Below, piece by piece: positions 1-64,000 of a DNA stretch of 64,000 bases (positions are counted from its first letter, which is position 1; each line of letters begins with the position of its first letter). The stretch is from positions 1,240,001-1,304,000 of the forward strand of contig NC_133623.1 in NCBI RefSeq assembly GCF_048593235.1, given 5' to 3'. Made by a program: the position numbers and the translations under genes. The notes under the pieces were generated by a model, which saw nothing but the letters and a program-made list of their open reading frames with translations, made no database searches and was not told where the DNA came from. The stretch comes from Sminthopsis crassicaudata (Eukaryota).

Positions 1-16710: not shown

Positions 16711-16716
16711 TTTATT
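16711..16716 (-). terminator. PQBP1 polyadenylation signal AATAAA (TTTATT on +)
   Basis: About 45 nt downstream of the PQBP1 stop codon on the minus strand. Confidence 0.7.
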
Positions 16717-16761
16717 ACGAACACGAGGGCTGGGGAGGGCTGGGGGAAGCTGCTGGCGGGC

Positions 16762-19284
<2,523 letters not shown>

Positions 19285-19399
19285 GGCTAGGCCTCGCGAC
19301 TGCGGTTCGTTCGTTCAGGGCGATCGGGAAGCTCTGCGGGTCCGCCCACTCAAGCCCGGTAGAACGGAGGTGGAGCAGAGCGACCGGCCTTTCTTGCCT

Positions 19400-19720
19400 G
19401 CGTTCTAGGGGGGAAGTTACCGGGTCCAGTCGCCGCGGTGACGTCACTTCCACCTCGGCCTTTTCCCCACCCCCCACCGTGGCTCACGAGCGGATAACTA
19501 GACCCTTCCAGGTCCAGCCCGCCCCTCGCCCTGCCTGTTGTGCGCATGTGCGTGCTTGTCAGCCAATGAGAGTGCAGCGGTTACGCGCGCCCCCCCCCTC
19601 CTCTTTTATCCTCGCTTCCGGAGGTTTCTTAGTCCGCACCAGTTCGGACTCGGCCTTCCCCTCGGCGCTCTCGTCACGTGTCACGGGCAGGTAGCCTGTG
19701 AGAGAGCGCGGAAGGCGCTT
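19400..19720. promoter_or_regulatory. Bidirectional PQBP1/TIMM17B CpG-island promoter
   Basis: Head-to-head genes. Palindromic CRE GTGACGTCAC 19438-19447, ETS CACTTCC, NRF1-like TGCGCATGTGCG 19541-19552, CCAAT about 19563, E-box CACGTG about 19675. Confidence 0.75.
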
Positions 19721-20038
19721 CTTTCTTCTTTGGTTCTGAAGACGACCTATGACTAAACGCGCAGAGGAACATTGGGGAGGGGCCAAGGGAAGAAACAGCC
19801 AATAAACACGCGGGACAGTTGCCCCGGCAACCTTTTAATACACAGGGGAGGGTGATAGATTGCGCAAGCGTCCAGCAACATCAGCGTCCCTTCTCCTGGT
19901 CCTAGGGGTGGAGTGCAGAAAGAGGCGGGAAGGGGGGAGGAGTCGGAGAGAGGGGCGAGTTGCGAGGCTTCTGGGTGGGACAATCGCCTTTGGAGTGGGC
20001 AGCCCGGATCCTGACAGAGGCTCTTGAGCTAGAGGGCT

Positions 20039-21821
20039 ATGGAGGAGTACGCACGTGAGCCCTGGTACGCGGTAGGGTGAGGGAGAGGCAGAGACGGGGC
20101 CGACATTTGAAGCCCCGGAGGAGGGGGAGTCTGGCCTTCATCGCTAGCCCCTCCCCCCGTCGGCGGCGCCACATTTGGTCTGTCCCAGGCCTGGGCCGAG
20201 ACCTTTCCTTTAGAGGCGGAGAGGGGGAGGGCTCGCGGCTGCTCTTGGAGCTTGACCTCTCCTGCTCCCCCGTGGCTGCGTCGGACCATTCTGGAGGGGG
20301 AGAGGGAGCTGGGACCTCTCAAAGTGGGAAGGGGACGGAGGGGCCGTGGCTAGGCAGCTGGCAGGCCCGACTAGGAGGACCCCCTCCCTCCTGCCTCTGC
20401 CCCTCCCCTCCCACTGCTGGGGATGCTCCCAGAGGCCTTCAGGGATGAGAGCAAGGGGAGGGGGCCCCTTCCAGCACAACTGGGACTTCTCTCACCCCCT
20501 GTCCGAACCTCTGCAGCCCCTGGAGGATTGTGGACGACTGCGGTGGGGCCTTCACCATGGGAGTCATCGGGGGAGGTGTCTTCCAGGCTGTCAAGGGCTT
20601 CCGCAATGCCCCAGTAGTGAGTCCCCTAAGCCTGTTTCCCCTTTCCTGTGAAATGCCCATGAGTTGGGAAGGAAAGCCAAGAAATTACTCCAAAGGGCCT
20701 GTCTCCCGTGATCCCCTAGTTGTCCTCCTACCTTCTACCCCACCCACACCTAAGTTGGGGCTGGGAGGACCCTTGCCACTGTTTGGAGGGGCCCTCGGTC
20801 ACTTGCTCGTCCTCGACCTGTCTCTGTTCCCTCCCAAGGGCATCCGGCACCGCTTCCGAGGTAGTATCAATGCAGTGAGAATCCGGGCTCCCCAGATTGG
20901 AGGTAAGGGCCCCTGATGGAACAGAGCGCAGAGACCTCAGCCTGGAAATGCCAAAAGCGGGACTGCACTTGGGGACAGTTGGTCAGGCTTGGAGCACAGT
21001 GGGGGAGGCTCCGAATGCCAAGCCCACCGTCCCTCTACCACCTCAAAACTCCTCTTCCAGGTAGCTTTGCTGTCTGGGGCGGCCTGTTCTCTACCATTGA
21101 TTGCGGGCTCGTCCGACTCCGTGGGAAGGAGGACCCATGGAATTCTATCACTAGTGGGGCTCTCACTGGTGCTGTGCTGGCAGCTCGGAGTGAGTGACTT
21201 TTGAATCGGCCTCCCCCCCAACTTCCATCCCTTCTTTCTCTCTTCAGCCTCAGAACTGTGGGGAGGTGGGTAGGGCAGTAGGCCCTGAGGGAGTCGGGCC
21301 GGTCACACACTCGCTTCCTGTTGCCAGGTGGGCCCCTGGCCATGGTTGGATCAGCCATGATGGGAGGAATCCTGCTGGCCCTGATTGAAGGTGTGGGCAT
21401 CCTCCTCACCCGCTACACAGCCCAGCAGTTCCGGAACAGTGAGTCACTCTCCTGAGGCCTGCTGAGGGGGTCTCCTGCCACCCCCTTCACTCCCCCTGCT
21501 CCGCTCAGACTACCCTGCCATCTGTCTCTTAGCTTGCCATCTCCCCAAAGGGCTCCCCTTCAGCCTTCCTCCTGTATTTGTCCCAGGACCATCGCTCCTC
21601 CCTTTCTCCCGCTGGTCCTGCTTTGGGCCTTAGTCTGCTTCCTGAATTTCTCTTTTGAGCTTCAGATCGCTCCCTTTTTCTGCATCTCAGCTCTACTATT
21701 CTCTCCTCTTTTCTCTTGTCATTTTCCAGCACCCCCCTTCCTGGAAGATCCTGGACAGCTGCCCCCCAAGGAAGGTTCTGCCCCGCCCCCCAGTTACCCG
21801 GGCTACGGACAGTACCAGTGA
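20039..21821 (+). CDS. TIMM17B: Mitochondrial inner membrane translocase subunit Tim17-B, about 173 aa
   Basis: Exons 20039-20064, 20517-20616, 20839-20902, 21061-21189, 21328-21438, 21730-21821 (522 nt). [41 protein letters not shown]...[28 protein letters not shown] at 22203-22208. Confidence 0.97.
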
Positions 21822-22539
21822 AGCCATCAGGCCACGGGGGGTGGGGAGGGGAGAATATGGGGAGAACAGGGGGACTCTTGGATCCTTGTGTTGGGGGGAA
21901 TGAACTGGATTCTTTCACTACCTCTCTGAGCTGGTGCTTCAAGGCAGGGGAGCCCTCAATGCCCCCACCCCCCCACCCTTGCTCCCAAGATTGGGGCTGG
22001 CTAGTTGGGGGTTCACATCATCTCAGGGAGTGTGACATACCTCAGGGAAGGGATTGCCATTCCTAGAGATGAGAGTTGGATTGGAGGGTGGGATCAACCC
22101 CTTCTAATTTCCCAAGAAATTAGTTAATCGAGACAAAGTCATTGTAGGCTTCCAGTTCATGTACACCACCACTTCCCCCCCCAACTCCAAACACCCCCCC
22201 CCAATAAAAAACAACCTGGCCCTTTCTCCCTTCCGGTTTTTCATCACCAGATTTCTCCCTCTTCATTTAAAGCTGGTTCTGAAAGCTACGCGTGTCTTTT
22301 TTTCTATCGCCGCGGCCGAAAAAGAGAGTCACGTATTGCCGATGAATCCCTGGGGGGGGGGGGGGGGGGGGGGAAGGAAGGGAAAATGTTACTGGGAAGA
22401 GGAGGATGCTTGGGACAGGTCGTCCCTCCCACTGGCAGCCTCAGTATTGTGTCACCTACTTCTGGTGCCAGAGCCAGGAGGTAATGGCTATAGGTTAAGT
22501 GACTTCAGGTTAGGGTTATGGGAACAACCCTATTTTTAA

Positions 22540-23050
22540 TACAATATACATTTATGTACAATATTTAATAACATAATATTCAATATAACATAATAACCCT
22601 GTCTTTATGGGAATAAAGACCTGAAAGTTTGTTGCCCTGTTGAGCCGAAGCGGAGTGAATTCTCACTGAGTCATCTTGGAGCCAAGTGGCTCTGAACACT
22701 GGCTCCAACCCTGCTGTGGACTCTGGGATATTGAGCTCACGAAGCTCTCGTCACCCCAACTTCAGTAACCCTTCTGGGCCTGGAGAAGTCAGGGTGACGC
22801 AAGCCAGCGGTTGCTCCAGGGGGCTGACGGCACCGCTGAAGCCAAATACAGACCCGTTAGAGCTTGAGAAGCCCAGTGGCTTTGGAGCAAGAATGTCTAA
22901 CTTCCATTTAACACCTTTGTAACCTGGGGCACACGCTCTGTGGACCGTCCTCCTGCCAAGCAAACTACTTAGACTTCGTCTCCAAACTTCCTTCCAGCTC
23001 CACAAACCTGTGTTTTATTTCTTAAAGCCCAGTGGTGTCCATAAGCCACT
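22540..23050 (+). mobile_element. Possible LTR 3' end followed by ERV leader fragment
   Basis: AATAAA about 22611, LTR-like end ...GTGAATTC...CTCTGAACA, then CTGGCTCCAAC resembling a tRNA-Lys primer-binding site (TGGCGCCCAAC). Boundaries uncertain. Confidence 0.35.
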
Positions 23051-25783
23051 AACGAAATCAAACCCAAGAACAGAATTTTGTCAAAGAAAGCGAAGATGAT
23101 GTACCCAGAGGTAGGAGATGAAGCTGTTTCGGGCCAGCCCCCCTGCTACTTAGGTCTGATGTTGGAAAGAGAAAAAATTTTAAAAAGGTACCCGTAGGTC
23201 CAGTTCACCAAGGGAGATTTGTGCCGCTACAAGAGGCCACTCCCTGGAACAGTGCGTTGACTTGCAGCTGAGTGAAGCTTCCTTGCCCATGGTGAGCCTT
23301 GTTGGGGCTGCTCTGTATTCAGGAAGTGAGGAAACGGGGATGGCGGGCTCAGCTCTTGGACCCCTCAGCTAACCAGGCCTAGAGGATGTTTCAGTACTGT
23401 TTAAGGCAAGCCGGCTAGCCCTGCCCGCGAAGAGGGGCTGGGATGTCACTCCTGGCCCTTCCGCCTTGGAAGGGCAAGTTCCTCAAGGTCTCTTAGAAGA
23501 AAGGTGTCCAAGCTGTATAGAAGTGGGTTGCTTGGCACGCTTGGAAAGCTACATGGTAACAGCCACTTGGGATTTGGCTCTTGTTCCATGTTTCCGGGTG
23601 ATATTTGAATCTGCTTGGGGCAGAGCTTGGGAGGAGGTTGCAGGCCACCCATCGAATGCCTCTGTTGGAGGGGACCTGAGGGCTGCCGATAGGCAACTTT
23701 GACCTCAGGGATTCCAGGAGTCAAATACCTGCAGGAGGAGGAGGGAGGTTACCAACGAGCCTCGGTGGTTCAGAGCGGGATCGGTGTCTCAGTGTATTCC
23801 GAGCAGCAGCAGGAACATTGGCGACGCTTTGGTGCTATCACCCCTTTTGCCTCAGGAGTGCAGGGGGAGGGACCCTGCCAAATCTTTGCCTGATGAGAGG
23901 CATTCTGCAGGGGCCTCGCAGGTCCTCTCCCGTCCTGTCCATTGCCACCCCTTGGTGGTCTTTGTGGAGAAGGGTTGGCTGGTTTGACATCATAGTGAGT
24001 GGTGAGCTAGAACAGGCTTGCCTTTTGCCATTCCACTTTCCAGGGCTCCCTTTTCTCCAACTAGCCTCCTAGGAGTTGGCATCTCTCCCTACTCTTCAGC
24101 CCCCACTAATGGGGCCCAGAAGTGTACCCCCTGTGCCAGGACAGAAGGACTCGAACTTTCCTGCACTGTAACAGACCTAAGCGCTGCTGTGGCCCAACTC
24201 GGCCCTGCTCTGCAGGAGGCCTCTGGGACCTGCACAGCCACAGCCCTCCCCTCTGCTGGAGTGCTTTGCACCCCGAGTCGGTCCCACTATACTGGAGCAA
24301 GGGCACGATGTACAAACAGTAACTATTTGGATTTCTATATTGGTGTCCTCAAAGCCTTTGAGTAGTTTAGAAAATTCTGAGAATTGAGCACTGCCTGTAC
24401 CGGGCACCATGCTGGGCCAGGGAATATTGCCCGTGAGCCAAGTTTGCAAACGAGGTGTGCTCCCACACTGGGCCTCAGCAACAAGAGCCCGGCCTCCCAC
24501 AAGGCATCTCAAGGAGGGCAACACAGAAGGCCGCGCAGTGGAAGGCGAAGAGCACTCAGAACACCATGGACAATTGAAAAACAGAGTGGCGGCACTGCAG
24601 AGATCCTGAGGGACAATCAGAGAGAGTGAGGTCCGGCCCCAGCAGCCAACCTCCATCCAGTATATCCCAAGGAAGACACGGTGCAGTCGAAATCCAGAAG
24701 AGCACGCAGGAAGGTGTGGAGCCCTGGGAATGGCCAAGCCAGGCCGGCACGGGGCACCTTTGGCATGGCACTGCTTTGTTCCAGAGCTTCATCAGCAAAC
24801 AGATCCTTCACATGTCAAGCGAAAATGGAATCAATCACATAAGAAACGAGAGACAAAGCAGAGGCTTTTGTTTTATTTGAACCATTTCACAACACTGAGC
24901 TGGAGTCCAAAAAGATAGGATGATTCCAGGATGACGTGAAGCTCCCTTCTCTCCTTTTCTCACCAGCACCTCCCCTCACACAGGCCCCTCAGTTGCCCAA
25001 ACTTGGGCTTGTGATGCCCAAGTCATCGAGTTAGCATGGTGACTAGGGCAGCCTCTAGGTCTTTCTGGTTAGTAACTTTCCTTCCTCGGGGGGGGGGGGG
25101 GGGGGGAGTAGAATCAGCCCCACCCCAAGGCATGCTGACAACCTTGACCTTTTCTCCATCACTTTCTTAAGTCTAGGCAAACCTCAAATCAGTCAATCCT
25201 TGATCTGTTTATCTCATTCCATTGTGTCCGATTCTATTTAGGGTTTTCTTGCCATTTTCTCCTCTAACACATTTTACAGATGAGGAAACTGAGGCACAGA
25301 GGCCCAAGCAATTTGCTTTAGGGTGACGCAGCTAGTGAGTGAAGTCATATTTGAACTCGGGAAGATCACTCTTCCTGCCTCCAGGGCCAGCGCTGCCCTA
25401 TCAACTGCAGCATCACCCAACTGCCACAAATACCCTAATTTCTGGGGTTATAGTAAATCATCACACTGAAAGCATAATGGGGGACTCAGTCTGAACTGGC
25501 TCCAGCACACTCCTGGCTTTAATCCAGTCTTTTCACTTATGGAAATACGCCATTCACACCAAGGGCAGAATGAGAGACTGAGGAAAGGTTGGGCTGCCGA
25601 AGGGCCCCGGGGGCCCCAGCGTGGCAGTTAGGATGTGGTAGACAAGGGAGATGGCAAAAAGATTAAAAAGGGGCAAAAGTGCCTTCAAGCACTCTGTTGC
25701 CCAGGGCCATATAAAGGTTTTGGGCATGCTTTGCTGCCCAGGGCTGCGTAAGAATCCTGGGCATGCTTTTGCAGGGGGTCTTA

Positions 25784-26155
25784 NNNNNNNNNNNNNNNNN
25801 NNNNNNNNNNNNNNNNNNNNNNNNNNNNNNNNNNNNNNNNNNNNNNNNNNNNNNNNNNNNNNNNNNNNNNNNNNNNNNNNNNNNNNNNNNNNNNNNNNNN
25901 NNNNNNNNNNNNNNNNNNNNNNNNNNNNNNNNNNNNNNNNNNNNNNNNNNNNNNNNNNNNNNNNNNNNNNNNNNNNNNNNNNNNNNNNNNNNNNNNNNNN
26001 NNNNNNNNNNNNNNNNNNNNNNNNNNNNNNNNNNNNNNNNNNNNNNNNNNNNNNNNNNNNNNNNNNNNNNNNNNNNNNNNNNNNNNNNNNNNNNNNNNNN
26101 NNNNNNNNNNNNNNNNNNNNNNNNNNNNNNNNNNNNNNNNNNNNNNNNNNNNNNN
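25784..26155. other. Assembly gap (N run)
   Basis: 372 N. Confidence 1.
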
Positions 26156-26889
26156 GTCTGAGACCAGATTTGAACCTGGATCCTCCTGACTTGAGGGCTG
26201 GGGAGCTATCCACTGTACCCCCTGGCTACCCCTACATTTTCTTTTCAAAGAAATAGTCTTCTCCCTCTGGCACTTTCCTTTCCCTAGCCTCCACTGAGAA
26301 AGCCAGAAAAACAAGCCCCTGTTAGATTGGAGAGTCACACAAAACAATTTCTCACCAGCCAGGTCTAAAAGCGATGTGTCTCACTTCATGCCCAGAGCCC
26401 TTCAGTCGAGGTAGGAGGTGGCAGCCCCTGGAATGCTGATTGGTCATTCCGTGGATCAGTCTCCCCAACTTTTACAAACTTCACTTTATTGCCTTCTCAT
26501 GCTCCCACTTTGGCTCCTGTGGTCTGCCCCCACTACTGTTGAGGACACAGATGGGCTGGGCCCACTAGAGCTACATTGGCTGTGCCCATTCTGCTTTGAG
26601 GGGCCTCTGCTCTCCAGCAAGAGGCGCCATCCCGAGTCCTCTGTGATCACGGCTGGTCACTCTGCCGAGAAGAGTTCGGCTCAGTGATGTTCCGTCACAG
26701 TTGAAGGTGTACAGGGTGTTCAGGAGGACAAACCCCTCTGGTTGGAAGGCTTCTGGGGGCTGCTCAGCCTCCTTTAGTGTCTACCTCTCCCATCTCTCCC
26801 CGGTGGCTCCAGGAAGCTATAAGGTGTGCTGTAGCCAGATCCTAGTTAAAAAAAAAAAAAAAAAAAAAAAGCTTTGGCAAACAAGCTAA

Positions 26890-28480
26890 ACCTGGGTGAG
26901 TGAGTGAGGGTAGGTGCTGGTCCTCAAACCCATCAGGGGATTAGGGGAAATGTCTCCCCCTAAGCCCATAAAGAATTTGCTGGCAGAATGGGCAGATGCG
27001 AATGATATGGTAGTTCCAATGGCCATGGAGGCAGCTGAAACAGGTGCCATGGAGGACAGTGAAGACGCATCCTGGGGCCTTGCCAGGCAGTTCGACGGCT
27101 CTGTCTCACCACTGGACCCTGACGACAGCAACAGAAAGTGAGGCTGATGACTTTGGGCACGTCTGCCTCACTTGCATCATTTTCATGCCAGTCAAAAGAT
27201 AGCACCCGTACCGTTTTCCCACTTTTACCCACCTCAAAGACCTGTGGCGACAGGCAAGTGAGGAAGCAGCAGGAGCACTGGGAGACGGAGTCACAATCCT
27301 ATGGACCGATGGCCGAGGCCATGGGGTCATCTCACCAGAGTGAAGCGGCAGTGGGGTTTGGCAGCCCCTTTGCTTGAGCGAGCAGCCCGTTTTAAGGGCC
27401 CTGTTGCTTACCTGGAGTGAGGAAGGGGCTAGAAAATATGCCCTAAAAACCGCTGGCTTCATCTAACCTTTCCTAGTAACCTACGGAGTGAAGCAAGACC
27501 AGCTGCTTTATAGGGTGACCCTTTCTGTGGGGACAAACCACTGCAAAAGGCTATGGGCCAAGACTGAGGCAGAGGGAGAGTCGGGGCGGGACTTTTTGTT
27601 CAAAGATGACCGTGCACTCGATTCGGCTTCGGAGGCCAAAAGCACGGACCGATTCTCTGCTGCTTGGGCTGATTTTGGCCTAACAATCAACACTAAGAAG
27701 ACACAGGTTCCAAAGCAGCCAGCGCCACATCATCCAGATGCAGCAAATGGAGCGATTGGGAATGCTTCAGATAAATCTCTTACTTTGGCAGTGCAGTTCA
27801 CAAGGGCGTAGATACACATCTGACAGGCTGGGTGCATAGTTGATGCCCACATTGCCAGAGCTAGCCCAGTGTTTAGGAGGCTCCGAAGAAAAGTGTGGAA
27901 AAGAGGTATTATTAGGCTGCCTACCAAAATAAACAGGGCCATTGTGCTGACCTCACTGTATACCAGTGAAACCAGGCTGGGAAAAATGAAGCGATTCCAT
28001 TTTAATTGTCTCAGGAAGATGCTGAAGATCGCCTGACAAGATAAGGCAGCTGATACCGAGGTTCTCTCTGGAGCCGAACTGCCGAGTGTTCAAGATCTAC
28101 TGCAGAGAGAGCCCGATTCTCCTGGGCTGGCCAAACGTGCAATTGCCTAAAAGACTTTTACAGAGAACTCACGGAGCCAGTGTTCACATGGAGATCAGAA
28201 GAAGCAATACAAAGATACTCTTAAGGTCTCTCTGAAGTAATTTGGAGCTGATTGTGAGCCATGACAAACACCAGGCCACGACTGCCCACTGTGGCCTGCC
28301 CACATTCAAGAAGGCACTGTGCTCTCTGAGCAAAGTAGAATTGCAGTAGCTCAAAAGAAACTTAGAGAACGTTCCACTCCAAGTTCGTATTGGTCTGACT
28401 GGCCACAGTCAGACACCTTGCACCTTGACCCTGACGCCACCAAAGTCATTTTGGTCCTCTTCAATTATGAAAGACAACAA
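26890..28480 (+). mobile_element. Internally deleted RTE-clade LINE (marsupial RTE/MAR1-related)
   Basis: 5' part resembles MAR1/RTE (AGTGAGGCTGATGACTTTG...CTCTGCCTCACTT-like). RT fragment DFLFKDDRALDSASEAKSTDRFSAAWADFGLTINTKKTQV. Typical 3' end TTGGTCCTCTTC...GACAACAA at about 28450-28480. Confidence 0.8.
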
Positions 28481-28685
28481 TCAATCATAATTTGTTCATC
28501 TATTCCCAAGTTATGGACACCCTCAAAAACTGGCGTTCTTTGTCACCTCAAAAAGAACTAGTTTGGTGCATTCTTAGAGGAGGTTTTACTTCGAATGAAT
28601 CCTTTAATATGCCCTTCCTCTAATTCCTATTTTCCTCTTTTCCAGAAGCTAGTTCCTTGTTGAATGAAATTGTATTTCTATTCTC

Positions 28686-28687
<2 letters not shown>

Positions 28688-28743
<56 letters not shown>
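28688..28743. repeat. (TG)n microsatellite
   Basis: Direct reading. Confidence 0.95.
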
Positions 28744-28745
<2 letters not shown>

Positions 28746-28929
28746 TTTCCCTCTTTTCACCAGTTCGGATTGAGAGTGAGATTCAAGTGTCAGCCGCTTC
28801 CCTCTCTTATGTGTTTATAGAGATATCTATTTGTGTACCCTGACCATGGGAGATATTTTTTCCTAATCTTCCCTCCTCCTCTAAAGTTTATTCCTCTTCC
28901 TCTCATTGTTTTCCTAAGATCAAGATATA

Positions 28930-29300
28930 ACATTCAATTTTATTTCATTTTCAGTTCTAGAGTGTTTCTGCCCACTACCCATCTCCCACCCATTGAGAAA
29001 ACCCATTACAAACACAAAGTCATGCAAAGCAAATTTCCACATTAGCCATGTTGGGGGGGGGGGGGAAGGGAAAAATATGCTTCACTTTGGCCCTTGAGTC
29101 CATCTGTCTGGAGGTGAATCCTTTGGAACCATGGCTGCTCACTGAGCAGAGGAGTCAAGACTTTTAAAGTTGATATCTTTTCGATGTTGCTGGCTTCCTG
29201 TACCTGGTTGCTTTTTCTATGAGATACTTGACACTTTTCCCCCCCAGCCTTTTGTCTTTGTTTTAATGGAGACATTGGCTTCCATTGAATCAACTCTTAT
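28930..29300 (-). mobile_element. Old marsupial L1 3' UTR fragment
   Basis: Recognition of the inverted L1 3'-end pattern (T-rich start, ...GCAAATTTCCACATTAGCCATG..., ...AAAGTTGAT...). Confidence 0.45.
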
Positions 29301-29312
29301 TTTCAAGGAGCT

Positions 29313-29965
29313 TGTTGCTTAAGCCAAGGTTTTGTACCTCATTGTTGTTCTGCCCAGAAGACTCCCCAGTTTGGTCAGAGAAGCCTTGTGACTCCAAATG
29401 ACCCTTTCTTCGGAAAGGGGAAAAAACCCCCATGAATTCCTTTTATGTTGGCTTGGAAGTGGCTTGGGGTCCCTTTAAGAAACTGTATTTCCTACTGATC
29501 TGTGGCCCCTTTGAGAGTCCAGCCCCTCTGGGCTGAGGCATATCTTCCCCAGACAAAGCTGTCTTTCCTGGATGCCAGAGCCTTTGATTCCTGGCCAAAG
29601 AGCACCCCCTTGAATTCCAATAGGAGATCTGGGCTTGTCCCAGCCCCCACTGGATTTGAGCCAACTTGGGCTCTCCCAGCCCCCACTGGTTCTGATCTGC
29701 TTGGGCTTCCCAACCTCGACCAAGACAACCAATATAATGAGCTTCCGTCAACTAAGGGCTTTTGCAGATGCACGTCAGTAGCTCACTCAGCTCCAGGACG
29801 TTCTGTCCACTGAGAACTGCATTCCCTCAGTGCAAAACTCCACTTTCATAGATCTGCCACTATGGAAGTCAGTCTCTTGCGAAACTGATTTCTATCTAAC
29901 AATAAACTTTCATCTTGCAACTAATATTTGGGAATGAGTGAATTCCTTCACTCCTAGAACCCACG
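29313..29965 (+). mobile_element. Solo ERV LTR, about 650 bp
   Basis: Starts TGTTG; TATA-like AATATAA about 29730; AATAAA about 29920; ends GAGTGAATTCC...GAACCCAC; internal duplicated CCCAGCCCCCACTGG. No TSD found. Confidence 0.65.
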
Positions 29966-31118
29966 GCGGATTTAATGGGGATTCTTAATAACTCTCTTAT
30001 AGCCACTAACCTCTAGACCACCAGGGATCGAGACCAGGGGTCCTCAAACTACGGCCCCCGGGGCCAGATGCGGCCCGCTGAGGACCTTTATCAACCTAGA
30101 CTCAAGTTAGCAACGCACGCTTCAGGCACTGGGCTGAGGCGGAGGAGACAGCGTGTGAGGCGATACCGAGGTGAGGTGAGTTCCCAGGCCGGGGTGTATG
30201 GTGTGGGGAAGGGAGAGAGATGCAGAAGACGGAGAACTGACGGCCCACGGCCTTGTAAAGTAACAGAAGCCACCACAACAGACAGGCACGAGGGATGTAC
30301 GGTCCATGCTGCGCATGTCACGGCCGCTGCAGGAGCAATATATGGGCTGTGTCTGGTGTGCGGGCATAGTCACAGTCAGTACTACAAGTCCCAGCGTGAC
30401 TCTATCATTGTCACGATGCTGTAATGACAGTGTAACGGCTTCCTCTCTAGCGCGTGTTGCAGTACTGACTGCTATTGTCGCCCAGAGTGAGGCTCCTGGT
30501 ACCAGGCCGTGGCCCTGTATCCATAGTGACCTCATGTCTGGCTGTTGCGGTCATCAGTTTTATCATTGTGTGTATGTTCTGTAGTTTCATAAAGAGATGG
30601 AATATTGCGAACATGTCATCGCCTTATAATCACTGGGGGTCTGACCTTAGTGCCCCCCACTTATCCTGAGTATGAGGGGCGCAGAGCTGGTGTGCTGCTT
30701 CATCCCCCTCCACATTCTTAAGGTCCTCATACACTTGTGCAGCTTCAAGTCACATGATCACCTCCCCCGGAAGCCCCAATGTACGCTTTGTCACTGAAGC
30801 TCATTAGCACATACAATGTACCGCGCAGTTATATACACATGTGCACAGTCTTGCCTGCGATTATGATAAATTACGAGTGCAGCACGTTCGATCATGCAGC
30901 GTTGGATCATGAGAATTGATCCCAGGACTCAGAGGAAGCCAGGGCGTCTGGGAGGGCCGCCTGAGCGGTGACTTGTGGGCAGTGAAGGTCTGAAGCGGGA
31001 GAGAAAGTACGGGAAACGGAGGCATCCCAGCACAGAGGCAGCTTGGAGGGAGTTGGGCCTTGCAGTCTGTATGTCTCTGTGTGGGCAAAGCTATTGCTGG
31101 TATATTGTATTTGTAGCG

Positions 31119-31121
<3 letters not shown>

Positions 31122-31164
<43 letters not shown>
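31122..31164. repeat. (TG)n microsatellite inside the hAT element upstream of the transposase
   Basis: Direct reading. Confidence 0.9.
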
Positions 31165-31167
<3 letters not shown>

Positions 31168-31222
31168 CATACATATATATATTGATATTTTACTAACAGC
31201 AATTTGGAATCCCTTAGAAATA

Positions 31223-33001
31223 ATGATGTCAACAAAAAGAAAAATTGACTTGGAGTGTAGGATATTCAGAGAACAGTGGACTTCTGATCACTTTTTCCTG
31301 CAGTACAAGGAAAGAGCTGTATGTCCGACATGCCAGAATATAGTGTCTGTGTTCCAAGAATATAATTTGTGTCGACACTATGAAACTCAACATAAAGGTA
31401 AATATGATTGTTTGGTCGGAGAAGTGAGAAAAGATAAAATATTAAAACTGAAAAATACATCGACAACTCAGCAAAATGTTTTTGTGAAGCAGAAGCAGCT
31501 AAATATTTCATCACTGCGAGCAAGTTTTCAAGTTGCCAAGCTAATAGCACGCACTGGCAGACCATTCGTGGAGGGAGAATTTGTTAAAGAAGGCCTTCTT
31601 TCTGTTGCCAAAGAGATGTGTCCAGAGATGGCCGATTTATTTAGTACAGTGAGTCTTTCAGGACCTACAGTTACATGGAGGACTGAAGACATGGGAGACA
31701 ATCTGCATCAGCATTTGCAAAACTCCACAAAAAAAATTTCATATTTTTCCTTGGCACTCGACGAAAGCAATGATGTTCGTGATTCTGCACAACTTCTCAT
31801 TTTTATTCGTGGGACGAATGATTATTTTGAAGTCATAGAAGAGCTTGCTGCACTGCAAAGGATCAAAGGAACAACTACAGGAGAGAACATCCATGAAAAG
31901 CTTTGACAAACTATGAAAGCTTTGGAGCTGGACTGCACTAAACTAGCCAGTGTGACAACTGATGGTGCCCCTAGCATGGCGGGGTCTAAGAAAGGAGTCA
32001 TGGCTCGCATTAACCAAGAGATGGACAAACATAACCATTCTCATCCAATAGCCATGCACCGCCTCATCCCCCAACAGGCGCTGTGTAGTAAATCCCTGAC
32101 GTGGGACTCTGTTACGAAAATTGTGGTATCTTGGGTTAACTTCATTAGAGCTAATGCAATAAATCACAGACAATTTCAGGAATTTCTGTCTGAGCTAAAT
32201 GCTGAGGATGAAGATGTTCTATATCACACAGAAGTCCGTTGGCTGAGTCGAGGAGAGTTTTGAAACGTTTCTATGACTTCCTTCCACAGCTTACAACTTT
32301 TCTGCTCTCAGAAAACAAAGAAGTAGCAGAGCTTAATGATGCAGAATGGAAATGGCACCTTGCCTCTCTGACAGATGTAACAGAGCTACTCAACAATTTC
32401 AATATGCAACTTCCAGGAAAGGGGAAGCTCATCTGTGACATGCAATCACATGTCAAAGCATTGGAAGTAAAGTTAGGCCTCCTCATCAAACAAGGGAAGG
32501 AGGAAAACTTCTGCATCTCCCCACAACTCAAAATTGCATTCCCAAACAAAACATGTGGATTCATTGGAAAAATTGCACAAGGAGTTCCAATTTAGATTTA
32601 AAGAGCTTCATCTCCATGAACGGGACATACAGCTTTTCTGTAACCCATTTTCTATTGACATTGAAAATGTGGATACAATTTACCAAATGGAACTGGCTAA
32701 ACTGCAGAATTGTGACTCTCTGAAAGACGCATTCAAGTCAAGCAGCCTTCATAATTTCTATACATCTCTCCCCTCTGAGACATATCCTTATCTCAGGAAC
32801 CATGCACTCAAAATGGCAGCCATCTCTGGCAGCACTTATGTCTGTGAACAGACTTTTTCTAGAATGCAACATTTGAAATCTCCAACCAGATCAAGACTAA
32901 CGGATGCACACTTGCATCACTCGTTATGACTAGCAGTGACAAATATGGAACCAGACATTGACCATCTCATTAGCCAAAAGCAGGCCCATAGTTCCCAATG
33001 A
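31223..33001 (+). pseudogene. hAT (Charlie/SPIN/GTF2IRD2-like) transposase, disrupted
   Basis: MMSTKRKIDLECRIFREQWT...CPTC...NLCRHYETQH (BED-like), ALDESNDV, TTDGAPSM, HTEVRWLSRG, STYVCEQTFS. Premature TGA at 31904-31906 and frameshifts near 32260 and 32530. Confidence 0.9.
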
Positions 33002-33228
33002 AACACTGGTAAGTTTGTTGATTTAACTTTACTTCATTTTAAATATTGTATTTGTTCCCATTTTGTTTCTTCACTTCAAAATAAAATATATGCAGCGTGC
33101 ATAGGAATTTGTTCATAGTTTTTGTTTTTACTATAGTCCGGCCCTCCAACAGTCCAAGGGACGGTGAACTGTTTAAAAAGTTTGAGGACCACTGATCTAG
33201 ACCACTCTAAAACTCATCATATTTATGG

Positions 33229-33300
33229 GTCCCTAACCGAGAGTCAAACCCCGGCCTCGGTGGTGAAAGTGCTGAATCCTAACCACTAGATCACCAGGGA
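33229..33300 (-). pseudogene. tRNA-Glu(TTC)-derived pseudogene
   Basis: Reverse complement TCCCTGGTGATCTAGTGGTTAGGATTCAGCACTTTCACCACCGAGGCCGGGGTTTGACTCTCGGTTAGGGAC. CpG-type transitions break the anticodon stem (CGGCG to CAGCA). Confidence 0.8.
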
Positions 33301-33762
33301 CCTAGACCATTCTAAACCTCATCAGCTTGGCACATGATCTCGGGGCCAGTTTGAAGTCTGTTCCTGGACAGGGCTACCACTTTCATTGCTTGGCAGGCCA
33401 TCACAGATAAGAGACATCTGGGCCTTAAAGATGCAATAACTGAAATACATCTTTGAGATTCATCCACCACTGTTTCTGTATGACGCATAGGAGTCATTTA
33501 AGAAGTAGCCCCTGTCTCACTTGAAGACATGACCCCTCTCCTTACTAAGGCAAACAAGGAATCCCCTTCTGTCCTGTCTTTCCCCCAAAATTGTCCCTGC
33601 TAGCTCCTTAACTCTCTCACAAATCTTCAATCTCTCCCTAGTTTAGCTGCTTCCAGGATGCTTGGAAACACCCTCATGTCTTCCCCATCCTTCAAAACCT
33701 TTCACTCAATCTGTCCATCTCTCCTCCTTTTGGTGGTCAAACTCCTTGAGAAAGCTAGCTAT

Positions 33763-35848
33763 TGATGATATGATGGTATACTTAGAGAACCCCAAAGACT
33801 CTGCTAAAAAGCTATTAGAAATAATTCAGAACTTTAGCAAAGTTGCAGGATACAAAATAAATCCACATAAACCCTCAGCATTTTTATATATTACCAACAA
33901 AATGCAACAGCAAGAGATACAAAGAGAAAATCCATTCAAAATAACTGTCGAGAGTATAAAATATTTGGGAATATATCTACCAAAGGAAAGTCAGGAATTA
34001 TATGAGCAAAATTACAAAACACTTGCCACAAAAATAAAGTCAGATTTAAATAATTGGAAAGACATTTAGTGCTCTTGGATAGGCCGAGCGAATATAATCA
34101 AGATGACAATACTCCCTAAACGAATCTATTTATTTAGTGCTATACCAATCAGACTCCCAAGAAACTATTTTAATGACCTAGAAAAAATAACAACAGAATT
34201 CATATGGAAGAATAAAAGGTCGAGAATTTCAAGGGAACTAATGAAGAAAAAAAATTAAATGAAGGTGGCCTAGCTGTACCTGATCTAAAACTATATTATG
34301 AAGCAGCTGACCCCAAAAGCATTTGGTATTGGCTAAGATATAGACTAGTTGATCGGTGGCATAGGTTAGGTTCATGGGGCAAGATAGTGAATAAAAATAG
34401 CAATCTAGTGTTTGACAAACCCAAAGATCCCAACTTTTGGGATAAGAATTCATTATTTGACAAAAACTGCTGGGAAAACTGGAAATTAGTATGGCAGAAA
34501 CTAGGCATGGACCCACATTTAACACCACATACTAAGATTAAATCAAAATGGGTCCATGATTTAGGCATAAAGAACGAAATCATAAATAAATTAGAGGAAC
34601 ATAGGATAGTTTACCTCTCAGACTTGTGGAGGAGGAAGGAATTTGTGTCCAAAGGAGAACTAGAGGTCATTATTGATCACAAAATAGAAAATTTTGATTA
34701 TATCAAATTAAAAAGCTTTTGTACACACAAAACTAATGCAAACAAGATTAGAAGGGAAGTAACAAATTGGGAAAACATTTTTACAGTTAAAGGTTCTGAT
34801 AAAGGCCTCATCTCCAAAATATACAGAGAATTGACTCTAATTCATAAGAAATCAAGCCATTCTCCAATGGATAAATGGTCAAAGGATATGAACAGACAAT
34901 TCTCAGATGATGAAATTGAAACTATTTCCACTTATATGAAAGTATTGCAAATCACTACTGATCAGAGAAATGCAAATGAAGACAACTCTGAGATACCACT
35001 ACACACCTATCAGATTGGCTAAGATGACAGGAACAAATAACGATGAATGTTGGAGGGGATGTGGGAAAACTGGGACACTGATACATTGTTGGTGGAGTTG
35101 TGAAAGAATCCAGCCATTCTGGAGAACAATCTGGAATTATGCCCAAAAAGTTATCAAACTGTGCATACCCTTTGATCCAGCAGTGCTACTACTGGGCTTA
35201 TATCCCAGAGAAATACTAAAGAGCGGAAAGGGACCTGTGGGTGCCAAAATGTTTGTGGCAGCTCTTTTTGTAGTGGCTAGAAACTGGAAAATGAATGGAT
35301 GCCCATCACTTGGAGAATGGTTGGGTAAATTGTGGTATATGAATGTTATGGAATATTATTGTTCTGTAAGAAATGACCAACAGGAGGAATACAGAGAGGC
35401 TTGGAGAGACTTACATCAACTGATGCTGAGTGAAATGACCAGAACCAGGAGACCATTATACACTTCAACAACAATTCTGTATGAAGACATATTCTGATGA
35501 AAGTGGATATTTTCAACATAAAGAATATCCAATTCAATTCCAGTTGACCAATGATGGACAGAATCAGCTGCACCCAGAGAAGGAACACTGGGAAATGAGT
35601 GTAAACTATGAGCACTTTTTGTTTTTCTCCCCAGGTTATTTTTACCTTCCGAATCCAATTCTTCCTTTGCAGCAACAACAACAACAACAAAATTCAGATC
35701 TGCACTAGGGGAGGGGGTGGAGGGAAGGAAGGGGGAAATTTGGAACAGAAGGGAGTGGAAGGGATAATGTTGTAAAAAAAAAAAATTACCTATGCATATG
35801 TACTGTCAAAAAATGTTATAATTATAAAATTAATTAAAAAAAAAAAAA
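33763..35848 (+). mobile_element. 5'-truncated L1 (ORF2 3' half, 3' UTR, poly-A)
   Basis: [55 protein letters not shown], with stops and frameshifts. Poly-A to about 35850. TSD AAAGCTAGCTAT (33751-33762) / AAAGCTGGCTAT (35849-35860). Confidence 0.93.
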
Positions 35849-36307
35849 AAAGCTGGCTATCTAACAGGCGCTTCCACTTGTCATCTCACTCTCTTCCTAA
35901 GTACATCAGCTGGCTTCCAACCTTTCAGCTGAAAGTAACAATTCTCCAAAATAAGCAGTGCATTTATCGTGGCTTTTTCTCCATCATCTTTGTTCTCTCT
36001 GCAGTCGTGTACACTTGGCCATCACCCTCTCCTGAAAATTCTCTCCATGACACTGCTCTCTCCTAGTTCTCCCCTTTCCTGCCTCTTTTATTGGCTCATC
36101 AGCCACGTGTCTCCAAGGCTGTACTAGATCTTTTCCCTCTATACTTTCTCACTTGGGGATATTTCATCAAGTCTGTGGATTCAATTGTCTCTCTTTTGAT
36201 GAATTTGAGATCTACTTATCCACCCCTAACCTCTCTCCTGACCTTCAGCTTCACACCTCAATCGTCTTTTAGACAGCTCAAACTGGATGTTGTAGGTCTT
36301 TAAACTC

Positions 36308-37780
36308 CACTAAAGTCTCTCATTGCTTACTCCTCTGTAAGCCATATAGGTTTAGTAATCATTGCAGCCCTTATGCAGTCCCCCCTTAGCTTTATTAGGA
36401 GCAAGTCTTAATAATTGCCCACGGACTTACCTCCTCAATACTATTCTGTCTAGCCAACCCTAATTACAAACGTGTTCGCAGCCGAACCTTAACCTTAACC
36501 CGAGGCTTCCAAACTGTACTTCCACTGATATGCCAGCCTAGCAAACCTAGCCAACCCCCCTCTATTAATCTGCCAGGCGAACTTATAGTTATTATAACCA
36601 CATTCGCCTGCTCTAACTTTTCCCTCATCCTCCTAGGTATTAATACAGTTATTACTGCCCTTTATTCACTCCACATACTAATCACTTCTCATCGAGGCAA
36701 AGTTACCCATCATGTAACCCCTATCAAACCAACCTTCACCTGAGAACACGTATTAATAGCACTACACCCTACTAATTATTTTCATGTCACCCAAATTCAT
36801 CTTAGGGCCCACATATTGCAAATATAGTTTAACAAAAACATTAGATTGTGAATCTAAATGTAGGAGTTCAAGTCTCCTTATATGCCCGAGAAAGTTACAA
36901 GAACTGCTAACTCTTGAGCCTGTGTCTAAGACCCATGGCTTTCTTACTTTTAAAGGATAATAGTCATCCATTGGTCTTAGGAACCCCAAACTTTGGTGTA
37001 ATTCCAAATAAAAGCAATTAATTATCTACTAAATCCTTCACTCCTATTATCCATTGCCATACTTGCTTTCCCCCTAATCTATAACTTGCTCTTCACACAC
37101 AAAATTAGCAACTTCCCCACACGATGTAAAAACACAACTCAACTCACCTTCTTTACTAGCCCCGTCCCACTCACCCTCTTCATCTTCTCAGAACAAGAAG
37201 CCACAATCACCAAGTGACAATGATTCTCAATAAACTCCTTCAATCTGACTACAAGGTTCAAACTAGACTACTTCTCCATTATCTTTATTCCTATTGCACC
37301 ATATGCCACATGATCCATCTCAACATGATATATAATGTCCACCGATTCTTTAAATACCTAATCACATTCCTATTTGCTATAATCATTCTCGTTTCTGCAA
37401 ACATCCTCTTTCAACTCTTTATCGGATAAGGAGTGGGGATATATCATTTATAGTTATCGGATGATGGTTCGGACGAACCGACGCAAACACCGCTGCCCTA
37501 CAAGCTGTTCTTTACAACCGAATTGGTGATAGTGAATTTATACTTATTTAACAGTAATTCTTGATCCTTATAACAAATATTGATACCTTGGCATTAAACG
37601 ACCGGTAAATCAGCCCAATTTGACCTTCACCCTTGCCTTCCCTCCCCCGTAGAAGGTCCAATCCCCCCCCCCATCAGCCCTACTCCATTCTAGCACAATC
37701 GTTGTAGCATCTGTCTTCCTCTTAATCCGTTTCAACCCTGTTAGAATATGTGACCAAACAGCTCTCACCATCCTATTCTT
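36308..37780 (+). pseudogene. NUMT: mitochondrial ND4 3' part, tRNA-His, tRNA-Ser(AGY), tRNA-Leu(CUN), ND5 5' part
   Basis: ND4-like [30 protein letters not shown]. mt tRNAs at about 36818-36886, 36888-36944, 36946-37016. ND5-like [30 protein letters not shown]. Many indels. Confidence 0.93.
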
Positions 37781-38223
37781 TCCCCTGAAGCCCTCCTTTC
37801 TTCCTAATTTCCCTGTTACTGTGGAGGGCACCACTATTCTTGTACTCACCCAGGCTTGCAATTTTATGTTATCGTCAACTCCTCATTTTTGGCAGTTTGT
37901 ACCTTTATCATCCATATGCATTGTGAAGAAAGGATTTGGGAAGTTCTCATGGAATCCCACAATCCCCTTTTTCGTGTGGTGGAAAGGAAAAGATTGTCTT
38001 TGGCCCCCGTTCCTGGCAGGGGCTTCTAAAGGGATGTTGGCCCCTGGGGATCCAGTCCCCCAATCTTTCTGAGACCCAGCGGTAACCAGGCTGGGAATGC
38101 ATCATCTTCCTTTATCATTGGTAAGGCTTGGTTTTGAAGTTTGGCCAGTAAGATGTCAGGATCATTGACCCTGGCAGTGATTATTCTATGGAGCAGAAGT
38201 GTCCAAAAAAAATTTTTTTTTAA

Positions 38224-38345
38224 AATGCAATTGGGAGCACCAGCCCTGATGTCAGGAGGACCTGAATTCAAATGTGGCCTCAGACACTTAACACTGCCTA
38301 GCTGTGTGTTCCTGGGCAAGTCACTTCACCCCAGTTGCCTCAGGG
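38224..38345 (+). mobile_element. Marsupial CORE-type SINE (WSINE/SINE1-like)
   Basis: GGAGGACCTGAATTCAAATGTGGCCTCAGACACTTAACACTGCCTAGCTGTGTG...GGGCAAGTCACTTCACCCC. Similar SINE/MIR copies at about 1072-1150, 3770-3870, 25270-25420(-), 26156-26232(-), 41460-41725, 45440-45630(-), 48330-48485(-), 50070-50160. Confidence 0.8.
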
Positions 38346-38649
38346 AAAACAGTGCAATTGGGAGCTATTTCAGCAAAATCAATAAGAATGCACTAGAACA
38401 AGAATGTAACCTTGACAACGTGCAGCCCCCTCTTCTTCGAGTCTGACAGGCGGCACCACTGCTCACATGATTCACTTCCCAGGTAGTCCCTGGGAAGCAA
38501 TGGCCAATAATATGTGCCAGCAACAGAATGGAAATCTCACTGACCCAAATGAGATTTCTGGGATCTCCGACCTGGAATTTAGTCCAGGTACAGGAAACTA
38601 GAGAGAAGTCTCGGCCTTTGTTTCCAACGGAGTCTGACAAAACCGCCGG

Positions 38650-39600
38650 ATACCCAGCTCGAGGCCCTCTGGACCCCTAAGGTCACCGGCTCGTTCTCGG
38701 GGCGGAAGACTCCCATCCTCGGGATCGCGGCTCTTACAGGAGCTCTGAGCCACTTCTGCCACTCGAGCCTGAGCATGCCAGGTGGCCGGCTGTTTAGGGG
38801 AGATGTCCCGAAAACACAGAACTGGTCGGGGAAGAGAGGAAGCGGCCCGTGCCGGGAGCTGCGGCGGGCTAGGCACGACATGGGGTAGGTGCTCCCATCT
38901 CTCCCCCTCCCCCCACCGGCGTCAGGAGGAGAGGAAAGGGGACACTTGGCAGAGCCCGGGCACAAAAAGGGCCGAAGACAAAAGCTCAGTTCCCGCCCTG
39001 CCTCGCGGGGCGGAGCCTCGAGGAACACGTGACGGGGCACCTCGCGTCTAGATCCCAGGCTTCAGGCTCCGCTCCCGCCCGGGCCTGGGCGGGCCAGAGC
39101 CTCGCGGACCACGTGATGGCAACCCTGGGCCCGCCCCTCGCCGGGCCCAGGCCGGACTTCGGGTAGGCCCCGCCCCTCCAGGCCGAGTCACCTGACCGAG
39201 CCGCCCGGGCTCACCACCTTGAGAGGCCTGAGTGCGCCTGCGCCGAATCGTTGCTAAGGAAGCTGCCTGCGGGACACCGGGCTGCCAGGAGGAGGTTGGA
39301 GGTGGCTCGGGCCGGGCCGGGCCGGGCCGAGGCCGGGGCCGGGCCGGGCCGGCCGGGGACGAGGCGGAGAGCTACGGGGGAGGAGGTGGGCGGGCCTCTT
39401 CCCTTTGGGGTGCACATCTGGGCCTGTCAGGGAGGCTCGCCGAGTCTTTAGGTAACAGACGGCAGCCTCGTGCTGGCCCCGGGCTGTGCACAGTAGCCGG
39501 GACCCTCTGGAGGCAGTGATCCCGAGCGGAGGCCGCCCCGGGATCCTCAGCAGCCCAAGAGCGGAGGGAGCCCCCAGCCCACGGGGATCCACCCTCCAGG
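38650..39600. promoter_or_regulatory. CpG island, probable CDK20 promoter with non-coding first exon
   Basis: CpG-dense. E-boxes CACGTG about 39025 and 39110, NRF1-like TGCGCCTGCGC 39232-39242, X-box-like GTTGCTAAGGAAGC 39250-39263. Acceptor-like ...TTATTCCACAAG ending 40262, 7 nt before the ATG. Confidence 0.65.
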
Positions 39601-40269
39601 ACACAGGCACACCAGGCGGCCTGGAGGAGCTGAGCCATAAGGGGGCTCTTAGGGCTGGGGGCTCCAGGGCTCCCCAAACCGACGGAGGAGAGGGCATGTG
39701 GCGGTCCTGGATTGGAGCCTGGAATGGTACTTGCCGAGGCCAAGAGGGCTTCCCGGAGGAGGTGGCATAAGCTCTCGCCTTTGAGGGGAAAGCCCCAAGG
39801 GGTGTGGGTGCCAAGCCATCTGTCTGGCTGGAGGAGGGGGCTCAAGTCCCTGAGGACTCCCTGGAAAAGGCTGTCCAAGCTCACAGTGAAAAGGTACCTG
39901 GTGAGAAGGGGGGCTGGGGGTGGGAGGGCGCATTTAGCAAGTGCGGGGTCTTCAGGGCTTTGTAGCTGATAAAGGGTCCCCGTGAAGGCTCTTAGCAAGC
40001 ACAGCCCCAGCAGAGGGGACGAGGTGGGGGCTGGGAAAGCTGGGGGAATTGAGGAGGCTCCAAGCTTCCAGACGGGGTGAGGGGCTGCTGGGGGGCTTTG
40101 GCTGGAGAAGGAAGAAAGACCCTGAGGGTTAGGGAGGGGGATGAGAGGGAAGGGAGACCCTTAGTGCTTCGGAGGAAGGATCCGAGGGAAGGGAAGCCCC
40201 AAGTGCTAGGGCAGCTGAAGGAAGCCTAGGCAGTCACTAGGCTCACTCCCTTATTCCACAAGCTGGACC

Positions 40270-43200
40270 ATGGACCAGTACAGCATCCTGGGCCGGATAG
40301 GTGAAGGGGCCCATGGCATCGTGTTCAAGGCCAAGCATGTGGAGGTAAGTGGGGACCAGGCTGATGCAGGAAGCAGGCAGCTGCCCTCGTAAAGAAATCC
40401 CTCCAGTGTGCCCCCACACCGTTCCCCCTTCTCCACTGCCCCGGCTGTCTTTGTAAGCGATCTGCCTCTTCGCCCTCACCTGCGTCCTCCGGTGCTCCTT
40501 TCCTTGCCTCCTTCACACTCCCCTTCTCCTTTCCCGTCCTTTGCTCTCTGGGCAGCGTCTCACTCTCATTCCCTCCCTTCAGTGTTTCGCGCCCCGTCTC
40601 CCACTAGGACCTCTTCCCTCCCTTCCCCTGCCCTTCCGTCGCCCCCTCTCCCTTTTGTTCCGTGGCTCCCTTTTCTCTGCGGGTCCCCTCGGCCCTCCTT
40701 CTCTCGGGGTTGGGGATTTCTGGGATCCAGCCCTCCTCCCCGTGCAGCTGACTCAGTGCCATCTCCGGCTGTCATCACTATCTTGGACAGTAGATCTGCA
40801 CCCTTTAACAGCTACTGGACAACACGCTTCTGGCTCCTGGATTCCCTCCGGGCCTCCAAAGAGCCTCTACAGGCAGAAAACGGACACTGGGGGCTTCCCA
40901 GCTCTCCCTGCCCTCGATTCTTCTGAACATCTTGCCCAACCTTGTCATGTCCACCTGATGGCATCTCTCCTTTCCCACTGCCCCCCAATGGGGCACGCGC
41001 TCGGGATCACTTCCTACCTGGACCTGCCCGCCCCCGGGCTTTCCCTCCTCCTCCAGGCCACCCTCCCTTCAGCCGGCAGAGCAGGTCTAACCAAATCGCC
41101 CTCCTGGCACACGTGGTTTCCCCTTACCTCCGGGATCAAATGTAAAACCCTCGGGCATTCCGCACCTTTCCCACAGCCCATCCCTCCTTCCTCTCAGGCC
41201 CAGGAAGGACTCAGCTTTGTCTGTCTCTGAGCCGCAGCCCAGCCTCCTCTAGGGTTGGTGCTCTGGCTCTCCCTCCTGCCTCCCTGGGGCCTTTCCTTAG
41301 CCCTCCAGGTGGCTCGCTACCCTTGAGGTGACTCCAGGCTCACTTGGTAGACATTTGCCAGCCACAAACCTAAAGAACCTAAGCTCGGAGAGGCCAGGGG
41401 TGAATCTGGTTTTATCTGAGTTGCACTGGGGGTCAGCATGATGCCACAACATGGGGTCATATGTGAAGCCCTTAGCAAATGCTTATTAAATGATCAGAGA
41501 TCTGGTTCCTTGGGATAATGGGGCTGGATCTGGAGTCATAAAGACCCATCTTGCTGAGTCCTAAATTGATCTCAGACATGTGACCCTGGCCAAGTCCCTT
41601 AACCCTGTCTGCCTCAGTTTCCTCATCTGTCAAATGAGCTGGAGAAGGAAATGGCAATCCACTGGAGAGTCTCTTCCAGGAAAACCCCCAGTGGGGTTGT
41701 GAAGATTAGAACATGACTGAAGCACAGGCACCCGGTTTCTCGGCCGTTCCGTTGCCCTACTTGCCTGCCTCAGACCCTACGTGTGGGGGTGTCTTTCTCT
41801 CCTAGACGGGGGAGACGGTGGCTCTGAAGAAGGTTGCCTTGCGACGGCTGGAGGACGGCATTCCCAACCAGGCCCTGCGGGAGATCAAGGCCCTCCAGGA
41901 GATTGAGGACAACCAGTATGTAAGTCACTTCCTCCACCTTCCTTCTGGCCCCGTTGACTCATCTGGAAACTGGGGGCTGGCCTTAGATTCATTCCAGGGC
42001 TAAGTCGGGCTCCTGGGATCACAGAACTCAAGAGAAAGCTCTTAAGTGGCTGTGAAGTGCCCTCCGACCTCAGCTTCTCGGGCCCCAAGGATGAGCCCCA
42101 AGCAGCATTGGCTCTTGGGGTTCCCTGTTCATTAGCATTAAGAGGGCAGGGGGCAGGAGAGCTTGGGTTTCATGTCTTCCTAAGTGTCCAGGAACCTGGA
42201 TCCTCATCTTGGAACCGAGTAGGAGAAACTAGCTGGGAAGGGAGGATCTCAAAGCACATTCTGGCCTGGTTTTTTATTCTGTAAAATGGCCTGGGGTGGG
42301 GGAGAGGGGTTGGCTTGAGTGTGCATTGGCCAGAGGCTCTCCTCACCTCCTCTCCTTTGCGTTGGAACCCTGGTGTCCCTTGTGTCCGTCTGGCCTCCGT
42401 CCTCAGATCTCTGAAGCTGCCCGGTACAATGGTCTTTTCGCCTGGGCCTCATTTCCCCCAATCTCCCAGAAGCCTTGGACACTGTGGATCACTCTCTCCT
42501 TGAAGATGAGATTCTTGTCCTCTTGCTCCTCTTCCTCCTCTTTCCTTCTTCCTCCTCCTCCTCCTGCCTTCTTCTTCTCTTTCTTTCCTTCTGTCTGCAT
42601 CTCTATCTTGCTCCCTCCTTCTCTCTATATCTTTCTTTCACTCTTTGCTTCTCTCTTTCCTTCTCTCAACATCTTTCTTTCTCTTTCCTTTTCTCTACAT
42701 CTGTCTCTCCTTCTTTCTCCCCTCTCTATAGTTCTCTTGCTCTCTCCTCTCTACATTTGTCTCTGTATTTCCTTCTCTTTCTTTTTCTCTACATCTTTTC
42801 TTCTCTGTACATTTCCCTTGCTCCCTCTTTCTCTCTACATCTCTCTTGCTCCTTCCTTCTCTATGTTGTTCCCTTCTCTCTACATCTCCTTCTCTCTATA
42901 TCTCTCTTGCTCTCCTCTCCACATCTCTTTCCTTCTTTCTCTTTCCTTTTCTCTACGTTTCTCTTACTCCCTTTTCTCTACATCTCTCTTGCTCCCTCCT
43001 TTACTCTACATCTCTTTTTCTTTTTCCTTTTTTCTACATCTTTCTTTTCTTCTCTTTCTCTTTCCTTCTCCCTACAGCTGTCTCTTGTTCTCTCCTCTCT
43101 CTTGTTTCCTCCTTCTCTCTACATCTCTCTTTCTTCTTCCTCTCTTTCTCTCCTCTTTGCATCTCTGTCCTTCTTTCTACAGTTCTCTCCTTCTCCCTCC

Positions 43201-46200
43201 TCTCTCCACTTCTCTCTTTCTCTTGCCTTCTCTCTACATCTCTTTTCTCCTCTCTTCCCTTCTCTCTACATCTCTATCTTGCTCTTTCCTTTTCTCCCTT
43301 GCTCCCTCCTCTCCACATCACTCTCTCTTTCTCTACAGCTTTCTTGCTCCCTCCTTTTCTCTCCATCTCTTTGCTTCTCTCTTTCCTTTTTTGTACATCT
43401 CTATCTTGCTCCCTCCTCTCTACATTTCTCTCTTTCTCTCTTTCCTTCTCTCTGCATCTCTCCCTTGTTCCCTCCTCCTCCTCCTCTCTACATCTCTCTT
43501 TCTTTTTCTCTTTCCTTCTCTCTACATCTCTATCTTGGTCCCTCCTCCTCTCTACATCTCCTTTCCCCCCCCCTTTTCTCTACATCTTTCTTTCTTCTCT
43601 TCTCTTTCTTTCTTTCTCTCTATATCTCTTTCTTCCTCTTCTCTCTTTCCTTCTCTCTACATCTCTATCTTGCTCCCTCCTCCTCTCTACATCTTTCTCT
43701 TTCCTTTTTTTTACTTTTCTCTACAGTTCTATCTCTCCTTCTCTCTGCATATCTATCTTGGTCCCTCTTTCACTCTACATCTCTCTTGCTCCCTCCTCTC
43801 TACAGCTCTTTCTTGCTCCCTCCTTCTCTTTACATCTCTCTCTTGCTCCTTCCTCCTCCCTACATCTCTCCATCTTTTTCTTTTTCCCTTTCTCTATTTC
43901 TATTTCTTTTCTTCTCTTTCTCTCTCTCTCTTTCCTTCTCTCTACAGCTCTCTGCATCTATCTTGCTCCCTCCTTCTCTCTACATTTCTGTTTCTTTCTC
44001 TCTACATCTCTCTCTTGCACCCTCCTCTCTATATCTCTTTCTCTTTCATTTCCTCTACATATCTGTTTTCTTCTCTTTCTCTTTCCTTTTCTTTACATCT
44101 CTTTTTTCTCCCCTTCCTTCTCTCTTTTTTCTCTTCTTCTCTATTTCCTTCTCTACATCTTTTTCCTTCTCTACATTTTTCTGGCCTCCTCCTCTCTATA
44201 TCTCTTTCTCTTTCCTTCTCTCTTTCATTTTCTCTACATATCTCTCTGTTTTCTTCTCTCTCTTTCCTTTTCTCTATATTTATCTTTTTTCTCTCCTTCC
44301 TTCTCTTTGTCTCTATTTCCTTCTCTCTACATCTTTTCTCTCTTTTTCCTTCTCTCTGCATGCCTCTCTTGCTCCCTCCTCTCTACTTCTCTCTCTCTTT
44401 CCTTCTCTCTCCATCTATCCCTCTTTTCTTCTTTCCTTCTCTCTACATGTTTCTCTTTCCTTCTATCATTTTCTCTGATATCTTTTCTTTCTTTTTCTCT
44501 GTATCTTTTTTCTCACCTTCCTTCTCTCTACATCTCTCTCTTTTCTTCTTTCCTTCTCTCTACATCTCTCTCTTTTCTTCTTTCCTTCTCTCTACATCTT
44601 TCTCTTTCCTTCTCTCATTTTCTCTACATTTCTATCTCTGTTTTCTTCTTTCTCTTTCCTTTTCTCTGTTTCTCTTTTTTCTCTCCTTCCTTCTCTCTCT
44701 CTATTTCCTTCTCTCTACATCTCTCTTGCTCCCTCCTACTTCTCTCTTTCTCTTTTCTTCTCTCTACATCTCTATCTCTCTTTTCTTCTTTCCTTCTATC
44801 AACATCTTTCTCTTTCCTTCTCTCATTTTCTCTACATATCTATCTCTCTTTTCTCCTTTCTCTTTCCTTCTCTCTCTTTTCTTCTATCTACATCTTTCTT
44901 TCCTTCTCTCATTTTCTCTACATANNNNNNNNNNNNNNNNNNNNNNNNNNNNNNNNNNNNNNNNNNNNNNNNNNNNNNNNNNNNNNNNNNNNNNNNNNNN
45001 NNNNNNNNNNNNNNNNNNNNNNNNNNNNNNNNNNNNNNNNNNNNNNNNNNNNNNNNNNNNNNNNNNNNNNNNNNNNATCTCTCCTTTCCTCTCTTTCTTT
45101 CTCCCTACATCTCTCTTTCTCTTTCCTTCTCTCTGCATCTCTATCTTGCTCCCTCCTTCTCTCAGTTGCTCCCTCCTCTCCACATTTCTCTCTCACTCTC
45201 ACACACACTCTCCCTGTCTCCCTCCCCCCGCCCCCGCCCTCTCTCTCTCTTGCCTTCTCTTTGTATTTCTGTTTTATGCCCTTCTTCTCTCTATGTTTCT
45301 CTCTTGCTCCCTCCTCCTCCCTACGTCTCTGTCTCTCCCCTCTCCCTCGATTCTCCTCCTATATCTCTGACTAGTTGGGCTCTCTTCACCATCTGCTACA
45401 TCTTCACCATCACCGTCACCATCACCAGTATTACTATGGTGCCGACTATGTGCCAGGCAGTGGACTAAGCACTTCCCAAATGCGATCTCACTTCCGGGAG
45501 GTGCTCTTTGTATCCTCATTGTTCAGTTGAGGAAGCTGAGGCAGACAGAGATGACGTGACTTGCCTGGCATCACGTGTGTCTGAGGCTGGAATTGAATTC
45601 AGGTCTTTTTGCCTGGGGTCACGCACTCTCTTCTCCGAGCCACCTAGCAGTCCACTAACCATGGGGGACAAGCCAAGTTGGCCTCTTGTCCAACCCTTGA
45701 TGAACTTATCGGCACTCATGGGTTCAGCACGCACCTCTTGGAGAACCATTGTCAGATGTACCTGGACAGCTCTTCCCTCTCTCCTCAGCCGTTGGCAGCC
45801 ATCACTCAGGGGTTTCTGGACGTCTCCAGCCCAGACTGACCTCATCGTCGCTCTAGGCCTCCAGGGTTCCCCGAAGCGGAATCTTCTGGTTGCCATTTAT
45901 GCCGTTTTGTGGCCTCCAGGCTTTGGGCCTTTGCCACTAAGAGCAGGAGAGGCCTTTTCTTGCCCGCCTCCTTCTCTTTCATTGCCTGCCACCTCCCCTG
46001 TATTTCTTCCTTCACATCAAGGGCAAGGACTTTGGTCTGCCTCTCTTTGCATCCCCAGCACCTGGCACACAGTAGGTCCTTAAGAAATGTTTGTTGACTG
46101 ACTGGCCACCTTTTACTTTGCTCTGGTTTCTCCCGGTCTACAAATTGAATTGATGTTTCCATGCTGGCAGTGGGTGGAGATAGACAGGGGGCAGAGAACA

Positions 46201-49200
46201 AGCATTTATTAAGAGCCTGCGAGTACCAGGTACCAGGTGCTAGGCACTGTGCTAAGCGTGTCCCAATCACGTGATCCTCCTGAGCATCCTCAGAGGTCGG
46301 ACCAGTCTCGTCCGATGGCCCTGAAGGGCCTTGCCAGCTTTACCTGGCCATTAGGTGCCTGAGGCTGGTGCTCTGCATATAGCGGGGCCCAGCTGCAGAG
46401 GGCTTCGATGCAGCCATCTGTCAATGGCTTTGCCTTAGTTGCCCTGAGAAGCTTGGTCTGTCTCCGGGCACCCGAGGAGCTCCCTTGCTTTCATCCCGTG
46501 AAGCCCGGGGCATTTGATGCCTTTGCTTCCTGGTCCGTGAGACGATTCTGCGGACGCTGAGCCATGAGCGCCCTTTGATGGAGGTCCAGACCAGCAGTCT
46601 TGAAGCACCTTCAGGCCTCGCGCTTTTCTCGAGCCTAGGAAATGAGTCCGTGCTCAGGTCTGCCTGGATGATCCGGCAACGCCTTGGGCCTCAGTTTCCC
46701 AAATATAATCAGAGAAGTCTGGTGGCAGGCGGGCTCGGGTGTAGCGATCCCTTCGGCCTTGATTTCCTGCCTTCTGTAAAACTCTCTAAGTGCCCTTATC
46801 AGGTGTCCCTGGCACCCACAGGTGGTGAAGTTGAAGGCTGTGTTCCCGCATGGAGCAGGCTTCGTCCTGGCTTTTGAGTTCATGCTCTCTGACCTGTCTG
46901 AGGTCATCCGGCATGGGAAGCGGCCTCTGGCCCCAGCTCAGGTTAAAGCGTACATGCAAATGCTGCTCAAGGGTGTAGCCTTCTGCCACGCCAACAACAT
47001 TGTACACCGGGTATGGATACCCAGAGGGCCAGTGCCCAAGCTTTTTTGGGAGGGTGCTGGGCTGGGGATGGGCAGGGCTGGGGGGGGGGGCTCAGTTGAG
47101 CCTTGGCAAGGGGACTGGATGTTGGGCCTTAGACTTCTTTCTTCCTTTTTTCCTTCCTCCTCCCTTCTTCCTTGCTTCCTCTCTTTCCTTCCTCCTCCCT
47201 CCCTCCCCCCTCCTTTCCTTTCTTTCCTTCTTCCTTCCCCAGGACCTAAAGCCGGCCAACCTGCTCCTCAGCTCCTCAGGCCAGCTGAAGATCGCCGACT
47301 TCGGTCTTGCCCGTGTTTTCTCCCATAAGGGTGACCGACTTTATAGCCACCAAGTGGCCACGAGGTACACACCTCAGCCTGGTGGGAGGGGCAAATGTGA
47401 GCGAGTGGGGGGGGGGGGCAGGGGGAGCGGCATCAGTTGCGGGCTTTGGGGTAGGAGGCATTGGTAGGCATGCTTCTTTGGCCCCATTGGGGCTGCCACC
47501 TTTCCCTCCTCTTGCCCGCTAACGGCGTTTCCTCCATCGGCTGCAGGTGGTATCGGGCTCCAGAACTTCTGTATGGAGCCAGGCAGTATGATGAGGGTGT
47601 GGACCTATGGTAAGGCTGGGGCGAGAGGGAGAGGGCCTCAAGCAGGCCCAAGCAGGGGCCCAGCCATGTCTACTCTTGCCCACAGGGCCGTGGGCTGCAT
47701 CTTCGGGGAGCTCCTGAACAACTCCCCTCTCTTCCCTGGGGAGAATGACATCGAACAGCTGTGCTGTGTCCTGCGGGTCCTTGGGACCCCCAGCCCTCAG
47801 GTGTGGCCGGTGAGTAGCAGGGAAGTGGGAGAGGGCTTCCGCCAGGTCATCGTCAAGGCCCCATAATTCCTGTGTCCCTCTGGTCCTCCCCCAGGGGATC
47901 ACCGAGCTCCCAGATTACAACAAGATCTCATTCAAGGAGCAGCTGCCCCTGCCCTTACGCGAGGTGCTGCCCGACGCGTCCTACGAAGCCCTCCAGCTCC
48001 TGAGTCTCTTTCTTGTCTACCCTCCTCGAAGTCGAATCCAGGCCAATCAGGTATCCCCCTCCCCTCTCCCAGGTGCACCTCTGTGGGCTAAGAGGAAGTG
48101 GACCCGACTCCCCCCTCCTCAAGGAGCCCCCTCCCATCTCCGGCCAGATAGTGACCGCGCCCCCAGGCCTGTCCTAGGGACACAGATGAGACAAGGCGTC
48201 AGAGAGCTGACTCCCCCTTCTCTCCCCACCCCGGCACACAACCCGCCTAGGTCAGTTGTCATGCAGTCGTTTTTCGAGCGTGTTTTGTGGCGGAGATCTC
48301 GAAGTGGTCGGCCATTTCCTTCTCCAGCTCCTTTTACAGACAAGGGTACTGAGGCAAACCGTGTGAAATGACTTGCCTAGGGTCACACAGATAGTAAGGG
48401 TCCAAGGTTGGATTTGAACTCACCACGATGAGTCTTGCAGATCCCCAGGCTGCTGTTCTAGCCGTTCTAGTGCCACCTACCAGCCCACATAGATCAATAA
48501 GTACAAAGAACTCAGGCTCCTGGCAGCTCTGAGAGAGCCTCGGTAGGGAGCAGGAGGCTGAGTTCAGGGGGCAGCCCCTGGACCTGAACGACCGGGCTAG
48601 GGGGTCTGCAGCACCCCAAAGGCCACGTCTCAGTGATACAGGCAAGCGGAAAGTACTAGAGGAAGAGAGTTCCCTGCGGAGCCGAGGCTTAACTAATCGG
48701 CCAGTGGCCGCGGCCCAAAAGAACCCAGGGGCGGGAGTTTGCACCCCACTGGCCGGGACCAGGGAGGACCGAGCCTTCTCCGCCAGGACTTTGAGATGCA
48801 CAGGGGACACCTGGGAGGAGATAGCCAGCCAATAGCTGATGGTGTGCCATCTGACTGGAGGGCCAGAGAGGCCAGGGATTTGGGAGTCACCTGTGTCCAA
48901 ATGGTCAAGAAGCTCCTACTGTGTGCGAGGCCCCACCCCACGGGAGCACCCACGCTTGGGGGGCAGCAAAGGAGAGAGAGAAGGCCACTGCCGGTCTGAT
49001 TGTGAGGGACTAAAAACGGGGTGGGGGGAGCAGCAGAGCTTGTGGCCTTTGGAGTTCGGAAATGTACGAAAAGAAAGATGGGGGGGGGCCAAGGGGGAGC
49101 CGGAAGGAGTGATTCCAGGGGACGTCCCTGGAGCACAGTGGGAGAGGAGAAAGTAGGGCAGGCTTGGCAAGGAGACGTGGAGAAACGTGGGAACTCCCCA

Positions 49201-50947
49201 AAGACGGCCTTGAGTTTTCTCAGCCAAGAAGGGAGTGAGAGAAGGGTGGGGCTGATAGCTATGGTGAAGGCCCAGTGGGGGTGGGAGAACGGATCCTTGG
49301 GGCGGTCCCCAAGGGCATGGCTGGGCCAGGGACAAGCAGAGGCCAAACAGCAGTGGGCACCAAACTCAAGAATTTGGGGCTGAAAAGAGGCACAGGAGGG
49401 GGCCCAGTGGGACAGGGCAAGGGGTGAAGGGCCTGGAGATCAGTGGGCAGGCAGGGCCTAGAGAGCCGCTGACAGGGCCACCGGAGGCCAGGGCCAGGGG
49501 AGGGCCCACAGAGCTGCCTGCGGGGCCACCCGCTGACTTATGGGAACATTGTGATTGGCTGGCATAGGATACTTTCTGTTACTACTGTTGGTATGTGAAA
49601 GGAAGCCAAGCACAACTGAGGGAGGGGGAGATAAGGAACAGAACTGTTACAGAAGGACCCCCGCCCAGCTCCAGCCCAGGGTGGGCTCCGCCCAGGCCTC
49701 CCACTCCTTCCTGTGTGACAGAGAAGGGCCTGTTCTCTCCCCCGCCACCCATGCAAGCCCAAAAAAACTCCTTTAGAAAGCTACTTTGCTGGGGAGTGAG
49801 TTGCTGGTGACGGGAAGGCGAGGCAGGGGGCCCGCTTGGCCCTCTGGAGTTAAGGAGTCCCCTTCCCCTGGCCAAGGAATACGATCCGAGGCCCCAGCAG
49901 GTTGGCACATCCCATCTGGAAAGAGGAGGTCACAGGTGCTTTGAGATCAGAAGAGGAAGAGTATGCTTCTGGCTTTAGGGTGAGGAAATAGCATCTTAGC
50001 AGAGGCTCAGAAGTGACAGACGATCCCATGAGAGACCCGAGTGGATCTGCTTTTCTACATGGGAAGGGCTCTCGGCTTTGTGGTCCGATGCCCTGGGTTC
50101 AAATCCTGCCTCTTATTAGGACCAGCTGGGTGCCCTGAGGCAAGTCCCTCAGTCTTGGAGGCCACTGGCCGCTCTAGAGGGCTGGCTCGCCTCCTTGTAC
50201 TTAAATAAGGTAACTCAGAGCCGACCACCGGAGGCTCGCCTAGCTCGGGGGCCTTAGTGGACCTGTTTTACCCAACAGCTAGGAGTGGGGTTTCGGCCGT
50301 CCTTGATTAAGGTCCCAGTTCGTGTCTGATTGGATCCCGTTTCGTGCCCTTAGGGGGTCTGCTTTAAGGAACAGATAAAAATTGCTTACTGTCCAAACGT
50401 TTGCACGTCTCCTTCACTTAAGTCAGTAGGGGGCCCGCTTTAATGGACACCTTTGAGGAACAGAGTCCCCTTGTTTCTCTTTAACTGAGCCCGGGGCTTG
50501 ATAAAAATCTGCCGGCTTGCCACAGTGCTCAAAGGGGAACTGTTTCTCCCCCCTGTCGCCACCCCCACCCCCACCCCCAGGGTTTTTTTTGTGTGTGTGT
50601 GTCGAGCGAATTCAGCCAGCCCTTTCTTTGAAGGTGGAGGAAGCGGCGCCCACTGGGGAACTCACAAGGGATGAAGCCAGGGATATAGGGGTGAGACAGG
50701 ACTGGGCCGGGCCGGGCCACCCCTTCTCACTCCCCCCACATCCCCACAGGCCCTGCTACATGAGTACTTCTTCAGAGCCCCGCTGCCAGCCCACCCCTCA
50801 GAGCTGCCCATTCCACAGCGTGGGGGGGGGCCCAGCTCCAAGGCCCGACCAGGCCCTCCTCATGTCCACGACTTCAGGGTCGAGCAGCCCCTGGCTGAGT
50901 CGTTGCCAGATCCGGAGCTGATTCGGCCCTACCTCCCAGAGGGATGA
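40270..50947 (+). CDS. CDK20: Cyclin-dependent kinase 20 (CCRK), 346 aa, 8 coding exons, intact
   Basis: Exons 40270-40344, 41806-41919, 46822-47010, 47243-47364, 47547-47609, 47686-47809, 47895-48050, 50750-50947 (1041 nt). MDQYSILGRIGEGAHGIVFKAKHVETGETVALKK, PNQALRE helix, HRDLKPAN, DFG, HQVATRWYRAPELLYGAR, C-terminal PAHPSELPIPQR...PELIRPYLPEG*. Confidence 0.96.
42520..45365. repeat. About 2.8-kb pyrimidine-rich (CT) degenerate tandem/low-complexity tract in CDK20 intron 2
   Basis: Very few G on the + strand; recurring TCTCTACATCT and CTTGCTCCCTCC motifs. Confidence 0.92.
44925..45076. other. Assembly gap (N run)
   Basis: 152 N inside the CT tract. Confidence 1.
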
Positions 50948-51000
50948 GCCTCCCACTGCCCTGGCCTCCACCCAGCTCTGCCTGGCCCCAAGAGATTGCC

Positions 51001-51021
51001 TTATCTGGGCACTCCCAGCTG
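51001..51021 (-). promoter_or_regulatory. GATA/E-box composite matching the core of the GATA1 haematopoietic enhancer (G1HE/HS1), inside the CDK20 3' UTR
   Basis: TTATCT-GGGCACTCC-CAGCTG, i.e. CAGCTG-N9-AGATAA on the minus strand. Same layout as the mouse G1HE core as I recall it (CCCTTATCTATGCCTTCCCAGCTG). Confidence 0.7.
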
Positions 51022-51140
51022 CTCCCCCTGGCCTTCCTGCGGCCAGGGTGGGAGGGGACTCAGGCGTCCGGCTTCCCTCCCTCTGGAGCTTCAGGAGAAC
51101 AGACTTCTAACCTTGGCTGTGCCTCAGTTTCCCTAATAAC

Positions 51141-51146
51141 AATAAA
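51141..51146 (+). terminator. CDK20 polyadenylation signal AATAAA
   Basis: First AATAAA, 194 nt after the CDK20 stop. Confidence 0.7.
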
Positions 51147-51478
51147 CACTACATTGGACTCCAAAGGCAGGGTCAGTGGGAATATTCAAAGTGACTGGGA
51201 AATGGGAAGAAGGCCTCAGTTTTCCCAGATGTGATTTGGGCTTGATGATTCCCACCTGTCCTGCTCTCTGCCCTTGGAGCAGGGGGACCAAAGTGCCACT
51301 ATTTGGGGGGGGGGGGAAGGGAGAGAAAGATGAATGAATTTCCCTGTCACACAGGGGCTGAAAGCAGGGGGTGAGGGGTATAGATGGGGCTAGGGAGGCC
51401 CCAGTATCCGCTCTCTTTCCCCCAACCTCCTGTGGGGCTGCTAGTTGCCTCAACCCCAACAGCCAAGGTCCGGCCCTC

Positions 51479-51497
51479 CATCTGATAAGACTTATCA
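51479..51497. promoter_or_regulatory. GATA1 upstream palindromic double-GATA element (dbGATA)
   Basis: CATCTGATAAGACTTATCA, near-identical to the mouse/human element CATCTGATAAGACTTATCT, about 600 nt upstream of the putative erythroid first exon. Confidence 0.88.
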
Positions 51498-52049
51498 GCA
51501 GGCCCCAGCCTTGGCCCAGCAGGGAGCTGGTGTAAGTTGGGGGGATGGGGGAAGGGGAAGGGTGTCCCTCATCCTCCCCAACATCTTAGTTTGAGCATCT
51601 GCCCCAGTGTGTCATAGGCCTTCTTGCCAGGACCTCATCTGACCCCCCACGCACACACTGAAAAACCTAAGGGAGAGTGGGGGTGACAGAGGGAGAAAGG
51701 GAGGTACGCATAAGCTCCAGGGCTACCATGAAATAGAGACCGGCCCGCCCCACAGGGCCTCAGAGGAGAGGAAAGAGCCGGGCCCAGCCCCAGGCCTGGA
51801 GGGCCACTGTTCCAAAGCAATGGCAACCGAGGCTCTGAGAGACCCGCACGGAAAGGTGGGGCAGAGCTCGGGCAGCAGGAGATGAGCAGGCGGAGAAGCC
51901 TATGGGCCCGTGGGGGAGGTCTGTGATGGGCGGGGGAGGAAGGTGCCCCCAGCCATCTAAGCCACACTCTGGCATTGGTGCCAGCAGGGGGCGGTCCCAA
52001 GGCTGGGCCCCTTCTCCCCCCCCACCCCCTGGCCCCGCCTGTAGCCACA

Positions 52050-52159
52050 GCAGGAGGGGGGTGTGAGGGAGGGAGACACTGTTGTCTTGGTCGCAGCCTG
52101 GACCCTGAGGAGATCCAAGAGAGACTGCCCCCCCTCCCTCGGCCTAAACACCTGCTCAG
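52050..52159 (+). promoter_or_regulatory. GATA1 erythroid promoter CACCC box and non-coding first exon (IE)
   Basis: GGGGTGTGAGG (CACCC-type) about 52057; exon ending CCTGCTCAG|GTTAGT (donor at 52160). Start site not determinable. Confidence 0.55.
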
Positions 52160-52649
52160 GTTAGTGCCCCCGAGCCCTCTAGCCACCCATTTGGGCAGGA
52201 CTTCAGCCCTGTCTCATCCTCCCAAAGCCCTAACGCTGTACCTTTGAGTTACCCCCCCCCCCCCGGCCATATTGGAGGGGCTTGAACTCCAACCTGGGTT
52301 CCTCCTCCAACTCTCCTTCCTCTCCCTTAATTCTATCTCTGGGCCTTCCGAGCTCCTCTCATCCCTCTTCTGGCTCCGGCCCTCGTCCCCTCCAGATTGC
52401 ATCCTTGAGGGGCCTGATCTGACCAATCCCCAGAGGCCCCCGAGGCCCATCTCCGATTCCGCCCTGCCTGAGGGTCCTCGGCTCTGATTTCCTCTCCAAA
52501 AATCAAGCCATATCTGACCCCCCTCCAAACCTTCCAAATTAAAAGCCATTCTGTAGGGGTGGACCATACCTGGCTGGCCTGGGCCAAGCTGGGCTGGGAG
52601 CTGGCTGCCTGGAGTCCCCCGAGCCTGCTGGGAACACACTAGCCCCAGG

Positions 52650-52702
52650 CTGCTGATAAGAGGCTTTCATATCCCCCAGTCCTGAGATAAGGGTTATCTC
52701 TG
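52650..52702. promoter_or_regulatory. GATA-site cluster in GATA1 intron 1
   Basis: TGATAA about 52655, then AGATAAGGGTTATCT (inverted pair) about 52685-52699. Confidence 0.5.
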
Positions 52703-53267
52703 CCTTGGGGTGATAACTGGGGGAGGGCTGGCTGGAGGGTACAGAAGGAGCTCCCACTCTGGGCCTGGAGGGTCGGAGAAAGGAAGATGAGAAAAGAAAA
52801 ATGGCTGGGGGGGGGGGAAGAGAGTGGGGAGGGCTGGGGAAGAAGAAGCCTCTTTCCCTGTCCACCCCCCCCTTTCTAGTCTTGGTTTCCCTGGGGCCGA
52901 GTGCCCCCACTCTTTGCCCCCCCCCCCGTTGCCCAAACATATGTGTGTATCTGTATGTGTGTTACCTGTATAATGTACATATATGATCTCGATCCCAGTG
53001 GTGTATGTGTATATTTAGAGCGTCCGTATCTCAATGTGTGTCTCCGTGTCTGTGGACGTGCACGGGCCCCGCAGGCAAACACGTCCTGTGTGTGAAGGCC
53101 AAGGCTCTGGGCCCACGGAGGCCCACTTACTCGGGGTAGGGCCTGGACCGTGGCCGGGAGAGCACCCGAGGACCGCGCTTAGGAAGGTCTCGTGGGGCTG
53201 ATGATCCTGCCCCCCCTCAGGGAGGCACCACTGACACTGCTTCTGCCGCAATCGTCGGGGAGCCCCC

Positions 53268-56200
53268 ATGGATTTCCCGCCCGGTCTGGGGGAGCCAGAG
53301 GCCCTGGCCTCTTTCGCTGAGCCTACCTTGCTGTCCCCATCGGCCTCCGTCAGCGCCACCGAAGAGCCGGGACTCTTCTTCTCGGGGCCCGAGGGGACCG
53401 ATGCCGGCGATGCCGCCACGACGCTGCCCTACTACCACCGGGGGCCAGCTGCTGATGCTTACAGACACTCACCAGGTATCCTGGGGGGGGGGGGCGGGGA
53501 GGGTTTTGAGCTTCCATCTTCTCTGTCCCTATGGTTGAAGGGTAGGACTGGTGATTGCACGAGCACTCGATGCTGTGCCTAGCACACAGTAGGTGCCATA
53601 GAAACGCTCCTTCCCTTCTCTGTCAGCAGCCAGCCCCAATCTTCCATATATGGTGTGGGGCACCCTTCCTCTTCCCCCCCGACCAGGCAAGCTTTTGTTC
53701 AATGGGCCGAGCCTGGGGGCAGTGCCAACCGAGCTAGCGGTGTGCACGGACAGCAGATCTTGGGAAGGGGGAGTCGCATTAAAGACAAATGCAGAGAAGC
53801 CCAATGCAGGTGGGCAGGATTTTTAAGGCCCGCCTCCTTAGGAATTTACATCTTTGCCTCTGGAGCAGGGAGCCGCCGGGTCAGGCCGGCAGGGAGGGCC
53901 AGAGAAAGGCCAGGGGGAGGCAGGGAGACCCACGAGAAAGCGGTAGGGGTAAGGGTCCTGAGCGAAAAGTGTTAGTGGGAGTGAACTCAAAGCGCTGGCT
54001 ATGTGGATGTGGGGAGGAAGGTCCGGATCCGCCCGGCACCTGCCTGGCTCCCAGAGGAAGGCCAGAGGAGGCAGGGTGGAGGAGGAGGCAGCACCGGGAA
54101 GCTTCCTTGGTTTTGGAGAGATGAGAGAGAGGAAAGCTTGCAGGGCAGAAGCCCCTGAGGTCTATTTTGGCCACACTGACGCCGAGGAGATGTGCAAGTG
54201 GGGAGAGACTGCCGGCATGGTACTGGAAGTATGGGGCCGGGAGAGCAGTTCTGGCTGGGGGACTGGGGGCATCTGCTCACGGGTGAACATACTCAGGAAG
54301 CGAACCTTCGGGGGTGGGGCAAGCCAGGATGGAAAAGGGTCTGGGACCAGGGCTTTTGGGGGAAGGGGGCGGGCAGGAGTTGGGGAGCGAGCAAATAAAG
54401 GAGGCTGAGAAGGACATCAGCTAGGGAGAACATCGATGAGTGAGGGCCAGGAGATAATTTCCAAAAACTGCCAAGAGATCACGAGGCCCAAGAAAGAGCA
54501 ATTAGGGTATACGGCTTGTTGAGCACAGAGAGCCAGCGTCAAGCCTTCGGGATGCCACGCACTCTTAAAAATAACTGGGGCTGTGCCAAGGACAGGTTTT
54601 GATACGGGCCCTGAGGGTACTTTCCTTCTTAGAACTGAAAATGTCTCAGAATTCTGGCAGACTCGGTTTGCCTTGTTGGATCCCCCTGAGAAGGGGCTCT
54701 GGGACCCCCAGGAACTAGAGAACTAGCGATGGCAAGCAGATGGCAGGGGCTAAGGGGTCGGAAGGGAATGGAAGCAGCAACTGTTTGGTGGGGACTTTGT
54801 GATTACTTTGTGTTTTTGTTTGTTTGTTTGTTTGTTTTTTTCAGTTAACGAGTCTTTATTTTCTCTCCCCTCCTCCCCCCCACGGGAAAAGAAAACTCCA
54901 AAAGCTTGGACACTGACCACGGGTTCTGTAGCTTCAGGTCTTGGTACCTGCCTCCCTACCGCAGCTTCTCCTCCGACATCAAAGGGGTGGTTAGAAAGCT
55001 TGGTAAAGTAGGACAGGAAAGCCTCCACCGGGGTGAGGGCTGAGGCTGGATCTCAAAGGAGGTGCTTGAGCAGAAAAGATGTCTGGAGGAGCTGCTGAAG
55101 GGAGTTGGGATCAGGGAACGGGCAGTTCGGGGCACCGGGCCAAGGCGTGTCATCGCTTAGCCACCGAGCGCTCCTCGAGGGTTGGCCGAGATCACGTGCC
55201 CCCTACGTGTCTGCCCTTTTACTGCCTTTTCCCCAGAGACTTTCCATATGCCAGGCGGTGTACGGTGTGTTGGATCTGTCTGTCCCTACTCTGACCAGCA
55301 GCCATGTTGGGAGTCAGAAATAATATTGGGGGTCGAGCTAGACCAGCAGAGGACTCCCCAGAGACAGCGAATGGGGAAAGAGCCTTGAAGTCAGGAGTCC
55401 CCTGTTTCCAGTGCTCCGGCTCCCGTCTGCTGGCGATGAGACATTAGGGACCCGGGGCCTGACCGTCACGCCCTTCCATTCCCTCTCCTTACAGTATGCC
55501 AAGTGTACCCAATTCTCAACTGGATGGATGGAGGGCTCGGGGGAGCCCCCTACGCGGCCGCAGGTTGGGCCTATGGGAAGGCAGGGCTGTACCCGGCCTC
55601 TGCCCTGGCCCCGGCTGTTCGGGAGGCCTCTCCACAGCCAGCTCCCGAGAGCCCCGATGTGAAAGGGAGCCCAAGGGGCTTCCTGGAGACCTTGAAGACA
55701 GAGCGAATGAGTCCAGACCTGCTCACCCTGGGGGTCCCAGCGGCCGTGGGGCCCTCCCACTATGTGGCAGCCAGTCCTCCTGACTTCACCACTGCTGCCT
55801 TCTTCTCACCTGCCGGAAGCCCCCTCTCAGTAGCAGGTGGAGGTAACGCCTACTCTCCGAAGCTACGTGGGGCGCTTCCCCTGTCTCCCTGTGGTGAGGA
55901 TGCAGGATCGGGTTGGGAGGGACACTCAAGGAGAGGAAAAGGGTCCAGGGGCTTAGCTGGGGTCAGCTTTCACTTTCTGTCCAATTTCTTGCCTTTCCTC
56001 CCAAGCAGAGGCCAGAGAGTGTGTGAACTGTGGAGCGACGGCTACCCCGTTGTGGCGTCGAGACGGTACCGGGCACTACCTGTGCAATGCTTGTGGCCTG
56101 TACCACAAGATGAACGGGCAGAACCGTCCCCTCATAAGGCCCAAGAAGCGCCTGGTGAGGAGGGCGGGCCTCGGGGCCAGGGAGGTGAAAAGAGGGCAGC

Positions 56201-57061
56201 CGGGCAGCAGGGACCTCACCCAGCCCCTGGGCTCTTTCCAGATTGTCAGTAAGCGAGCAGGTACCCAGTGTACCAACTGCCAGACGACTACGACGACACT
56301 GTGGCGGCGCAATGCCAGCGGGGAGCCCGTGTGTAACGCTTGTGGTCTCTACTACAAGCTGCACAATGTAAGCCCCCCGCCCCTCCCCCCAGGCCCAGGG
56401 CTTTCCTGGTTTGGGCCCATGAGAGAGGGCTCTGACCTTAGGGTTTGCCCCTTTTCCACATCGAGGATGATTCCCAAGCCCCTTTTGAAGCCTGCTGTAT
56501 TTGATGGGTGACACGAGGACACTGGGGCTGGGGCCTGGGTGACTTGGCAGGGAGGGCTGGGCCAGGGAATCTCCGAGACCTAGACCCTTCCTCCTGGATG
56601 GCTGAGCTGGGAGGAGGGGAACTGGGTGAGAAAACCCAGTTTCTGGGGTGTTAGGGTTTATTCTCCCTAGGACCCTTATACTGGGGATGTCTCTTTTCGG
56701 GGTACCAGAGCCCCTGGGTTTGTCTCGCCCCCAGGTGAACCGGCCGCTGACTATGCGCAAAGATGGCATCCAGACTCGGAACCGCAAAGTGTCGGGCAAA
56801 GCTAAGAAGAAGGCCCGGGTGGGCCAGGCCCTGATGGCTGCCGGGCAGGGGACAGCAGCAGCGGCTGCTGTGGCTGCGGCCGGCCCAGGAGACCTGGCCA
56901 CTGAACCGCTCTACCCGAGCCTCGGGCCTGTGGTGCTCTCGGGCCACATGGCCTCAGTGGGGCACCTGGTCCCCTTTCCCGGGTCTGCCGCCCCCCTGCT
57001 CGGGGGCACGGGCGCCCCCTTTTCCGGGGCCACGGGGGTGGTCTCGGCCCTGGGCTCGTGA
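53268..57061 (+). CDS. GATA1: Erythroid transcription factor GATA-1, about 401 aa
   Basis: Exons 53268-53475, 55495-55893, 56009-56154, 56242-56367, 56735-57061 (1206 nt). MDFPGLG-like start, N-finger [50 protein letters not shown]-finger [42 protein letters not shown] 57208-57213. Confidence 0.97.
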
Positions 57062-57269
57062 AGACGGCGACGGCGGTGGGCACGCCCCGCCCTTGGCTTT
57101 GGCCTAGGCCTCGGCCACTGCGGTAGACCACACTAGGCCCCCAGTCCCTCCGGCCCTAAACCCTTTCTGATTGGGCCTGCTCCCTCCCTATCCTGTGGCT
57201 TGACTACAATAAACTTGTTGCTCCCCCACCCGGGCTGGCTTCTTGTGCGTGCGTGCGTGCGTGCGTCAA

Positions 57270-57720
57270 ATGAGCGGGGGCGGGGCCTGGGCGGCCGGTA
57301 CGTTACGTGGTGCCATCGCGGCGTGTGACGGGGCGGGCGGCACGTGACCCGAGCTCGGCGCGCTGCTCGTGCTCCGCGCGGATTCGGGCTGAAGCGACCG
57401 ACTGCCTAAGGCGGGGGGCGGGGGGGGCCTTGGGCCTTTGCCCCCTCGTCCAGTCCGAATTTGGGGAGGCGGGGTCCCCAAGAGTGAAGAAGGGCCGAGG
57501 AGGCGGGGTCGGCGGCCGCCTGGAGCCCAGTGAGAAGGGCGGGGAAAGGGAGGGGGCGGGGCTGATTCGGAGGCCGAGGGCCCACCCCCCGGGGGGAGGG
57601 GGGCGATGGACTGAGCAGACCAGTGGCCCCCGACGAGGGGAGGAGGGGGACGTGACGGAACTGCGCTTGGATTGTTGGGAGGGCGGGGCGGGGGCGCGAT
57701 CGGCCTGAGAACCGAGCCTC
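57270..57720 (+). promoter_or_regulatory. HDAC6 CpG-island promoter directly behind the GATA1 poly(A) signal
   Basis: GC box GGGGCGGGG, TTACGTGG, CACGTGAC, high CpG density. Confidence 0.7.
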
Positions 57721-57760
57721 TCGCAGGTTAGGTCGCCTGGTGGGCCCGAGCCAGTCTCCC

Positions 57761-60700
57761 ATGGCATCCCAGCCTGAGAAGCCAGGCCCGAATCCTTCAC
57801 CCTCAGGCACCCGGATGACGGTCAGTTCTGGGGGTTTAAGTCCCTGCCGCTGAATGAAGGAGGGGGCTTCTGGGAGGCTCCCCAATGAGGAGAAGAGGAG
57901 GGCAGGGCTCAGGGCGGAGGGGGGGGAAGGAGGGAGGCAGGGGAGATGCTCCCACTGAAGAACCATTGTCCCCCACCGTCTGAATCGCCTGCCTGTGGCA
58001 TCCCTAGGGGCAGAAGAGGGGCGGCCGGAAGGGGTCCCCGGCCCCTCGGCCGAGCCCGGGTTTGGCTGAGGCTCGACGCAGAGGGAGGGCAAAGAAATTG
58101 AGTCAAGTGTCTGAGCAAGAGCTGGTGACCAACCTGCAGGACCTAGTGAGTGCGGGCCCCTCCCTTCCCCCTCTCCATCCGATTCTGGGGGGCGGGGGCC
58201 CAACCCCAACCCCAATCCCCATATGGGCTTTCAGGCCTTGACGCGACTGAATAAAAATCGCGTCATTTCTGCTGCAGCAGAAACCCCGAGGGGAAGCCCC
58301 TCCCAGATCCATCCCTTCTTTTACTTATTCCTTTAGATCTTTCTGGATCTAGCTAGTGAGGGGAGGGGATCGGCCTTCATTTCTGAATGGGCGTGGCCTC
58401 AGGCAAACCGACCTGTGGAAGGCTGAGGCCTCCCACTGCATCCGGAGCCATCCCGGCCATCCCAGCCATCCCATCTCTTTCTGGCCACGGGACCCAGATG
58501 GCTCTGGAGGGGCAAGTGAGCCAGGTGTCCCTGCCGGCCTCCCTCCCTCCAAGGCAATTCCCTTCCATGATGTCTCTTCAGAAATGAGGGACAAACAACA
58601 ATAATCTCTTTCTTTCCCTCCACGATTTCAATCCGGGGTCCTGGGTCACTTTAGTCCTCTTTCTCATTCCCCACTTAAGACTTCTGGACTTTAACCTGGG
58701 GAATCGCTTGAACCTCTTCAAATTGTGCTTTTCTCTTCCTCCTGGAGGCAAGAGCATCTTCTTGGGGGCCTCCCTCCTTTTCCATTTCTTCTAGTTTTTA
58801 TTCTCTTCTAGGACCTTGAGGCCGAGTCAGAAATACCCTCTGGGACAGGCCTGGTGCTGGATGAGAGAATGGGCAGCTTCCGTTGCCCCTGGGATGACAG
58901 GTGAGCCTGGAAAAGGCCCTGAGGAAAGGCTTCCACTTAGCCGGGAGCCAAAGGCACATTCAGTCTTTTCCCTTTTCTTTTTCCTTAGTTTTCCTGAACG
59001 CCCAGAACGCCTTCAGGCCGTGCAGCAGCAGCTGTCCCGGGACTGTCTGCTTGAGCGCTGTATCCCCATTGAGGTGAGCACGGCCTCTGGAGAGGAAGGC
59101 TGGCACTCTCACCGCTTCCCTCTCCAACTGCCTCGGTTTCTCTCCCATTCCAAATTATCAGCAAACCCGAGGTGCTTGGGCTCTGTTCCAGACCCAATTT
59201 CCCTCTGGCCTGAGTCTCCCAAAGTCCAAGAGGGCTTTCCATAAAGGACTTCTCCATATTGGCTCCTTGCTTCTGTATCCTCCCACAGGCCCAGCCAGCC
59301 ACTCCCCAGGAGCTGCAGCTTGTCCACAGGTGAGCTGAAAAGCTTGGGTACTGAGCCCCCTTCTTTCCCTTGGGGAGTTTCCTTCTTGGGAAGGAACCCT
59401 CCCCACCCACCCCCCCCCCCCGCAAGTCTCTGGAGAATCCTTTATCCATCTTTCTGTGGAATCACAGCCAGGAATACGTGGACCTGATGTCGTCCACCCC
59501 GGACATGACTCAGATGGAGCGTCGGGCCCTCTCAGACACCTATGATTCTGTGTACCTACACCCGGTGAGCCATCAGCCTTAGACTTCCGTGCTTTGGGGA
59601 GATTGGCAGGGATGGAAAAATGCAGACCCTAGAAACTGATTACCTTTTCTCTCTCTTCCCTCCCACCTTCTCTTCGTCTCTTTCTCCCCCTCTATCTTTT
59701 CATTTGTTCTCCCTCCCTTTCATCTTGTTTCGGTTCTCTCCTTTGTCTTTTTTTTTCTCCATCTTCCTGTCTCCCTCATCCCCATCCCTACCCCCCCCCC
59801 TCGTCTCTCCTGTGCTTGTCACACTTTCTTCCTCCACGTTCACACTGGTCCCTTGTTTCTCCTTCACTCCTCCCCCATCTTGGAACAGAACTCGTTCCCC
59901 TGTGCACTCCTGGCTACTGGGGCACTTCTTCGCCTGGTGGACGCCCTCATGGGAGGCGACATCCGAAATGGACTGGCTCTTGTCAGGTAGGTGCTGGGGA
60001 GGGGAGGTGGAAGGCGCGATGAGCCTGATCTCCCCTCACTCCACCCCTCTGTTCCTCATCCGAGGGAATCTAGCTCCGTGCCCGTTTTTGGACAGCGGAT
60101 GTTGGTCCAGACCATTTGTGACATGCGTCCCCGCTCCACTGGCCCTGATCCTCCCGCTGCTATCACATTTGTGCCACAGCACTGATGTACACGTAGGGGT
60201 TCATCGTTGCCTCTTTTTTTTTTAAGCAGTTTGTTCTGAGCTCTGCTTTCCATCAGCGCCTTCACTGATTCATTCAATCATTCGTTCAGTCAGTCCCCCT
60301 CTGATCCTGTGTTTGGTCCTCTGGTCCTAGGCCTCCTGGCCATCATGCCCAACGTGACAGCATGAACGGCTACTGCATGTTCAACAACGTGGCCATTGCT
60401 GCCCGTTATGCCCAGAAAAAGCACCACGTCCCACGGTGAGGCTGGGGGCGAGGCTGGGGGCGGTACGGGCTTTCCGAGGAGTCTGCCCACCAAGGCTAGG
60501 CCCGGTGATAGACCGGCCACTTCCCCGAGTAGCAGATGAATTCTCAGGGCACACTTCACCTTTTGCAGGGTACTCATTGTGGATTGGGATGTCCACCACG
60601 GGCAAGGCACGCAGTTCATCTTTGAGCAGGACCCCAGGTATATTCAGAGTGGGCCTTCCCCTTAGTATACTAGAGGGCTGGGGATCCCTTCCCCTGGCCC

Positions 60701-63700
60701 CACCCCTCCCAGCCTCCTACTCTTCAGTACTCCTTTTCCTTCTCCAGCGTCCTCTACTTCTCTGTTCACCGCTACGAACAGGGCCGCTTCTGGCCCCATC
60801 TAAAAGCTTCTGACTGGCGGGCAACGGGCAATGGCAAGGGTCAGGGATACACAGTCAACGTGCCTTGGAACCAGGTCAGGCCCCTGGCACTTGGAGAAGG
60901 CCCTGGCCTAATAGGCCTTCCCCCGTGCACATGCTCACTGTCTTTCTCTGTCTGGCTGTGTTTCCCTCCCAGGTGGGGATGAGGGATGGGGATTACATCA
61001 GCTCCTTCTTACATGTGCTGCTGCCCATCGCTCTGGAGGTAATGGAACCCGTGGGGGACCCCTTAAACAGGAGAGTGTTGGGAGGGCTGGAAGGCAGACG
61101 CTGAGGGACTGAGCCAGAGTGGTGAGGTCTGGAAAGGAGCTGGAGTCGGGGCACCCAGGCTTGACACATACAAGACTGGAGTTTGTGGGGGAGAGCAAAG
61201 ATGGTAGTGGGAAGAAGATAAGAGGCTCAGGCCGGGGGCTGGGGGGGGTGGCGAAATCCAAGGAAAGCCCGTGGGGCTTTAAAATCAGGAGGCAGCTTTC
61301 CAATGGGCCTTGGGATCCAGCATGGGGCCGGGCGGAGCGGGACATGCTTCAGCTCACGTTCTCTTTCTCCCGTTCTGTCGTCTCCAGTTTCAGCCCGAGA
61401 TCGTCCTGGTGGCCGCTGGCTTTGATGCCGTGCTGGAGGACCCCAAGGTAGGCCCTTTGGCGAGGGGGGACGAAATTGGACACGGCAGGAGAGAGGATCC
61501 CGGTCTGGGTCGCTGTCACTCACCCTGGTGAGGGGGAAGAGGCGAGATGCGGGGAGACCTCAGCACGGTGGTGAGCTCCTCCTTTTTTCTTTCCCAGGGA
61601 GAGATGGCAGTCACTCCAGGGGGGTTTGCCCACCTCACTCACTTGCTCATGAGTCTGGCTAAGGGAAGGCTGATTCTGTCTCTTGAGGTGAAGGATCGTC
61701 TCAATGTCTGTCCACGTCTTTCTCCTCTCCGTCTTGTTGTCGCATTTCCTCCCGTGACGGCCTTCGGGGCCTTGCTTATGGGATCTGGGAAGGGGCCGGG
61801 GTCTAATTAGGGTGAAGGCGTTATGGGGTGGGGGCTGAGATGCTGTGCTTCCCCTGGCCCTTCCCCTCTGCCTTATTCCATCCTAGCCTGTCGCACGGTC
61901 TCTTCTGCTCCTCCTTTGTTTTTCCATGCGCTCCCCCTTTCACACGAGGGACCTGTGAGACGCCTTTGGTTCCCTCTGATTGGCTTTCCCTCTCTTGAGC
62001 GGTCTCCTGTCCTGCAGGGTGGCTACAACTTGCGTTCCCTTGCTCTGGGAGTCAGTGCCACTCTCCAGACCCTCCTGGGAGACCCATGTCCCTTGCTGGA
62101 AACACCTTGCATCCCCTGCTTCAGGTGAGAGACGGGAGTCCCCACCCCTGACCCCTCCAACCCCCCAGAAACTCCTGGCTGACTGTCACTCAGGGCACAT
62201 AGCTCTACCTCTTTGGGGACCGTAATAGGTGACCCCTAGGGGCTCGGCCTTTCTCAGCTTTTGAGTTCCCGCTTGTCCCATCTCCGTACTGTGAGAGCGT
62301 CAGACTAGCCGCCGTCACGTCCCTTTCAGCTCTGCCATTTCCTAGTTTCCTGTGATTGCTCTTATTCTCCCAACTGGCAGTGCCCTGGAGTCCGTGTCCT
62401 GTACCCTGGCCGCTCACAAGCCTTTCTGGAAGGGCATCCCGAGGTTTCGTAAGTGAGGCGCCTGACAGGGTCGAGGGGCCACAGGAGGGCTGGCGGTCTG
62501 AAAGGACTGTTCCCCACTTCCTTTGCCCGTTCCTATCTGAAGGTGTCCGGGGTCTCAGCCCTCCGAGCGCAATGGGAAGGGGGCTGCACCGGGAGTTGGG
62601 GGGATGGGCTGGGAGGGAGGAGGAGCCAAGGAAGTCCACAGGTGGCTAAGGCTGGAGACGGCTGGACTGGCAGGGGCAGTGACTTCCCCCCACAGCCCTA
62701 CAGGGCCACTTAGTGTAGTGGAGAGCCCCGCTATAAATGGTGGCTTGACCTTGGCGAAGTCCTTTGCCCCTCCTAGGTGGTACTACATGATCTTGAGCTG
62801 TAAATCTGTGATCCTTTGACCCCACCCCCACCCCCACTCATAACAGAGCCTGCCCCCGATGACCTAAAGGAAGATGACCGGGACATGAACCTAGGCCCCA
62901 TGCCCGATCTTGAGATGCTGGGGAAGCCCCTGGACCAGGGCCTGCCCATGGCCATGAACCGAACGGGCCTGGTATATGACGCCAGGATGATGGAGCATTT
63001 CAACATGTGGGACAGGTACCGGGGTCAGCTTGCCAGTTGAGGGGGTCGTTTGCTGGGGCCTTCCCCAGCCCTCCCTTCCCTTGGGTGACCTCTCCCGGCC
63101 CTTCCCCAGCCACCACCCGGAGCGGCCCGAACGCATCGCCCACATAGCTCAGCGCCACCTGGAGCTCGGCCTGACTCCTCGCTGTGTCTCCTTGCCCGCC
63201 CGCTGCGCCACGCTCCGTGAGCTGCTCAACTGCCACAGGTAGAGGCTGCCCTCGTCTGCCCCTCCCCGGCGGCTTTCTTCGCGCCTCTGCTGGCGCTCCC
63301 TTGCCGACTTCCCTGTCCCCTCTCTCTCTTCCCTCTGCAGCGAGGAGTACATTGATCGGATTCGGGCCACGAGCTGCCTGAAGCCCCGCGACCTGCACCG
63401 GGAGGGCGAGAATTACAACTCCATCTACATGTCCTCCCAGTCCTTTGGCTGCGCCCAGCTGGCCGCTGGAGCAGCTTGCCGTTTGGTGGAGGCCATCTTG
63501 ACCGGGGAGGCACGTGGGGGAAGAGAGAGGGCTCCGGGCTGGGGGCAGGGGTGGAAGGAGCAGTGGAAATGGATGAGAAGCGAGGTGATCCTTTGGTCTT
63601 TGGCCTTCGCACAGGTGCACAACGGGTTGGCCATTGTCCGCCCACCGGGACACCACGCTGAGAGAGATGCCGCCTGTGGTTTCTGCTTCTTCAATTCCGT

Positions 63701-64000
63701 GGCTGTGGCTGCTCGCCACGCCCAGGACATGGTTGGCCGGGCCCTCCGGTGAGTATGACTGAGGCAGGAAGGTGAGGAGGACCCGGGGCGGGGGGGAGCC
63801 GGAGCAGGTGAGAAGTGCGCCATTGGCCTTCACCCTTGAAGTGGAGTCTTTGGTGGTCCTGTGATGTCATCAATCTGACCGCCCACGGGGCCAGGCCACA
63901 AAAAAAGCCACCAAGCGTAAGGGGAGCCAGGGAAGACCCAAAAAAGCAGCTCCTTGCACCACCCCCCCCCTTCCAGAATCCTGATCGTGGACTGGGACAT
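57761..64000 (+). CDS. HDAC6: Histone deacetylase 6, 3'-partial (deacetylase domain 1 and most of domain 2)
   Basis: Exons 57761-57820, 58008-58145, 58812-58900, 58989-59073, 59289-59329, 59468-59564, 59889-59986, 60331-60435, 60569-60637, 60748-60874, 60973-61038, 61388-61447, 61598-61687, 62018-62124, 62381-62448, 62847-63015, 63110-63238, 63341-63509, 63615-63748, 63977-end, with consistent phases. Motifs RPPGHHA (twice), [34 protein letters not shown]. The first exon is the least certain. Confidence 0.95.

What the first reader, a model, noticed from the sequence alone, without database searches (positions are those of the whole stretch)
40270..50947. Intact intron-containing CDK20 sits directly upstream of GATA1 in an X-homologous region
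Seen: 8 exons, all splice sites canonical, 346 aa, and no gap between exon 3 and GATA1. Established: human CDK20 is autosomal (9q22) and the human gene upstream of GATA1 is GLOD5. Inference: either this is the ancestral position and eutherian CDK20 moved off the X by a DNA-level relocation that kept its introns, or it was inserted here in marsupials. An X-linked cilia/flagella kinase would be subject to meiotic sex-chromosome inactivation, making it an out-of-X candidate.
Basis: partly seen in the sequence, partly recalled or inferred. Interest (0 to 1): 0.78.

Follow-up and report, generated by a model that had tools for sequence, protein, structure and literature searches.

The report
Marsupial CDK20 at its ancestral X site
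An intact cilia-kinase gene (CDK20) lies just upstream of the blood gene GATA1 in this marsupial, as it does in a frog and beside the same neighbour in a turtle, so the autosomal position in humans is the derived one: the gene left the X with its introns in placental ancestors.

Summary
An 8-exon, 346-codon CDK20 gene lies on the + strand at 40270-50947. Every intron is GT-AG and all kinase motifs are present. The stop codon is 2.3 kb upstream of the GATA1 start codon, and HDAC6 follows GATA1.

The N gap (44925-45076) lies inside intron 2, within a CT-rich tandem array. Both sides of the gap align, in order, to the ungapped intron 2 of the tammar wallaby, so the join is sound and the reading frame is not affected.

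The animal is a dasyuromorph marsupial close to, but not identical with, the Tasmanian devil.

- Wallaby has CDK20-GATA1-HDAC6.
- A koala gene model reads through from CDK20 into GATA1.
- Xenopus laevis has PQBP1-TIMM17B-TAFA-CDK20-GATA1.
- A turtle has TIMM17B-CDK20.
- A damselfish has cdk20 followed by a GATA1-like gene.
- In a shrew, CDK20 has unrelated neighbours, and human CDK20 is at 9q22.1.

The gene tree follows the species tree, and only one CDK20 locus is annotated per marsupial. The marsupial site is therefore ancestral, and the placental gene was relocated at DNA level, at an inversion breakpoint.

The idea that meiotic sex-chromosome inactivation drove the move remains untested. 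The scan has no CDK20 note on other DNA.

The parts
40270..40344 (+). CDK20 exon 1 (ATG, glycine loop GEGAHG)
   Evidence: followed by donor GTAAGT
41806..41919 (+). CDK20 exon 2 (VALKK lysine, PNQALRE helix)
41920..46821 (+). Intron 2, which holds the CT-rich tandem array (about 42513-45177) and the N gap 44925-45076
   Evidence: both flanks are collinear with the ungapped wallaby intron 2
46822..47010 (+). CDK20 exon 3
   Evidence: Pfam Pkinase E 1.6e-08; 100% identical to the devil CDK20 protein
47243..47364 (+). CDK20 exon 4 (HRDLKPAN, DFG)
47547..47609 (+). CDK20 exon 5 (activation segment, APE)
47686..47809 (+). CDK20 exon 6
47895..48050 (+). CDK20 exon 7
50750..50947 (+). CDK20 exon 8 with the TGA stop
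   Evidence: the C-terminus matches opossum and platypus CDK20
51141..51146 (+). First AATAAA after the stop; candidate CDK20 poly(A) signal
   Evidence: the 3' end of the RNA was not measured
38500..39500 (.). CpG-rich stretch upstream of the ATG; candidate CDK20 promoter
   Evidence: GC 0.59-0.74, CpG observed/expected 0.64-0.75; parts are conserved with wallaby
53268..57061 (+). GATA1 coding region (ATG to stop, five coding exons)
   Evidence: collinear with the wallaby 411-aa GATA gene
57970..64000 (+). HDAC6, 5' part (runs off the window)
   Evidence: Hist_deacetyl domain E 5.7e-23; collinear with the wallaby HDAC6 gene
20036..21823 (+). TIMM17B, the conserved upstream neighbour of CDK20 (approximate limits)
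   Evidence: Tim17 domain E 1.1e-16; collinear with turtle and Xenopus Tim17 genes
16758..19290 (-). PQBP1 (approximate limits)
   Evidence: collinear with the turtle and Xenopus genes upstream of Tim17; no Pfam hit on the two pieces tried

Best explanation
This is the single, functional marsupial orthologue of CDK20. CDK20 (also called CCRK) is the PNQALRE-type kinase that activates the ciliary kinases MAK and ICK/CILK1. The gene sits where it sat in the tetrapod ancestor, and probably in the bony-vertebrate ancestor: between TIMM17B and GATA1, head-to-tail with GATA1. In marsupials this block is on the X.

The placental position (human 9q22.1) is derived. After the marsupial-placental split, and before the sampled boreoeutherians diverged, CDK20 was moved to an autosome as genomic DNA with all seven introns. 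This happened either as an excised fragment or as a DNA duplicate followed by loss of the X copy.

The vacated interval coincides with one breakpoint of the inversion that turned the GATA1-HDAC6-PCSK1N block in placentals and brought GLOD5 upstream of GATA1. The two events are therefore probably linked.

Shown here: the gene model, selective constraint, orthology, and synteny in wallaby, koala, frog, turtle and damselfish. Inferred: the timing, the link to the inversion, and any selective reason.
For: Gene model and constraint
- The gene is intact, with 8 exons and 346 aa, and carries GEGAHG, VALKK, PNQALREI, HRDLKPAN and DFG.
- dN/dS against the wallaby orthologue is 0.11-0.12.
- The protein is 84-86% identical to placental CDK20 and 94% identical to opossum CDK20 over its full length.

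Orthology
- In the gene tree, marsupials form one clade (97/95) and placentals another (100/100). Platypus falls outside both, and mammals sit within amniotes. This is the pattern expected for 1:1 orthologues.

Synteny
- Wallaby: CDK20, then GATA (411 aa), then HDAC6.
- Koala: the isoform X1 model runs from CDK20 exon 7 into GATA1 exons 2-3.
- Xenopus laevis: a WW-domain gene (PQBP1 by position), Tim17, TAFA, CDK20, then a two-finger GATA gene of 367 aa.
- Turtle (Chrysemys): Tim17, then CDK20.
- Damselfish (Stegastes): a prefoldin gene, cdk20, then GATA fingers 6 kb downstream.
- Girardinichthys: an annotated isoform carries both Pkinase and GATA domains.

Placental state
- Shrew CDK20 has the same eight exons but is followed by an F-box/WD40 gene. 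Only the exons align to this window.
- Human CDK20 is at 9q22.1 (PMC11734941).
- GLOD5 lies upstream of GATA1 in human and mouse (PMC10103973).

X-linkage and copy number
- GATA1 is X-borne in the tammar wallaby (PMC3046482).
- All devil isoforms map to one contig per assembly.
- There is one CDK20 cluster per marsupial species.
Against: - Monotreme, afrotherian and xenarthran positions were not obtained, so the timing is bracketed only loosely.
- The amphisbaenian (Rhineura), catshark and gar loci showed no GATA1 or TIMM17B gene within the 10-kb flanks. A pipefish has other neighbours. The fish evidence therefore rests on one draft scaffold and one annotated fusion model.
- The absence of a second copy is judged from annotated proteins only, not from a whole-genome search.
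- Duplication followed by reciprocal loss cannot be told apart from a direct move.
- No RNA reads could be laid. Expression rests on an indirect word-share argument.
- The human gene order beyond GLOD5-GATA1 comes from my own knowledge and from earlier scan notes, not from a tool result here.
Confidence: 0.85

Rival explanations
1. Old duplicate with reciprocal loss. The therian ancestor carried two intron-bearing CDK20 copies, one beside GATA1 and one autosomal. Marsupials kept the X copy and placentals kept the autosomal one.
For: A single-copy gene tree cannot separate this from a move if the duplication was shortly before the split. A DNA-level relocation usually passes through a two-copy stage in any case.
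Against: Frog and turtle show only the TIMM17B-side copy. No CDK20-like second cluster appeared for any marsupial, turtle or frog among the listed hits. The branch between the mammalian node and the therian node is short.
Confidence: 0.08
2. Marsupial-specific insertion or recent duplicate. CDK20 was copied into the GATA1 upstream region in marsupials, and the true orthologue is elsewhere or lost.
For: Only that the human position differs.
Against: The same adjacency occurs in Xenopus laevis (TIMM17B-TAFA-CDK20-GATA1) and, in part, in a turtle and a damselfish. The marsupial genes are sister to the placental genes and are under purifying selection. Each marsupial has one annotated locus.
Confidence: 0.03
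3. Assembly artefact. The N gap in intron 2 joins two unrelated pieces, so exons 1-2 and exons 3-8 do not belong to one gene next to GATA1.
For: The gap is real, and it sits in a 2.7-kb low-complexity array that is hard to assemble.
Against: The same array flanks both sides of the gap. Both flanks map, in order, to adjacent parts of the wallaby intron 2, which has no N. The eight exons together give exactly the conserved 346-aa protein. Exons 3-8, which are the part next to GATA1, have no gap at all.
Confidence: 0.02

Closest known systems
Human/mouse CDK20 (CCRK, p42, PNQALRE kinase; Chlamydomonas LF2)
   Same: Same length (346 aa). Full-length identity to placental CDK20 is 84-86%. It has the same PNQALRE helix and catalytic motifs and the same eight coding exons. 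The function is presumed to be the same: activating MAK, ICK/CILK1 and CDKL5-type ciliary kinases (PMC11412320, PMC8500422 and PMC12711092, listed).
   Different: The chromosomal position differs. Here the gene lies between TIMM17B and GATA1 in an X-homologous block, whereas the human gene is at 9q22.1.
Out-of-X gene traffic by retroposition (X-derived autosomal retrogenes such as PGK2; from my own knowledge)
   Same: The direction of movement is the same: from the therian X to an autosome. The selective argument that could apply is also the same, namely escape from meiotic and post-meiotic X silencing.
   Different: The placental gene keeps all seven introns at the ancestral positions, so it is not a retrocopy. 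The parental X copy is gone in placentals rather than retained, and CDK20 is broadly expressed rather than testis-specific.
DNA-level positional relocation of single genes, as catalogued for Drosophila X chromosomes (PMC2817413) and across metazoans (PMC13689697)
   Same: A single gene changes chromosome while its neighbours stay in place. Gene structure is preserved and copy number stays at one.
   Different: This is a mammalian case on the therian X, at an inversion breakpoint. I found no paper that describes it.

Membership tests
CDK20/CCRK orthologue group | Protein kinase domain with catalytic lysine, HRDLKPxN and DFG | tested here: met
   Pfam Pkinase hits on exons 3 and 4. Motifs VALKK, HRDLKPAN and DFG are at residues 30, 125 and 145.
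CDK20/CCRK orthologue group | PNQALRE motif in place of the PSTAIRE cyclin-binding helix | tested here: met
   PNQALREI at residue 45. The review PMC11734941 gives PNQALRE as an alias of CDK20.
CDK20/CCRK orthologue group | Groups with annotated CDK20 proteins, at the place expected for its species | tested here: met
   All strong hits are named CDK20. The tree places the window with the devil inside a marsupial clade that is sister to placentals.
CDK20/CCRK orthologue group | Conserved eight-coding-exon structure | tested here: met
   Exon boundaries are the same in wallaby, shrew, turtle, amphisbaenian, frog, shark and fish loci.
CDK20/CCRK orthologue group | Kinase activity towards the activation loops of MAK/ICK | not testable with these tools
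   This needs biochemistry. It is inferred from sequence conservation only.
DNA-level gene relocation off the X (in placentals) | Outgroups fix the ancestral position at the marsupial site | tested here: met
   Xenopus laevis has Tim17-TAFA-CDK20-GATA. Chrysemys has Tim17-CDK20. Stegastes has cdk20 followed by GATA fingers. Monotremes were not obtained.
DNA-level gene relocation off the X (in placentals) | The derived locus lacks the ancestral neighbours and keeps the introns | tested here: met
   Shrew locus L008 has eight exons and an F-box/WD40 neighbour, and only its exons align to the window. Human CDK20 is at 9q22.1.
DNA-level gene relocation off the X (in placentals) | Single copy in both lineages | tested here: inconclusive
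   There is one annotated locus per marsupial, and the scan holds no other CDK20 note in this genome. No whole-genome search for unannotated copies or retrocopies was possible.
DNA-level gene relocation off the X (in placentals) | The ancestral site was X-linked when the gene moved | tested here: inconclusive
   GATA1 is X-borne in the tammar wallaby (PMC3046482). Devil, opossum and koala CDK20 lie on contigs of 78-89 Mb, which I take to be X chromosomes from my own knowledge of marsupial karyotypes. The window's own chromosome is not stated.
Retrogene | Intronless copy of a spliced mRNA | tested here: not met
   Both the marsupial and the placental genes have seven introns at shared positions.
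Escape from meiotic sex-chromosome inactivation as the driver of the move | Meiotic or post-meiotic need for the gene, and silencing of the X-linked copy in marsupial spermatocytes | not tested
   No paper in the library links CDK20 to spermatids or to meiotic sex-chromosome inactivation. No RNA data could be laid.

The most novel reading that the evidence does not exclude
CDK20 left the therian X in stem placentals in the same multi-break event that inverted the GATA1-HDAC6-PCSK1N block. The autosomal copy was then fixed because X-linkage silences the gene during and after male meiosis. CDK20 activates MAK, the 'male germ cell-associated kinase', and other flagellar-length kinases. Marsupials, which keep the gene on the X, would then need either escape from post-meiotic silencing or an undiscovered backup copy.
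Probability: 0.15. Interest if true: 0.7.

Novelty: new member of a known kind. Interest (0 to 1): 0.45.

Why it matters
The gene itself is ordinary and is already annotated in related marsupials. The new point is positional.

Frog, turtle, fish and marsupial synteny together show that CDK20 originally sat directly upstream of GATA1. Placentals then lost it from the X by an intron-preserving move. Documented traffic off the mammalian X consists almost entirely of retrocopies that leave the parent gene behind, so a clean DNA-level departure of a broadly expressed ciliary kinase at an inversion breakpoint is an uncommon, datable example.

The result also bears on GATA1 regulation. In marsupials, the 3' end of CDK20 occupies the interval where the placental GATA1 upstream enhancers lie. 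Read-through CDK20-GATA1 gene models exist in koala and in a fish.

Finally, it offers a natural comparison (X-linked versus autosomal CDK20) for testing whether meiotic X silencing limits flagellar genes.

Tried and rejected
- **Devil and opossum look-ups.** Look-ups of the devil isoform X4 and opossum isoform X2 proteins found no gene on record. I used the wallaby instead.
- **Girardinichthys fusion isoform.** Its locus could not be fetched either.
- **Loci with no informative neighbours.** The amphisbaenian, catshark and gar loci gave no neighbours of interest within 10 kb. The pipefish has unrelated neighbours.
- **Stegastes 'Pkinase+GATA' protein.** I first read this as a natural fusion. 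It is a scaffold artefact: exon 3 lies on a small contig misplaced between N runs. The adjacency of cdk20 and the GATA gene on that scaffold still stands.
- **Whole-flank tblastx against the window.** This was swamped by GC-rich low-complexity matches. Only the collinear PQBP1/TIMM17B hits were used, and they were rechecked with blastn and Pfam.
- **TAFA relic.** A search for a relic of the Xenopus TAFA gene in the 21.9-40.3 kb spacer found nothing.
- **Literature.** Searches for CDK20 with GATA1, synteny, marsupial X or spermatids found no relevant paper.
- **RNA reads.** Nothing was laid. I submitted no query made from those places afterwards. One later local script used the whole window file as a BLAST subject for protein queries, and nothing matched there.
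Full report
**What is in the sequence**

Six-frame translation and splice-site inspection give a CDK20 gene on the + strand with eight coding exons: 40270-40344, 41806-41919, 46822-47010, 47243-47364, 47547-47609, 47686-47809, 47895-48050 and 50750-50947. All seven introns are GT...AG. The exons sum to 1038 nt, which is 346 codons plus a TGA stop. The first AATAAA after the stop is at 51141.

Exons 3 and 4 hit the Pfam protein-kinase domain. The protein carries GEGAHG, VALKK, PNQALREI, HRDLKPAN and DFG. PNQALRE is a published alias of CDK20 (PMC11734941).

GATA1 follows on the same strand. Its ATG is at 53268, both GATA fingers lie at 56008-56365, and the stop comes after 57058. HDAC6 comes next (Hist_deacetyl domain). 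Upstream lie OTUD5 (OTU domain), a gene I read as PIM2 from its N-terminal sequence (no Pfam hit), PQBP1 (about 16.8-19.3 kb, - strand) and TIMM17B (about 20.0-21.8 kb, + strand, Tim17 domain).

The only N runs are 25784-26155 and 44925-45076.

**The assembly gap**

The flagged gap lies in intron 2, so frame across it is irrelevant: exon 2 ends and exon 3 begins in phase 0. It sits in a CT-rich tandem array with a unit of about 28 nt. The array runs 42513-44923 and resumes at 45084-45177, so the same repeat lies on both sides.

Independent support comes from the tammar wallaby locus L002, which has no N. Window 41762-42213 aligns to L002 11518-11964, and window 45298-45668 aligns to L002 12150-12511, in the same order and orientation. 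The roughly 3.1 kb of array plus gap therefore corresponds to about 186 bp in the wallaby. It is an expansion in the window's lineage, not a join of foreign pieces.

I tried to see the exon 2-exon 3 junction in RNA. No reads were laid, and I submitted no query made from those places afterwards. One later local script used the whole window file as a BLAST subject for protein queries, with no match there.

**Whose genome**

Exon 3 is 100% identical to Tasmanian devil CDK20. Over exons 1-7, however, the window is 95% identical to the devil protein, and it groups with the devil at 100/98 support. The animal is therefore a dasyuromorph marsupial other than the devil reference.

**Is the gene functional?**

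The orthologous wallaby coding sequence has the same eight exons of identical length and is intact. dN/dS between the two is 0.11 (NG86) to 0.12 (YN00), from 96 nucleotide and 23 amino-acid differences. A CpG-rich stretch lies about 1 kb upstream of the ATG.

The run search gives indirect evidence of spliced mRNA. For the query 46800-48100, eleven runs from four studies hold 0.40 of the sampled words. By my arithmetic, 0.40 is the fraction expected if only words lying wholly inside exons 3-7 are present (504 of 1271). Seven other runs hold 0.84-0.95, as DNA would. The tool labels the kind of all these runs as a guess, so this is suggestive and not proof.

**Orthology**

A maximum-likelihood tree of 33 CDK20 proteins, built on the 281 columns of exons 1-7, follows the species tree. 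Marsupials form one clade (97/95) and placentals another (100/100). Platypus lies outside both, mammals as a whole have 100/99 support, and they sit within amniotes.

Only one CDK20 cluster appears per marsupial species. All ten devil isoforms map to one contig per assembly. The scan's notes hold no other CDK20 in this genome. The marsupial and placental genes therefore behave as 1:1 orthologues.

**Synteny, the decisive evidence**

| Species | Arrangement |
|---|---|
| Tammar wallaby | CDK20, then a 411-aa GATA gene 2.3 kb downstream, then HDAC6; collinear with the window from 25 kb to 61 kb |
| Koala | Annotated isoform X1 leaves CDK20 exon 7 and continues in sequence matching window 53218-53475 and 55390-55659, which are GATA1 exons 2 and 3 read in another frame; a read-through model that also shows adjacency |
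| Xenopus laevis | A WW-domain gene (PQBP1 by position), Tim17, a TAFA-family gene, CDK20, then a two-finger GATA gene of 367 aa, all within 22 kb |
| Painted turtle | Tim17, then CDK20 about 3 kb downstream; PQBP1, TIMM17B and CDK20 exons collinear with the window |
| Damselfish (Stegastes) | A prefoldin gene, cdk20, then GATA fingers 6 kb downstream on the same strand |
| Girardinichthys | One annotated CDK20 isoform carries a GATA domain |

The chimeric 'Pkinase+GATA' protein of Stegastes is an artefact. Exon 3 lies on a small contig misplaced between N runs.

Against this, shrew CDK20 has the same eight exons but is followed by an F-box/WD40 gene, and only its exons align to the window. 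Human CDK20 is at 9q22.1. GLOD5 occupies the interval upstream of GATA1 in human and mouse (PMC10103973).

The amphisbaenian, catshark and gar loci had nothing informative within the 10-kb flanks, and a pipefish has other neighbours.

**Reading**

The TIMM17B-CDK20-GATA1 order is ancestral for tetrapods at least. Marsupials keep it and placentals lost it. Because the placental gene retains all introns, the move was at DNA level and not by retroposition.

According to an earlier scan note (s1-176111) and my own knowledge of the human map, the marsupial order continues as HDAC6-PCSK1N. The human order is GLOD5-GATA1-HDAC6-ERAS-PCSK1N-TIMM17B-PQBP1. The two differ by an inversion of the GATA1...PCSK1N block, and one breakpoint falls between TIMM17B and GATA1, exactly the interval that CDK20 occupies here. 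A link between the inversion and the loss of CDK20 from the X is therefore plausible, but it is an inference.

**X-linkage**

The window's chromosome is not stated. GATA1 is X-borne in the tammar wallaby by RNA-FISH with BACs (PMC3046482). Devil, opossum and koala CDK20 lie on contigs of 83.1, 89.4 and 78.3 Mb. From my own knowledge of marsupial karyotypes, that is the size of their X chromosomes and not of their autosomes.

**What remains hypothesis**

It fits the known role of CDK20 as the activator of MAK and ICK/CILK1 and of a flagellar-length kinase (PMC11412320, PMC8500422 and PMC12711092, listed). However, the review describes CDK20 as widely expressed, no paper links it to spermatids or to meiotic X silencing, and I have no expression data. 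I put this reading at about 0.15.

**Verdict**

Rivals are an older duplicate with reciprocal loss (0.08), a marsupial insertion (0.03) and an assembly artefact (0.02).

The gene is a known one. The relocation is a new, modestly interesting member of a known class of events. The scan has not reported this on other DNA.

Noticed in passing
window 42513-45177: A CT-rich tandem array with a unit of about 28 nt fills most of CDK20 intron 2 and holds the N gap. The same interval is only about 186 bp in the wallaby, so it is a lineage-specific expansion. It gives long spurious open frames on both strands.
   Followed up: partly
window 49520-52850: The second half of CDK20 intron 7, exon 8, the 3' UTR and the spacer up to the GATA1 promoter align to the wallaby at 76-78% identity over two long blocks. 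No other non-coding part of the gene aligns in such long unbroken blocks. This is probably GATA1 upstream regulatory DNA overlapping the 3' end of CDK20.
   Followed up: no
koala protein P0221 against window 53218-53475 and 55390-55659: The koala 'CDK20 isoform X1' model is a CDK20-GATA1 read-through that is out of frame in GATA1 exons 2-3. A Girardinichthys CDK20 isoform (P0234) carries a GATA domain. Conjoined transcripts of the two genes may be common.
   Followed up: partly
hit lists: No bird or crocodilian CDK20 appears among the listed hits, even with a turtle query, although turtles, squamates, amphibians, fishes and invertebrates do. The gene may be lost or unassembled in archosaurs.
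   Followed up: no
L004 5800-8525 (Xenopus laevis): A TAFA-family gene lies between TIMM17B and CDK20 in the frog. No relic of it was detected in the window's 21.9-40.3 kb spacer.
   Followed up: partly
L001 5780-7384, 9509-9558 and 11123-13229 (Stegastes): N runs bracket a misplaced contig that carries cdk20 exon 3. This produced the annotated chimeric 'Pkinase+GATA' protein P0102.
   Followed up: yes
window 47895-47897: Residue 230 is glycine (GGG) in this animal. The other eight mammalian CDK20 proteins aligned have glutamate at this position, just before ITELPDYNK.
   Followed up: no
devil proteins P0001 and P0271-P0279: None of the annotated devil CDK20 isoforms is the canonical 346-aa form. 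Several retain intron 7, and the N-terminus differs at four residues (positions 3-6).
   Followed up: no
L009 387-7795 (alligator gar): A Ras/Arf-type small GTPase gene of 205 aa lies head-to-head upstream of cdk20. It might be related to ERAS, but its identity was not checked.
   Followed up: no
L008 17947-25178 (shrew) and dingo protein P0226: In shrew, an F-box/WD40 gene lies just downstream of the relocated CDK20. A dingo CDK20 isoform carries a beta-propeller domain that may come from the same kind of neighbour.
   Followed up: no

What the first reader, a model, noticed from the sequence alone, without database searches (positions are those of the whole stretch)
50948..51165. GATA1 haematopoietic enhancer core appears embedded in the CDK20 3' UTR
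Seen: TTATCT-N9-CAGCTG at 51001-51021, 54 nt after the CDK20 stop and 120 nt before its AATAAA. The conserved dbGATA lies about 460 nt further on and the putative IE exon about 1.1 kb on. Established: the mouse G1HE/HS1, about 3.5-3.9 kb upstream, has a GATA site and E-box bound by the GATA1-TAL1-LMO2-LDB1 complex and is needed for erythroid/megakaryocytic Gata1 expression. Inference: this is dual-use DNA, an mRNA 3' UTR that is also the GATA1 enhancer. The eutherian enhancer could be the retained remnant of an ancestral CDK20 3' end after the gene moved away, and CDK20 transcription may interfere with or be boosted by it.
Basis: partly seen in the sequence, partly recalled or inferred. Interest (0 to 1): 0.85.

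Follow-up and report, generated by a model that had tools for sequence, protein, structure and literature searches.

The report
GATA1 enhancer core inside CDK20 3' UTR
In this marsupial (fat-tailed dunnart) the sequence that matches the upstream blood-cell enhancer of GATA1 in placental mammals starts two bases after the stop codon of the neighbouring gene CDK20, so the same DNA is predicted to be both an mRNA tail and an enhancer, and a turtle shows that this gene neighbourhood is the ancestral one.

Summary
TTATCT-N9-CAGCTG sits at 51001-51021, 54 nt after the CDK20 stop codon and 120 nt before the only canonical AATAAA.

It is not a chance motif. Hamster and dog carry the same composite, with the same 9-nt spacing and orientation, about 6.8-7.0 kb 5' of the GATA1 ATG. 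That places it 2.5-2.8 kb 5' of the double GATA site, where the mouse G1HE/HS1 enhancer is reported.

A block of about 100-140 nt (50949-51087) aligns significantly to both eutherians. It is collinear with two further conserved blocks, the double-GATA promoter block and the intron-1 GATA cluster. The block begins 2 nt after the CDK20 stop. Between two dasyurid species it is better conserved than the CDK20 coding exon.

A kinase gene lies directly 5' of GATA1 in five marsupials, and it was shown to be CDK20 in dunnart and Antechinus. A softshell turtle has TIMM17B-CDK20-(18 kb)-GATA1-HDAC6, so this order is ancestral and eutherians lost CDK20 from the site.

I found no fossil CDK20 exon in the eutherian flanks and no alignable enhancer core in reptiles. 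The idea that the enhancer is a remnant of the 3' end is therefore only partly supported; marsupial compaction fits at least as well.

Enhancer activity and 3' end usage remain untested.

The parts
20514..21788 (+). TIMM17B exons, which mark the conserved upstream neighbour of CDK20
   Evidence: tblastx of the turtle Tim17 gene (L008:1034-4583) gives 93-95% amino-acid identity in the main exons
40270..50947 (+). CDK20 coding region: 8 exons, intact, with stop TGA at 50945-50947
   Evidence: Open frames. tblastn of dog CDK20 P0134, Antechinus P0125 and opossum P0163 covers all exons.
50750..50947 (+). Coding part of CDK20 exon 8. It ends ...PEG-stop, as in dog and opossum.
50948..51165 (+). Predicted CDK20 3' UTR
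   Evidence: The stop is at 50945-47. No AATAAA or ATTAAA occurs before 51141. The signal is conserved in Antechinus, 194 nt after its stop. No transcript data were available.
50949..51087 (.). Conserved block orthologous to the eutherian GATA1 upstream enhancer core (G1HE/HS1 position)
   Evidence: blastn 50949-51045 to hamster L002:3109-3207 (72%, E 1.6e-11) and 50980-51045 to dog L003:2963-3029. The nhmmer profile spans 50950-51087. Smith-Waterman z is 14.2 and 10.4. Identity to Antechinus is 99.3%.
51001..51006 (-). GATA site (AGATAA on the minus strand)
   Evidence: Invariant in dunnart, Antechinus, hamster and dog
51016..51021 (.). E-box CAGCTG, 9 nt from the GATA site
   Evidence: Invariant, with invariant spacing, in all four mammals
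51141..51146 (+). AATAAA poly(A) signal of CDK20
   Evidence: Conserved in Antechinus and absent at the aligned place in hamster and dog.
51419..51578 (.). Conserved block with the palindromic double GATA site (51483-51497)
   Evidence: blastn to hamster 5598-5701 and dog 5747-5855. A weaker match exists in turtle, where the palindrome is GATAAGGGCTTATC.
52080..52160 (+). Putative haematopoietic first exon (IE) of GATA1. The 5' limit is uncertain; the donor GT is at 52161.
   Evidence: Consensus donor read. It lies 670 nt from the palindrome, against 671-691 in mouse. Identity to Antechinus is 100%. It does not align significantly to hamster or dog.
52647..52846 (.). Conserved block holding the intron-1 GATA cluster
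   Evidence: blastn to hamster 7568-7766 (E 1e-16) and dog 7751-7839 (E 8e-16)
53268..57058 (+). GATA1 coding region (5 coding exons, two GATA zinc fingers)

Best explanation
The first ~140 nt of the dunnart CDK20 3' UTR are the marsupial orthologue of the core of the therian GATA1 haematopoietic enhancer (mouse G1HE / HS1 / HS-3.5). The core keeps the composite GATA site plus E-box at identical spacing and orientation.

By analogy with mouse (inferred, not shown here), it should be bound in blood progenitors by GATA2 or GATA1 together with the TAL1/E2A-LMO2-LDB1 complex. It should activate the GATA1 IE promoter, which here lies only about 1.1 kb downstream instead of 3-3.7 kb.

The overlap exists because TIMM17B-CDK20-GATA1-HDAC6 is the ancestral amniote gene order. 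In marsupials the CDK20-GATA1 spacer has shrunk from about 18 kb in the turtle to about 1.2 kb. The shrinkage removed everything between two constrained elements, the CDK20 stop codon and the enhancer core, so CDK20 now polyadenylates at a signal 3' of the core (inferred). Eutherians kept the enhancer but lost CDK20 from this site.

Shown: the motif, the homology, the collinearity, the gene order, and the position between the stop and the first poly(A) signal. Inferred: enhancer activity in marsupials, actual 3' end usage, and the direction of the evolutionary change.
For: Motif and coordinates.

The same TTATCT-N9-CAGCTG occurs once in the 10 kb 5' of GATA1 in Antechinus, hamster and dog.

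Three collinear conserved blocks link dunnart to both eutherians, and the whole-window search finds no other specific match of the eutherian element.

Core-to-core local alignment gives z 14.2 and 10.4 against shuffles, while exon 8 against the eutherian 5' flank gives z about 0. The nhmmer profile gives E 2.6e-31 at 50950-51087.

Between dunnart and Antechinus the core is 99.3% identical, against 97.5% for the coding exon and 81-93% for background.

The eutherian element lies 2.5-2.8 kb 5' of the double GATA site. That site is 0.67-0.69 kb 5' of the IE exon end in mouse, which puts the element about 3.2-3.5 kb from the IE exon end. This fits the published -3.5/-3.7 kb position.

A kinase gene lies directly 5' of GATA1 in Antechinus, opossum, tammar and wombat, and none lies within 10 kb in hamster, dog or a lizard.

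The turtle CDK20 poly(A) signal lies 147-362 nt after the stop.
Against: There are no chromatin, binding, reporter or transcript data for any marsupial here.

The mouse G1HE sequence itself could not be obtained, so identity of the hamster/dog element with the experimentally defined enhancer rests on position and on the GATA/E-box content, which I recalled from Vyas et al. 1999.

The E-box to GATA spacing (CTG-N9-AGATAA) is 1 nt longer than the spacing I recall as commonest genome-wide.

Hamster and dog share at least 400 nt of conservation 5' of the core that has no counterpart in the dunnart. The marsupial element is therefore a truncated version and might work differently.

DNA was available for only two closely related marsupials.
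Confidence: 0.78

Rival explanations
1. The overlap is ancestral. Already in the therian ancestor the enhancer core formed the start of the CDK20 3' UTR. The eutherian G1HE is what was left when CDK20 was removed by a break right at its stop codon.
For: Homology to hamster starts 2 nt after the stop codon. The stop position (...PEG-stop) is shared by eutherian and marsupial CDK20. CDK20-GATA1 adjacency is ancestral. The eutherian sequence 5' of the core has no match in dunnart or turtle, as expected if it came from the other side of a breakpoint.
Against: There is no fossil exon 8 or poly(A) signal in eutherian flanks, although about 160 My of decay would erase them. In the turtle the CDK20 3' end and the GATA1 upstream elements are about 10 kb apart, and no core is alignable. 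A deletion bounded by two constrained elements explains the exact abutment equally well.
Confidence: 0.3
2. The block is conserved in marsupials for a post-transcriptional role in the CDK20 mRNA, and the working GATA1 enhancer of marsupials lies elsewhere.
For: It lies in a predicted 3' UTR and is 99% conserved between two dasyurids.
Against: The same block, with its transcription-factor motifs invariant, is conserved in eutherians, where no CDK20 transcript exists nearby. No other match to the eutherian element exists in the window.
Confidence: 0.06
3. The element is not in the mature CDK20 mRNA, because CDK20 transcripts end at an unrecognised non-canonical signal within the first 53 nt after the stop.
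For: No transcript evidence was available.
Against: No AATAAA, ATTAAA or common variant signal occurs before 51141. A 3' UTR shorter than 53 nt would be unusual. AATAAA at 51141 is conserved in Antechinus.
Confidence: 0.05
4. A chance motif with no homology to the enhancer.
For: Loose GATA-CAG composites are not rare in the window (6 found, 3 expected).
Against: The exact composite has 0 expected. It is orthologous, collinear and significantly aligned in four mammals.
Confidence: 0.01

Closest known systems
Mouse/human GATA1 haematopoietic enhancer (G1HE, HS1, HS-3.5)
   Same: It lies 5' of the IE promoter and of the palindromic double GATA site, in the same orientation. It has the same GATA site plus CAGCTG E-box at the same spacing as the element at that position in hamster and dog. 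About 100-140 nt of significant sequence homology are shared.
   Different: It lies 0.48 kb from the double GATA site instead of 2.5-2.8 kb. It lacks the 400 nt or more of eutherian-conserved sequence 5' of the core. It sits inside the predicted 3' UTR of an expressed neighbour. Its activity is untested.
Exonic enhancers / dual-function exons (Birnbaum et al. 2012, PMC3371700; Nat Commun 2026, PMC13216554)
   Same: DNA that is part of a mature mRNA of one gene and is also a candidate enhancer of a nearby gene.
   Different: The described cases are mostly coding exons. Here the DNA is a 3' UTR, and the same orthologous enhancer is plainly intergenic in another mammalian clade, which gives a natural with/without comparison.
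Alpha-globin enhancers inside the NPRL3 gene (recalled from my own knowledge)
   Same: An erythroid enhancer embedded in the transcription unit of an unrelated, broadly expressed upstream neighbour on the same strand, within anciently conserved synteny.
   Different: Those elements are intronic and tens of kb away. This one is exonic and about 1 kb from its target promoter.

Membership tests
GATA1 upstream haematopoietic enhancer (G1HE/HS1) orthologue | Lies 5' of the GATA1 IE promoter and is collinear with the double GATA site and the intron-1 GATA cluster | tested here: met
   Three collinear blocks link dunnart to hamster and dog
GATA1 upstream haematopoietic enhancer (G1HE/HS1) orthologue | Significant sequence homology to the eutherian element | tested here: met
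   blastn E 1.6e-11 and 8.6e-7; z 14.2 and 10.4; nhmmer E 2.6e-31
GATA1 upstream haematopoietic enhancer (G1HE/HS1) orthologue | An essential GATA site with an adjacent E-box | tested here: met
   TTATCT-N9-CAGCTG is invariant in four mammals
GATA1 upstream haematopoietic enhancer (G1HE/HS1) orthologue | The eutherian comparator is the experimentally defined mouse element at -3.5/-3.7 kb | tested here: inconclusive
   The mouse sequence and the primary papers were not obtainable. The position in hamster and dog, 2.5-2.8 kb 5' of the double GATA site, fits the reviews.
GATA1 upstream haematopoietic enhancer (G1HE/HS1) orthologue | Erythroid/megakaryocytic hypersensitive site with enhancer activity, bound by GATA and TAL1 complexes | not testable with these tools
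   Needs chromatin and reporter experiments in marsupial cells
Exonic (dual-use) enhancer | The sequence is part of a mature mRNA exon of another gene | tested here: inconclusive
   The sequence places it between the CDK20 stop and the first canonical poly(A) signal. No transcript data were available.
Canonical E-box/GATA composite (CTG-N7-8-WGATAA, recalled from memory) | A spacing of 7-8 nt between CTG and WGATAA | tested here: not met
   The spacing here is CTG-N9-AGATAA. The same spacing is kept in hamster and dog, so it is the native spacing of this enhancer.
CDK20 (CCRK) orthologue | A full-length kinase with the CDK20-specific C-terminal exon, intron-containing | tested here: met
   The last exon finds only CDK20-type proteins. 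All 8 exons match dog, Antechinus and opossum CDK20.

The most novel reading that the evidence does not exclude
The eutherian G1HE marks the spot where the CDK20 3' end once stood. In marsupials, read-through of the broadly expressed CDK20 transcription unit across the enhancer and towards the GATA1 promoter (poly(A) signal about 340 nt from the double GATA site and about 0.9 kb from the IE exon) is part of GATA1 control. For example, it could keep the enhancer in transcribed, methylated gene-body chromatin outside the blood lineages. In mouse that job has been assigned to sequences 5' of G1HE (recalled from memory: Takai et al. 2013).
Probability: 0.15. Interest if true: 0.8.

Novelty: new variant of a known kind. 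Interest (0 to 1): 0.6.

Why it matters
G1HE/HS1 is one of the best-studied lineage enhancers, and its deletion gives the Gata1-low mouse. Four points follow from this finding.

- The enhancer core is about 160 million years old, because marsupials and eutherians share it.
- In one mammalian clade the core is transcribed as part of a neighbour's mRNA, and in the other it is intergenic. This is a natural experiment on whether transcription through an enhancer, and a poly(A) site 0.3-1 kb from a target promoter, matter.
- The comparison defines a minimal therian core of about 140 nt against a longer eutherian element.
- The turtle comparison settles the polarity of the rearrangement: the marsupial order TIMM17B-CDK20-GATA1-HDAC6 is ancestral, and eutherians moved CDK20 off what became the X chromosome.

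I found no paper that links CDK20 and GATA1 in this way.

Tried and rejected
- Fossil CDK20 exon in eutherian flanks. I ran tblastn with the exon-8 peptide and with full dog CDK20, and local DNA alignment against shuffles. Nothing was found.
- A z of 4.8 between dunnart intron 7 and the dog 5' flank is a CACCC low-complexity match and was discounted.
- Enhancer core in reptiles. blastn and an nhmmer profile against the stitched turtle CDK20-GATA1 spacer, the Chrysemys and gecko CDK20 3' flanks and the lizard GATA1 5' flank gave no significant hit (best E 0.5). A turtle TTATCT-N11-CATATG about 4.9 kb 3' of the CDK20 stop has no flank homology.
- IE exon alignment to hamster and dog was not significant.
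- Primary papers on G1HE (PMC85182, PMC2643832, PMC2045135) are not held. Details of the mouse core therefore rest on reviews and on my memory.
- DNA of opossum, tammar and wombat was not delivered. Turtle isoform P0019 was not on record.
- blastn hits between the eutherian flanks and 42.5-45.3 kb are CT-rich low complexity.

Full report
WHAT THE WINDOW IS. The window comes from the fat-tailed dunnart, Sminthopsis crassicaudata. The open frame holding GATA1 exon 3 is 100% identical to that species' erythroid transcription factor.

Three genes on the + strand matter here.
- TIMM17B: exons at 20514-21788.
- CDK20: intact, eight exons, 40270-50947. Its exons match named CDK20 proteins of dog, Antechinus and opossum.
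- GATA1: ATG at 53268, two zinc-finger exons near 56.0-56.4 kb, stop at 57058.

By the Antechinus annotation, HDAC6 follows GATA1.

THE OBSERVATION. Every coordinate in the finding holds.
- The CDK20 stop TGA is at 50945-50947.
- TTATCT-N9-CAGCTG is at 51001-51021. It is unique in the window, with none in 100 shuffles.
- The only canonical poly(A) signal after the stop is AATAAA at 51141-51146.
- The palindromic double GATA site is at 51483-51497.
- A consensus splice donor at 52160/52161 lies 670 nt from the palindrome. In mouse the palindrome is 671-691 nt from the end of exon IE (PMC2193547).

A looser GATA-CAG composite is not rare (6 found, 3 expected). The motif alone would therefore prove little.

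IS IT THE ENHANCER? I fetched the GATA1 loci, with 10 kb of 5' flank, of Antechinus (L001), golden hamster (L002) and dog (L003).

In each flank the pattern TTATCW-N6-11-CANNTG occurs exactly once in this orientation, and each time it is TTATCT-N9-CAGCTG. It lies 6840 nt (hamster) and 7018 nt (dog) 5' of the ATG.

Sensitive blastn of dunnart 49500-53400 against the eutherian flanks gives three blocks, in the same order in both species.
- 50949-51045, the block with the composite: 72% over 99 nt, E 1.6e-11 to hamster; 75%, E 8.6e-7 to dog.
- 51419-51578, the double GATA block.
- 52647-52846, the intron-1 GATA cluster.

Further tests agree.
- Local alignment of core against core scores 14 and 10 standard deviations above dinucleotide shuffles.
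- A profile of the four-mammal alignment (A1) spans 50950-51087.
- Searching the whole 64 kb with the eutherian flanks finds no other specific match, only CT-rich low complexity in CDK20 intron 2.
- In hamster and dog the element is 2.5-2.8 kb 5' of the double GATA site. That puts it about 3.2-3.5 kb from the end of exon IE, where reviews place G1HE/HS-3.5.
- Between dunnart and Antechinus the core has 1 difference in 137 nt (99.3%). CDK20 exon 8 is 97.5% identical, and neighbouring intron and spacer are 81-93%.

I conclude that the block is the marsupial orthologue of the eutherian upstream enhancer core. That the mouse element binds the GATA1-TAL1-LMO2-LDB1 complex through this GATA/E-box is my recollection of Vyas et al. 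1999. The primary papers were not available.

IS IT IN THE 3' UTR? Homology to hamster starts 2 nt after the CDK20 stop codon. There is no AATAAA, ATTAAA or common variant signal before 51141. That AATAAA is conserved in Antechinus and absent at the aligned place in hamster and dog. The stop position (...PEG-stop) is the same in dog, opossum and dasyurids. By sequence, any normally processed CDK20 mRNA contains the enhancer core. No transcript data could be consulted, so this step is inferred.

HOW DID IT ARISE? A kinase gene of 346-383 residues lies directly 5' of GATA1, on the same strand, in Antechinus, opossum, tammar and wombat. The adjacency therefore spans American and Australian marsupials. 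Hamster, dog and a lizard have no gene within 10 kb 5' of GATA1.

In the softshell turtle Pelodiscus one contig carries TIMM17B(+), CDK20(+), 18.3 kb without a called gene, GATA1(+) and HDAC6(+) (the two loci overlap and were stitched). Chrysemys also has TIMM17B followed by CDK20. The dunnart order is thus the ancestral amniote order, and eutherians lost CDK20 from this place. This settles the polarity of the rearrangement noted earlier by the scan (s1-173113).

In the turtle the CDK20 poly(A) signal is 147 nt after the stop. The double GATA palindrome lies about 9.8 kb further on. No sequence alignable to the enhancer core is found in the turtle, lizard or gecko flanks.

Eutherian flanks hold no trace of CDK20 exon 8. 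Hamster and dog share at least 400 nt of strong conservation 5' of the core that the dunnart lacks.

Two histories fit these facts.
- Marsupial deletions removed everything between two constrained elements, the stop codon and the core. CDK20 then took a poly(A) signal beyond the core. I favour this one, at roughly 0.5.
- The core already abutted the stop in the therian ancestor, and the eutherian break fell there.

Monotreme loci and the eutherian CDK20 3' flank would decide between them.

HOW IT MOST LIKELY WORKS. As DNA, the core is expected to act as in mouse. GATA2, and later GATA1, together with the TAL1/E2A-LMO2-LDB1 bridge, occupy the GATA/E-box composite in progenitors and drive the IE promoter, here only about 1.1 kb away (inferred). 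As RNA, the same bases are the start of the CDK20 3' UTR.

CDK20 polymerases must cross the enhancer and terminate within a few hundred nt of the double GATA site. Interference with, or priming of, the GATA1 promoter is therefore possible but wholly untested.

COMPARISON WITH KNOWN THINGS, AND NOVELTY. The enhancer is a known element. Enhancers inside exons of neighbouring genes are a known class (PMC3371700, PMC13216554).

What is new is the combination. A classic lineage enhancer is exonic (3' UTR) in one mammalian clade and intergenic in the other, and the ancestral CDK20-GATA1 linkage explains why. A full-text search found no paper that connects CDK20 with GATA1 regulation or with marsupial synteny. 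I rate it a new variant of a known kind, of moderate to good interest.

LIMITS.
- Only two eutherians and two closely related marsupials could be aligned.
- The mouse sequence and the primary literature were unavailable.
- No expression or chromatin data were available.

Noticed in passing
window 42200-45400: CDK20 intron 2 holds a CT-rich low-complexity tract of about 3 kb with an assembly gap (N 44925-45076). It gives extreme GC and AT skew and spurious blastn hits to CT-rich tracts in eutherian GATA1 flanks.
   Followed up: partly
opossum locus (no DNA): In Monodelphis the annotated upstream kinase CDS (383 aa) ends only 1120 nt before the GATA1 ATG. In Antechinus, tammar and wombat the distance is 2.26-2.45 kb. 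Either the spacing is even tighter or an isoform has a 3' exon inside the GATA1 5' region.
   Followed up: no
L002:2700-3108 and L003:2550-2962: Hamster and dog share strong conservation for at least 400 nt 5' of the shared enhancer core (local score 95, shuffles about 11). This stretch has no counterpart in the dunnart, where CDK20 exon 8 abuts the core.
   Followed up: partly
window 51122-51271: The 150 nt around and after the CDK20 poly(A) signal are 99% identical between dunnart and Antechinus, as conserved as the enhancer core. They could be the 3' part of the enhancer or poly(A) downstream elements.
   Followed up: no
window 51036-51045; L002:3192-3207: Hamster and dog have a direct-repeat-like TGAACTGTGGCCA / TGAACTGTCGCCA just 3' of the E-box, a candidate nuclear-receptor site. 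The dunnart keeps only the second half (…CTGCGGCCA).
   Followed up: no
window 9671-11304: PIM-type kinase exons on the + strand, upstream of TIMM17B.
   Followed up: no
L005:19311-21788: The 315-aa gene annotated 3' of Chrysemys CDK20, on the minus strand, is a proline-rich tandem repeat in all frames and is probably a spurious gene model.
   Followed up: partly
window 55957-56508: The intron between the two GATA1 zinc-finger exons is open in frame, which gives a 184-codon stop-free frame across both fingers.
   Followed up: no
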